Assembly (NCBI GenBank): GCA_032718475.1
Contig: JAUCBJ010006642.1
Coordinates: forward strand, 1-64,000
Direction of reading: 5' to 3'
From: Nemertoderma westbladi
Taxonomy: Eukaryota > Animalia > Xenacoelomorpha
DNA length: 64,000 nucleotides
Each line of letters begins with the position of its first letter. Positions within the stretch are counted from its first letter, which is position 1. The translations under genes were made by a program, and so were the position numbers. Under the pieces are notes generated by a model. The model saw nothing but the letters and a program-made list of their open reading frames with translations, ran no database searches and was not told where the DNA came from. Positions 1-64,000 of this stretch are shown one piece after another.

Positions 1-462
1 ACTTCCAATCAATGGCCAATGACGTCTCTTCACCCAAGTGACCAGATCAGATATATCGAGAATCACCTGTTTCCGAGTCCAGTTCCTGGAGACGCGAAGT
101 GGCAATGGAAGAAATTATTACGAGTGAAGTTAAGGGGCACTCATTAGAAGATCAAACTAAAGGTTGGCGAATAAGGGACGAATGAATAATTCTCATCATG
201 TGATATTGTGGTTAGACTAAATATTATTACTGCATCGGCCACATGGATAGGAGTTTGTGTCTCCGGGTGGCACGTATGGTACAGCAGCAGTGATTTGGCA
301 TTGCAATGCCAAAGAGTAGTATGAACAACCCTAGAAGGCTGTGGTGCCGAATGGTGATTCGAGATTTTAGATTAACTACATTTTCGTGTTCGGAAGTCAA
401 GACAACAAGACGGGATTCAGCCATCACGATAATATTTGAGTTTACATTGATGAATATGCCGT

Positions 463-3400
463 CTAGTTTGAATTAACTTTCTTCAATTTATGTTTCGAGT
501 GTTTCTGTTTCTTTAGATAATAAGTGCCGAAAAGTAGTGATTCAATTAGACGTTTTTGTAAATTATTAGATATAAAATCTTTAAGATCGCTTACAGCTCT
601 TTCTGTAAATTCAAAATAATGAAAATCAGAATTGTCGAGAAGAACTTGGAAGGAGTCGGTTACCTTTTCATCAATTAAAGTATATCCATGTATTTTCGAA
701 ATGACTTCCGGTAAAACATCCCATGCTTGATGGATGTACGGTTCTGTACCACCAATCATTCGCCAAATGTTTGATAACCCATTAAATGTTTTATAATGGC
801 AATTATCTGGTATTGATTTAGAGAATAATTCTACCATATCTTTTTGGATAAATCTCTGGTAAACATGATGTTGGTGAATGTTCCGGCACAGAAAGAGAAC
901 AAATTTTGTTTCTTCAAATGCGAAAAGTTCGGATTTTTCACAAGACATTGAATGTTGAAGGAAGCCATCTGGAAATGTTTTGCGCCAAGCTTCCAATCGT
1001 TGATCCAAAGGCGCTGATTGAGATAAATTTACAGCAGAAGTTGATAAGTCATCAACAAATTGGTTATATGGAGAATTAACCAGAAAAAAACGTTCGATTG
1101 CAGTCTTAGCATTTGGTCTCCATTTCATTGCTGTAACTATGGTGAACTTCGGACCTGGACTGAGAACTATTATGCGTATTACACCAAGCATGAAAAGTGT
1201 TTGCCGTTTTGTAATTTCAACAATATGCGCTGAATCTGTACAATGTTCACTACGAAAATAAGGTCTATATAATCCGTGTATCATGGCATCACCATAATCA
1301 TCTGCCTTTGATAAATCCGTATCTTTAAATAAAGTAATTACTTCTTTTGATACAGTTATCTCTTGACTATATTGTAATGTTCGTCCCGTTAATAATGACC
1401 GTGCAAGAACTGCTGTTTGCTTCTTTCTTTGTATTCTGTCTTGCCTTCTTGCTGCTTCCTGTTCATCAACACCTTCAAAAGTATCATGATATGTCGGTCG
1501 TCGCACATATAAGGAAATTCCCAAATACTGGATAATTTTCGGTAAATAAACTAATGGACCTCTGGTAGCGTGTAGTAAAAATCCAGAACTATGGAATACT
1601 CTCAATGAGGAATCTTTAAGACTGAATGGTGATACATTATCCAAATAGGTTCGCAAACCATCAACTAACCGCTTAGTCATCCAACGCAAACTTGCATGGT
1701 CGGGAAACTGCTCTACTGCTATTGAGAGTTCATTGCATATTGGCAAGAATGGATTATCTGTGGACTTGTTGTCAAGAAGTATTCCAGAAAGTGAAGGATG
1801 AGATTGTAATAACACCTCAATCAGTGTAGACTCTGAAGTAAATTTATCAACATGTTCTGAAAGCTTACATTTTACACAGTAGACCAACATTGGAGCCTTT
1901 CGTTGTTCACAATGCCATACAGCTATTGCCATATTTACGACACCAGGATCAATACCAATGGAACGGATTGTGTAGGAACTACTACCAGGACTAATTGCGT
2001 TAGTAGACCTAACATAAATTCCAAACCTTTCAATAATATTATCAATTCCAAACGTTACAATGAACTTATCACTATTAACTGATAAAACAGATTCCTCAGC
2101 ACGACGTTTAATGTCCATTTTAGAATTACTCAACTTCAAAAATGTCTCCAGAGAGAATGGCTCCGCAAAGAGGTTACGGCAGCTATCGGCACGAGTAAAT
2201 GCTACCTGAACAAGTTGGCTCAACAGTGATATGTTTGTTTGTACTAATTTATCTGCATTTAGATTAACATAAACTGGTTTCTCACGGTATTCTTTTCCTT
2301 GGCATTTGTGTACTGTGATTGCGTGAAGTGGCACAAAGGGGAACTGCGTTCGACTTATTCTTTCTGCAAATCGCCGTCTCTTTTTACCTGTGAGTCTTGC
2401 AGATATTGGGAATATTCGGACAAATGTAGGATTTAAAGGAAACTCGCAATCAGATATACCCTCCTCATTGAAATCTGGAATGTCAACAATGACATGGTCT
2501 GGTTGGGGATGTTCACCATTCAACACAGCAGCAGCATCACTTTCATTAAAAACGATGTGTATCACAGTTCCTTGGGTACCATTGGCTATGCGCCTTTGGA
2601 CACTGACATTATCAACAAATATAATTTTCAGGCCAACATATAATGGAATACAGTCCTCCAACATTACATCAAATTCTGATGGGCTCAATCTATTTAGATT
2701 GGTGAAAGTTGCATTATATATCGACTTGGAAATGAATAATGTTTGATCAAGTGAACAAATCTGATCAACTGATAATTTGGCATTATTAAGCATTCTCGTA
2801 ACATTGTCATACATTATACAAACTGGAAGCTCCCCCAGCGTCGCCATGCTTGGTGTGTTACCAAGTTCATTTATTGAATGAAAAACCGTCCTGTAGTCTA
2901 TTTCATCTTGCTCCCCATTCCTAATACGACTGGTTAGTTTAGCTAGCTCATCATCAGACCTGTAAACTTTCCTTAAGCAGATAACATTCGGACGCATATG
3001 AGAGGCATATAATTGATGACCATATAACGAATGAGCTTTACCTTGACGATTTCTAAGCCGAATTCTAGCACCAGGGGAAACAACTTCAGATTGCGAGGGT
3101 GCATTCCACAGTTGGCGTGATGAAACAGGTGGGAGTTGTCCCATATCTCCTACCAGTAGAAGCTTTTTGCCACCCCACAGAATGTCTGGATTACCACTGG
3201 CATGGCGTAATGATGAGTCCAACAACGCTAATGTTCCTGGTTGGCACATAGAAATTTCATCTACTATGACAAAATCAACACTTTGAACATATTTCACAAT
3301 GAGAGTTTGACGTGAAGTTACCTTGTCGGTATTCTGATCCCATTGAGTCTTGTTGTTATACAAGCCAAAAAAACCTTCAAGTGTTGCGCAATACAAATTT

Positions 3401-3555
3401 GCAGCAGCAGCTCCACTGATACCTAATAACAAGACCTTTTCACCAAGATGATAATAAATTCTCTTTATTACTTCGGTTTTACCAGAACCACCAGGTCCAT
3501 GTAAAAATATTGTCTGAGGTGTAGGCTTGTTATTGATAGTGTCATTAATCATCAA
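463..3555 (-). CDS. PIF1-family DNA helicase fused to a C-terminal RuvC-like (A22/Ydc2-type) nuclease domain (C-terminal part of RepHel)
   Basis: 1030-aa ORF. Walker A GPGGSGKT (~3475-3498), Walker B IVDEISM, WGGKKLLLVGDMGQLPPV, NGTQGTV, TQFPFVPLHAITVHKCQG. These are followed by IGIDPGVVNMA (D at 1948-1950), IAVEQ (E at 1711-1713), RKKQTAVLARSLL and KADDYGDAM (1288-1308). Confidence 0.88.
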   Translation of the reverse strand: MMINDTINNKPTPQTIFLHGPGGSGKTEVIKRIYYHLGEKVLLLGISGAAAANLYCATLEGFFGLYNNKTQWDQNTDKVTSRQTLIVKYVQSVDFVIVDEISMCQPGTLALLDSSLRHASGNPDILWGGKKLLLVGDMGQLPPVSSRQLWNAPSQSEVVSPGARIRLRNRQGKAHSLYGHQLYASHMRPNVICLRKVYRSDDELAKLTSRIRNGEQDEIDYRTVFHSINELGNTPSMATLGELPVCIMYDNVTRMLNNAKLSVDQICSLDQTLFISKSIYNATFTNLNRLSPSEFDVMLEDCIPLYVGLKIIFVDNVSVQRRIANGTQGTVIHIVFNESDAAAVLNGEHPQPDHVIVDIPDFNEEGISDCEFPLNPTFVRIFPISARLTGKKRRRFAERISRTQFPFVPLHAITVHKCQGKEYREKPVYVNLNADKLVQTNISLLSQLVQVAFTRADSCRNLFAEPFSLETFLKLSNSKMDIKRRAEESVLSVNSDKFIVTFGIDNIIERFGIYVRSTNAISPGSSSYTIRSIGIDPGVVNMAIAVWHCEQRKAPMLVYCVKCKLSEHVDKFTSESTLIEVLLQSHPSLSGILLDNKSTDNPFLPICNELSIAVEQFPDHASLRWMTKRLVDGLRTYLDNVSPFSLKDSSLRVFHSSGFLLHATRGPLVYLPKIIQYLGISLYVRRPTYHDTFEGVDEQEAARRQDRIQRKKQTAVLARSLLTGRTLQYSQEITVSKEVITLFKDTDLSKADDYGDAMIHGLYRPYFRSEHCTDSAHIVEITKRQTLFMLGVIRIIVLSPGPKFTIVTAMKWRPNAKTAIERFFLVNSPYNQFVDDLSTSAVNLSQSAPLDQRLEAWRKTFPDGFLQHSMSCEKSELFAFEETKFVLFLCRNIHQHHVYQRFIQKDMVELFSKSIPDNCHYKTFNGLSNIWRMIGGTEPYIHQAWDVLPEVISKIHGYTLIDEKVTDSFQVLLDNSDFHYFEFTERAVSDLKDFISNNLQKRLIESLLFGTYYLKKQKHSKHKLKKVNSN

Positions 3556-6500
3556 ATTGACAACAAGTTGTCCAATTTAGTATCATCCAATTTAGGCAAA
3601 TCATTGAAATTTATGGGAATCTTAGGTCCACCTTTAAATGTCTTTGATGATTTACAAAGCAATTTCCACTTTTGTTGAATTTGGGAATACAAGGGGGATT
3701 GCAAATTAATTGTTAAAAACGAATCTGCATTTCTGTCATCTAGTTCTTCTATGGCAGAACTCAAAATTCGATATGGATCCATATATGCATCAAAATCAAA
3801 TGCATCACTAAGTATACAATCAATAGAAAGTGATTCTACATTTAAATCAATCAAAGGTTCGTCTACAATATCAATAGTTTCTCCAGTTCCATCTGGCTCT
3901 TCTATGGGAATACAATTTAACTCGGATCTTATTTTGTACATTGCCTTTTTATGATCCATTTCACACCCATATGTATTTTGAAAGACACGAAATCGAAAAC
4001 AAGGGTCATCAAATGTTCCATTTATACTCCTGTGGTGAAGTAATTCCATCCATTTATTATGAAATGCCTTATAAATTAGAATTATATCTTTCTCACCATT
4101 GGATATTTGTTGTTGCAAATTCTCTGATATAAAGTAATCACTAACATTACCAGAAAATGGGATAAATGCGATACATTCTAATCTGACATTTTGTAGCAAA
4201 TTTTTAAAATGGTTATCAATGGTGTTCCACGTGAGACTATCGTCAAATAACAGGGATTCAGGACGTCCGGTGATTAAATGTGGAATGAAATGTGGGATTC
4301 TGGTATCTTTAATTCCTTTATACGTAAATTTAGATTGCTCAGTGTGAGGCTTGAAATCCACCAGCGACAGAAATTCGAAATACGTAATTTTATCAGAAGG
4401 GATGAGACCACCTGGCCAATCATCTGAACACCGTTTGACATATGCTGTCACTGACGATTTCGGAGGCAATATAAACAATTTTTTTACCTGAAAGTTTGTA
4501 ATTTCATTCGTATCAGCTTGTTCAACATTCACTATAGGTTCATCTTCTTCATTAGTTGCTACATCTTCAGATGGATTGTTCACTGATGGAGTTATTTGGC
4601 ATAAAATAGGTGCACCACTAGAACACTTTAATGGGACAATACGTGGCATGCATTTAATGACATCACTCAAGCCAAGGGCATGAAACATCAACTCCCGTCT
4701 CGACATATCTTTCGGATTGAAAACATGGGCAATAGTTAGTCTCTTAACCACACTTTGGATAGAAATATCTGGTTCGCTTTCTACAACCTCCATTAATTTT
4801 ACTACAGCATCATCAACACAAGAAAGCATACTTGTGCATTTGGAGACATATTTGAGGGTATAACGTAGCAATGCAAATGGACAACTTATAACAGTGAGAT
4901 CACTATTTGCACGCCAATACAGCTGTAGAATTCTATTAACATTATTAAGGCGAGTAAATGATTTGTGTCGACGTTTTGTCAACACATGACATTCTGTAAA
5001 TAACATTGACTCTGTTGTCTTTGCAAATCCAACTCTTGTAATATCTCTTCTAGGCTTAATACCGCCATGTCGACAACCATCCCCTTTTACATTTCCACCA
5101 CATGTCTCAGGATAGCAATTATGCATTTGCACTATTGCGGCAAGCAATGCACTCTCCTTGTTTTCTGAATTGCAGTGTTCTAAAGTATTAACTGTATCTC
5201 TCATCAGGGGATGATTTTGAGGAGTATACTTTGTGTCATCAGGAAGTTCATTCCAATCTTTCAGCAGTTTATATAAATCGATCAAATCTCCATTATCATC
5301 ACAAAAATCAGTTTGAATCAGGCTATCATACACTTCCGTCATGTATCTTTCAGCAAGATAACCAGTATTAACAATATGTATTGCCTCACTCCTAAATTCT
5401 TCAGTCATTCTTCCTTGCAACCAATATTTTCTTACAGTTCGCATTCTATGAATTAAATGAGCCAGTAGAATTAATTCGAATATGTGAGGTAACCTAGCAA
5501 GAAAGTGCCAATGCTGTACAGCACGTGTTGGACCCCATTCTACTCTTCCCCAATGCCAACTGTCTCTTGAATTGATGCTGCAAACTTTTCTGAAGAATGC
5601 ATTGGTCATAATCTCCATTTTTAAACGGAGGTATTGCTCTATAATTGCTGCGTGTTTATCAAGCAATTTATCCCAAACCTTTCGATTTATTTCAAACCAA
5701 GAGTGTTGAAATACAGCATCCAAGCCATATTCTGATAAAAATACCAGCCGCCTCACACCATAATCTGTTCGCAGATTATTATTGAATGTGATAAACACAT
5801 TTGGAAACCCTGAGTTGGTACAAACAGAATATAACTCTTGCCTCATATGTTTCCACCGTTGGGCGGAATGGGGATATCGTCTTAGATGGGCAATAAGCAT
5901 CGGTGCAACGGTTTCAGGATTGCCCATTTTAAATTTATCTAATAGTGTTTTGACATTAACTTCATCAAGTTCATTTTGTGTGTTGAGATAAAACTGTATA
6001 CTGTCCAAGGAATATGCTAAATGCATTTGGTCATAAGCAACAAAAGCATAAACAGGATCTTCAGCATATGGCCATCTTAGCTTACCATCATTGCCAAATA
6101 CTGCATATCGCAACTGGTGAGCTAGTGCTTGCTTGTGAACATTGATTCCAGCAAATTTCACATGTCCATCATCATCTTCCCTATACATAATAGATGTTAA
6201 TGAATGCTGGCCATCAGAATGTAAATCTGGAAATTGCTCCTCCAGTTTCCAATGAAAAGATGACAACTTTCCGTCCCACATATTCCTGAGATTTATCTTA
6301 ATCGGGGAACCTACCAACTCACTCTCCATAGCCTGTCGGACACTCGTCTGCAAATAACCACCTAAACTTTCATTAAGTCGATACATGCTATGCTGTGAAG
6401 CGTCTGACTGGGCATACATATCATCTTGGACTGCTCTAACTGCTGCTGGGGCAACATCAATAGTATTCACGATGTCATCTGTACACTGAACACTCAGTGT

Positions 6501-6959
6501 TTCTAATAAATCATGATTAATGGTGAATATATCTTTGTATCCTTCTCTATTGTTCAAGAGATGAATTGTCCAGGATTTGACAACATCTGACCGCACTGGA
6601 AGTTTCCGAAAACTCGAGCCATCCATCCTTTCAGACATTATTAAAACATCACATGAATGTTCGAGATGAGGTAAAACATGATTCAGTGTATTTCGAATTT
6701 TATGGCCAACAACTAAACAATGGCTTCCAAATACTTGTCTACGGTTATAATTAAACATTATACTTGTAAATGCCTGTTGTTTTGCTATAAGGCAACGTTC
6801 AGCTGGTGTGCAAAGTGGAAGCTTCCCGACATTGGCTTGAAATGTTGCTGCTGGTTCAGTTGTACTTAGAGCAATATCCCACACTAGAAGTCTTCTTACT
6901 GCGTGCTCTCCTAGAATTAGCTTGGCACCGTTTACATTCTTTAAATTTAGATGAGTCAT
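3552..6959 (-). CDS. Helitron Rep (HUH Y2 endonuclease) region, middle part of RepHel; true coding probably begins ~6855
   Basis: 1135-aa ORF. KLPLCTPAERCLIA (Helitron N-terminal conserved block), GFPNVFITFN (motif 1, ~5780-5810), WGRVEWGPTRAVQHWHFL (HUH motif 2, ~5500-5555), QMHNC..C, WRANSDL, RYTLKYVSK (motif 3, ~4838-4866). Confidence 0.85.
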   Translation of the reverse strand: MTHLNLKNVNGAKLILGEHAVRRLLVWDIALSTTEPAATFQANVGKLPLCTPAERCLIAKQQAFTSIMFNYNRRQVFGSHCLVVGHKIRNTLNHVLPHLEHSCDVLIMSERMDGSSFRKLPVRSDVVKSWTIHLLNNREGYKDIFTINHDLLETLSVQCTDDIVNTIDVAPAAVRAVQDDMYAQSDASQHSMYRLNESLGGYLQTSVRQAMESELVGSPIKINLRNMWDGKLSSFHWKLEEQFPDLHSDGQHSLTSIMYREDDDGHVKFAGINVHKQALAHQLRYAVFGNDGKLRWPYAEDPVYAFVAYDQMHLAYSLDSIQFYLNTQNELDEVNVKTLLDKFKMGNPETVAPMLIAHLRRYPHSAQRWKHMRQELYSVCTNSGFPNVFITFNNNLRTDYGVRRLVFLSEYGLDAVFQHSWFEINRKVWDKLLDKHAAIIEQYLRLKMEIMTNAFFRKVCSINSRDSWHWGRVEWGPTRAVQHWHFLARLPHIFELILLAHLIHRMRTVRKYWLQGRMTEEFRSEAIHIVNTGYLAERYMTEVYDSLIQTDFCDDNGDLIDLYKLLKDWNELPDDTKYTPQNHPLMRDTVNTLEHCNSENKESALLAAIVQMHNCYPETCGGNVKGDGCRHGGIKPRRDITRVGFAKTTESMLFTECHVLTKRRHKSFTRLNNVNRILQLYWRANSDLTVISCPFALLRYTLKYVSKCTSMLSCVDDAVVKLMEVVESEPDISIQSVVKRLTIAHVFNPKDMSRRELMFHALGLSDVIKCMPRIVPLKCSSGAPILCQITPSVNNPSEDVATNEEDEPIVNVEQADTNEITNFQVKKLFILPPKSSVTAYVKRCSDDWPGGLIPSDKITYFEFLSLVDFKPHTEQSKFTYKGIKDTRIPHFIPHLITGRPESLLFDDSLTWNTIDNHFKNLLQNVRLECIAFIPFSGNVSDYFISENLQQQISNGEKDIILIYKAFHNKWMELLHHRSINGTFDDPCFRFRVFQNTYGCEMDHKKAMYKIRSELNCIPIEEPDGTGETIDIVDEPLIDLNVESLSIDCILSDAFDFDAYMDPYRILSSAIEELDDRNADSFLTINLQSPLYSQIQQKWKLLCKSSKTFKGGPKIPINFNDLPKLDDTKLDNLLSI

Positions 6960-8581
6960 AATTTAACTCTAGATATATTTCACAACAAGTTGTACAATGT
7001 TTTAATTTCCAACCAGTAGACCAGTCCTCAACAGCCTTTCTCATAACGTATTGTACATATCGTGAATCTTGGGACCTTATTTTATCAACTTCCTTTTGCT
7101 CAGCATCATTCAAAAATTTAGTATGATCTCTGGGCCGCTGATCCCAAGGCCATAATGGAATTTGCATTTGGTTTGATTGTTGCTGTGCCTCAGGAAGAAT
7201 AACATCCTCAAAAACGCCACATTCATTTTCATTCGGATCCACATTCTGAAGTTGAATATTTATTATTTCATCGTCTCGAGGTATTCCCCAATTGTTTAGA
7301 GAATTCTTTAATTTATTAACTTCACCCTCCCGTTTGCAGAAAAATTGGCACTTTTCTGAAAATTTCATTCTATCAGTCCAGGACGCAGGAGAAGGAATTA
7401 AGGAGGAACCAGCTATATTTTTCTTCTTCACTTTATTGGATACACTACAATCAGATATAGAAGCGGACGCACTGGAGATGCCATCCTTTTGACATTGCAC
7501 CAATGGAGATGCGTTCGGTTGTCTGAAACGTACACGTGCATAGTAAGCTTTAATTCGTTCAGCTGATCTCACCACAGGATCTAACCGCTTCTTACGCATA
7601 GATTCCCGGTTGGCTAAACGAACAGCAGGATCTAATCGTTTCGTACGTTTTGATAATCGTTCAGCCGATCTAACTTCAGGATCTAACCGCTTTGTACGTT
7701 TTGATAATCGTTCAGCCGATCTAACTTCAGGATCTAACCGTTTTGTACGTTTTGATAATCGTTCAGCCGATCTAACTTCAGGATCTAACCGTTTTGTACG
7801 TTTTGATAATCGTTCAGCCGATCTAACTTCAGGATCTAACCGTTTTGTATGTTTTGATAATCGTTCAGCCGATCTAACTTCAGGATCTAACCGTTTCGTA
7901 TGTTTTGATAATCGTTCAGCCAATCTAACTTCAGGATCCAACCGTTGCGTACGTTTTGATAATCGTTCAGAAGATCTAACTTCAGGATCTAACCGTTTCT
8001 TCCGCATAGATTCCCGGTTGGCTAAACGAACAGCAGGATCTAATCGTTTCGTACGTTTTGATAATCGTTCAACCGATCTAACTTCAGGATCTAACCGCTT
8101 TGTACGTTTTGATAATCGTTCAGCCGATCTAACTTCAGGATCTAACCGTTTTGTATGTTTTGATAATCGTTCAGCCGATCTAACTTCAGGATCTAACCGT
8201 TGCGTACGTTTTGATAATCGTTCAGAAGATCTAACTTCAGGATCTAACCGTTTCTTCCGCATAGATTCCCGGTTGGCTAAACGAACAGCAGGATCTAATC
8301 GTTTCGTACGTTTTGATAATCGTTCAGCCGATCTAACTTCAGGATCTAACCGCTTTGTACGTTTTGATAATCGTTCAGCCGATCTAACTTCAGGATCTAA
8401 CCGTTTCGTACTTTTTGATAAACGCTCAGTAGATTTCACAGCAGGATCGAATCGCCTTTTTTGCATTTTCTCCCGAGCTTCAATACGTAAGGAATGAATT
8501 TTGCATAACTTGGAGCGCACTTGATGGGTTTTAAGTCCACGTCCCGAATTAAACGGCCGTTGGCAAGTATCACACATAAAT
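6856..8581 (-). CDS. Helitron N-terminal region: C2HC zinc finger, basic 17-aa repeat array, Cys cluster
   Basis: 573-aa ORF. CDTCQRPFNSGRGLKTHQVRSKLC, ~18 repeats of RLDPEVRSAERLSKRTK, then CTTCCE...CKRC, typical of the cluster preceding Helitron Rep. A splice-acceptor-like ttttgttttag lies immediately upstream (AG at 8583-8582). Confidence 0.75.
7555..8460 (-). repeat. Coding tandem repeat, 51-bp unit, ~18 copies
   Basis: Unit ttcaggatctaaccgttttgtacgttttgataatcgttcagccgatctaac; a variant unit (RLDPAVRLANRESMRKK) recurs three times. Confidence 0.95.
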
Positions 8582-10055
8582 CTAAAACAAAATAAATATA
8601 AATAATAATAGTATATGAATTATGAAGCAGTGATAGGTGACTGCAATTGAACTGTTACACCACGCCCTGGAATATAATGTCTTAATTAAATTCGATATAG
8701 ATAGGACTTACTTCTTACTTATAAAATAATTAATCGCGCATTATTTAGGCCTATTATATTTTAATACAATTTACTACACCCTTAAGATTTATTATAATTT
8801 ATATATTTTATGCGATTTGTGCTTAATATAGTATGTATTATATGAACCTTGATGGTTTGAATAAAATAAAATAATAATAATAATTCAGTAGTTTGGTCCC
8901 CCCACCCAAAATAAAAATATTTCTACAAATCGTAATGAGATTGCATGAAATTTAAAACAGAGATAGTTACATCTCCGAGCTCCGACCACTTACTGGGTGA
9001 GCCAGAATTTTTATTTTTGCTTTCATTCTTTAGCTACAAGTGTTTAAAAAAGTGTCTCCGTCGATATTGAACCACTTACACCGCAGTTATTCTTCAACTT
9101 CATAGTGAATAATGTGTAATAAAATCTGATGAATTTCATTGCAAAATAGCTATATTCGTTTTATAAAGTCGCATGCATTTGCTTCCGTTGCAGGCATTTT
9201 GTCTTTTTAAGAAATACAAAATGTAATGCCTATATAATATTACTAGTACGAGGGTATTCATACATAAATAACATGATGTAGAATATGGTGTATTTTATTA
9301 AATATTTTAATTAATTGTCTGCAGCGGAAGCAAATGCATGAAATTTACGAATGCCCATCTCAGTTATTTCTCAACGAAATTCAAATCTTATTACGTATTT
9401 AGAATCACTGCACGGTACCAACGAATCGCTATAAGATTGAAGAATAACTGCAGTCGACCTGTGGAATATCGACGGAAACTTAAAGGCAACAGCGTAACAG
9501 AGAGAGGAGCCTTCCGGTTCCGGTCGCCTCCACTGTTTGGTGTTTCACACGTTCACCGGTAACTTTTACTCTGAAAGTCAAGATCCTAACATAGATAAGG
9601 TAATCTCTATCGGTTAATTCGCCCTCGAGCGGTAGACAGGAGAACTTCAGATGGCTCTTGGTATTACGCTGGAACGAGTTAGGCAGAGACCTTTCTAACA
9701 AGCTATAGTAAGCGAGATTTCATAGAGATGGGTTCGAGCCAAGGTGTACCTTGGTTCGAGCGTATAGCTGATTACAGACAGATAGTTAATTCATATAGAC
9801 TAGAAAGCCTTCTAGTGTACAAGCTTGTTCAACATTTCAATTTATTAATGAACAAAGGCAGATCTACTTGGCATGCTACTACAACATACGAATTATGCTG
9901 TAAGTTATCTGCCAAAATATCAGCTCCAAAGGATTAAACAATAAATTGGGAGAAGGTTTTTCTTTTCAAAAATTTCGCCTCTAAACGGCCAACTGGTGAA
10001 TTTATGACCATTTTAAAATCCATTTTACCCATTTTAAAATCATATTTTTGCATGG

Positions 10056-10262
10056 GTCAGAATTGTCCCGGTCCCAATTATCCGGTTTCTTAATGGAACT
10101 GGACAATTGGGACCTAGGGCAATTGGGCCCCGGACAATTGGGACCCGGACAATTAGGACCTGGACAATTCGGACCCATTGTTTAAAATAATATTTTTTGT
10201 ACGAGTCCGAATTGTCCGGGTCAGAATTGTCCAGGTCCCAATTGTCCGGGGCCGAATTGTCC
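10056..10262. repeat. Short inverted arrays of ~15-20-bp units (ggacaattgggaccc / gtccgaattgtcc), MITE-like
   Basis: ggacaatt.ggacc units at 10100-10176 face gtccgaattgtcc units at 10205-10262. Confidence 0.65.
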
Positions 10263-10375
10263 TATATCCAAAATCCAACTGCAGAGTGGTCTGCCTCCTT
10301 CCAAATACGAAGCTTATGGTGTGGTGTAGAGCTCTTCCAAGTATTTAGCTGGAAAGGATTAAAAATAATAAAATC

Positions 10376-11370
10376 ATTCCCAACTTCCACCACACTCCCA
10401 ACTTCCGTCCCACTCCCAACTCCCGTCCCATTCCCAACTTCCACCACACTCCCAACTCCCGTCCCATTCCCAACTTCCACCACACTCCCAACTCCCGTCC
10501 CATTCCCAACTTCCACCACACTCCCAACTTCTGTCCCAATCCCAACTCCCGTCCCACTCCCAACTCCCGTCACATTCCCAACTTCCACCACACTCCCAAC
10601 TCCCGTCCCATTCCCAACTTCCACCACACTCCCAACTCCCGTCCCATTCCCAACTTCCACTACACTCCCAACTCCCGTCCCATTCCCAACTTCCACCACA
10701 CTCCCAACTCCCGTCCCATTCCAAACTTCCACCACACTCCCAACTTCCGTCCCACTCCCAACTTCCGTCCCACTCCCAACTCCCATCCCATTCCCAACTT
10801 CCACCACACTCCCAACTCCCGCCCCATTCCCAACTTCCACCACACCCCCAACTCCCGCCCCATTCCCAACTTCCACCACACTCCCAACTCCCGTCCCATT
10901 CCCAACTTCCACCACACTCCCAACTCCCGTCCCATTCCCAACTCCCGTCCCATCCCCAACTTCCGTCCCACTCCCAACTCCCGTCCCACTCCCAACTCCC
11001 GTCCCATTCCCAACTTCCACCACACTCCCAACTCCCGTCCCATTCCCAACTTCCACCACACTCCCAACTCCCGTCCCATTCCTAACTTCCGTCCCACTCC
11101 CAACTCCTGTCCCACTCCCAACTCCCGTCGCATTCCCAACTTCCACCATACTCCCAACTCCCGTCCCATTCCCAACTTCCGTCCCACTCCCAACTCCCTC
11201 CCACTCCCAACTCCCGTCCCATTCCCAACTCCCGTCCCACTCCCAACTCCCGTCCCATTCCCAACTTCCGTCCCACTCCCAACTCCCGTCCCATTCCCAA
11301 CTTCCACCACAATCCTAACTCCCGTCCCATTCCCAACTTCCGTCCCACTCCCAACTCCCGTCCCCAACTC
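10376..11370. repeat. C-rich minisatellite, 18-bp units forming a 36-bp higher-order repeat
   Basis: Alternating cccaacttccaccacact / cccaactcccgtcccatt units over ~1 kb; open frames on both strands. Confidence 0.95.
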
Positions 11371-12059
11371 CACAGTTTTACTTATGTTTGAGGCCTGACC
11401 AACTAACCCTAACCAAAATAACAAACCAAATATCCCATAAAAGCTAAGACAGCAAGGTGTGGCCCACAATAGACTTCGTAGTGGCAGCTATGGCAGACAG
11501 TCAAGTTACAGTATAATACTACCAGTACGGTAGATGAAACTGTTAGTACCTGAAAGTGCATTGAACCAACTTCACAGAAACATGAAGAAAGTAAAGTAAC
11601 CAACCTTAGTGGTGAATCTTGTACAGCTTCCGCATCCATAGTAATAGTAGCTGGACTCTGGACAGTGGAGTACAGAAGATGGACTTGTTTCTTCAGAATC
11701 TTGTATGACTTAAAGGTACCGGTACATCTTGAAATAAATATCCTTTGCTTTTATGTAATTCGCACATATCTAAATGTAAAAAATAAAGGAATATATAAAC
11801 TCAGAGACTTTCACAATATACATGTCGGATGTCGCCGGTGGTACTTAAACTTGATTGATGGATACAGATAGAACTAAGCAACCTACTGCCCTTCACCCTA
11901 CAGCCCAATGAAACATAAACTGATAATAAACATTTCAGAAGCACTGCAATTATATGGTACGGTAACCGATGAAGCTTCCTAAAAATTATATTGTATGCCA
12001 TTTGATTTGATACCGGTAATAATAGTAAGTATAAAGGCATTTAGATTGAATGTTACATT

Positions 12060-12368
12060 TAAAAAAAGAAACCGGAGGCGGAGGCCGGCCCCATTTTTAT
12101 ACAGGTAGCTGCTAGGTCATATAGGTAGAGGTGGGCGCTACTCATGTATCCCAGTATCCCTAGTTTTGTTCTCCTCAGTACCGTAATTCAACTGGTACTC
12201 ATTTTCTCGACGCCATTCAGCCATTGGATGAAAGGCTGAGTGGACCCTAGCACTGGCGGGGTTCGAACCTCGAACCTACATCCTACAACCAGCAATAGAT
12301 AGTGAGCCTGAAGCCTGGCACGCACAGTGGCACATGGCGCTCAACAACTGAGCTACCCCGCGCCCGCC
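12060..12368 (-). mobile_element. tRNA-derived SINE with conserved central domain
   Basis: Minus strand: A box TAGCTCAGTTG, B box GGTTCGAACCC, then ACTCAGCCTTTCATCC...GTCGAGAAAATGAGTACCAG, which resembles a core found in widespread animal SINEs. Confidence 0.75.
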
Positions 12369-13723
12369 TTCAATAAAAAATCTACCAATAAATATTAGGG
12401 CCTACATTTACTTAGGCCTAATGATTTATTTTTTAATTTAATCTAATTAATCACCTTAGGCCTATTTATTTATTTTAAATTTTGGTTACCGGTCCGGTAC
12501 CTACCGGTAATCGAGTGTAATTATAAATAAATAAATTTAATGTACGGCGGAATAAATACATTGAAATATATTTATTACAGCAGTATTATACAGTAGGCTA
12601 CATTGTAGGCCTAGTTAAGAAAAAGAATATTGTCAAAGATATTCGCATTGTATGCATAAGTAGGATAGGCCAGGCCTGTATCACAGTTAAAGTAAATAAA
12701 AAAAATAACTATGAAACAATATAATAATTAACAGTCCAATTCAACAAAAATAAGTGTACCAGTAACAACAATAAATCACAGTATAACTCAATATGCTTCC
12801 AACTGCCCAATACATACCTCAACTTTCAAGCCAGCCCATCAAGAGGGGCATATTCCAGTAGCAGTCTTCAAATCCACATGTAGAAGAGAGTAGGCCAAGA
12901 ACTATCTTAGAACAGTTACAATCAGATAACTATACCGCTACCGCGGTAGGAGTTATAGGATAACGCTCAACAGGATAAGCTAATAAGTTCAGAAGTTATA
13001 AGATAATAAATAATTATAAATGAGACAATAAAATATCACACAAATTACCAATCCAACTGCCCTATATATATACAGACACCGGCTCCTCTACCTCAAGCTA
13101 GGCCGTCCACCCTCCCCAATAAGGCACTGTGAATGGCTAATAATCTTACCACAGTATTAATGAGAGGCCGGTTTAACTAATGCAATTAATTGGCAGATTG
13201 GGTTTTAAACATAGAAATATCTCAACTGAACAACTAACACTAAAGACCACAACAACTGGACATGCTGGGAACACTACACTACACACCTTGATCACATGCT
13301 TATATAATAGCTTGTACGGACAGGCCGGTTTTCATTGGGGGGTCCATAGGGTGGAGACTGGTAGATTGGATTGGGATGTCAGATTGGAATGTGGTGTGGA
13401 GTGTTAGGAATGTATATGAATCAGCAGTCCGGTAGAGGTTTACATATTTAAAAGAACTGCCGAAATATAAGTTATATGAGTATTATTTGTTATGATTTCT
13501 ACCATTATATTCTTCCACGCAAAGTTCCTAGTCCTATAGGTCCAATCAAAACATTCTGTATATTGCCAATGGTTCAACGTAATCAAAGAGACGACGCTAG
13601 ACACGCACGCAGCCAATCCCAGTGAAAAATGCACGCAAATAAGTAGTCATAAGTGATAATTCTAGAAAGGCTTTTCTGCGAATGTAGGCTATTGTGTAAT
13701 TCATTTCAGTACCGGTCTGCCTA

Positions 13724-13772
13724 ACTGTCTGCACCAGGTGTCTGCACCAGGTGTCTGCACCAGGTGTCTGCT
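13724..13772. repeat. 13-bp tandem repeat (tgtctgcaccagg), ~3.5 copies
   Basis: Direct reading of the sequence. Confidence 0.9.
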
Positions 13773-13859
13773 TAACATTTACACCCCAATTCCGCTTGGT
13801 TTATATCTTGATTATCAATAAAATAGTAACGTGAAATATTTATGGAGCGTATATTTGAG

Positions 13860-14952
13860 AATGTTGAAATAATGCGTTTAGTAGTGTGACCAGCGTCTTG
13901 AAATTCCGCTTACCTCTAGCGGCAGACTGGAGAAATGCAGATCGACCACCTTCCTCAGAAAGACGCAGCATGTGCTCTAGTACATATGCCAATATTCACT
14001 TTAAATAAATTAATATCAAGGAATTGGGGACAGTTATACATTTCGCCCTCTAGCGGCAGACTGGAGGACTCCAGACCGTTTACTGCCCACCAAAGACTCA
14101 GGCCGACTTCTACTACATATCTGCTACGTTTCAGCTTGAACGGATCATAAATAACGAGATGGGAGAAAGATTTCACTTTCAAACATTTCGCCCTCTAGCG
14201 GCAGACTGAAGAACTGCACACGGATTAGCCTTCAATTCAATTCAATTCCTTCTTTCAAAGTCACAGCTAATGGTCTAGTACATATCTGCCAAATTTCAGC
14301 ATAAATGGATTAAAAGCAAAGAAATGGGAGGACATTTAACGTTTAGACATGTGGCCCTCTAGCAGGAGACTATTGCTCTGATGGTGTCTGAAAGTCTCTC
14401 AAACGTCTCAACTTTTGATCATATTGATGCCTACAAATTTTCAACTTGGCAGCTTTAAATTCGACAAAGTTATAAGCATGTCAATATCATAACGACGACA
14501 ACGATTTCACTTTCAGACATTTGGCCCTCTAGCGGCAGACTGGAGAACTGCAGATGGATTCGCCTCCTTTGAAAGTCACAGCTAATGGTCTAATACATAT
14601 CTGCCAAGTTTCAGCTTAAACGGATTAAAAGCAAAGAAATGGGAGGGCATTTAATGTTTAGACATGTGGCCCTCTAGCGGGAGACCATTGCACTGATGGT
14701 GTCTGAAAGTCTCTCAAAAATCTCAACTTTTGCTCATATTGATACCTACAAATTTTCAACTTGGCAGCTTTAAATCCGACAAAGTTATTAGCATGTCAAA
14801 ATCGTAACGACGACGACAACGACGACGACGACAACGACGACGACGACAACGACGACGACGACGACGACGACAACTATTTGCATAAATTGACCCACCCCCT
14901 AACAGTGTCAATTCGCTAAGGCTCCGCCAACTTCGTGGCTCGCCCCACATTT
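13860..14952 (-). mobile_element. Non-autonomous Helentron-like element (DINE-1/HINE architecture)
   Basis: End TGTGGGGCGAGCCACGAAGT shared with copies at 38331 and 52275, followed by a (GTC/GTT)n microsatellite (14806-14872) and ~140-170-bp internal tandem units, each containing CCTCTAGCRG. Confidence 0.65.
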
Positions 14953-15435
14953 CCCCATATGGGAAGGCACTGGAATGAATTTTGTGTTTAATGGCATCAC
15001 TACTGTAACCTACAACTTTAATTTTATGTTGTTATTCCTTAAAGTCCCGAAAATGTAGAAATTACGACATCCCACATGTTAGTTGCCAATTTGAAAGTTC
15101 ATTGTATGTCTTCACATCGGTTGTTAGTGATATTTGGTGCCCTTGATCATTCATAGTCAACCAAAATATGAATTACTAGCCAATATAATTGATATGCAAC
15201 AGACCATAATATCAGTAGTAATAATCACAATATTAAAAAAAATTATGGATGAATAGAAGTGTTGTAAGCCATGTAAATAAATGCTTAACATTCATATAAT
15301 ATAATAAATCATAATTACAATATAAAATAATACGAATGAATTCTAAATTCGCGAAGAATGAAGTGCAGTTAATTGATAAATGATTTGATTGATTGAATGA
15401 TTGATGAATTGTTAATTGAGAAATTGAAAAAATGA

Positions 15436-15775
15436 AGAAGCGCGTCACCAGGAGTTGAACCAGCGCAATCTCTACGTGTTGGCTTATCAGGCCTTATCAT
15501 CAGAAGCGCTAATAGGTTCAGCCTCTTCTTACACTTGCTCTCCCATTTAGTCCACTTCTACTGAAGTGGCCAGTCATAATTCTTAACGAACATACTTTAT
15601 GCCATTACGTCCTCTGTTATACATATGATATGCAACTTGAATCCTGCCTGTTCAATAGAAGTGGACTAGATGATCGAGTAAGTGTCAGGGGCAAGTGGCT
15701 GGTTAGCGGTACTGAAGAGGCCTGATTGGCCAAACCGTACGAATAGCGCTGGTTCAACCCCCGGTGACGTGCTTA
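15436..15775. repeat. Diverged inverted repeat (~125-bp arms) made of two outward-facing tRNA-like heads
   Basis: 15438-15562 is the diverged reverse complement of 15656-15774; each arm carries a B-box-like GGTTCAAC(C/T)CC. Confidence 0.65.
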
Positions 15776-18639
15776 ACCTCATTTTTCCATTTCTGAGCAA
15801 AATCATATAATATTATAAATTTTATAGTTATAGGAACTAGGTTGAGATTTCAGCCCTACTAGCAGGATATTTGCAACAGGTAAAAGTGGAACCAATAATT
15901 ATGTCCAGAGAAGAACACTATTTACCTCAACCAACACACCCAATGGCATTGGTTGCTAGTTCTCCACTACTGGAGATACCCTAAATTAATTAAGCAAATG
16001 AGTGAGGGTGGATATAGTTGTGTCTTTTAGTTTGATAGTTTAATTCATTAAATACAAGCCATACACTTTCAACCAAACAATTTACAACTTTGGCGATTAA
16101 TTCAAGTTCTTATGCTTGTGAATAATGTCAAGGGAAGGTTTTTGACTGGCCACATATCTGTTCAAACCAGGAGGTTGCTATGGTATCACCTCAGGTGATG
16201 ACAGTTGAAACAGGACAAATAGAATGCAACTTTAGAACGCTCATATCTCAGCTATTTTTCAATTACATCATTCGAATCCTTGTATGGCCAGCTTTCTAAC
16301 ATTACCAACAAATCACATATTTGAAGAATAACTGCTGTGTAAATGGTGAAATATTGCCGAGATTTGAAAGGGAAAATAAGAATTCTGGCTAACACAGTAA
16401 GGATGAGTGAGTTGAAACTTTCACATTTAGGAATTCGATCACATTGTGGTTCAAAACCATTATTAAAGTATGTTGTAGAAAAATCCTAATTTAATTTCGT
16501 ATCAGTATAATTTTATGTTGAAAATGTTCCTGGGTTACCTTTTATGCAACATAATACTATTTTTTAAAGGTTGGTTAGAGCACATAATTGCAGTTTGAAT
16601 ATTGATGTTAAATTGTAATAAAACGTCTGGTGGGTTCATAAAAAATTGATTGGCAGTTTTAATATTGAAGCCAATAAAATATTGCTCATTAAAATATTAT
16701 ATTATTAGACAACCGCAATATCCATGATTTAGAAGCCGCTAACATTAACGTAGCATTCCGTTTCACTGCCCTTAACTCTAAGCCGTTCAATCCGCAATAT
16801 TCCAATATAATATGATATAATGGCCATACAATAGTGGTGCCTCCCTGGCTGGACTAACAATGAGTGGTGTTAAATGGAGTGGTATATCATGTGAAAGAGA
16901 TTCCGGTTTCGGATAAGGATTTAGCTAACGGGAACACAGAAAACATTGGAATGCGTTTCATTTCCTAACTAGACCATCTGGGACCGGTTGCTTAGGATAT
17001 TGGTACAATAATTTACTACAGTTGGAACTGAAATGATATAGAGGCAATTAAAGAGGATGTTGAATTGCTACTTTTTGGAATGTATTGTGCTTGCTATATA
17101 CAATGAAAAACTATATTTGTAAGTTTAAAAATATAAAAAAGAAAAAAAAATCATAATATTTAATGAAAGAAGCTGAAAAAACTGAAAAAATCTTAAAAAA
17201 TGATAAAGGTTATATACTGGGCATCCACCGAGGAGGATGCCACAGCCAGTACTGGTTGTTCGATAACTGTTCGGAGTATTAATTTTTCACTGGTGGATAA
17301 ACAAGGAGATTTCTGTGAAAGATCATATGCCAATTAATAGGTAGGTCGTGGCTGTAAAAGCTTCTAGTCTGCAGTGAAGATTTTCCCACACATATCTTCT
17401 TACCCTGGGGCCAGTAAATTTTTCATAATATCTTAATTAAATTTTCTATGGTTTAAGATGGTGCTTATAATAGAATGATTATCATTGCCACCACATAGTA
17501 TATATCAAGTCAACATCATCAGCCAAAAACATCATTATGCTCCTCGCAACATGATCTGGTAATTATAACAAATTGACGCTGTAAGAAATTAATTAACTTT
17601 ACAATCTACTAAACATTTATTTATTCATTGGGATGAGATGAACAAGGCGACCTGGAGGCGACCTGGACAGCTGCACATGCCAATAAAGTACAATGACTTT
17701 AATGAACAACGGAATTGAGTCTACAATGTAAGTTCGCTACATATCGTTCAATGATGTTGAATTTATATCCTTTATTTAGACAAATGTCGAGGCATTTATC
17801 TAGATAAAAGAATATGCGTGCTTTACGAAAGTAAATTAAATTCCGGTCAATTAGTCTTCCCTTTTCTAATGTAATCTTGCCATTCAAGAATATTTCCTCT
17901 GAAAACGTCTCTTTGTAATTTGTAAAAGGGGAGTTTTTTAGTCAATCAAGCAATACTCGGTATCTAATCACCATATAAATTCGTGATATGTGTTGCCAGA
18001 CAGAAAATTCCGCAAAGATTAAGTTCTTAAAAAACAAGCCCATGGTTTAGTTTCTAATGGAAATGTATTGTGACACATAGTGAAGGGCCATTGAGGCATC
18101 AAAACTCCCATTTTAATGCATTCCAATAATTGGAAGCAATTGTAATCTCATAATCCTTACATATCATTTTGGAGTGTCTGGAATTTTTATGAATCTTAAT
18201 ATGAATAAATCACTTTCCTTTAGCTGGTTTATATAAATACTTATACGGGAATCATTGACTATAGTTCAGCAATAGTACAAATACACATTCATTTAATATG
18301 TACACATTCATATTCATGAATGTATGTTTGCAAAAAGAGTGTGCATTTGCACAATGCACATGCACAATTACCCCCAATAATAAATGGGCCGGTCTTCTAA
18401 CTTCAGGACCATGCGAATTAAAATAGAAAATTAGCCATATCCATAACACATTTTGCAGACAGAATAAGAGATCACACGCTACACGCAGTGGCCTTATCAA
18501 CAAATTAAATTGGTAAATTGGTCTTAATTGGTCAGCATACGAGCATAGGATGTCTTTTGTCCCTTTATGGAATCCCTCATGCACCGATTCTAAGCTAATT
18601 CACTTTTTTCTTTATATAAATCGTATATATACGTATCTG

Positions 18640-20795
18640 GCAAAATAACGGTCGATTCATCAATAATAGTCACTGCTGGTGACCTGAATGCTCAAATTGG
18701 CACAAAAGAATTCAAGGGTTACACCTATATCACCAGTTCGAACAGAAATGGGTGCTTACTCTTAGAACTAATGGAAGAATGTGAATTGATACCAACAAAC
18801 AACACATTCGAAAAGAGTAAGGGGAAGCTACCTTTCCATACCCTAATGGAACCAAAGCACAACTGGATTACATCTTTATAAACAAAAAGTGGAGAAACAG
18901 CATGATAAACTGCGAGGCATACAGCTCGTTCAACCTAATTGGTTCGGACCACATAATTGTGACTGCAGTGACCAGACTCAGTCTGAGAGCCAGCAAACCC
19001 AGGACAAGCAAGCGAATCAAATATGACTGGGAGAAACTCAGAACTGACAATGTCGTAAAGGTTGCTTACACAGTAGAAATTCAAAACCGTTTTGAATTAC
19101 TTCAGTCAATGGGTGAAGACCAGTCTACGGATTCAATATACCAGAATATAATAAAATACCCACAAGGAATCAGCCAAGAGGCATATTTCCCAGAAACCCA
19201 AACGAAAACATTATGTGCCAGGGCAAGACTCTGAGGTTACTTGTAAGAGAGAAGATCTTAAGATAGCATACAAAGTAAGAACCGAACAACCAACAACCGA
19301 AAACATTAACAAGGTTGAGAAAGCTAAGGACGATCTTAAATTGGCCTACAACATCAGCCAAGAGAAGTACGTACATTACAGATTGAAGAAATTACAACTG
19401 CTCACATACAGCAACAATCAAGCCTTACCTGGCAAACTGTAAATGAGGTATCTGATCGGAAAAGTTGTGCTAAGGGGCGCCTCAAAGCTGATAGTCCTGA
19501 AGAACGAGTTGGGAAATGGAAAGATCACTTAAGCAACTTGCTTGGGCAGCCACCAGACATCGAGGTCAGCCCTACAAGGAAAATATATGACAAGACGCTA
19601 CTTATAGAAACCTGGGGACTTCACACCCGCCGAACTCCAAAGAAGCATTAATAGCATGTCCAATCATAAGAGCCAAAAGATCATAAGAGCCAAAACGGAT
19701 TTCGACCAAATAGATCAACAATAGCTCAGCTACTACTAGCTACGGAGGCTGATTGAGTGAATTAAGTCAAAGAATCTCCCCACTGACCACTGTCCTGACT
19801 TTTATGGACTTCAAGAGACCATTCGACTCAATCTATAGAGGTAAAATGATGGAAATCTTCAGAGCTTATGGAATACCAAAGATAATTGTGGCTGGGATTG
19901 GATTATTATATTGTAACACATAAGCTCAGGTAAACTCACCAGATGGAGAAACTGAGTTCTTCTCAATCATGGCTGGCGTACTGCAAGGTGACATATTGAC
20001 ACCATTACTGTTTGTAATTGTACTGGATTACGCAATGAGGACGGCCATAAAGGGTGAAGATCTGGGATTCACACTACAAGAACGCAGAAGTAGTAGATAT
20101 CCGGCAACTACAGTCACAGACACCGACTTCGCGGATGACACTGCCCTGCTCTCTAATACGCAAGCAGATGCACAGTTGAATAAAGTGGAGAAGGCTGCTA
20201 AGGGGGTTGGATTGCATATAAATGCTACCAAGACCGAATTCATGACTTTTAATGTTAATGGAAACTTGACAACAATTGATAATAAATCAACTAAGGAAGG
20301 TTGACGACTTCCAGTACCTTGGGTCATGGATAGAGAGTAGCAAAAAAGACATAGAAGTTAGGAAAGCAAAGGCATGGGTAGCTCTATCAAAAATGGATAC
20401 CATCTGGAAATCAGATCTCTCCAGGCACCTGAAGACTAAGTACTTTCGAGCCACATTGGAAAGTGTACTTTTATACTGGGGTGAGACCTGGACATGACGA
20501 AATCACTTGAACACCGAATTGATTGATGGTTGCTACACAAGACTACTAAGGGCAGACCTAAACATCAGCCGGAGACAACATATGACAAACGCCGAGCTTT
20601 ATGGTACAATACCACCTGTATCAACTACCCTCCGTGAACGCAGATTAAGATTCAGTGGCTACTGCTGGTGTAGTGAAGACGAGGTCATACCAGATCTACT
20701 TTTCTGGCAGCCAACTCATGGAAAGCGTAGTCGTGGACGACCTGCTATAACATATATAGATCAACTTGAAAGGGATACTGAACTTCCTACTGATA
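18640..20795 (+). mobile_element. Degraded APE-RT LINE (RTE-like clade)
   Basis: GDLNAQIG, LDYIF, SDH (APE); GVLQGDILTPLLF, FADD, FQYLGS, ESVLLY.ETW, RLRFSG (RT and C-terminus). Many stops and frameshifts. Confidence 0.9.
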
Positions 20796-21341
20796 CTGAA
20801 TTTCGTTCGGGAGGGTTATATACATGGGCCTGGTTTTCAATCATCCATCCCCCTGGAAACTACCTAGGCAGCAGAACTGACAAATAGTTTGTAGGACCAC
20901 CTCCCATGGTTTTCATCACCTCCTCTGCCAAAATCCACGACCTTTTCACGACTTATCCCCCAACTGCTTGTGTAAGTACTGCGATGGGTCCTGTGAGTAT
21001 CACTATCACGCCCTTCAATGTCCAAGCTGTCCACCATTATCCCAGCTGGCCACTACTACACTGCAGTAAGAAATTTAATACCCAAATTTATTTATTATAT
21101 AATATTATGTGTTTACTATATATAGATCATAATTATAATCTGACATTTATACGGTAGGACTGTGAGTATAGCTATATATGTAACTATAGCTACAGTAGTA
21201 GGTTTGTGCCTTTTTGCTTCCCCTTGATTTGATATCCGCGTGCATGCATCTCATTACTATAATATTACAAATATACAAACTACAATTTGCCCCTCATGGG
21301 GTGTTTCTATAAAAAAAATATTTCAGTAGTAATTTCTGCTT

Positions 21342-22322
21342 AACAGGGTTGTTGCGCGAAACAATTGTTGCACTTGAAACAATTGAATAAGGGGTAACAA
21401 GGTGCCCTGAATCGAGTGGCGGGGTGCGTTTTTTATAAAAACACGAGGAAACGGTCGAAATGGCAGTTTTAAGTAAGGGTGGGAGGCCAATTTTGAAAAT
21501 CGGATGTGATTGGCTGCTATACATATTTGACGTCAAATAAGTGATCTGATAATTTCTTATATTGGTTTCTATGGAGGGTGATTTTACACCATTCAAATAC
21601 ACATTTAATCTCAATAATTTCACATATAATACATTACTTGTTGACTGAACCGGAATATATCGCACTAAATACCAGTCTAACATATGTATCAAGCTGTTAG
21701 GTAACAGGTACCGGAAATCTACCAAGTTTGCAAAATTGCAAATAGTATTTGATCAATTTTCATAATCATATGAATTTAATTAATTGTAGTATCAAAAAAG
21801 ACTCTCTGCTTTCAATTGATAGTGTTTGGTGGTGCAGGTTCGAATCCGACTAAAGGCTGTAGAAATTTCGCATTGTTGTGTCCCTAGGCAAGACACTTTA
21901 GACATTAGTGCCTACGTCAACCCAGCGGTATAATGGGAACCTGGCTTTGCTGGGGTAATGATAATAAAAGCGCTTTGAGTATGCCGAGCATAATAAAGCG
22001 CTATACAAATAACCAATATTATTATTATTATTATTATTATATAAGCCATGTGTGAAATGATTGAGATTAAATGTGTATTTGAATGGATCTAAAGTCACTC
22101 ACATAGAAACCGAGATAAAAATTATCAGATGTCGTCAAATATGTACCCTCCAATCACAGCTGATTTTCAAAATTTGCTTCCCGCGGCGCTTATTTAAACC
22201 CGCCATTTCGACCGTTTCCTCGTGGTTTTACAAAAAACACATCACGCCACTCGATTCAGGGCACCTTGTTACCCATTATTCGATTGTTTCTAGCCTAACA
22301 ATTTTTTCACGCACCAACCCTA
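21342..22322. mobile_element. MITE/foldback element with ~280-bp terminal inverted repeats, interrupted by a SINE
   Basis: 21342-21625 is the diverged reverse complement of 22048-22322; ends CAGGGTTG / CAACCCT. Confidence 0.8.
21834..22040 (+). mobile_element. tRNA-derived SINE with LINE2-like 3' tail, 5'-truncated
   Basis: B box GGTTCGAATCC, core gtgtccctaggcaagacactt, tail aaagcgctttgag...aaagcgctata followed by (att)n. Confidence 0.8.
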
Positions 22323-22600
22323 TTCAGGGTGCAAAGTTATCAATTATTCTGGGTCTATATCAATGGTGGAATTGATCGTTTTGTAGATACATAAATGGAT
22401 TATAAATAATACACATTGCACATTATTATACTTATTTCAGCATCCTAGAAAGATAGAGCCACGCCACAGAACAATTTGGAATGTCAATGACCGAATAACC
22501 TATAGTATAAGTAGATATTCAGCTGATCGTCAAATTCTAGATACTAGGTGTTCTTCAGAAGGTGTTCTATGCCAATGACATTCAAGGCCAGCCGAATCCA

Positions 22601-22965
22601 ACTACTAATACTACTACGATCGGCATGCTGCATTGCAGCTGCATTATATATATATTATATATATAATAAGGATGCTGTACCACAACTCACTAACAGCCAT
22701 GGCAATTGCTAAATCATCCGCATCTTCATGGCCAGTGTCCTTTAAGATGCGTCTCAAGAAATTCATGGGCTGTCCACCATGCTTATTCACTCCATGAGGC
22801 ACCGAAGCACAAGATGAGACTGGTCCTCACGGCGAAATCAATGTCCTGCAAAGCGGAGGCGGTTCCGTTCAAGTGTCAAGCTAGGGGAGACTAATGGAAC
22901 ACCTCCAATGATGTATAGAGTCTGATTGGAGATGTGTGCATTGTACTTGACACAGTGAACCCAAA
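22601..22965 (-). mobile_element. 5'-truncated copy of RTE-like LINE 3' end (family with TAG-repeat tail)
   Basis: Encodes the LRFAGH...PHG...DTG C-terminus; tail gcagcatgccgatcgtagtag. Confidence 0.75.
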
Positions 22966-25900
22966 TCCAACGATTAAACACGCGCTGATCAGAATTGTTG
23001 TCTTTGTAGACTTACAAACAGAAGACTCAGTTAATTAATAACATAGGACATGGGTATGGGGGATCCGTCCAGATGTATATGGGAAAATATGTATTTAAAT
23101 TGGGGTGATATAATATACATTGATATAAATCAATTATTCATTATGCCAGATGTATGAGTAGAATATCCCTGAGCCAGAGTCAATATAACATGTTTAATAA
23201 TATCTTATATAGGTTCCAGTTTTTGGTGATTTAATAATAAATACAAGTAATTAGTTGTTCAACCATACACAGAGCGGTCTGGTCTAATTGAATGTGACTT
23301 GTGATGGTGTATGTATGTATGTATGATGGATACTGATGCGTACAGCTAATACTGAATATTGAATAATTACAGAATGAACTCTGAAATAGTCAATTTGCAT
23401 AGATAGCAGATACTTGATGAAGGTAAAGAGGACATTGAAATTCAGCAACATGTGGCATCATGATTATGCTTTTCGTAAATGACAAGCTTTTCCAGATTAA
23501 CTATAATTAAATTGAAATGATGAAAACCGGAATAGCGAAATTGACATTTTTATTCACTGAGAACTTATATTGCAACTAAAAATAAATTCACAGTTCATAG
23601 AATAAATTTTCAATTCTATTTTAGCTAAACTAGTTGGGGAAACTAACATTTCTCATATAGTCTAGGACTAGCCATCGTTTGTATGCATTTAACTGCACTG
23701 TTGGTAATTCGATCACATGGTAAAATATATGTCCCTCAATTCGGTTCCTTTTAGAAATTGGCATGGCCCTATTCTAGTTCGAGTTAACTAATGGTCAACT
23801 TTTTAAAGGGAGGTAAAGTTAATTTAAATTATAGGTTTAATTCAGTATTGTCTGCAGTGGCTATACATACTATTCAATGAAATACATACAGAGAATAATA
23901 GGGTCTCAATTCAGTGACTTAACCGCCTCATTAATTAGAAGTATCAAATTTCATATATCACTCTATTCTAGCTTGTGATCTTTGTAAAAAATTATGTTGA
24001 AAATTGCCATGATTAATTATGATTATATTATGGGGTTTGTGGAGTGTGGACCCCTCGCTTACCGACAGAGACGAACTAGGTGGTCCACTTCCCTAGACCC
24101 CCCCCCCCCCCCCCTCTTCCTACTCCGTGTGATGTAGGTCTATTAGTAGGACTAAGAAATAATGATATTTTTTACATTTCTTACAATTCAATACATCTCT
24201 TACATTAGGCCTACCTTCTATAGTGAATATAAAAAAAGTGATTAAATGCACAACTCAACCCCATCAGTGTAGACAGGATATAGAATGTTTACAAAGAAAA
24301 TATTACCTGCGTGCCATTAGTTATTATTAGGAGTAATTTTATGGGCCGATTTCGGACATAGTTTATTCAGGAAAGTTCTCCCAACCCCAAGGGACCTCAT
24401 TATACATAATGGAAATGGAAAGTTGAGCTTCCTTCTTCAAAGTACGTAATTAAACCGTTGGAGCATTCCTCAACGGGTGAATGGGATACGCTTAAGTTCA
24501 GGAAATCATATGATTCATGATTACTCTTCTGTAACATAATAGTACTCCAAACCCACAACAATGATATATGTTCCTTTTCCCCTAGGGTTAGAAAGTTTAA
24601 CTTCCAACTGAAAAAGTTGCTCCACAGCGATTTTGAATTTTGTAGGTATCCTTCCGTAGAAAGGAGGGTGTATACTGATTCATCAATACTGTATGAAAAT
24701 TCATTTTCTTAAGGGAATTTTTCTTTGCGGACTTTTAGATAATAAAAAGGAGTTGTTATCATTATATATTGTTAATCGAAAATCCGGGAAGATTTCCATA
24801 TTGTCAGAATTGCAGTGGATACAATCGATCTAGCTGCTTTGTAATTTACTAATTAGAATTAGGTAATCAACAAATTTAATTCATTCGTTATCTTTATTAA
24901 CCATGCGGAATATTCTGGAATATCCCTGCAATTACTAAATATTTACATCCATTGTGTGAAAAGTAGTACTTTTCGGCGTTATGACCCGAGTGCATTTATT
25001 TACCGAAGGAGCGCAGCGAGGGAGGTTTACATAAATATACAAGGGTCTTTAATGCTGAATATTGCCCAAACAATTAACAAACTGAACAATGGGGTACGTA
25101 ATTTTGTTATTTTAATTAACGTTAATTAACCACTTAATATTGTAATGTTTAGGAATATTAATGGAATTCGTAAACATTTTATGAAATTATTTAAATTTAC
25201 TAAAAAAAACTGTAAGTGGTCCACAATCTTTCACTTAGTATACAATATACTTATTACAGCTCTGCTAAGTACCGTGCACCATTATAGGATATCACAAGAA
25301 CGCTAATAAGTTGAAATAATGTAAAAAAATTCATTGCATATGTATAGTGGTCGCACTACTTAGCATACATCTGCCATACATCTAAATGTGATCTCGTGTG
25401 AATATAACTGATAGCTTTACAGGGGTCCTGATGGTAACAGGTTCGTTCATCTCGGTCAATGATGGTTTCATAAATTAATTTAATGCTGTTTATCTTTCCA
25501 AGCCAGGCCAAGCTTGACATTGTATTCTATATGAACCCGTTCGATAAATTTAGAGACACAGGCATTACTCAAAATCAAAAGCCCTTGCTTAGTATGAACA
25601 TGAGCAACCAACTACTGCAACTACAATGTACTGGAATCCATTACCCTTCAGTGAGAGAATACGTTTTGTCTTCAATTACTGCTTAATATTTAAAATAAAA
25701 CAGATGTTTAGAACAAGCAAACAATATTTAAAACATACAATTTCAAATTGTACTTGAATAAATCTACCGAATCTGCTCTCATCACCCACCTTTGGGCTAC
25801 CAAGAGTACCTCGAACTTCCTAAATTTTCCACTACCTCCAACCCAGCGAAATTTTCGGGAATACTTTATAGTACTGTTTCACGATTTCCAGGTAAATTAC

Positions 25901-26201
25901 TTGGAAAATAAATCTTAGTATGATTAATTAAATAAATTCGCGCCAGTTATAATTATTTTATTTCAATATCCATCTTCGACTTATCGAATCTGGCATAGTG
26001 TGGGAAATTGTGTAAACGAATAAAAAAAATGCTATATCTGCATTTCTCCTTGAGTAAGTCCGGCAGAAAGATTGTTTGCCACCTCTCATTAGTGCCAGAG
26101 ATGAATCAATCACTGAATTATACAGCATTATATATTCTATCCACACGCTTCTACGACATGCTTCCCTGTTCATAATTTAATAGAATTAAGGGGTTACTTA
26201 C

Positions 26202-26631
26202 ACATTTCCGGTCCAAGCAGCCATGGCAATGCTATATAATGTTCCAATAGTTGAGCCGGCATACATAATAATAGAACCAATAAGTCAGCTATACCAAGGT
26301 TAGCAATGAGTAGGTAGGTTGATGTTCGCATATCTGTTGTTCGACCTATCACAACGCAAAGTAGCACATTTCCAACAAATCCAAATAAAAACACTATCGA
26401 GTATGATATTGTGAACATCCACAGTGTCAGTGTTGAATGGGAGAAATAAAATGCTGGTCTGTTTCCTGATTGGTTGCAGCATCTGTTGATCGTGATTGCA
26501 TTGTCCAATCGTATGCCAGAGTTTATAAAGTCCATGCAGTATTGGTAATCGTAGGTGTCGCTTGGCGTCTGTTGTTGATATTCCGAAACTATTGTAAAAT
26601 TACAATTTGTAGATCCACATATGTCCATCAT
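26202..26631 (-). CDS. First coding exon of a rhodopsin-like (class A) neuropeptide GPCR, N-terminus to start of TM3; resembles the ETHR/TRHR/ghrelin-receptor group
   Basis: N-glycosylation sequons NFT and NQS; TM1 FGFVGNVLL; ICL1 MRTST; TM2 NLGIADLLVLLLCMP; ECL1 PWLLGPEMC. Acceptor ccttttttAG at 26634-26633 and donor GTAAGT at 26201 inside the Cys codon. Confidence 0.9.
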
Positions 26632-28029
26632 TCTAAAAAAAGGCATATCATGTTATAGTAAAATTTAAATTAAAATGCAATATATAAATATAACATTTAA
26701 TAAAATAATAGTTGAATTAATATTTTACATACTAAGCATAAGCAAGCATACTCAACTGCAATGTGAAAAACTTTTTCAGAACATTCAAAGTTTGGAATCA
26801 TTGTACCAGGTATGAATCCTTGCACAATCAGTCACTGTGAGGTGAGGTATTACTGGTATACGTACATATGTATACATACATACATATATCAGCCAAACCA
26901 CTAGGATGCATAATATACGTCATATTATGTCGCCACACATCATTCCAGATTTTGGCAGGTATTTTTTTATAACCATTTATTATTATAACCAGGTGTTGCC
27001 AAAATATCAAAGGTGATTTCAAATCACCACGTTTATGATTGGGTTCGCATTTTTGCTGTCTATTGAGTACAAAGTAGTCATTTTTGGAACAAAGTCAGAA
27101 TGCATTTTTAATTGTGTAGAAATACACAGAGTTTAGATAAATGCAGCAGAGTTTTTATCTGTTGCAATAATGGATGATGTCCACCCACGCCCCAGGATAC
27201 TTATATATATTTCTGTTAGTATTTTTCATTTTTCCATCTACATGACATGGAAAACTATTGAAAATTTTTCCATGGTAAGGGATAAACAGTTATGAATAAG
27301 GTCCAAAATTATCTATTAACTTGCAAAGTAACTTTTCTTACTTTTCTTTAAACTTTAACTTTTCTTTTCTTACGCAACTTTACACTAATTTTCGGCTTAT
27401 TTAAGAAAGAAAATAAAAATAATACAAAAATTATTAAATTTTTTGTAATAAATATTTTTTTTCAAATTTCGGCGTAAAATGTTATTGTCGTAGAAAAATG
27501 TTTGTGGTTAATTTTGAAATTCTGGTACAAGATATCAAAACGGTTTTTGGTTTTGATCAACCTTTAAAATTCGTATCTCCATTAATTTGTGGGGCTAGTC
27601 AAAACTGCGAGCCATCAGCGAACTGTTATAATTATACTATGGCCGATTTCCAAAAGTCTGTGTGTGTGTCGGAAGCCATAATATTGTCAGAAGCCAATAT
27701 CAGAATAGGCGTATATAACTAGCCATAGTATAATTATAATTGTTCGCAAGATAGTTTGCAGCTTTTGCTGCACGAAGGTCCCACTCGTGTTAGATGTATT
27801 TATCACCTTTATCACCAATTTTATTTGCACCTCGAGAATAGTTTAGTTTAGCATAGTTCATAGCTATAACACATATATATATATTGGTTTATTGACTCAC
27901 GGTGGTGCGGCAAAGAAACAGTATAGTTACAAAATTGCATTGCACAATAATTGAAAGAAACATTCTCTAATATTAAACTTCAAAAGTCCAAAAAAATACA
28001 ATTGTAAATAAAACATAAAAATACATAAG

Positions 28030-31000
28030 ATCTTCTCAATCAAAAACTTTCAGAATCTCCGATACCATTCTAGCTATTACCTTTGGGTTATTATTTAACA
28101 TAAAATTACATAGTCTACTCGCACCTTTTATATATAGATATTTTGTGCGTACATGATTTGTTAAGGATCAGTAGAACAATACATGTTCCTCGGTTTGTAT
28201 TGTCTTCTTGTCGCAAGAACACACTCGATTTTCGCATGCTGTTCTAGACCATTTACCTAACTCTATCCTTAAACGGTGTGATAAAAAGCTTAGCCGAAAT
28301 CGTGAAAACTCAATTCGCTGATAGTCTGGTATATAAACTCTCTAAAACATGCTGTAAATTTTATGTACCTCTAAATTAGGATTAATATCTAGATATGTAA
28401 CATCTTTACTGTGTGACAATGAAGCCTTGGCCCGTATATCCGTCTTCATTTTCGTTTTACTCTCTGCAATAAAATTATTTCTGGAAGATAATAACTCTTG
28501 TATGTACACGAAACCCGGTGTATTTACCTCTTTACATAAATTATACACGTAAAATATAGGGTCGTCCCGATTCCAGTTTAACATTACGTTACGCATAGAC
28601 TTACAATATATTAGTTTTTATCATAGCGCAAACATCTGGCATACCTAATTCTACAAATCAAAGCACGTTGGTAGTTAGTTATTCTAATATTCAGTAAAAT
28701 TTTAACCAATTTTATTATAATAGCACTGATATCACTTTTGTTTATATTACCTATCCAAGTATCGCTGGAATATAATATTGACGCTAAAATAGCGCTATCC
28801 AAAGCTGCTTTTTTCATTCTAAAAGGGATATACTTATTCACAGCATAAAATTTAGAAAATTTACGGACATGTTTAGCGCATTCCTGTACATGTAAACGTA
28901 GGTAAGATTAAACCATCTTGAATAAAAATTGCACCTAAATAAACGTAATGCTCAACATTATTTATCGTTATACCGGTAAATTGAAATGGTTCTTTGTCTC
29001 CTATGTTCCATTAACAACCATGAATTTTGTTTTTTTGTTATTTATTGTCATTTCATGTATTTTACAAAAGTCTAATAATATTTCTATCTTCCGTGCACAA
29101 TCTTTTCTACTTACTGCAAAATTCACAGTATCATCCAAAAACAAAATTGAATGAAGTGCACCAAGATAAGTATTTGACGCACATAATTCCTTTAGAACTA
29201 TTATAAGGTCTTCTATGAAGAATGTAAATAAAAACAGGCTGCTGGGGGCACCCTGGCGTACTCCTGCATTCGTTTCTATATCAATACAATTAATCCTAAT
29301 ATATGTGATTCTATATAAAGTACGAATCGCATTAACCATATTCTGACAGCATCCCAATGCTAATCGTTTCGATATTAATTTTAATCTAGGTACCCTATCG
29401 TAGGCCTTGGAAAAATCTACAATGACCATAAATAATTTAACCTTTTTAAACTTTACATAATCGCACAATAGTCGTAAGCTCATAATATGCTCAAAGCATT
29501 ATCTTTTCTTCTGTCCACCAGCTGAGGCGTATTGGGTCTCGCCCATCTACGCAAATGAGAGTCTATTATGTAATCATAAACGTTTGCTAAGGTATCAGAA
29601 ACGGATATACCCCTATAATTGTCACATGCATTAGAATTACCCTTCTTAAACAGAATGGTTAATTTACTGAAGATCCACTGTCTAGGTAAGGATGATGAGA
29701 AAAATACCAAGTTTAGTATAGATGTAATATATATAATAATAGCAATGGGTAAACATTTTAACAGGTTTGGTTAGATACCAGACGCGCTTTTATTCGCTTT
29801 TAATGCATTGAGGGCTTCGTTGGTTTCCCACAGCATAATAGGGTCGGGTCATCGCAAATGGGTATGTAGGGAGCCTCTGTGGTATCGATTAAATCTAGAC
29901 TCGTTGCTTTGGGATCATATAATAATTTTCTAAAGTGTTCTGCAAATTGCTCGTTTGACGGTTTACCATCTTTTTCATCATTAGATATCTCTCCTCTCCA
30001 ATTGATAGACTTCCAAATATTCTTTGGATCATTTTCCTCGAGCAATCTCTCCCAATGATTTAATTCGATGTCTATAAAGTTATTTGGATGAATTTGCGGC
30101 TATTTTACGACTAAAGTGTTGACTGCTTCAAGAAAGGCCTCAGTTAGATTCTCGATGGCTGTATCTACGTCAATATCCACTATATCTGGTATGGCAATTA
30201 AACTCCACAGACTGTTGCGGAATGAAGCTCTATCTAATGTTTCATATCGTTTCTAGTATTTCCTTTGCATGTTTTATTATAGCAATCGGTTCCTTAAAAA
30301 GAAACTCCAAGGTCGCGTGAATGGGTAATGGTAATAAGTGTATCCCAATCGGAAACCAATACCAAATCTGTTAGGTCGAATTCTATTTCTAAGGGTGCGT
30401 GATTATATGGGAGGTTCAAGTTCTGATTAACCGAGACGTGTGTTCTAGTAATGGCCGGTTTACTAACCAAACAAAGATCGATCTGACTTACCCATAACGA
30501 TTTGCGCTGAAAAGTTAGATTGTCCGGTAAAGGTGGTACTCGGTTAACAATTGTTAAATCGCATTCATTGCAAACACTCATGATGTCTGAACCATGTGAG
30601 TTTTTCGGTCGGTACACATGAGCGTTGAAGTCACCAAACAAAACTTTATGATTAGCATGTGATGACATTGAGAATGCCTGCACGTCGCCCCGAGATCTCT
30701 CGCTGTAATAGGGTGAATCCCTTGGCTCAATGTAAATCCCGCAAAGAACTAGATCTTTACCTAACTTAACTGATATGATACCGGGAACAGAAGTTTCAAT
30801 ATCATGGATCGCATCCTGTATCCGGTTGTTTACTAACAGGCCAATACTACCGCGTTTATCATTGTTGTTTACATTACTGTAATACCTAAATCCTCGGATG
30901 GAAAAGCAACAGTTTGACTTCACTTCATATAACCAAATTAAATCAAAGTTTACTGCATAACCAAACGCGTTTGAGTTGCTGAATTTATCGCAAAGTCCAT

Positions 31001-31030
31001 TTATGTTCCAAGACAAATATTTACAGTATG
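28030..31030 (-). mobile_element. Degraded APE-RT LINE (RTEX/Crack-like)
   Basis: SWNINGL, GDFNA, SQIDLCL (APE); NYRGIS, DFSKAYD, GVRQG, FLDD (RT); C-terminal HRLRIELGKW...CSC...EEHVLF Zn motif. Frameshifted. Confidence 0.88.
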
Positions 31031-33249
31031 TGTACCTACCTACTAAGTTACTTTCTTTACCACCATCACCCTAATTAGTAGCACCTCTTGAGATACCTAT
31101 ACCCATATGTGAGAAGTCTGGCATATAGCGATCTACAACCGATCCATCAATCGTTAATTAATAACTTGATAATAAATTGATAACTATTGTATGTAATGAG
31201 ATACTATTGTGTGGATGAATATTATAATTTATTCGTTACCATGGAAGCGAGGATGATCCCCTTCCAACTTGTTTTTTACAAATAATATTTGAAGTCTCCA
31301 TGGTTACCATAAAATAAAATTCATGGTCGATCAAGATCAGTACTGACCTGGTTTGTATTAACAGTGATCAGCAAAACTTGGTAGCATATTTATTCTTAAT
31401 AGAGATGTTTGACTTGCCAATGAACCTATCTAACCAATCTATCCTACCATAACATATTTTTGAGTTTGAATAAAAACTCGTTATTTAACTGCTGAAATGG
31501 AATTTAGTCTGGTTATTTAATGCCACAGCATGCCACATAATCTATGGGAATCTTTGTTAATTCTACAGTTAGCAATAAGACTTACAGGATTATAAATTCG
31601 AGCATAGAATTCTCAGTGTGTGGATAGAAAATGATGGATTTAACAAAATGCAAGCAAAATCCTACTGCATAAATGATACACAATTTTTGATAGTTTCTTT
31701 TAATATCTAAAATTGATAGATGAATATTATACAATGATAAATATAAATTATGAATTATATTAAATCTAAAATATAGGCATAAGAATGTGTGAAACTCAGT
31801 AACTGCAACGAACTTTTAATTAGCCCATAAATAAGTGCGGCTCAAACACAATTAACTCTTTTCAGTAAACCTAATTAACCTTTCTGTAGTTGTAGTTCCA
31901 TGTATTCAACACTTCTTCATAGTAAATTAAATACAACTTATAAAATGTACTCATTCAACTGGAAATATTATTAACAAGATAAATCCCTTTCATTATTAAT
32001 AAACTACTTAACCCCACGTAATTACCCAAATTGGCATGGCTAAAGAATTACCAATCATTGATCCGGTTTCGTGTTCCATTATTCAAAACTTAGCTAAAAC
32101 AAAGTGTGCCAATTGGTATCTGATACTTATATATAATACTATACTGTATACTAGCATCGCTTTAATCCCATTAGCTTGGGTGAATTGCGCATTAATGTTA
32201 GTTTCTTTGAACTACAGGATATATTTTCCGCAGGGGTTTGGTGTTTCTGCATAAGTTGATTCATAAGATATCCTGAAATCTACATACTAGAGTGCTATGC
32301 ACGTGTGTGTTAGTGACATGTACAAACACGACTCGGAAACTGATGACTGAAGGTAACCTTTTTTATTCAAATTATTATTCTTATTTCAAGTATTGAAATT
32401 CTAAAATCGGTTTAAGACTTCTATATATCATATTATTAAAATTCTTTGTTTGATGGTGAACCTATTCTATTAATGATAATTATTTGCCTCGGGAATTCAT
32501 TTGTAGATATGTCTTGCCCTTCCATACATTACAATTACGTTTGAGATAACAGAAAGAAGTAATGTGTTCAGAAATGCAAAACATATGGGTTGGTGAATGA
32601 GGATAGGCTTATGGGTGCATGGATGGGGCAATTAATTACGCGTAGGGTGACGACATTACTCATATTCTGAAGGGAGATTACGAATTCTACATACTTTCGA
32701 AATCTACCTAATTTAGGAAAACATTGAATGTTTATGAATTGAGATGAACACAGAGAGATATATTTATATTGGTTCTATTGGTTCAACTATCTCGTAACAG
32801 AATAATTATTGCATAGGTAATATTTCTGACATAATCGTTACTTCTAACTACTACCACCTTCTAGTATCAAAATCTCCATGAATGAAACATTTAACGATAG
32901 ATGGATAAACAGATATTGATACATGAACAATTTAACCATGATACACATAATATTACAGGCTCCAGCGTATGCCCCTAGGAATTTATTATAGAATATTTTG
33001 TTATATAATTTTTCAAAAACTAAATATGATTAAATTATTATTAATATTATCATTAAATTATTTCTATCTAAAATAGTTTTTTTTCAATTTGCTATTTCAT
33101 TTAATTTTCAAGTTTATATTAAAAATTGCATTGCACAAGTACACTGAATTAAATTTAACTTTCAAATTTCCCACCACCACATTCTCATAACGAATTTGGA
33201 AATAATATAGTTGCCCTACAATAGAGCAAACATTGCTGCCACTGATGCT

Positions 33250-34430
33250 GACTCCAGTACAACCTTACAATGTATCAGGTTGGCTATCAGCGTTCGTTGC
33301 TCAGCCTGATCGATGTGTCAGCGACTGCACATTGGATGGGCGTCTAGAAACTGATCTGCACCCCCGCAGACAAAGCAGAGAGGACCTCAGTAAGGCGAAG
33401 TTCAGCATGCGACGCACCCATATCACGCACTCAGAGTACCGCAGTTCCCGTTTATCAGCTAGCTTCATGGACAGCCGCTTAATAAACTGGCTAGCTGCTG
33501 GGGAAGCTCCACCATACGCTGAGAAGATACGCTGGGATGAAGCTGGCATGCTCCACCTCATGTATCCTCTCCCCATACTTCAGCTTCTTCCTCCCTTCGT
33601 GATGGGCATGTGCGGCTTCCAGGGACATTGTTGCGTTAGTGGCTGCTAGGGGGTTGAACACAGATACATCAATGAATGATTTCTGGAACCTACCACCCCA
33701 GAAATCCGACACATCCAGCCTCGCCTCCTGGTCTGTCGAGGTAGATTGTTTTAAAAAAGACTCCCCTGTAAGAGGCTGTAACATCGGCTCAATCCCGACG
33801 TTATGGGCCAACCCCGTCAAGGTGTCCACCACGAAATCTCGTATCTCGTGCCGAATGGAGGAGGGGAATCCTTCTGTGGGACACGATAGTACATGGGAAG
33901 GAGAAAATCGCTCCTCACAGGCACAACGAGATGGAAGGTTTTTTGCTGTCCACCCAAAACGGAGACAGTTGTAGTCGATCGGCTGGGCTTCTTTAGTAGC
34001 AATGCTGGCAGCACAATGAGAGCAGTAAAGGAGGTATTTCACAGTGGGTTGTCAACAGTAGCCAGACCGACAATCCTCGCCATCTCACTCACCAGTTCCC
34101 GACCAGCGGCCCCCGGGGGGACTATAAAAAGGTTTGGTTGCCAGTGCATAATGATATCGTACACTTGATGTATTGAAGTCTCAAGCTCGGGACAGGAAAG
34201 TCTACAATTCCACCATGAAACTAACTCTGCCTCTGTAGATGGGGGACCCGAAACCAAAGGGACAGACACGGACACGGCAACTACTGGAACAAAGCTGCCA
34301 ACCCCCGGACCAGCCCCCTGAGAAACAACCCCCGGGTCACAGACTGACCGACACCCCCCTTGGTAACCGACTGGTGTTTACCCTGGATAATAGACTGACT
34401 AGCACCCCCAGACTGACAAACACTGGAGTT
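33250..34430 (-). mobile_element. Internally deleted CRE-like non-LTR retrotransposon (RLE endonuclease end)
   Basis: CAC...HVLSC knuckle, RHEIRD, EPMLQPLTGE, ARLDV, IDVSVFNP, KKLKY, NFALLRSSLLCLRGCR. An upstream block (WQPNLFIVPPGAAGREL) is directly adjacent, with no RT between. Confidence 0.8.
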
Positions 34431-36739
34431 GATTATCGTATTATTGAATTAAATTATTCATATCCAAAATAGTAATCTTCCATAAATTTTAACTCGTCAT
34501 ATCTACTATAAGAGCTGTTACTATGGGACTCAAGAGTCAAAGAGTCAAATACCGTATTCAAATATGGTAAAGCACATAAGGGTTACACGAGTCTCTTGTG
34601 CTTTACCATGCCACTGTTATTAGGAAAACATACCACAGGGCATTGCAAAATACACAATAATTACAAAGTTACAACAATTCTAGAGCACTAAATAAAAATT
34701 CAATGGTTTTGTTTTTCCTAGAATAAAACTCATAGGTGAGCCAGCATGGCGTCCTAAACCAAGCAGCCGGAATTAACTAGCTAAACTTGGAAATTGAAGG
34801 TAAATCGAAAAATCAAACATTTCGTGAAAATTTGAATCAATTTTCATGTTTATTTCTGTTCTTTCAAACCTGTTAGCAAATATTTTTATTACGGTTTAGA
34901 TATTCTAGAATATTAGCTAGTTTCGAAATCTAGAATTCGAAATCTTTTAACTAATTAATTTGTAAAATTGGCACGGTAACGCACAAGAGAGCCGTTACTA
35001 TTGCAATTTCTTCCGTTTCTATGTTTAAGACCCTCTACAAAACCAGCGCGCAACCATTTGGTGAAGTCTATCCAAATTTTTTATAATGTCCCATATCTAT
35101 ACTAAATATCTATGTGGGGTGGCACAGTCAAATAAAAAAATTCCTACGGGGTCATAGACTGGATGCTGTATTACAATGAACATTTAAATTTGAACATGGT
35201 TTACTTACACCCTCTATAAAACTTGATATCTTGACAATTGGCAGTCCCAATGCAGCGTGCATTAAGAATGCTATGCCGGCATATCAACAAAGTTGCACCG
35301 CCACAACTACAACCACAATTCACAATTCTTGTGAATGTGGCTTCAAGAGATTTGGTGTCCTCAGCTGTTAGAGCCCAGCATGGACTCGAGTATATGAAGT
35401 ATAATCGAGCTCGAGCAATGTTACCATCCTGGATCAAACAGAGAAACAAGGCGAAAAATATGTAGACAGTCGAGGTCACATCCCATGTCATGGGTAGCCC
35501 TTACTTATCCAATTATAGCATATTGACTAGAACCCAGGCACAGCGCATTTTTTAAACTATACTTCTAGAAATCCATTTTATTGCAGGTTCTGAAATTGCG
35601 TTCTCAATGGCTAAACACAATATTCAATCAACAGTTCCATGCTGTTTTAAAACAAAGCCACTATTAACCAAAATTATTATTCAAAATTATCTGCCAGTTG
35701 GCTAAAATAAACAGAGGTTAATTGGGGAAAGCTTGCTAATAAAAGTTCTGGGCTAGTTTTAAAAAATATAGATTCCTAAAATAATTTGAATTTAAATTGA
35801 AAGGATGAACCACACTTTGGCATTTTTAATGTTGCAGCATGAAAAGTTGTAACCCTTTTTGAAATAACATTATAATGCGAAGCTTAAAAAATAATTATTG
35901 AAATAAATTACTTTTAAGTAAGAATTACAGTAATTCATAAAAAATAGTTGTTATTTCGTTAGCTATCAACCTCTGTTAGAGGCCTTCATCAGTTTTAATT
36001 AAACATGAAGGAAATTTAGAGTTCAAATATATTAGTGCATGACAAACCACAACAACCAAAATTAGCCCAATTAGGAATTAGCCCACCAATAATCAATATA
36101 TTATTAGTTCCAATAATTCAAATATGTGTCATGCATAAAAACATATCCAAGAACCAAGGTAACACATATGGGAATAATAATAGATATACAATATCTCCCT
36201 TAATACAACAACCATTTTTGACGGGTCGGAGGACCCCCCCCCCCCCCATAATTTATTTCAAATTTCAATCATATCCTACGAAATTTGGTATGATGATTGT
36301 TCGACGAATTTTTTAATTTATGAGTTATTTAGATAAAACAAGCCATTAAAAAACGCATTTTTAGCAATATTTAACCATCTCCACCATTTATTTTTCATCT
36401 TTGGAATGTAATATGGATTCCATTAAAACCGCCTTTATCTGCAGATTCCGAATCTGGAAATCGTTTTAAATTTCATCAAAATTGCCAAAGATATTATCAA
36501 AATACTAAAGTGTAAATTTTCAGACCGAAATCCCTATAATTCTAACGTTTTATTTACTTAATCTAGAATAATGAATAACTCATAATGAAGAAAACAAGAG
36601 AGTTTTAACATGAGAGTCAACTAGATAATAGTTAATATTTTACAATAAAACACTCTTGTGCTCTAACACGTTGTTTACAGTCTGAGTGGGATTATTTCCT
36701 TCAGGCATGCAATTCAATAGAGTCAGAACTTACACCGAT

Positions 36740-37620
36740 TTGTTCCTGCCTAGTTGACCAATGTATTCCAGCTTTGTTTGGATCTACTCCCATTCAAACA
36801 CTGGACCCTCTACTGCTCCTTCTTATGCGACACGGTGTCCTGGGGATCAGGGATCCTCTTATTCGTCGTTGCGTTCCTCACACCTTGCATCATCATTGGG
36901 CACAACAAAGATTGCGGAGTCCATCAAGAACGGCCTGGAGTTACTTATGGCAGACCACAATGCCTGCTTCAACGAGGCCCTTAAAGATTGCAGGCAGACC
37001 TTAGATAACACATGCAAAGCCTAATTCTTCGAGGCACTCAAGGTTCTTTCTCTGGACTGGTGTTGTACAGTAAATCGGGCAGCACCGTACAAGACTGGGT
37101 GGCTGGCTCACAGCCCATTCACACCCCCACATAACCCATTGACCAAACTGATCTAAACCCAGTCATTCCATGATGGCCTCGCTCTACGTTATGGCCTGTC
37201 ACCTCCTGACATTCACATTAATTGTGAGGTGTGTGGTGATGCGTTTAGCACAGCGCATGCCCTTAGCTGTAAGGTTATTCGTCGGCATGATGAGGTTAGG
37301 GACGTCTGGGGACCTTTTTGCGGAGGACTTTGGCTCATAAAATGATGAGCGCGACGTCAACAACGGGCGATCAGTCGATGGAGTGATCTGGTCTCTAGAG
37401 GTGTTTGTACGAACCAGATTGTATATTTCGATTAAGAATCTCGACTCTGCTTCCTACTATGTACGATCAAATGCCTCTGACGAGACCTTACTCACCCAAA
37501 TGGAACGTGTCAAGCGGGCCCACTACCAGGAGCCCTGTGAGACACGCCGTATTTACTTCAGTCATCTCGTGTGCTCAACTGATGGTGTGTGGGGGGCGGA
37601 AGCTCATATTATAAAATGGA
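36740..37620 (+). mobile_element. Degraded CRE-like non-LTR retrotransposon fragment
   Basis: LGIRDP, FHDGLALRYG, CEVC...HALSC, RRHDEVRD, KRAHYQEPC...FSHLVCSTDG. Confidence 0.7.
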
Positions 37621-37884
37621 TGGTTATAAAATGTTATAAAATTTTGAAAAATGTGGGGGGGGGGGGGGGGGGGGGTAAACTGCAAAAGTACCAAGGCGAG
37701 ATTGTGTAGTACAATAAGCTGCAGGCACTAAAATCCATAGTTACTGAAATCCTTACATTTGCAATCATGTGTCGCTCTAATATGATATATTACATAAACT
37801 GTAGTATATAGTAAATAATGTAGATTATAGTCTGATGATTTATTCGCCTTTATTGTTAATTAGGATTCAGAAGTGTACATAACA

Positions 37885-38105
37885 TGATAGGTTATAACTT
37901 TGATAAGAGCTGTCAGCTTGTCTTGAGCTGAAGGTCCACCAAAGAAAGGTCACTTCGCCTAATTTTGTCAAGGCAGAACAACACCATTGCCGCATTGAGG
38001 TAATAACTTTAAATAAGAGCTGTCAGCTTGTCTTGAGCTCAAGGACCAATAAAGGTGTCATCACCTAATTTCGTCTATGGCAGTACAACACCATTGCCGT
38101 ATTGT
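37885..38105. repeat. ~112-bp tandem duplication
   Basis: ataagagctgtcagcttgtcttgagct...acaacaccattgccg occurs twice. Confidence 0.8.
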
Positions 38106-38179
38106 TTGGATTTGGTGTAAGTTACCCAAACATGCTTGCTTATATATATGTTAATATAGTCTACAATGTATACTATATT

Positions 38180-38332
38180 AACTAGAAAGCCAGCAAGCTG
38201 GCTGGAAGGAGCCCGGGGGAAGAATCATAGCCAAGACTATTACAAAGAACTATGTCAGTCAGCAGTAAGTAAACTAAACAATTGTCTAAACTGAAAGGCA
38301 TGAGGCTAGCTGACTTTGTGGCTCGCCCCACA
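38180..38332 (-). mobile_element. Short non-autonomous Helentron-like element
   Basis: 5' TGTGGGGCGAGCCACAAAGT; 3' hairpin AGCCAGC-TT-GCTGGCT followed by TTCTAGTT. Confidence 0.65.
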
Positions 38333-38627
38333 AAATAAAAAATGAAACTTTGCTACCACTAACAAAAATATGATATGAAGCAAATAATTTCATTATCAAG
38401 CACGTTTACAAGATATAAGATACGATTACCGAATATTTATAAAAAATGCCCATGATGTACAACCAGATAAATAACAACGAATAGAGCCAAATAATAAATT
38501 TAGTTTCCTTCTATAGGTAGTACCCCGTCGTCAAGCGGAATATCTCTTCCAAGTGAGTCCTATGTGAAGTGAATATATAATATAGGTACTCCTGCTAAGT
38601 TAGGCGGTAGGCCAGCGGGCTCCTTAA

Positions 38628-39339
38628 GGGGGGGGTACACCATTTTGGTCAAAAATATGTCGAAATTTTTTTTATCGTCTGTTATAATGCACCATTGAAT
38701 GGAGTTTCCAAATCTGAAAACCGCTATTTAATAGCTCTTTTAGTTTTCAAGTTATAACAATTTCCATTTAGGGATTCCTATAGAAATTACTATTACTATG
38801 TATAATGAAAGGTCGATTATCTCCAAATATTTTTTCCATGAAATTGTCAACTTCAAAACCCTACTACTTCTACAATTTTTGAGTAATTAGTCTGAAACTT
38901 TCTGTGGGTGTCTACATAGCCACCCTGCATAAAAGTATCAGACAACTTTTCGAAATTATTTGTTAATAAAATTTAATACTATTTATAACAAACCTAAAAA
39001 TTTAGCCTAAATTTGCAGCGCCACCTAGCGGTGCAGAATTATTTTCACAAAATTTCGCCTGATAGTTATGTTGCCCCACCTTTGTTCTATCATATAAGAA
39101 AACTTTCATGTGATTAGGTTCAAAACTGTAAAAGCCTTAGGGTTTTAAGCGCAACCAAGTTTTTTTTATTGTTAACTAGTATTAACTAATATTAAAAAGC
39201 GAAAAAAAAAAATTTTCTGACCTGTCATGTAGAATAGCATCTTACGCACCTATATTCCAAATTATAGCCAAAACCAAACAATTTTGAAACGCTGAGAGTG
39301 ATAAATCGAAGAGTTGTCCGAAAATGGTGTACCCCCCCC
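38628..39339. mobile_element. MITE with TTAA target duplication (Kolobok-like)
   Basis: TTAA|GGGGGGGGTACACCATTTT ... AAAATGGTGTACCCCCCCC|TTAA. Purine-starting TIRs with a TTAA target site fit Kolobok rather than piggyBac. Confidence 0.85.
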
Positions 39340-39723
39340 TTAAATACATACAAGGTCAACTTATAGGTCAATTATAGGTCAACTATAAAACATTTTGCAA
39401 TCCACAGTGAGTAACAACGACAATAGGACACAACACACAGCTTTGTGTAACTAAAATTCATTCTCCTGATCCACCACCTAACATAGCAGAGTGAGTACCC
39501 TTATCGTAGATCTACCCTTAGGAAGCACTGGGAGAGCAATCAGCTTATGGGGTAATACATTAGAAACCAACAGCTTATGTGTGAGTAAACATTGCCTTTC
39601 CTAATAGCCTAATAGTAAAATTTGGCAACCAACACGTTTTACTCCGACTGTGTATAATTCTGACATATATATAAGCCATATTTCATCGTGAACACCAGCT
39701 GTTATTTTACCATGACACCGAAA

Positions 39724-40300
39724 ATGGCGCTGCGAGTAGTTTAGTTAATCTACGCATTCACTTTTTATTTTTTCATAATCAAAAAAGCGGGACCTCTCCA
39801 CAAACCTTGTAGGAGTATACACAGTAAATTTAAAACCAACAATGGCACAAAAGTTCGATCCCGATGCTCTTAAAAATGCCAAAGCTTCCTGAGCTGCTGT
39901 TTTTTGGTGGAACCAACAAGGCTAAAATCCGTTCCGAAACACAATTAAATAACCTTATGGCAGTTCCTGCCGAAAATCTCTAAAGTTTGGATTTTGACAT
40001 GCTAGCACGCATGCTCAATGGCTTTAAAGATGCGCTCTCCAAATATGTCGATCAGAACTATTTGGTAACAATAATTGAACAACCTACACCTGATGACTTG
40101 GATGTTGCACGCATTGATACATTTTCAAATGAGGTATTTTTCGTCAAGCCCGACCTTGAAAACCTAAGGTCGCACTATAATGCGACGCAAGGCTCTCAAA
40201 TTCCACATCCTACTGCTCCTGGTATTTTCCGAACCCCACTAATTGAATGCCACCCCAAATTAGATGATTTTAACATCAAAATAAATTATTTTGCATCAAA
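39724..40300 (+). mobile_element. LTR retrotransposon remnant: primer-binding site and degraded gag-like ORF
   Basis: TGGCGCTGCGAG at 39724 resembles a tRNA-Ser primer-binding site; an interrupted ORF runs from MAQKFDP (39842) through the 117-aa ORF at 39987-40340. Confidence 0.5.
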
Positions 40301-40504
40301 TAAATTTTTTGTAGCACCAATTCGCATCCCCCAATTTTGAATATCTAGACTAGTTCCAGCTAACCAATGAAATGTGATTGGTGATTGAATAAACTCAAAT
40401 TGAACTCATTTATTGCAGGATTTTGATGGTGATAGATGTAATATTAATTCTTTGTTGGTTTTTATCGATCATAAGATCTGGGGGGAGATGTATGAGCTAT
40501 TTTC

Positions 40505-40760
40505 TTCGGCCGCTAGGCCAGGGATTACACACAAAGTCTGACTACTTATTTATTTCCAGTGTCCCCAGAACTTTACTCCCCAGAGGAAATTCCAGTACTC
40601 AATTAGCTACCACTTAAGGATGCAAGGCAGAGGTGCGCCCTGGCTGGTCCCTTTAAAGCATTTGTGCCGAAACGAAAACTGCCCTGGTCCATGTAAGGAT
40701 CGAACCCTCGACCTACAGGAGATGTGAATTCAATGCAACCACTACACCAAGGTGGAACCT
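40505..40760 (-). mobile_element. tRNA-derived SINE
   Basis: Minus strand: A box TGGTGTAGTGG, B box GGTTCGATCC, followed by a SINE-like body. Confidence 0.7.
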
Positions 40761-41580
40761 AGTAGTTAAAGTACTAATATGGTTTATATTACATTATATT
40801 GCACTATTGCACATTCATATATATATACACAGTCTCAGCTGGAAAAATTACAGTTTTCAATATGTTCCTAAGAGATTGCAGTATCTGATCATCTGATATC
40901 TGATATCTGATGCAGTATTGTAGTTGTTGTAATACCCACAATGTTACTGTGAAAACTATAAAAATAACACTTTGAATGTTCTGGTATTTGTGAATAGGAT
41001 TGATGGAGGAATATGTTGAGTAGAGTGTTTCAAAAGATTGAAATTATATTATGTATAGAGATATACCGCTTTTTCATTGCTGACTTCAAAAAAATACAGC
41101 GTGTTCGCGAATATAAAAAATTTTGAAATTAACTTGCAAATTATACACCAGCAAAAATATATCCTTTAAATATTTTATTTCCTTTAAATATTTGATATCC
41201 TTTTGAAACCGGGAATGCATCCTTATCTGATATAGACGACGGCGAATTTTACAATAGAGCGGAATCTCACAGATACATAATCCATGAATAAAGGATGTCC
41301 GCCTTTCTGCTAAACAATCAGATTAATTGATTAATCAGGAATTTTATATTGAATTTTGTGCGTATGATTGACAGATTTGGGGAATTTAATTTCATCAAGT
41401 CCAACTTCAATACACAAAATGGAATCTAATTTATTAAATACTACCACGTTTGGAGGTCCTTTGTGCAATTCACAGAAGGACTGAATATGAATATCTTTAA
41501 ATATAATGTATGGATGATATAAATAAATTATAAAATATTGAGGTTCTTTAGCTGGTTATATTATTTTAAATAAAGATACA

Positions 41581-41620
41581 ATAGTAAACGTTTTCGACCT
41601 ACCGGTCTGCATCAGACTAT
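41581..41620 (-). ncRNA. Minimal type I hammerhead ribozyme motif (Penelope-type, variant core)
   Basis: ATAGT-CTGATGCA-GACC-GGTA-GGTC-GAAA-ACGT-TT-ACTAT: stems I and II pair, with a palindromic stem III. Confidence 0.6.
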
Positions 41621-41744
41621 GTCCTAGCAGAGTCTGATTACTGAACTCTACGCATTCATCCGTTCGTTTAAATATGATGGGTCTTACTTTGTCTTACTTA
41701 GAAATGCTTGTATCATGATATGACCCCTGGCATACCTATCTATA

Positions 41745-41908
41745 CTAATACTAATACTACTATCGGCATGCTGAATTGCAGCTGAATTTTAATATTACAT
41801 ATATATGTATTAATTAAGAGTTGCCGGCTTGTCAACACAACCCCGCAGCCACAACTCCATATCACCCATGATATTTGCTAGATCATCCGCATCATCAAGG
41901 CCAGTTTC
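41745..41908 (-). mobile_element. 5'-truncated RTE-like LINE 3' end
   Basis: Same tail and C-terminal sequence as the copies at 22601 and 42930. Confidence 0.7.
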
Positions 41909-42929
41909 CTGACAATATTCTGATCCTGGTTTATATATTTGCACTTACTCATTAAACTAAAAAAAGTTGGTTCCTGCAAAAAACAACTTGTGTTACTTTA
42001 CATAAAAGTATGCTAACTAGTTTTTATTTTTAGTATTACTCGTAGTTCGGCAACTGCATTGTTTTAGTTTGTTTGGTTAAGAAGTTTACATAGGCCAGTA
42101 TTGGTTGACTGAAGAAGGTACGTAATGTGTATCCCATTGCGCCTCATAATAGCCTCTCGTCAACAAGCCAACCCCACCGACTAGCGGCACTGGCTGTTTC
42201 CGCTGACGGGGGTCTGTCGAACAACGCGTCCTTGATGCAGTAGTGGCCCTCTTTTGAGTTTATATAAGGTGTTGGTATAAGACGTTAATTAATTAAATCG
42301 GCCAATGTAACTTATAAACAACATATGCTCTCAACAGAACCGCCAGAGAATTAATTTTAGATTAATAAAGTTTATCACGTATTCTCGCTTATTCTCAAAT
42401 CTGAGTGGCTAAACAATAGGGTGATAATCTCTGTTTATAACGAATTAACAGATAAAATGAATTAAAATGTATTTCACATCACTGTGAATTTATCCTTATA
42501 ACTTTTTCCAGAACTTGAGTAGTACTCTAGTGCGTTAAATGTTATTTGGGATATGGAAATTCATTAATCTTTGAATAATCATGAATAATATATATATACA
42601 GCGGATATTAAGCCGCAGATTTAACAATACAGTTGAAATATAGTTTCTCTTTAACTTGAGAGTTTATTCAAAATAGTACAATGAATGAGAGGATATGTAT
42701 TAATTATTCTTTGTTGAAAGAAAAGTTTGTGATATCCGTTAGGGTTTGTCTCTTTTTCAATAATCCTATTGATACCCTATTCATCCCCCAATATCAACTT
42801 ATGAAGCCAGTCTGCTGGTTGGCTAGTTTGAAGCATTCACAATGTTAGCTTGTGGCCTGCCTGCCTATCTATGCCTAGATATAGACTAAGAATTCACGAT
42901 TTCCATCCTCTCTCTGTGTATGATATCAA

Positions 42930-43192
42930 GTGCAGGACATTGCTTTCGCCGTGAGGACCAGCCAGTGCATAATCTTGCACTTTGGCAGCCTCATGGAGTG
43001 AATAAGCATGGTGGACAGCACATGACTTTCTGGAGACGCATCTTAAAGGACACTGGCCTTCAAGATGCGGATGATCTAGCAAATGTCATGGGTGATAGGG
43101 AGTTGTGGCAGTGCAATTTTGTCGATAAGCCGTCACAGCATTCTTAAAAATGCAGCTGCAATGCAGCATGCCGATCCTAGTAGTAGTAGTAG
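42930..43192 (+). mobile_element. 5'-truncated RTE-like LINE 3' end
   Basis: AGHCFRREDQPVHNLALWQPHG...DTGL...MGDRELW; tail gcagcatgccgatcctagtagtag. Confidence 0.8.
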
Positions 43193-43373
43193 GTTCGAAT
43201 GCGCGGGATATCATTAACAAAGGGCAAGGGGCGCAGAGGTTTGTAAATATTGGAAATAGCTAAAATCATGTAGCACCTATGTAATTTTGATTACACTTCT
43301 AGGAGCAAAATGGAAAAATTGTTTATAGAATGGTCTATGAAATATTTTACAATTTCGAATTTATCACCCATCA

Positions 43374-44001
43374 TATCGTCCCTTTCATTTTAAAACAACC
43401 TAAATGACAAAATTGACTTTTCCTGTAAAACAGCATTATTGATTCTACTTTTGTTTGCAAGTAATACTCCAGGATTTTGGTCTTATTTACTTTTAAATAC
43501 ATTAAATGTAACGATTTTAAACAAAAGTAGTTATGTTATTGGAATTATGTAGGAAACTATGTATAGGGATATACGTTGTTTCAAAAAAATTTATCACATT
43601 TTTTACAATGATTACTCAAAAGCATTAAAACCCTTAAGACAAATTCGATTATTAAGTTTTAAAAATGTAAATCAAATCTCCCCCTATCATAATAAACAAC
43701 AATTCTAGCTCCTGATTCGTTGTTTCCAATTTTATATCAATGTTTCCCGGGCTTACTCTATTTATAACAGTAAAATGTATTATATAGGTTGTTTTAAAAA
43801 AATTTCTTTATCATGGAGTCTATGCAAAACTGGCATATACAGTAGGTGGTTTTGAAACGATAAATATCTCAGTTATACGTGGGAGTATGGCCTTCTAAGT
43901 GTGTTAATCGGATTCAGAATACATTTTAACATAAAGAAATGCAGCAATCTCAATTTCGGCAAAAATGGCATACAGGTTGTTTCAAAATGAAAGGGACGAT
44001 A
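43374..44001. mobile_element. MITE with ~28-bp TIRs (possible TA target site)
   Basis: tatcgtccctttcattttaaaacaacct ... aggttgtttcaaaatgaaagggacgata. Confidence 0.8.
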
Positions 44002-44279
44002 AGTGAATTCGATGTTAGTTAAATAATTTGTGGTCAATTGAATGACAGTACTGATCCCTCCCCTTTACAACCCAAAAAGTGCAGTGTTCTCTGACTGGCT
44101 TCATTGGATATGATAGATAACAAAATGCTGCATTCTTCTTCTAAAAAATGCAGTCAACATTTCCTTATACGCCACTACTGAACTCTCACTCATGAGTACG
44201 GCAACGAATGCCAAAACTGAACCCCCCACATCAATGTACTGGTAGAAGGTTGGTCGGTAGCATACTACAAACCCAATAA

Positions 44280-44460
44280 ACCCTACACGTACAGTATTAG
44301 CTATCTGTTTACTGAATGTTAAATTGGAGTCAATAATAAATCCAATATTGCGAGCTTTGTCAGTGAATCCCACCATGTCATCACACACTTTCATCTCGTT
44401 GTGCTCCAGTTGGGTGCCGAATCGCGATTGTAACAGTAGGTCCTCGGTTTTATCGCCTCG
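44280..44460 (-). mobile_element. L2-like LINE RT fragment
   Basis: KTEDLLL...KARNIGFIIDSNLTFSKQIAN. Confidence 0.6.
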
Positions 44461-45525
44461 GTTGTCTGGTGTGTATACCATCAATGGTTGTGGTATCTTG
44501 TGCAGTAACAGACTAGGAGGGATTGCCAAATAGCAGCGCAGGCTCTACTGTAGCCAGTAATTTTCCTTCCGGATAAGTTGTGATTCCAGATGAATTCCAT
44601 ACCCTTAATAGTATATTTAATGAGGATTTAGTGCCTAAAAAGGAAGTGCTGATTATTACAATGAGACACCCACTATTCCACTCGAAAACACCCACACACA
44701 CAGCTGCACCCACTGCAGCAGATAATCAAGGTTACACTGAACCCACTAATAAACTTACTTATCGGCATTTATCGAAGAAAACCTAAATTCCGAAATCACA
44801 TGGCCAGTATGTGGATGTGAGAAACATTACATCGGCCTTATCGGCAAAGACGTGTCTTCAGGACAGGAGATCCAGCTATCCCGACATTGTTTGAGATAGT
44901 TGAATAAACTGCAATTTAACTTAGTTCTTATCTATGTAAGAACGTTGTTGTATGGCAGCGGTAGGTGTCTCCAGTAACATTTATTGAAATTAGTCTCTAC
45001 TCCTATCACTCATCTGTCAAGCATGATATTCTTATATTAGTGCGTAAGGTTATCGTTTTAATTGTTCTTCTTCCATTCGTGTTACTTCCAATTCCATTAT
45101 GAGACAAAATTTTATTTTATTTATTATATTATTTATATATATATATTTATATTAGATTATTTTTTTTATTTTATTATACAGTTTAATTTTTACGAGTAAT
45201 CAGCTGTTATTTGCGTCGATCTAAGTTAACACCATAGTGTTGTAATTAAAAGGTACGTAGGAGGTAACGGACAAATTAAATACAACATAAATATAATAAA
45301 ATGTTTGGCTGGTTATATCAAATTAATCAGGCAAAATAAAAAATTAATTACATGAGTAACAAGCGCAAAGGTCGGCCTCTACTAACGAATGAAATGCCTC
45401 TTTGACTGACTTACTATCAATCTTACAACAACAAAAAAACATTCACCGGAATAAGGGATTGAACTCGGTACCGTGCCGTATGGAGCTAAAACCAAGTGGT
45501 AATTAACAACAACAACACCAACAAC

Positions 45526-45846
45526 AGCGGAGTGAATACTAGAGGTCTCGCTATGCGGACCTACTAACGGAGTGAATACTAGAGGTCTCGCTACGTGGAC
45601 CTACTAACGGAGTGAATACTAGAGGTCTCGCTACGTGGACCTACTAACGGAGTGAATACTAGAGGTCTCGCTACGCGGACCTACTAACGGAGTGAATACT
45701 ACTAGAGGTCTCGCTACGTGGACCTACTAACGGAGTGAATACTATAGGTCTCGCTACGTGGACCTACTAACGGAGTGAATACTAGAGGTCTCGCTACGCG
45801 GACCTACTAACGGAGTGAATGCTAGAGGTCTCGCTACGCGGACCTA
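45526..45846 (-). repeat. 40-bp tandem array, 8 copies, each a hairpin plus CTAGT (Helitron-like 3' terminus)
   Basis: Minus-strand unit agtAGGTCCGCgtaGCGAGACCTCTAGTattcactccgtt; one unit is 43 bp. Confidence 0.9.
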
Positions 45847-46564
45847 AAAAGTTAAGGAGGACGAGTTAAAATAATAATTATTACAAAAGAAACACCGTAT
45901 GCATACAGTAAAATATTTGGAATAGTTCAAAGATAAAGTAAAAAAAAATAAAATATTTATGGTAGATAAAAACAAAATATTGTAAGTAAGTATGACAAAC
46001 AAAATATTATAAGAGTGACCATGATCAAAAACAAAATATTGTAGATAAAATCAAAATATTATAAGAATGTATGATGGATAAATATATGTAAAATAATTGA
46101 AATTGAAATTTTGAACCTTTTTATTAAATTATGATGATAGCTAGTAAAGTTAATGGTAGCTAATAAATAATAAAAGCAATTTACACAATAAAAAAATGGT
46201 CAAAAAAATTTTTTTTTCAAATTTTCAATTTTTATTATTTCACTAGCTAATATTTTATATTATATTATATTATATTTGAATAAATGACAACAATTATTTT
46301 TTGAATTTACAGACAAGATAAACAATCATATTAACCTAAAGTACTGTAATGACATTCCAACTGTTTATTTTCCTCTCATCAACTTCTTCCATCCAGCTGC
46401 AACATCGAATTGATTAGAATCGACTTTCCCACTCCTTTCTTCCCACACCCCTTCGATCTTCCTCTCTTTCCTTTCTTCTTCCCCTTTCCTCCACGATTCC
46501 TTGATCTACTCCCTTTACCTCGACGACTCTTTGATCTACTCCCTTTACCTCGGCGAGAATAACT

Positions 46565-49500
46565 CTATTCCACAGCGCTGATTGAACCCCGAACACAAAG
46601 GGCATTCCCCCTCACTATGGCTATCCCGATGCGTTGCTTCAGCCACAAGCTCTCGCGTGGGTCTCCTGACTCCGCTATGAGTCTTCGGCCAAGATCTTTT
46701 AACACGCTGATGGTGGATGGACCGAATACTCCTGTGGTCTCGAAGGCCAGGGGTTCGAATTGGTACTGCTGACCCAAATTGCGGTATTTCACGCGCTTTA
46801 GCTCCTCCGCTGCTGCTGATGCTGAGGATGGCTCAATGGCAGAGCGAATAATGTGGGATGGGGCAAAGGTATCCACACATGTAGCATCCCATACCAGGCA
46901 CCGGCCTTTCGAGAAGGGGTAGATGGTCATACCATCAGGACGTTTCCCATCTCCCCTGTCCAACCCAGTAGGTTCCAGGACAGATGGTAGACCAGCTCTG
47001 CTCAGTGAACGTTTCAGCACATCGTTGAGAGCTGCATGACGTGGGAACCTACCCATGCTGTTTCGGCAGGACAGTGCATGGTGCCCAAGAATATCCACTT
47101 CCTTGCCACACTTGCAGGTGTGTTTATGGCAGATAGGTGCACCAACTCTCTGTGCTATACCAATTCGAAGAGCTTCCCGATCCAAATTCGACCCTAAAGA
47201 TGGAATAGGGGTCGCATGAAGCCAAAGCCCACTCTCCACTTGCGCTGCTGCAGCCAGGCGTGCTGTTTCGACCTGATCCGCTTTGGCAAACAGGTCTCTC
47301 TGTGTTATAGTCGCAGAGATAGTGTCCCAGGCTTTCTGGTTATTCCTGGCTGCCCCACTGGGTTCCTCAACTGAAGAGAACTTCTCCCTCCATGCCTTGA
47401 CGGCTCCTGCCAAATCACACGATGGCTCCAGTCCAAATGTGTTAGAGAGGACGGAGTTAACGAGGATATCGGTGGAATGAAGAGAGGAAATATAACTAGG
47501 CAGTGCCAGATCTTCCAACTTACGGATCCCAAGTCCCCCGAGACTGACTGGTAGTGATCCCTGTGTAATGGATTTTGCCTGAAAGTTAACATTGGTGATA
47601 CTAGAAAGGGCATCTTGGACAACTGTATCAAATTCCTGCAAGTCACCAGTGTTGTTGAATGTGGGTGATGTGCGCAGAGTGTACTGTAGCCGGGGGACTG
47701 CCAGACAATTCTTGAGTAAGGTGAAGCCTTGATGTGCATCAACATGTACCAGCCGATCAACCATCACCTCGAGAGACTTGAGCTTTGATTGGATAGCTGG
47801 TTCAATAGCATCCCGTGTAAGGGGAGCTCCTAGAAGGACCTGGTCCACCTTGTTTAGGACCCTAATATTAGGGAGGAGCTGACTGAACTTGTGGATTGTC
47901 TCAGTAGCGGCTTCTGGTGTATGGTTGAGTAGTATCAATTCACACTTTGCATCGTTAACAATTAGACCAATCTTCGCTAGCTCTGGTATTATTGCCACGA
48001 CATCCGAAAGAACACTCTCTGTAGTACCACCTACCGTACCGTCGTCAAGATACCAGATATTCAGCTCTGAACCAACAAGTTTGGTGACAGGCTCCTCTCC
48101 CACCGCGAAGAGAAGAGGGCCACTAGGATCACCCTGTTGCATACCAGTGGCCGATTCGATGATGTGATCTCCGAAAATAAGGACTGTAGGTGTGGAATAA
48201 GCCTGCCACACAAGGGGGTAAATACTTGGCAAACGATCACGAGCTGCCTTCAGGAAAACATCACGACGCATACTGTTAAATGCATTCTTCATGTCGATTT
48301 TCAGTACCACCTTCTGTTCCTTAGTGCCATTGATATATTGCCGGGTCGCATGCACAGCTGCCTCACAACCACCCTTGGTTCCATAACCTAGCTGTGTGGG
48401 CCTTAGTTCAGCTCCAAGAACTTCTGAGAGGGGTTTAATGCCAGTTTTTGTCACCAAGCGCCTGAATGTATTGCCGACAGCAATTGGACGCAGACCTCCC
48501 CCCTTTTTGTTAAGGGCGCAGAGACAGGCCCCAAAGAAGATTGGCACAGCAAATTTAGGGGTTTCCCCACGGTGTGCTGTATTTGCGAGCCTAGTCAATT
48601 CACTGAGCAGCTTGTCACCAGCAGCTCCAGTTCCTCTGCTGACCATGTCACGGAGATGACCTGGGCGAAGGCCATCGGGGCCAGCAGCAGAAGAAAGGGG
48701 GAATGACTGGATACTGGCAAGGACGTCCTCCTTCGTAGTGATAACTGGACCTGCTAGTGTGTCATCTGGGGGTGGTGGGAGATCAAGATCAAGTGGGGCA
48801 GGTGGGTGCTTCTCCCTGAGGGCATTGATTGTATCTTCACTGTGGTCTGCAAAACCCTCCTGTGATGTGATAATCCTTACAGCGCCTCGGACATCGCCAT
48901 CCATGAACTTGGCTGAAACTCGCTTGCGAATGAGTTCTGCTTCATCTAGGTTTGATGGTTTGTGCTGCTGATGTGTAGTGTGCAGAGGAACACGCGGATT
49001 GGGAAGGCAGGGTGATGCCATATAGTCTCTTATTTGCTGCTTGACTTTTGATGTTAGTGAGGGTTGCAAATGGTCGTTTGTAGCTGGAATCGGCTTTGCT
49101 AACGCCCCAAACGAGAATGCTAGGAGCCGGGCCCAGGTTATTGGCACAGGGTTGTCAATTGCTTCTTTGAGCAAAGGGGCCAGTGCGTCTGCAGCCATGA
49201 TTCTAGCCCCTTTAGGAATCTTTGCCAACACAGGAATGGATTGCTTCAGCATGGCAATATAAGATGCAAGATTTTCCAAGTATTTACTATAGCTGGGGTC
49301 AACATCTGGTAGTATTGTCCGAGGTCGATCAAGGCAAGTTCCACAGAACCAGTGTGGTAGGGATTCTGAATCCTTCTTCCTGAGGCCGACACATGAGAGG
49401 TGATACCAAACTGAACAGTTAGCACAATGGACTATCTGCTTTCTCATGTTTCCTTCACTGCATGTGGGACAAACTAATTGCTCGTCTGACTGAGAATTCT

Positions 49501-50611
49501 CCTCCGAATTGCAATATTCTCTACACTGAACGTCAGCCAACTTGCCTGCTCCAGGACACAAGGGACCTCCAGAATTCTCTTTGTGCCTGCGAAGGTGACC
49601 ATTACCATTTACCAGAATATCTTTCTTGCATACAGAGCATCTTGAACGGGCTTGGACACCTATACCTTGCGTGCTGGAAGTCGAATTGTCTGGATTTACA
49701 TCACCAATGAGGCAATCTTCTGAAATGTTAAAACCTTGGGTTTGTGTGGTGCATGGTGCTTTCCCCTCCAAACCACCGTGCTGGGTTGATCCTGGTGTGC
49801 CTGCCTGCGGATTTGTAAAAGGATTCATTCCTTTTGAGCTGGGATTAGGTGCATTGCTGAGAGGAAATGCCGTAATAGGGTTAGCAAACACTATTGTGGC
49901 CAAGTTTAGACGGAGAGACTGGATCGACCTGTCATTGACACCTGATAGTGGGAAGGATGTCTGATAGCACTCATTTGGGTGTTCAACACTAAACTTTGCG
50001 AAGTGGCAGACGTAGATTGCACACTGATGAGAGTCATTAAACTGCAGCTTGGGGGTATGGGGAAGTAATCTAATACCGGAGTGATCTTCATTGTTTAGTA
50101 CTGCTAATGAAACGGCCCAGTCCCTTAAGTCGTGGGTCAGCTTTTCGTGGCTACCACCCAAGGAGTCGAAGCAACGAATATAACCAGCTTTTGGGTGGAA
50201 TGTTAGAAGGATCCAGTGGTTGTTGTTTATATTTACTGGGAAGAGTAAGGTATCATAGTCGAAGATGTTAGTTTTAGCGATCCATTTGGAAATTCTAAAG
50301 GGACCATCTGGAGAATTGAGGACATCGAAAAAACGGCAGTTGAAGGGGCGTGATCGACCATAGGACCTCTCACAGAAGAATCGCAGGAGACCTTCCAAAA
50401 CATTATCGGTCAACCAATTTTTACCAGAGATAGATTCAGTGTCGCGCTTTACAAGAGGGATCCCACATAAAATATTCCCTGGGCTTTCATCGGGTGCCAG
50501 ATCCCTGACTAGTTGACTTTCAGTAAGATCATCTATGTGGATATTAGGTGTTAGTTGGCTTTCAGTTAGATCGATACATGGAACTGGAAGCTGAAATTTG
50601 GGCCTGGCCAT
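46565..50611 (-). CDS. CRE-like non-LTR retrotransposon polyprotein: Ulp1/SENP-like cysteine protease, Zn finger, PHD finger, reverse transcriptase, CCHC knuckle, restriction-like endonuclease
   Basis: Uninterrupted 1348-aa ORF. Protease: WLTDNV, PVNINNNHWIL, FDSL, QFNDSHQC. PHD: CPTC/CANC/HLSC/WFCGTC. RT: LRPIAVG, KIDMKNAFN, QQGDP, YLDD. Knuckle: CKC...HHALSC. RLE: RH, KRPDG, WDATCVD, KRVKY. Confidence 0.92.
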   Translation of the reverse strand: MARPKFQLPVPCIDLTESQLTPNIHIDDLTESQLVRDLAPDESPGNILCGIPLVKRDTESISGKNWLTDNVLEGLLRFFCERSYGRSRPFNCRFFDVLNSPDGPFRISKWIAKTNIFDYDTLLFPVNINNNHWILLTFHPKAGYIRCFDSLGGSHEKLTHDLRDWAVSLAVLNNEDHSGIRLLPHTPKLQFNDSHQCAIYVCHFAKFSVEHPNECYQTSFPLSGVNDRSIQSLRLNLATIVFANPITAFPLSNAPNPSSKGMNPFTNPQAGTPGSTQHGGLEGKAPCTTQTQGFNISEDCLIGDVNPDNSTSSTQGIGVQARSRCSVCKKDILVNGNGHLRRHKENSGGPLCPGAGKLADVQCREYCNSEENSQSDEQLVCPTCSEGNMRKQIVHCANCSVWYHLSCVGLRKKDSESLPHWFCGTCLDRPRTILPDVDPSYSKYLENLASYIAMLKQSIPVLAKIPKGARIMAADALAPLLKEAIDNPVPITWARLLAFSFGALAKPIPATNDHLQPSLTSKVKQQIRDYMASPCLPNPRVPLHTTHQQHKPSNLDEAELIRKRVSAKFMDGDVRGAVRIITSQEGFADHSEDTINALREKHPPAPLDLDLPPPPDDTLAGPVITTKEDVLASIQSFPLSSAAGPDGLRPGHLRDMVSRGTGAAGDKLLSELTRLANTAHRGETPKFAVPIFFGACLCALNKKGGGLRPIAVGNTFRRLVTKTGIKPLSEVLGAELRPTQLGYGTKGGCEAAVHATRQYINGTKEQKVVLKIDMKNAFNSMRRDVFLKAARDRLPSIYPLVWQAYSTPTVLIFGDHIIESATGMQQGDPSGPLLFAVGEEPVTKLVGSELNIWYLDDGTVGGTTESVLSDVVAIIPELAKIGLIVNDAKCELILLNHTPEAATETIHKFSQLLPNIRVLNKVDQVLLGAPLTRDAIEPAIQSKLKSLEVMVDRLVHVDAHQGFTLLKNCLAVPRLQYTLRTSPTFNNTGDLQEFDTVVQDALSSITNVNFQAKSITQGSLPVSLGGLGIRKLEDLALPSYISSLHSTDILVNSVLSNTFGLEPSCDLAGAVKAWREKFSSVEEPSGAARNNQKAWDTISATITQRDLFAKADQVETARLAAAAQVESGLWLHATPIPSLGSNLDREALRIGIAQRVGAPICHKHTCKCGKEVDILGHHALSCRNSMGRFPRHAALNDVLKRSLSRAGLPSVLEPTGLDRGDGKRPDGMTIYPFSKGRCLVWDATCVDTFAPSHIIRSAIEPSSASAAAEELKRVKYRNLGQQYQFEPLAFETTGVFGPSTISVLKDLGRRLIAESGDPRESLWLKQRIGIAIVRGNALCVRGSISAVE

Positions 50612-51714
50612 CGCCAGGCTGAGATAACAGATATGAGGTAAATACTATAAATGAGCGAAAAGATTGTATACTACAAATACTTCCCCCGTTTTCTCTTACT
50701 GTCCAAGAATTATCACCTGTACAATGTACATTGAGAATGCCGTCCACTATGTTATTGTGAAATGCAACTTAAACATAGTAGGCCTAACATACTGTATATC
50801 ATTATTATTTTTAGCTAGTAATTAAAACAAAATTTAATCTAAAAACTTAATCTGAAAATTTGTTTAGTTTAAGTATGAATATCTAAAAAATAGATATTTT
50901 TTAGATATAGATATAGTCGGGATAATATAAGATAAATATATTATATTTTATATATTTTATTATTTTATTTATTTATAATTTATATTTTATTATATATATT
51001 TTATAAAGAGCGTGCTAGGCATGGTCGAACTCATTTTCATATGAGGATCTAAATACTGAGCGTGAAATATTGTGTATTGATGTGTAATAGAGAATATTAT
51101 AGTGTTAATAATCAATATGTAAATATGTATAATTTTATTATTATTAATAAATATATTTGCTCAGCCGAAAGAAGCCAATTTATCTGCATATTCTTTCCGC
51201 CATAAGCTGATGAGCAGTGGTTTAGAGTCTATTCTGCCCCCTAAATTTGAATTATACGGTATAATACATAGACATATGGTTTTAAGCTATCAAAATATTA
51301 TTTTTAATAAATAGAGATGGTTTGACCTCTTGTTTAATGTTGCTTTCACTCTCATTGTATTCAGTTCCTTACACAAAAGTGAATCCAAATTTTATTTTCG
51401 ATCTATTAATTGATTTTGTATATCTTTTGCTACAAAAGTTTATGTACAAATCACTCGGGACACTACAAATAATAATACTACGTTCCATAATATATTCTAG
51501 AACGCCCACATCTCAACTATTTCTCTGCGTATTTCAGATGTTTTAATTTTTGTACTCTTTATCGGAACCGGCCAACCACATTAAGTGATGGTAGCAAATA
51601 ATTGAATACTAAAATAAAAATTATTCACATGGAGGTAAAATTACAAACACAACTGAATTTTGAATCCTATGTTTTTTCGATATTGACTTATCTAAACTTA
51701 TTAAGGTATTTTTT

Positions 51715-51872
51715 AAACAAAAGGATGTTTAATCAGAATAACCAGGTAATTTTCCTTGTGTTAATTTTTAAACAAAATGATGTTTAATCAGAATAACCAG
51801 GTAAATTTCCTTGTGTTAATTTTTCAACAAAAGGATGTTTAATCAGAATAACCAGGTAATTTTCCTTTTGTT
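51715..51872. repeat. 55-bp tandem repeat, ~3 copies
   Basis: atgtttaatcagaataaccaggtaa recurs at 51725, 51780 and 51835. Confidence 0.9.
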
Positions 51873-52274
51873 AAAAAAACACATGTTTAAAATCTAACTA
51901 TATACCTTATTGTTCACTAGAACGCCATCAAGATGGCTTTAAACGAACCTCTCTTACACGGACTCCAAGAAACAGATGGGATTGGAAGATGCAAACCAAG
52001 AATGACTTGCATCAACCAAAAAACTGCCTCCCATCTAATGTAATACACATTCGCCTAGACAAACAAATCATAATCACAATTACTACGATGATGTGTGAAA
52101 TGGTATCCATATCCGCAACCTGAGGAACGGCCCAAAAGATCAGTTTATTCTGCGGAGGGGTCTTTCTGTATTAGATTAATAAAATAAAGAACATAAATTA
52201 CTTAAACCTAATACATTGTCAGTTAGCCTAATAAAAACATTGGAGCAACCAATATAATGTACATGTAGGCCTAC

Positions 52275-52505
52275 TGTGGGGCGAGCCACGAAGTGAGTGA
52301 GCCTTAGAGTAGGGGTACCATTAATCAACCTGTCGTTCTGTCGTTCTGTCGCGTTTTTTTTCAGTATTTTATTTTAAACGTTAATAACTCGGCCAATCCT
52401 TGATGAAATCTATCCAAACTTGGTACACATGTTGTTTGGCAAAAGTTTGAAAATTTTTCCAGTAGAATTTGCGTGGGGCCTTCGTGCAGCAGCAGTGTAA
52501 CTGTT
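52275..52505 (+). mobile_element. Short non-autonomous Helentron-like element
   Basis: Starts TGTGGGGCGAGCCACGAAGT, then a (ctgtcgtt)n microsatellite, and ends GTGGGGCCTTCGTGCAGCA; a related end lies inverted at ~53838-53868. Confidence 0.55.
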
Positions 52506-55500
52506 ATTGCAGTTATAATAAATTAATTTATCCAAAATTAAAATGCGTTAAATTATTATTACTGTAGGATAAATCAGCTGGGTTTCTGACAAATTTTGCA
52601 ATACATCTATGCACCATGTGTACCGGTACTGTCAGGCTGTACTCAATCCCTGAATCGAGAATTCTGCAATCAGTCAATACTGCAATACTGGTCAGTCGGT
52701 ACCATACACTGCAGACATGCCATATCATGTAATCTAATTAAACATGGCCCCGGCAATCCTTGCGGTGATTATAGTTTAGGCCTAATTAGCCCAGTACCGG
52801 TAATAATAATATAATAGTTTAGATAGTTACCGCTAATCATTCAGTCATTGGCACGGTACACCGTATTGCTGTACTGCCGTTGTAGTGCGCACCGTAGGTA
52901 CCACCCTACTACCGGTACCGGCTGACCGGTGGCAACTAGCACATCAGCACTTGCACTGTTGCACAGCAACAGCACTACTGGCGATACACAGGTTGGAATT
53001 TATGTAGAGTTTGCTCAACAGTACAGATATAAAATAGTTATCTAAATTATCTATATTACTATTGACAAGTATTGAAATATATACTGTTCGCGCTTTCGAA
53101 GACCTTTAGCAGTTTAACCTGCCAAAATTTATATGTCTTTTAGTTAATTAAAACCACTTTAGCATACGACAATAATTTATGCTAATACGCAAAACATTAG
53201 CCGAAGTCAGCCCATGCGCAATACAACTTCAAAACACAAACGCCAATAATAAACTGAAAGCGAATCGAACGTCTTCAGAAGAATCTGTCATTGGGACGAT
53301 GAAAAGGAAGCCGAAACCACGGGAATGGACCACAGCTAAGATTTAATGCTCCCATTGTCAGAGTTCATGGACCGAAATTGAAACACCAATTGCCGATGGG
53401 CTTGATCTCTCAAACCAAAACTTCCTCTGCGGGGTTTGCGCGGCAGTAAAGATTGAAAGTCTGGAAGCTGGCATCCCTAGGTATTATTATTATAAAGAGC
53501 GTCAGCATGCGTTTAATAAATATATTTTAATACAAAACAGGTCGAACGCAAAGAGGCTTATAATGAAGACGAGTACTGCATTGATTATATTCCTATAAAC
53601 CACCTGGCTTTGCAAATTGAACGTGCGTTTGGAAATATGTTCGTGCTACCCTTCCGTGGGTGGTAGATGTCGCGGTTATGTATTGGGGGGATGGGGGGGG
53701 GGGGGGGGGGGGGGGTGCAGATTAAAAGGGGTGAACACGTACTGTCCCCCTTTCTTTGATTAATTGGTGGTGTGGGTTAATCTCTCATAACCTGATTTTG
53801 TGATACAGTCGCACAATTTTAATTTGTATCTCATAACTGGGCCTCGTGCTGCGCGAAGGCCCCACGAACGTGTACAAGCCTCCTATGAAAGTTTGTGCTA
53901 TGTTCCCTTAAGTCTACCCAACAGCCGTTGGTACCCGGCTGGCACCCTGGTTCAATTTTCTGGTTTTGTCTAGTTTAATCGACAGCTGTTGTAAACGTCC
54001 CAGATATACAAAACCTACTAAGCCTTTACATTACAATTGAGATTAGCCTGAGTTGATGACAGTATTATAACGATGACAATTAGGCCCTATAGATACATAC
54101 GATATATAAATGATGTACTGCTTGACATTACACTAACTGACTGAATAGAGATAGAACTATAATAATATAACAATAATGTAGTCCGTAACTCAAATTAACA
54201 GTAAGTAGTGAAAAGTTGTTCAGCTGACAAAGTGTAGCTGTGGGTATTTAATTTCGCGTTCCATAATGTTGATAATATGCTAATATTTCGAATATCGCAC
54301 ATCAAATCGTTCCCAACTTTTTTATTCAACAACTAGATACTAATTGATAAATAGTCGCGTTAAAAATTGTTGCGTACCAGCTTGAGTTTTTGAGATATTG
54401 GATTGTTATACACACATACACACATAACCACATCGTGTTTTTAAACGGCTCAACTCTTGACAAGAACTACCCAGTCTAAAGACAGGTTCGTTATAAAATA
54501 GCAGTTTATAGCGTTATGGCATTCGAGTGATGTTCTTTAACAAAACGAGGGCCGGTGAAGCTTTAAAGCGCTGATTATGAATCTGGCAAATGAGTGAATA
54601 TTATGAAAGGCGAATCTATATGTTTATATATGTGTAGGTTATTATTAATTAATAATTATTACGCATTATAAAACTTAAATGTTCTAGTGGAATTGTCACA
54701 GGAAAGCATGGCATGTTAATTATAAACAATTTAATCTCCTACCACAGTAGCGTAATATCACGTTAGGTAATGAATGTAAGAGGCGTTGGTTCGAATTCCA
54801 CCCAAATTATTGTGTTCTAAGTTTTAGGTATTTGGGTAGGTTTTTGGTTTGCGGTAATTAATTATTGTGAAATAGTGTCAAAGTATTCAACGAATTTCCA
54901 CCATCATACATTACATTACATCATTAGGATGTAAATTGGATTAAATTAAATTAAACATGCTTAAACGTTTGTTAAGTATGCGATTTCCTCAAATATGTTA
55001 CTTATCTTTTAATATAAAATGTTGGTGCCTTCCAGAAAATAGAACTTCCAATTTAACAGATATCCTGCCGCCATTACTAGTTGCCTCCAGTGTTTCATGT
55101 TTCACACGTTGACGGATAAGTTTGTTTTTATTGCTTTTATTCTTTGTTACTTTGCCAGTAAAGTATACTTTGTGGCGTTTCGCCTTTCATGACATGAGTC
55201 AGTGGCACTCCCCACCATGATTAAATTCATTGTTATTAGTAAGAAAACACCTCTAGTGTTGCAAACTATTGTTAAGCTAATGATCTGTTGCTATATGTAT
55301 AGTACGTCAGAAGGGTGGGGTGGATTGAAGTCAAATAGGTAATTAGTGAGTTTCCAGTTATTGAAAAGCGTTCAAGTGATGTTTCTGTACCCTGTACTAC
55401 TACTATATATGTACCGCAGAAGAGTACAAAACTGTACCAATGCCGACAGCGCTCAGATAAAAGGTAGACCGGGAAATAGTCCCTCATATCTTGCATGTCC

Positions 55501-56431
55501 ACAATTTACGCACGCATTGCCTCCCGTTGTAAATATACCCATCTGTCAATGTGGATGTTTGCAAGGATTCCAAATAAGTAATAAAATCACAATTTCGTTG
55601 CGAAATAGCTGAGATATGGGCGATCGAATGTTGGAATGTTTCATGGTTTTGCAATCTCGTCAAAAATACACATAATTCTGGAACATTATATCATCTCATA
55701 CGTAGCTGGGCAACAATGCAATGCCTATTTAATCATACTATTATGTAGTTATTCATTCATAAAGAAAATATTCTAGTTCTAGAATATGGTATATTTATTA
55801 AATAGAATATAGCCCAGATGCAAAACCATGCAACTTTTAAACGCCAATATTCCAGCAATTTTTCAACGCGTTAAGGTTTTGTAATAACTGCAGTACGGAT
55901 GGTCCAATATTAGTCTGGTTCCTTTTTGCCGAAATGGTTATGGTGAAGGCAAATTTGGGTAATCAGTGTGTTATGCACACACACACATACACCGTTGGGC
56001 CATCCAACGGTTTAAAGATAAATCGAGTGTGCTGATTCCGAATTCGTCGGATGCCAAGCTCAATTGTGAATTTTTGGGTCCCATATCACCATGGCAACAC
56101 GGGGTCATTTGCAAACACCATTTTATATTGACCCTACAGAATTCCAACTTTGACCTACCCCCATAAACTGGCATCAGATAAACCCGTTGAGGTCGATTTA
56201 AGAATCCAGTTTCCAGGGTAACTGTTCGAAAAACATCTTCAAATGTCGTTTTTACTGCAAATTTCGGTGAATTTTTTGCAAATATCAATAGTTCAATAGT
56301 TTAATAGAAGCCCCCATATAGATTTTTAATTATCAAAAATCCTAAAATTATTAACCTCTAAGGCGAAAATAAAAGAACTAAGAAGAAAGAAGATAAAATA
56401 ACAAAACGATACTAATAATAAAATTTGCCCG

Positions 56432-56570
56432 TTGCAGGACATTGCTTTCACCGTGAGGACCAGCCAGTGCATAATCTTGAGCTTTGGCAGCCTCATGGAG
56501 TGAATAAGCATGGTGGACAGCCCATGACTTTCTTGAGACGCATCTTAGAGGACACTGGCCTTGAAGATGC
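56432..56570 (+). mobile_element. RTE-like LINE 3' fragment
   Basis: AGHCFHREDQPVHNLELWQPHG...DTGL. Confidence 0.75.
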
Positions 56571-57949
56571 AATTCAATGTAATTCAATTCAATTATATTA
56601 TTTCCTGATTAATGATTACGCGCTATAATATAGAAGTATTAGGTAATTGATATCATAAACAACAGGAGCGGACCGGTTATATGGCTAGTGGCAATAGCAG
56701 AGCTAGTGATGGCCTCCGGTTAAACCAATATATTACATAAACCAATATATTATCACCTGCAGCAATTTAAATCATGTTGTCTTTTAGGTGTGTTTTTAGT
56801 GTTTGTTTAAAAATTGTTGCGCATTTTATAATTATAATATTGTTTGGTAGACTGTTCCAGAATAAAGGATCTAAGACGGAGATAGATTGGTGAGCGACAT
56901 GTGATTATGTGTTAGAGGAACCTAAGTTTACCTAGAGCGGACGATCGGGTGTTATAATGATGAAATTCAGATGATTTAGAAAATAGATATGATAAAGGGT
57001 GATTTGTATTTTATTACGCATTAAAAAGTAGTTGACCTAAAGTGAAATTTAAAGAGAGATTCAATGGGAGAATATTTAATGATTTGTAAATAGGGATAGA
57101 GGATGCTTGGTAGTGGCTAAAAGTAATGCAGCGCATTATTTTATTAATTTTGATTCTAAGTGGGCGTATTGTCGTTGTATGTGTGGAACCCCATGCTAAT
57201 ATAGCGTATGTAATATATGGATGTACGAGACAGAAGTAGAGTGTGCGAAGAATTTCAAGGGGAAATAAATATGTGCCTTAATTTATAAAATATGCCTGAT
57301 GTTTTGCAAATTTTAGTGAGAATATAATTAATATGTGATTTCTAATTTATTTTTCGGTCCATCCATACACCTAGAAATTTCGCATATTCTATATGTTTAA
57401 TATTATTGTTTTTTATTTTGACTTTCGGTAAGCTGTCGTGTGGTTGATTACTAGATATTAAATATTCTGTTTTAGTTCGGTTTAGAGATAGGCGGTTGTC
57501 GTAAGGGGTGAAAGAGAGTTAATTCGAGAAACAGATTGTGAGCGGTTTGATATAAAAGCTTTGAAATATATTTTTTGGTGTTCCGCGGATTCCATACGTA
57601 TCTAATTTTTTAATTGAAATGTTGTGATCAAATGATGATAAAAAGTATCGAATGCATTTTTCAGGTCGATATAGATAGCGCAAGCTGAGTTTTTAGAGTC
57701 CAGTACAGATCGAATTTATTCGGTAACCGTTAAGATTGCATATTGATGATGTCGTTGATATTTTTTCCTGAAGCCAAACTGTCGGGATGTTAGAATTGAA
57801 AAACACTCAAGGTAGTTTTGAAGTTGGGAATAAGAATTTGTTCATAAATTTTGCTAAATACCGCTAAGAGAGAAATTGGGCGTTAGTTATTTGGATCGAG
57901 TGGATCACCACCCCCCCCCCCCCCCCCCCCCCCCTTATAGTTTGGTATT

Positions 57950-58730
57950 ATATCAATGGGGGGAGGTTGAGACTGATCTATTATCGAATGACCGAGAGAA
58001 AATTTAGTTGCCAATATTTCAGCCACTATATTATAGATTGCAAAACAAACAATAATATAAATACAGGCCTTCATCAGGGCATACGGAGATTACTCACAAA
58101 TGTAAAAAACTAGACTACTGTCAACCAGCTACCGGTACTACTTACTACAATACTACTGCTACTGTCTGACTGCACCACTACTGTATGTATAATGAACGAA
58201 GAGCACTGAACTACAGTATAACGCAAACATACAGTATGACAAAACGGGATATAATGTAATTTGGAAGCCGAAGAAATTTAAATATTACAAATTTTGCGTC
58301 CGAAAAATTATTAAATTTTGCGTGCAAATCAGAAAAGTGTTATATTTACCGGCACTACCTACCAGCCAGTGTTATGTGGTTGCACGTACTGTGTATTGAG
58401 TGTGGGGTGTAATTGCTGGATGAAATCTTTCTCACTTATTTTCCTATCTGCCCAGTCTTTGCATGTGCGAACTATACGAATTGTGAATGGCTGTGCGATA
58501 CTATGTTGTCCAGGGTGTACGTTGAGAAAATGCTCACCAATGGCTTCCTTGCGATTTCTGCAGCGAACGGAGCTGCGATGCTGCATCATTCTGTTCCTGA
58601 GGCGCCCGGACGTCTCCCCTATGTAATTCTCTTGGCAACTAAATTTTCTCTCGGTCATTCGATAATAGATCAGTCTCAACCTCTCCCCATTGATATGTTT
58701 CCACCGGTGACCCGGGCACGTAAGTTCATC
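57950..58730 (-). mobile_element. 5'-truncated Penelope-like element: GIY-YIG endonuclease end, pLTR with hammerhead motif, inverted terminal segment
   Basis: CQENYIGETSGRLRNRMMQH...IGEHF...EKDFIQQLHPTLN; 57953-58014 and 58632-58694 form an inverted repeat. Confidence 0.85.
58009..58082 (-). ncRNA. Type I hammerhead ribozyme motif in the Penelope pLTR
   Basis: TGCC-CTGATGA-(stem II AGGCCTGTATT...AATATAGTGGCT)-GAAA-TATT-GGCA. Confidence 0.6.
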
Positions 58731-58849
58731 TATAAGTTTGGTATTATTTTAGCGTATTTTAGGCAATCGGGAAAGTTTCCAATAGTAATAGATAGATTGA
58801 TTAAGTAAGTAAGGTGGTGGGCAAGTGGTTCAGCAATGGATGAGAGATA

Positions 58850-59206
58850 CAACTAACATTGGAGGTGTTCCATTAATCTCCCCTAGCTTGACACTTGAAA
58901 GGAACTGCCTCCGCTTTGCAGGACATTGCTTTCGCCGTGAAAACCAGCCAGTGCATAATCTTGTACTTTGGCGGCCTCATGGAGTGAATAAGCATGGTGG
59001 ACAGCCCATGACTTTCTGGAGACGCATCTTAAAGGACAGATGTCATGTTTCATCCTGCTCTCTGTCATGATCTAACAAATGTCATGGGTGATGAGGAATT
59101 GTGGCGGCGCAATTTAGGCCGTTACAAGCCGGCACAGTATTCTTAATACATCTGTAATATATGTATAATGCAGCTGCAACGCAGCATGCCGATCGTAGTA
59201 GTAGTA
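58850..59206 (+). mobile_element. 5'-truncated RTE-like LINE 3' end
   Basis: LRFAGHCFRRENQPVHNLVLWRPHG; tail gcagcatgccgatcgtagtagtag. Confidence 0.8.
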
Positions 59207-60881
59207 GCCCGTTGTTATGGTAACAATAAAACTATGACTTCATGACATAGAACATCAGAACATGACTTCGATTATGATCATGAAGGTTGAATGTATAACA
59301 TTGATTTGCACCTGAAGTACATATAAAATGGTTCTGACGGATATTCTACATAAACTATCTACAATATTATTGGAATGTTTCATGATTTTAGCACAAGCGG
59401 AATACAAATTTGGCAATGATTTAGAAAACGATTGATATTTGCAAAATTTACCGAAATATATAGTAGAAGCGATATTTAAAGGCGTATTTCGAACAGTTGT
59501 CATGTAACCGGGTTCAAATACACACTTCAACTGATTCTCTGATGCCGGTTTATGAGGGAGGGGGGGGGGGGGGGGGGGGGGGGGTGGATGCTGGGGGTTG
59601 GGTGGTCACGAATTCGGTAGGATTAAAAGATAATGGTGTTTTGCAAATGACCTCGTGTTGCCATGGTGAAACGGCACCCAAAAATTCGCAATTGAGCTAG
59701 GCATCAGACGGATTCGGAATCAGCACACTCGATTTAGCTTAAAACCGTTGGATGCCGGCCATTACAGAAATTTGCCTTCGCCATCGCTTTCTAGTCTCAT
59801 TTTCAGGATTTGGAACCAGACTATGTCAACGGAGGAACTTAATAATGACCTTCAGCAACTTAATAACGTAAATAAATCCAATTCCAGCTGTTTGAGATGC
59901 AAACAAGGTGTTAAGAGAGCTCTTGCATCACATTTTGAAACAACGCTTTTTGATTCTCGTTCTCGCAACACTGCAACCAAAACGCTGTGGTGGACCAGCA
60001 TTGAGCATTCACAGCACTGTCACCTCGCGGTCACTTCGAAGTGAACCGGGCTTAAGGAATGATTTATGTATTGACACATACTGATTTTCTGATCTTTCAA
60101 TCATCCATTGACTCGATAGTAATGAATTTACAATTGAAACACATTTTCACTACAAACGCTTGTACAATTCTTCAATGCCTCGACACATATTATTTCCATT
60201 TCGGGACGTCTAGCTGTCGGATTTATACACTCCATGCCATATCATTCATTACTCAGCCGGAAAATACAGCTCGTAAAAAAATTGCAGATGGTCGCAAAAC
60301 CTTAAGTAATATATATACTTATACTTATACCTATATACTTATAGCCTTAAGTAATTATTGTTGAAAATCGATAAATAAGATCCATAACTTATTCATGAAT
60401 ATGACTTCATGCAACTAGAAGCAGAAATAATAGAAATAAAATACAATATTTTATACGTCTAACAATGTTACTGCTACAGAAGAGGCCCTAATTAAAATGT
60501 GCCTGGGTACCGGTTATGAAGCCAGTCTCTTCTCTATTTTATAGGGTTTCGGATTCTCTAGGCTTGTCCACTTGTCTTTTCCTTTTGGAAATTATAATTT
60601 AGAAAATAATATATATTACCTATTTCTTTTACAAAAAGTAGAATTTGTTTTTGTCCGAATTTTTAATCCTCACTTTAGAGGAATAGTAAAAGTATACTTT
60701 GTTGAGGCCGAAGGCCGAGGAAAAGTTGTCCACAAATGCGGACATTAAAGTCTTGATTGTCCGCACTTTTGCGGACAATAATGGGGTATATTAAGGACTA
60801 CTTCCTTTTTGAAAAAAAATATAAATATGATTACATTTTATTTTACATTTAAATTTTAATTTTAATGTTAATTTTTTTATA

Positions 60882-61013
60882 TTTAAATGTTAATTTGATT
60901 AATAATTACCAACGTAATTCATAGATTTGAATAAATAATGCGAAATTAACTGAATTATTTACTTATTGATTGGGAAATTACGTTGGAAATTATTAATCAA
61001 ATTAACATTTAAA
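60882..61013. repeat. Palindrome with ~38-bp arms inside a directly repeated MITE-like unit
   Basis: tttaaatgttaatttgattaataattaccaacgtaatt versus aattacgttggaaattattaatcaaattaacatttaaa; flanked by caaatgcgga.attaaagtctt repeats at 60733 and 61020. Confidence 0.75.
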
Positions 61014-61959
61014 CAACTGCAAATGCGGATATTAAAGTCTTTATTATCACCACTTTTGAGTACAATAAAGGGGATATTTTAAAGAAATAAATGAAACTTC
61101 AAATTTCCATATTAATGTAGCTCAAAGGTTATTGAGTTGGAATTTGTATGCCTTGCGGCCGCAGATCTCGGGTTCGAATCTCAACCAGTTAAAGTGATAT
61201 TATTTGCAAAAATATTTAATGTATTAAGACAATAATGGGGTATTATAGCAGTGATATTCTCCGGACACAAAATGTACATTCTAGCACACACACACGCCAC
61301 CCCAGACAAGCAGTAATAATAATTACTTTATAGGCTACTCCAATATATAAAAAATTGTAGCTACCTGAAAATGCAGAAGTTGGTCTTTATATTAATTATT
61401 CCTTCAATTAATTAGTTTGCAAAATGAGAATCTCGCCATCATTCAATATAATATGTTATGCTCAATTAAATCATGATCAGTTTAAAGTATCTACAAAAGA
61501 TTTTATTATTTATGGACAACAACCCTAATTTATCGATGATTTAAAGTGAATATAATACACAAAAAAACAGAAGCATTAATTTATAGCCAAGAAAATAGAA
61601 TACATTCACTTGAAGAGTGAGCAAAAAGTTCAACAAATTGAGGCAAGGCTGAATTTTTTTCAGATTGGATAACAAAAACCCTTAGGAATAACAACTATGG
61701 GGCTTTTTATTTAACATTTTTTTCCTTAATCAATCAAAGAGAATGATAATATATCCTCACAACAATTACTGATTCTGGGAATCTACAGATAAACTACTTT
61801 ACTTTATAGTTATTTTAGATTTTTTATTTGAGTTACTATATTTAAACCGACATTTTTTGAAAGGAGTACATTTTTTGCGGTTGTTTCTTATTTGGACACA
61901 TTATTTTGGACCGCCATACAAATACTGTATGGTATTTTATTTCGTGGATTTGTTTAGTT

Positions 61960-62172
61960 TCGAACGACTTTACAAAACTCAGGAAAACAAAAGTTTGATT
62001 ATTGTTATTATTGTTGTATTATGTTGTTGTATTATTATTGATTATTGTAACAAATTTTTTGTTGCCCCGATTTTTGCCTCGTGGGAAACAAACTTGATTG
62101 GATGTTTGTTGTTATAGAAAGCACTCTAGCCTATAAGATTTGTTTTCCCTGAGTTTTGTAAAGCCGTTCGTA
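61960..62172. repeat. Small MITE-like inverted repeat
   Basis: cgaacgactttacaaaactcaggaaaacaaa ... tttgttttccctgagttttgtaaagccgttcg. Confidence 0.7.
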
Positions 62173-64000
62173 CGAGTTTGCCAAAGTCGTGGAAACAAAA
62201 TAAAAGATTACAAAACTGGCCGCGTAGAACCACCATAATATACCTAGATAATATTGTTAATTAAAAAAATAAAATATAAAAATAAATTTATATATTAAAA
62301 AATTGCAGCCGGACATTTAATGTTGCAGTTTTGTTTGCCGATGGTCGCCATGGAAACAAGAAGTTGTCTTTGCATGATGACAATATAAACCATCAATATG
62401 TAACAGTACCATAAATTTACTATTAGATTTTGTAATTGCGACGTCATAATGAGAGTTTCTAGTGGCCCTTCATTCAAATAGGTTATACATGAATATATGA
62501 ATGAGTTTCAATTTGACGTCATATCTTTGTTTGGATCGGGTATCTCTCTTGTGGATATTTCGACAATCTTTCTCTCGGGGTTGATGTTTTCATCACTCGA
62601 GGTGGTGTTTGATAGGAAACGAGAAAGAGCCACGCCCACTGTTTCAGAACCACGGCGGACCAATGTTGTGGTGTTTATTAGTTGTTGTTGAGCCGTCCAT
62701 CGGAAACACACTTCAAAATCTGCAACCTCATAATCTGAGGGATATGCATTGCGGGCGTATGAAATAAAAAGTAGCATAATATTGCATTTTTGATACACCT
62801 CTACTGGTCGGGTAAAAGTTGATACTGGACGATGTGCGAAGGACTAATACTATTTTATTTAGTAGAACTGAGACATTATAGCAAGTGGCTAGAAGTTAAA
62901 GTGTAAACAATAATTACGGCTAGATTCCGTGGTCTGGCCACAGGTTGATCGACAGCAGGTTCCCTGAGCGAAACCGGAAGTCTAGTGGGAAGGGAGGTAG
63001 ATATTCTACTGGGTAATCACCTGAGAATCGGATAACGGTCTTTCGATTTTCTCACCCTCATGACGAAAGTTATCCCATCAGTGACGTTTACTGGAGGAGT
63101 TCCCTTACAATTAACGCAATTCCGATCTCGGCGAATGCATGTCTAGCCGCAATATTATATTATCAATTAAGGAAAGGAGCAGGTTACATTGGCACTTTAT
63201 TGTAACTGAAACAATAAACAATAGTTACAACTGTATCATCAATAGTACAGGAACAGTTTTATTCTTGCGAGTAATCAGCTGATATTTGCTTAGATTTTCC
63301 CGTGGAGAGGTATGAACTTTGCTTTCAATCAATGGGGCTCAAACATTCTCACTAATTGTGCCTGACCTATATAAATCTATCCCCAAACATTCTAAAAGTA
63401 ATCCTTACAAAATCTTGTGGCTGGCGGGACTTAATAGATATATTATACTAAGTATATTAGATGCAAATCGAGAGTCAATTTTGTCTTTGTAAAAATGGCA
63501 GCGGGCTTCCAGCTTCCTGAGCAATATGAATTTATGTGTGGTAGGCCCGTCATAACATGCATTTCAAATTTAAAGACCGCCTCCTGAAATGTAACTTTGT
63601 ATTCTAGAACATTGGTAAACTAAAAGTCATCTTAAGGTGTTATCACATAATTTTTGTGCACGTATGCTTTTAAATTTTCAGCTTAACAAAAATTTATACT
63701 TTATAATTAATACTATGATTGATTAGTTCCTTAGATTTGCAAAAGATATGATATGACGAAAAATAGATGTTATTCCTTAGGCTTTATGCTATGGTTTCTG
63801 AAAATATAGCCAAATTGACCAAATGAGTCCCAAAGTGTAATATTTACTATCATGGAATGAATTCTAATTTGTAAAACAAGTCCACTGCCATTGCATACAA
63901 TCTACACTGTCTTTTAGAAAGGCGTTTCACAACTTTGATACGTTTTGTAATGAAAATGAATAATCGCACACTTATTACCTATTGGTTAATAAACATTGTG

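What the first reader, a model, noticed from the sequence alone, without database searches (positions are those of the whole stretch)
463..8581. Helitron-like transposon whose Rep-helicase is fused to a RuvC-fold Holliday-junction-resolvase-like nuclease
Seen in the sequence: HUH Rep motifs and all PIF1 helicase motifs. In frame with the helicase is a ~230-aa domain (1265-1975) with IRSIGIDPGVVNMA, LSIAVEQ, RKKQTAVLARSLL and KADDYGDAMIHG (D536, E615, D752/D753, D756 of the 1030-aa ORF). Established knowledge: GIDxGxxN / vvIEx / RK / KxDDxxD is the catalytic signature of poxvirus/NCLDV A22 and fungal mitochondrial Ydc2/Cce1 resolvases. The C-terminal add-on I know from Helentrons is an APE endonuclease, and I am not aware of a described RepHel-resolvase fusion. 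Inference: this is a distinct rolling-circle transposon lineage carrying its own branch-resolving nuclease, which could process cruciform termini, strand-transfer intermediates or concatemers.
Basis: partly seen in the sequence, partly recalled or inferred. Interest (0 to 1): 0.92.

Follow-up and report, generated by a model that had tools for sequence, protein, structure and literature searches.

The report
Rolling-circle transposon with twin resolvase domains
This stretch encodes a Helitron-type rolling-circle transposase whose helicase is joined in frame to two domains predicted to fold like viral Holliday-junction resolvases, one keeping and one lacking the catalytic residues, so it likely carries its own tool for nicking branched DNA, an add-on for which I found no published description.

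Summary
Observation confirmed and extended. The minus strand carries a HUH/two-tyrosine Rep with a weak DUF6570 match (HLE2-type), a PIF1 helicase, and in frame a domain whose AlphaFold model matches TEFM, canarypox resolvase and Ydc2 (Z 10.1-11.5). Its acidic residues are spaced as in fowlpox resolvase and invariant in the homologs covering them. Both frameshifts in the window are absent in 3 of 3 runs covering them, implying one ~2,716-aa protein. One run joins a 5' exon across a GT-AG intron. Five homologs (35-40% identical) exist; one also carries the helicase's last helix, so the fusion is probably not unique to this locus. Candidate Helitron2-type ends bound ~9.5 kb, but no sign of mobility was seen; domestication stays open. 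Best reading: an active-plus-dead resolvase module that nicks branched transposition intermediates, sitting where Helentrons carry APE. Nuclease activity is untested. Not found in seven literature searches or HELIANO's domain table; Repbase could not be searched.

The parts
11605..11771 (-). Upstream exon (at least this long) with an ATG at 11639, in frame with the main ORF after splicing; GT donor at 11604. Lies outside the candidate 5' terminus.
   Evidence: Run X4 contig joins 11605 to 8581 skipping 3023 nt with GT..AG ends on the minus strand; canonical donor and in-frame reading
9801..9821 (-). Candidate 5' terminus: 13-nt inverted repeat (9806-9818, 12/13 match to the 3' repeat) that folds with its downstream bases into a 7-bp hairpin, as in Helitron2
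   Evidence: 1 of 300 shuffles; criteria chosen after seeing the site; definition from PMC3627910
8582..11604 (-). GT-AG intron holding several high-copy repeats and a 36-bp tandem array; pyrimidine-rich acceptor at 8582
6879..8581 (-). N-terminal part of the transposase: C2H2-like zinc finger, ~16 copies of a basic 17-aa repeat (51-nt unit, 7626-8429), then two CxxC pairs
   Evidence: (zf-C2H2_4 E 0.18, weak)
6525..6821 (-). DUF6570-like region (HLE2 marker in HELIANO)
   Evidence: Pfam E 9e-5, 23.4 bits, just under the 24.3 cut-off; Atlas top clusters carry DUF6570
4840..6011 (-). Rep endonuclease: motif I (FITF, 5795), HUH (H-W-H, 5513), two-tyrosine motif (4862)
   Evidence: Helitron_like_N E 2.1e-8
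2050..3576 (-). PIF1-family SF1 helicase
   Evidence: Pfam PIF1 E 9.5e-16; 19 PIF1-type PDB sequences incl. Helraiser 7lcc, E 2.1e-8
1230..1977 (-). RuvC-fold domain 1 (A22/Ydc2-like), catalytic residues D536, E615, D753, D756 plus N541, K750 intact
501..1194 (-). RuvC-fold domain 2, predicted catalytically dead (S, R/K-N and K-R-x-x-E at the equivalent places)
3568..3578 (.). Frame break in the window between Rep and helicase; runs X1-X3 lack 5 bases here
   Evidence: table 4
6877..6881 (.). Frame break in the window before DUF6570; runs X1-X3 have 2 more bases here
   Evidence: table 4
328..340 (-). Candidate 3' subterminal inverted repeat, 14 nt before the hairpin
294..313 (-). Perfect 20-nt palindrome, candidate 3' hairpin, 150 nt after the stop codon
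   Evidence: 6 of 2000 mononucleotide shuffles of 1-462 gave a 10-bp arm

Best explanation
This is a Helitron-type Rep-PIF1 transposase gene, likely of the HLE2 (Helitron2/Helentron) group, whose helicase is fused in frame to two domains predicted to have the poxvirus-A22/Ydc2 resolvase fold, the first keeping and the second lacking the catalytic acids, and the module likely nicks branched or looped DNA formed during rolling-circle transposition. Shown: domain order, motifs, residue conservation, absence of both frame breaks in three runs. Predicted: both folds. From established Helitron biology (PMC6213432, PMC5876387): Rep nicks the 5' end, the helicase peels off one strand, a circle forms, and strand transfer leaves a single-strand loop thought to be resolved by host replication. 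Inferred: domain 1 cuts one strand at such a loop or branch (or pre-nicks the target, the role often guessed for the Helentron APE that occupies the same position), while domain 2 would act as a built-in DNA-binding partner in place of the second subunit of a resolvase dimer, so that one transposase makes one nick, not two. Whether this copy still moves is not shown.
For: Fold of domain 1: TEFM Z 11.5 (rmsd 3.3, 180 aligned), canarypox resolvase Z 10.7 (2.7, 130), Ydc2 Z 10.1; top viral match medusavirus Holliday junction resolvase, E 2e-6; Atlas top clusters carry Pox_A22 in 14-56% of members (scores 0.88-0.90, a lead). Fowlpox resolvase uses D7, N12, E60, K129, D132, D135 (PMC6962361); D536/N541 and K750/D753/D756 have the same spacing, and sit at the ends of strands 1 and 4 and on the last helix of the model. 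Domain 2 alone: pLDDT 76.7, pTM 0.77; Ydc2 Z 10.8 (4.0, 187), TEFM 10.3, canarypox 8.9; 24 viral matches at E<=0.001, among them several named resolvases. Its substitutions are conserved: S-P-G in 5 of 5, R/K-N in 5 of 5, K-R-x-x-E in 4 of 4, so it is maintained, not decaying. Poxvirus resolvases cut many branched forms, bulges and loops with little sequence preference. P0003 begins with a match to the helicase's terminal helix and linker (score 56, 0 of 5000 shuffles). HLE2 signs: DUF6570 (marker), candidate Helitron2 ends.
Against: No activity was measured. The models rest on a 6-sequence alignment (mean pLDDT 68.2, pTM 0.48 for the two-domain model), so the packing of the two domains is not known. 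The top structural match, TEFM, is (recalled) a non-cutting RuvC-fold protein, so fold alone does not prove cutting. The two domains show no significant profile similarity (hhalign E 0.5), so duplication is not proven. No homolog was recovered with a full helicase or Rep attached; fusion elsewhere rests on ~40 residues of one protein. No phylogeny was built. No second copy, empty site or non-autonomous family was seen. Run X1 changes an Arg conserved in 4 of 4 sequences (position 1436) to Ile. Known Helitrons transpose without any such nuclease.
Confidence: 0.5

Rival explanations
1. Domesticated gene: the element is an immobile relic whose whole Rep-helicase-nuclease frame is now expressed from a host exon and works for the host as a DNA-branch-processing enzyme. 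Compatible with the same biochemistry.
For: One contig joins an exon lying outside the candidate 5' end, in frame, across a GT-AG intron filled with repeats. Long unbranched contigs (7,087 nt in X1, 5,105 nt in X3) with few other letters suggest one locus; the frame is open in three runs; no second copy in the window.
Against: Candidate termini are still recognisable; the ORF has its own ATG just inside the acceptor; the window's own haplotype carries two frame breaks; 13 listed coding substitutions are 5 silent, 8 replacement, 0 stop, no clear sign of strong selection; Helitrons capture upstream sequence readily. X4 is labelled DNA (guessed), so the joint is not proven to be mRNA.
Confidence: 0.25
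2. Classical resolvase: two transposase molecules dimerise through domain 1 and cut four-way junctions symmetrically, resolving cruciform ends or concatemers of the circular intermediate; domain 2 is only an accessory.
For: All characterised RuvC, A22 and Ydc2 enzymes are homodimers that cut twice (PMC6962361 passages; PMC3592405 abstract); domain 1 keeps the full catalytic set; Helitron2-type ends carry hairpins.
Against: A conserved dead second domain is unexplained by this model; the word concatemer does not occur in the Helraiser intermediates paper; Helraiser is described as a compact monomer (title of a reference seen).
Confidence: 0.17
3. Non-cutting clamp or passenger: the module binds branched DNA or aids helicase processivity, like TEFM, or is captured cargo with no role in transposition.
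For: TEFM is the top or second structural match of both domains; Helitrons capture many domains.
Against: All four catalytic acids of domain 1 are invariant across sequences 35-40% identical.
Confidence: 0.06
4. Fanzor-like RNA-guided nuclease, since Fanzor1 (RuvC fold) is known in Helitron2 elements.
For: Fanzor1 occurs in Helitron2-type elements (PMC3627910; PMC13565253); Cas12-family chains appear at Z 7-8.
Against: The Fanzor/TnpB zinc-finger-RD motif is absent in 4 of 4 sequences; resolvases rank above Cas12; the closing K-x-D-D-x-x-D helix has the poxvirus resolvase spacing.
Confidence: 0.02

Closest known systems
HLE2 group: Helentron (RepHel with C-terminal AP endonuclease)
   Same: Rep (HUH, two Tyr) + PIF1 in one protein, DUF6570-like region, a captured nuclease directly after the helicase.
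   Different: The nuclease is RuvC/RNase H-fold, not APE (no Exo_endo_phos match), and comes as an active-plus-dead pair; the Rep is very divergent (no relative found).
HLE2 group: Helitron2 (Bao and Jurka 2013, PMC3627910)
   Same: Candidate asymmetric inverted repeats with a 5' hairpin and a 3' hairpin; no APE.
   Different: The 3' repeat is 14 nt from the hairpin, not adjacent; ends unconfirmed; Helitron2-linked RuvC-fold proteins described there are Fanzors, whose motif is absent here.
Poxvirus A22/fowlpox and NCLDV Holliday-junction resolvases; yeast Ydc2/Cce1; TEFM
   Same: Predicted fold (Z 8.9-11.5) and, for domain 1, catalytic residue spacing.
   Different: Those are free-standing homodimers of about 150-300 aa; here two copies are chained behind a helicase, one dead; no Pfam Pox_A22 or Ydc2 match by sequence.
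HLE2 family HelenSM92 with a captured GIY-YIG domain (PMC11417382)
   Same: Precedent for an HLE2 carrying a nuclease other than APE.
   Different: Unrelated nuclease fold.

Membership tests
Helitron-like elements | HUH Rep with two catalytic tyrosines and a PIF1 helicase in one transposase | tested here: met
   Pfam, motifs; split by a frame break in the window, in frame in X1-X3
Helitron-like elements | Mobility: several copies, empty sites or non-autonomous derivatives | tested here: inconclusive
   None seen in the listed rows or in the window; no whole genome held; 63 joints not shown
HLE2 (Helitron2/Helentron) | DUF6570 upstream of Rep | tested here: met
   E 9e-5 passes HELIANO's 1e-3 limit but is under Pfam's cut-off (23.4 vs 24.3 bits); Atlas clusters at 0.95 carry it
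HLE2 (Helitron2/Helentron) | Rep/helicase phylogeny inside the HLE2 clade | not tested
   No reference HLE2 proteins were obtained (searches found no relatives)
HLE2 (Helitron2/Helentron) | Short asymmetric terminal inverted repeats, hairpins, T|T insertion | tested here: inconclusive
   Candidate at 9806-9818 / 328-340 / 294-313; 27 of 300 shuffles gave the repeat alone, 1 of 300 with the 5' hairpin; criteria post hoc; no empty site to confirm
Helentron | AP endonuclease after the helicase | tested here: not met
   No Exo_endo_phos among 16 Pfam families; RuvC fold instead
HLE1 (canonical Helitron) | CTRR shortly after the 3' hairpin | tested here: not met
   Nearest downstream CTRR is at 215, about 80 nt past the hairpin at 294-313; holds only if that hairpin is the terminal one
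Pox_A22/Ydc2 resolvases | RuvC-type RNase H fold | tested here: met
   Predicted models
Pox_A22/Ydc2 resolvases | D-E-D-D catalytic set | tested here: met
   Domain 1 only; domain 2 lacks three of four
Pox_A22/Ydc2 resolvases | Match to the Pfam family model | tested here: not met
   0 families for the domain and for 3 of 3 homologs; PHROG RuvC-like only E 0.016-0.44
Pox_A22/Ydc2 resolvases | Homodimer that cleaves four-way junctions | not testable with these tools
   Needs biochemistry; a domain-1 homodimer was not modelled
Fanzor/TnpB | D-X(125,275)-[TS][TS]-XX-C4 zinc finger-X(5,50)-RD | tested here: not met
   0 of 4 sequences (motif)

The most novel reading that the evidence does not exclude
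An undescribed, deeply divergent lineage of HLE2 rolling-circle transposons replaced the Helentron AP endonuclease with a giant-virus-type resolvase, doubled into a single-chain active/dead pseudo-dimer that turns a symmetric junction cutter into a one-strand nickase finishing integration without host help; at this locus the whole machine may have been put under a host exon.
Probability: 0.35. Interest if true: 0.88.

Novelty: new variant of a known kind. Interest (0 to 1): 0.76.

Why it matters
The role of nucleases captured by Helitrons is stated to be undetermined (PMC8788227), and how the looped integration intermediate is finished is only assumed (PMC6213432). An unrelated, structure-selective nuclease fold at the position of the Helentron APE suggests what that position is for and makes it testable with one point mutant. 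A chained active-plus-dead RuvC pair would be an unusual way to break the symmetry of a resolvase. The domain is invisible to Pfam, so Pfam-based surveys such as HELIANO would miss the whole group. It also hints at gene flow between giant viruses and Helitrons, although direction and donor are not shown.

Tried and rejected
No whole genome is held, so copy number and empty sites could not be counted. Word-index protein searches found nothing for the nuclease (570-1815 aa) or the Rep (1989-5000 aa), and only P0003 with alignment A1. No related loci in viral contigs, JGI metagenome contigs, prokaryote genomes or named phages. No PDB sequence match for the nuclease (best E about 1, chance) or the Rep. 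NCBIfam gave nothing relevant. Domain 1 versus domain 2: no significant similarity by BLASTP or hhalign (E 0.5, though the strand-1 and strand-4 motifs fall in register). Complex prediction of domain 1 with domain 2: no verdict (score 0.00, alignment not used, partner fold uncertain); no evidence either way. No RNA holder listed. Run X4 has no cover between 866 and about 7600 and run X3 has very uneven depth (290-420 over the ORF, 12-15 at 9079-10082); contig depth and holes prove nothing, so neither is used. A planned look at reads over 8300-28000 could not be made, so further upstream exons are unmapped. Foldseek on the two-domain model against PDB put Ppx/NTPDase chains first by E-value with poor geometry (TMq <= 0.19); rejected in favour of the domain-wise matches. 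Substitution counts used 13 coding rows; two rows beside the indels were dropped and 37 rows of that table were not shown.
Full report
Observation. The minus strand of 463-8619 holds three overlapping open frames: 6856-8619 (zinc finger, about 16 basic 17-aa repeats), 3552-6962 (DUF6570 E 9e-5, Helitron_like_N E 2.1e-8) and 463-3576 (PIF1 E 9.5e-16). Rep motif I, the H-W-H motif and the two-tyrosine motif are present. The host is a eukaryote (spliceosomal-type intron, non-LTR retrotransposon in the window; nearest Rep clusters 94-100% Eukaryota); I did not determine the species.

One protein. Contigs of runs X1, X2 and X3 (two samples, two studies; one may be the window's source) all lack 5 bases at 3572 and have 2 more at 6879. 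Both places lie in the overlaps of the frames, and the arithmetic gives 2,717 codons including the stop. This assumes the window's repeat number, since no listed contig spans the repeat array, and 15 indel rows were not shown. Of 13 listed coding substitutions 5 are silent, 8 replacement, none a stop. A contig of run X4 joins 11605 to 8581, skipping 3,023 nt with GT..AG ends; donor and acceptor are canonical and an ATG at 11639 reads in frame. X4 is labelled DNA (guessed); that it is a spliced transcript is my inference.

Domain 1. No Pfam, NCBIfam or PDB sequence match; the PHROG RuvC-like family is only at E 0.44, and 0.016 for a homolog. The ESM Atlas gives Nucleocytoviricota clusters with Pox_A22/Ydc2 (0.88-0.90). 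An AlphaFold model from six sequences (pLDDT 68.2) matches TEFM (Z 11.5), canarypox resolvase (10.7) and Ydc2 (10.1) among 48,161 chains, and medusavirus resolvase first among viral models (E 2e-6). Fowlpox resolvase uses D7, E60, D132, D135 with N12 and K129 nearby; the spacing here is identical and the residues are invariant in all sequences covering them (3 of 3, or 4 of 4).

The model repeats the same order of strands and helices in residues 268-499. Folded alone (pLDDT 76.7, pTM 0.77) it matches Ydc2 (Z 10.8), TEFM (10.3) and canarypox resolvase (8.9) and viral resolvases. Where domain 1 has D, E and D-D-x-x-D it has S, R/K and K-R-x-x-E, conserved in 5 of 5, 5 of 5 and 4 of 4 sequences; this equivalence is read from secondary structure and motif register, not from a superposition. 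Sequence and profile comparison of the two domains is not significant, so an old duplication is inferred, not shown.

Relatives. HMMER over 1.84 billion representatives found 5 proteins (E 1.8e-84 to 1e-7; 35-40% identity), all unnamed singletons on 1.1-2.0-kb ENA or Logan contigs. Three (P0002, P0003, P0004) span both domains, so the pair is conserved. P0003 starts with about 40 residues that match the helicase's last helix and linker (0 of 5000 shuffles). That is the only evidence for the fusion outside this species. Their DNA context could not be fetched, and other collections held no relatives.

Ends and mobility. A perfect 20-nt palindrome lies at 294-313 (6 of 2000 shuffles). A 13-mer 14 nt before it has an inverted 12/13 copy at 9806-9818 that folds with its downstream bases into a 7-bp hairpin, the Helitron2 pattern; 27 of 300 shuffles give the repeat, 1 of 300 the repeat plus hairpin, with criteria set after seeing it. 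If real, the element is about 9.5 kb and the spliced exon is host sequence. No second copy lies in the window; long unbranched contigs run from element into flank, and no empty-site joint is among the listed rows. Contig depth is not a copy number. Mobility is therefore not shown.

Mechanism. In Helitron transposition, strand transfer is thought to leave a single-strand loop that host replication resolves, with double-stranded circles as donors. Helentrons carry APE after the helicase; its function is undetermined. Poxvirus resolvases cut many branched forms, bulges and loops, and RuvC enzymes work as dimers by nick and counter-nick. I infer that domain 1 cuts and domain 2 stands in for the partner subunit, giving one nick at a branch or loop: 0.5. 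Rivals: domesticated host enzyme 0.25, classical dimeric resolvase 0.17, non-cutting clamp or cargo 0.06, Fanzor-like 0.02 (motif absent in 4 of 4). That the element is Helitron-derived and bears a resolvase-fold domain with an intact active site I put at about 0.9.

Comparison and novelty. HELIANO lists 20 captured domains; its main text has no 'RuvC' or 'resolvase' and its supplement no Pox_A22, Ydc2 or RuvC name or accession; it names DUF6570 as an HLE2 marker and one GIY-YIG-bearing HLE2 family. Being Pfam-based, it would miss this domain. Seven library searches (listings only, top 15-25 rows each) showed no paper on such a fusion; the RuvC-fold proteins reported in Helitrons are Fanzors. 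Repbase, Dfam and subscription journals were not searchable, so novelty is provisional. What I saw: PMC11417382 passages, section 22 whole and term searches of its supplement; passages of PMC13085455, PMC8788227, PMC6962361, PMC3627910, PMC13565253, PMC5876387, PMC6213432; abstract of PMC3592405. That TEFM does not cut DNA is recalled. The scan's index held no look-alike and one unrelated phage helicase-RuvC fusion.

Verdict. Real, better than described, and apparently undescribed: a new variant of a known kind.

Noticed in passing
window 46565-50644 (-): Intact 1359-aa ORF with Ulp1 protease (E 8.3e-14), PHD finger and reverse transcriptase (E 1.7e-17); looks like a CRE/NeSL-type non-LTR retrotransposon (label recalled).
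   Followed up: partly
window 30294-31070 (-): 258-aa APE-like endonuclease fragment (Exo_endo_phos_2 E 7.2e-9), probably a LINE remnant.
   Followed up: partly
window 8850-9110: Very high-copy interspersed repeat inside the intron (summed depth in the tens of thousands); others at about 9200-9420 and 9620-9740.
   Followed up: no
window 10054-10272 and 10378-11364: A 15-bp-unit inverted repeat (arms 10107-10174 and 10205-10272) followed by a 36-bp tandem array of 27 copies with strong GC skew.
   Followed up: no
window 9814-9831: A second, near-perfect 16-nt palindrome abuts the candidate 5' inverted repeat; 7 of its bases also match the sequence next to the 3' repeat (seen output).
   Followed up: no
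window 21339-22327, 55990-59760, 57943-58703: Several long inverted-repeat pairs (72-139 nt arms), probably MITE-like elements.
   Followed up: no
window 45528-45846: 40-bp tandem array, 8 copies, 95% alike.
   Followed up: no

Follow-up and report, generated by a model that had tools for sequence, protein, structure and literature searches.

The window, a 64,000-nt stretch of DNA from Nemertoderma westbladi, is eukaryotic and rich in repeats. At its left end, the minus strand carries three open reading frames (8577-6856, 6959-3552 and 3576-463), the last of which, P0001 (1037 codons from stop to stop), encodes two domains of ~230 aa each at the tail of the protein. Together the three ORFs are a Helitron RepHel transposase, with a two-tyrosine HUH Rep followed by a Pif1 helicase, in one frame in the contigs of sequencing runs X1-X3. 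The N-terminal part (6856-8581, minus strand, as are all features of the transposase) has a Cys/His zinc-finger-like motif, a basic repeat array of in-frame 51-nt units encoding a 17-aa repeat (~7560-8470) and a second Cys cluster. The Rep part (3552-6959) contains a DUF6570-like stretch (6821-6525; 23.4 bits, E 9e-05, just under the Pfam cut-off of 24.3) and a Helitron_like_N match (6011-5499; 35 bits, cut-off 28.9), and a pattern search located the HUH motif HWH (5513-5505) and the two-tyrosine motif YTLKY (4862-4848). For the Pif1-family helicase (2188-3564; Pfam PIF1 58.5 bits, cut-off 25.9), five helicase motifs were detected by pattern search, and the region matched Helraiser 7lcc at E 2.3e-08. 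It shares a frame with domain 1 (1258-1968), a linker of ~26 aa with one predicted helix (1180-1257) and domain 2 (490-1179).

In the window, the coding region is broken by frameshifts between the helicase and Rep (3572-3578) and between Rep and the N-terminal part (6879-6881). We compared the window with contigs from X1, X2 and X3, which represent two samples from two studies. At the first site the contigs of all three runs are 5 nt shorter and at the second 2 nt longer, keeping the frame at both, so the breaks are assembly errors or a private allele. Joined as in X1-X3, the frame runs for 2704 codons from 8577 to 463, and none of eight other single-letter differences checked in the coding region creates a stop. 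Two 5´ introns with GT-AG ends on the minus strand, a long, repeat-filled one (8582-11604, CT..AC on the plus strand) and a shorter one (11770-12817), correspond to joints from 8581 to 11605 and from 11769 to 12818 found in contigs of a further run, X4. Exon 1 (12818-13224) has stops in all three frames and is likely 5´ untranslated, and exon 2 (11605-11769) has an in-frame stop and then, at 11639, an ATG in frame with the long ORF. X4 is tentatively labelled "DNA?" but is probably RNA, since both joints have GT-AG ends on the minus strand and none of the other runs compared shows them. Its contigs cover 1-866 with none over 867-7870, and the spliced joints concern the 5´ exons. We also noted high-copy repeats at 8850-11400 in the long intron, together with a foldback built of 15-nt units (10045-10272) and a minisatellite with an 18/36-nt period (~10375-11370).

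The element is probably an HLE2-like Helitron. Like HLE2 elements, Helentrons in particular, it has Rep and then a Pif1 helicase within a single long ORF, an extra nuclease in the transposase and, just below the Pfam cut-off, a DUF6570-like stretch before Rep; DUF6570 is called an HLE2 marker in the HELIANO study (PMC11417382). The extra nuclease of Helentrons is an AP endonuclease, described as lying within the transposase and as having an undetermined function (PMC8788227), whereas that of the Helitron studied here is a doubled RuvC-type domain; Pfam gave no Exo_endo_phos match in any of the three ORFs that make up the transposase. The 3´ end of the element falls beyond window position 1 and its 5´ end upstream of 13224; the element ends were not found, and there was no notable hairpin near 13200-13520. 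The X1 contig spanning both 5´ exons stops at 13400, with no hairpin found nearby, and contigs from X1, X2, X3 and X4 all extend ~932-937 nt beyond position 1; these stops may be the ends of the element.

Domain 1 (~235 aa) is predicted to belong to the resolvase-clade RNase H-like folds, as an A22/RuvC-like nuclease domain. Its acids D543, E622, D760 and D763 (P0001 numbering; codon starts 1950, 1713, 1299 and 1290) are accompanied by N548 and K757, and all six residues are invariant in every row covering them (3/3 or 4/4). In fowlpox resolvase (Fpr), D7, E60, D132 and D135 are reported as catalytic and N12 and K129 as needed for cleavage, and the local spacing of the D/E/D/D set with its flanking N and K in domain 1 matches that described for Fpr (PMC6962361). 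VIA-align gave Z 11.4 against fowlpox resolvase 6p7b on model residues 18-258 (rmsd 3.3, 141 aligned) and, for domain 1, Z 10.2 against TEFM chain 5ola_B. In the Atlas, the best clusters for domain 1 have Pox_A22 in 14-56% of their members (score 0.89-0.90). BFVD gave 28 matches with E no higher than 0.001, resolvases of Pithovirus and medusavirus among them. Pfam gave no match at threshold to Pox_A22, Ydc2-catalyt or RuvC for domain 1 or any of the four A3 members, the comparison with PHROG gave a weak RuvC-like match (E 0.42), and a tblastn search of phage records with domain 1 returned nothing significant. Domain 1 thus shares its predicted fold and its D/E/D/D, N and K residues with the A22 resolvases (fowlpox Fpr 6p7a/6p7b, canarypox 5e6f; Pox_A22). 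Those enzymes, however, are free symmetric homodimers of ~150 aa, while domain 1 is longer, lies behind a helicase and is followed by an apparently dead second domain.

Domain 2 is predicted, from the two-domain model and from conservation, to have a RuvC/Ydc2-like fold and to be catalytically dead. At the four catalytic positions it has S806, R898, R1009 and E1012. The first Asp is Ser in all five rows and the Glu is Arg or Lys in all five (register from the profile self-comparison); the last Asp is Glu in 4/4 rows (register from the global alignment), and the residue three positions before it is Arg in 4/4 (register extended without gaps). With one acid of four kept and two positions charge-reversed, metal-dependent cutting by domain 2 is unlikely, and the residues make binding of the DNA backbone plausible. 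The presence of 29 invariant columns at 25-35% identity indicates that the domain is under selection. A sequence-only reading of this DNA had proposed an active domain followed by a dead duplicate. The intact D/E/D/D set of domain 1 and the predicted loss of activity in domain 2 agree with this, with one correction: domain 2 retains an active-site acid, the conserved Glu at the last-Asp position.

The fold of domain 2 comes from one model, the two-domain model obtained with AlphaFold2 on alignment A1 (6 sequences, no templates). This model has a mean pLDDT of 59.7 and a pTM of 0.43, with cores at 70-86 and pLDDT below 50 at model residues 252-278, in the linker. Domain 1 is modelled with strands at 17-24, 29-38 and 44-52, a helix at 63-82, a strand at 97-104, a helix at 109-129, a strand at 140-143 and a last helix at 239-249; domain 2 has strands at 281-287, 292-300 and 306-315, a helix at 338-358, a strand at 373-379, a helix at 388-400, a strand at 407-412 and a last helix at 485-510. 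Both halves therefore run through three strands, a helix, a strand, a helix, a strand and a final helix in the same order. VIA-align of 997 Foldseek candidates placed Ydc2 first and fowlpox resolvase second, with TEFM chains matching either half (Z 10.1-10.2) and RuvC-fold nucleases that form one domain of a larger protein (terminase nuclease, Cas9, Cas12) at Z 8-10. For domain 2 (model residues 278-512), Ydc2 1kcf gave Z 11.5 (rmsd 4.1, 179 aligned) and TEFM 5ol8_A and 5ola_A gave Z 10.1-10.4, and a Foldseek-free search of 48,161 chains again ranked Ydc2 first (Z 11.0, rmsd 4.7, 182 aligned), with TEFM (Z 10.4) also at the top; Spt6 was likewise among the best matches. Ydc2 (1kcf) and TEFM (5ola, 5ol8) are the best structural matches of domain 2, at Z 10.1-11.5 and 10-12% identity; each chain of these mitochondrial proteins carries a single RuvC fold, whereas the Helitron tail is predicted to have two. 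The model thus bears out the proposal of two tandem RuvC/A22/Ydc2-like folds at the end of a rolling-circle transposase, each half reaching Z 10-11.5 on its own, and the outcome named in advance as refuting, an unrelated fold for the last ~240 aa, did not occur, as domain 2 matches Ydc2. Of the packing anticipated along with the two RNase H-like folds, as in a resolvase dimer, the model makes no prediction (pTM 0.43). No significant match was found with phmmer or hmmsearch against PDB sequences.

Two-domain ASKHA enzymes held the top Foldseek ranks for the whole model (E 7e-04 to 3e-03, rmsd mostly 12-23). We set this identity aside as unspecific, arising from the pairing of two RNase H-like domains, because VIA-align ranks the resolvases higher and the motifs of domain 1 are those of resolvases. 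We also noted a 423-aa "Holliday junction resolvase" from Pithovirus LCPAC101 (A0A481Z3B7, BFVD rank 23), for which 501 model columns were aligned at rmsd 30; it is about twice as long as the other Pithovirus resolvases among the listed matches and may therefore also be a tandem pair.

Whether domain 2 is a repeat of domain 1 was examined at several levels. The four motifs on which the sequence-only reading was built lie in one minus-strand frame where it had placed them: IRSIGIDPGVVNMAIAVW (1968-1915) and KADDYGDAMIHGLY (1308-1267) in the first half, and IRIIVLSPGPKFTIVTAMKW (1179-1120), with Ser at the position of the first Asp, and QKRLIESLLFGTY (558-520) in the second, with spacings of 220 aa in domain 1 and 207 aa in domain 2. 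Both halves have I-R-x4-[D/S]-P-G at the start and G-[L/T]-Y at the end. In 5000 shuffles, the first motif alone was found in 5.5%, the second alone in 87%, and both in order and 180-250 aa apart in 0.4%, in a test that was chosen post hoc. BLASTP of half against half gave no match, the best blastn match between the halves was 17 nt (E 0.07), and in 2000 shuffles the local alignment score was reached by 14.9% and the global score by 2%. Self-comparison of the A1 profile aligned model residues 273-397 with 10-120 across 111 columns at P=0.13; the alignment is in register and pairs strands with strands and helices with helices. For A3 against domain 2, P was 0.19 across 12 columns. The self-alignment that had been suggested as a check therefore gives the expected register without significance. 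A repeat at the level of sequence is at the edge of chance, while the repeat of the fold across the two halves is clear in the model.

Relatives of the tail are few. A phmmer search of 1.84 billion representatives (E up to 0.001) found five proteins, each a single-member cluster on a contig of 1.1-2.0 kb. P0002 and P0003 extend over the two domains, P0004 and P0006 over the stretch where they join, and P0005 has domain 2 only, such that parts of both domains are present in one chain in four of the five. Identity to the query is 43-55% for domain 1 (three rows of more than 100 positions) and 25-35% for domain 2 (five rows). P0003 begins with 24 residues that can be aligned to the tail following helicase motif VI, a weak sign that it may also derive from a helicase fusion. 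The word-index protein search found no relative with a single sequence, found P0003 alone with A1 and, as weak evidence, found no full-length fused relative when proteins 985-2810 aa long were covered. When A3 was used for locus searches, contigs from metagenomes, viruses and prokaryotes gave no relative; searches with the helicase or Rep gave none in viral contigs and one short Pif1-like match in metagenomes.

We regard as real the tail architecture that the model predicts, an A22-like domain with an intact catalytic set followed by a conserved RuvC-fold domain without one. We propose, at somewhat under an even chance, that this intramolecular pair works as a branch nickase that cuts one strand of a transposition intermediate. 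RuvC-family resolvases are textbook symmetric dimers. Here, both domains would likely pack as resolvase subunits do in their dimer, pairing via their second main helices as in poxvirus resolvase. The dead half, its former metal site now basic, would grip the opposite DNA arm and the live half would cut once beside the branch, since one half of the proposed single-chain dimer is dead. The most likely site would be the target, or the fork or flap left by one-strand transfer from a double-stranded donor, and a single cut would spare the host chromosome a break in both strands. The pair would occupy the slot where Helentrons have their AP endonuclease. We also suggest, at a slightly lower chance, that a Helitron lineage captured the resolvase of a large DNA virus, duplicated it and killed one copy, giving rise to a single-chain, asymmetric, junction-directed RuvC nickase that would nick the target or resolve the branch during rolling-circle transposition.

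Several published observations bear on this proposal. Poxvirus resolvase is described as a homodimer formed via helix αB that binds junctions, Y structures, bulges and loops (PMC6962361). Helitron transposases have been described as monomeric (PMC10288648, citing Kosek 2021), which would favour a single-chain dimer, as a transposase that works as a monomer but requires a dimeric surface to bind junctions would gain from having both halves in one chain. Helraiser is reported to move one strand from double-stranded donors via a fork-like intermediate (PMC5876387), indicating that branched transposition intermediates exist. The match of either half alone to the RuvC clade, with TEFM as a shared target, is also consistent with the nickase. 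Packing is the weakest step of the proposal; the model does not predict it, and the low pTM and mean pLDDT, the low-confidence linker and the six-sequence alignment all count against it. In addition, RuvC-fold nucleases that are one domain of a larger protein score nearly as high, so that a single cut does not call for a dead partner, and the link of the relatives to Helitrons comes solely from the first 24 residues of P0003. The lack of significant sequence similarity between the halves, the lack of a Pfam match at threshold for either domain and the suggestion from HELIANO that extra domains are dispensable also count against the proposal.

Other explanations of the tail were weighed against the nickase. 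Domain 2 could be a RuvC-fold accessory that binds DNA or protein, with domain 1 cutting alone or dimerising with domain 1 of a second transposase. We consider this unlikely, though a serious alternative, as TEFM and Spt6, non-cutting RuvC-fold domains, are among the best matches of domain 2, and TEFM is described as a RuvC-like protein without junction-resolving activity (PMC3105396). The low pTM and the second main helix, which has invariant L, V, G, L and L in domain 1 and a different polar pattern in domain 2, point in the same direction. Such an accessory is harder to reconcile with the similar length of the two domains and their junction through a 26-aa linker in four of the five relatives, or with conservation in domain 2 that sits exactly on the old active-site positions. 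This conservation, landing where an active site would be, also argues against the RuvC fold of domain 2 being an artefact of modelling from a shallow alignment of an otherwise unrelated domain. The single-sequence fold of domain 2 reached a mean pLDDT of only 34.7, and domain 2 has no usable match in the Atlas, no Pfam family at threshold and no PDB sequence match. An artefact nevertheless seems highly improbable given the core pLDDT of 70-86 without templates and the first rank among 48,161 chains over 182 residues, at a Z of 11.0 where the best background match is typically 7-8.

The remaining alternatives concern the origin and the role of the pair. An independently captured Ydc2/TEFM-like gene fused behind a viral A22-like gene, an origin compatible with either mechanism, would account for the different top structural matches of the halves (poxvirus resolvase for domain 1, Ydc2 for domain 2), for half-against-half profile P values of 0.13 to 0.19 and for the lack of similarity at the DNA level. 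We find it improbable in view of the motifs shared at the start and end of the halves and of the best off-diagonal profile alignment, which is in register; moreover, low-confidence stretches of domain 1 (model residues 143-223) may depress its score against Ydc2. More improbable again is that the nuclease pair is cargo or has a host role, as a domesticated, spliced, low-copy DNA repair or replication gene, and is dispensable for transposition. This would fit the spliced 5´ exons in X4, the near-identical sequence in two other samples, the missing element ends and the finding of no second copy of positions 1-7500 within window positions 13501-64000. It is opposed by the fact that the pair is fused in frame to a transposase whose HUH, two-tyrosine and helicase motifs are intact, and by the X1 contig depth of 86-121 over the coding parts versus 26-49 over unique flanks, which hints weakly at more than one copy, depth not being copy number.

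A pairing of an active nuclease with an inactive paralogue that cuts one strand of branched DNA is known from XPF-ERCC1 and MUS81-EME1, host repair enzymes of the ERCC4-family fold made up of two separate chains. The Helitron pair resembles them in combining a live and an inactive partner and differs in its RuvC fold and single chain; if the nickase proposal is true, it would be a single-polypeptide RuvC-family counterpart of XPF-ERCC1 and would show that the symmetry of RuvC dimers can be broken to yield a structure-selective nickase. It would also be the second independent recruitment of a nuclease to the slot of the Helentron endonuclease. The presence in this slot of a second, unrelated nuclease, one whose family recognises branched DNA, suggests that the substrate is a branched intermediate, an idea that is testable with a 500-aa fragment.

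A Helitron with a live-plus-dead pair of the RuvC type is apparently undescribed. HELIANO lists 20 extra domains in Helitrons from 404 genomes, with no RuvC-type domain in the section that names them, and suggests that such domains, being patchy, are not essential for transposition; RuvC, A22 and Ydc2 have no occurrence in its main text, nor do six such terms in one supplementary file (PMC11417382). Pfam misses the module, and Pfam-based surveys of Helitrons would therefore not have listed it. In the accessible text of the Helentron paper, RuvC and resolvase do not occur (PMC8788227), and that of a Paramecium Helitron paper has no RuvC-type terms (PMC13085455). RuvC, Ydc2 and A22 are placed in one clade, with no tandem form mentioned in the portion of the source covered (PMC3985635). 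Titles and abstract openings of literature on Helitrons with resolvase, RuvC or Holliday junction, a set with subscription journals and Repbase reports mostly outside it, gave no such architecture, and neither did those on tandem or single-chain resolvases; judged from the same parts, the RuvC matches in the Helitron literature concern TnpB/Fanzor.

Other elements are present in the window. On the minus strand, a 240-aa ORF (30294-31016), located 17 kb from the Helitron exons, has an AP-endonuclease-like domain (Exo_endo_phos_2) and is likely a LINE fragment. A 1348-aa ORF (46565-50611, minus strand) with a Ulp1 protease (Peptidase_C48), a PHD finger and a reverse transcriptase by Pfam is a non-LTR retrotransposon, which we take to resemble the Ulp1-bearing NeSL-type elements.
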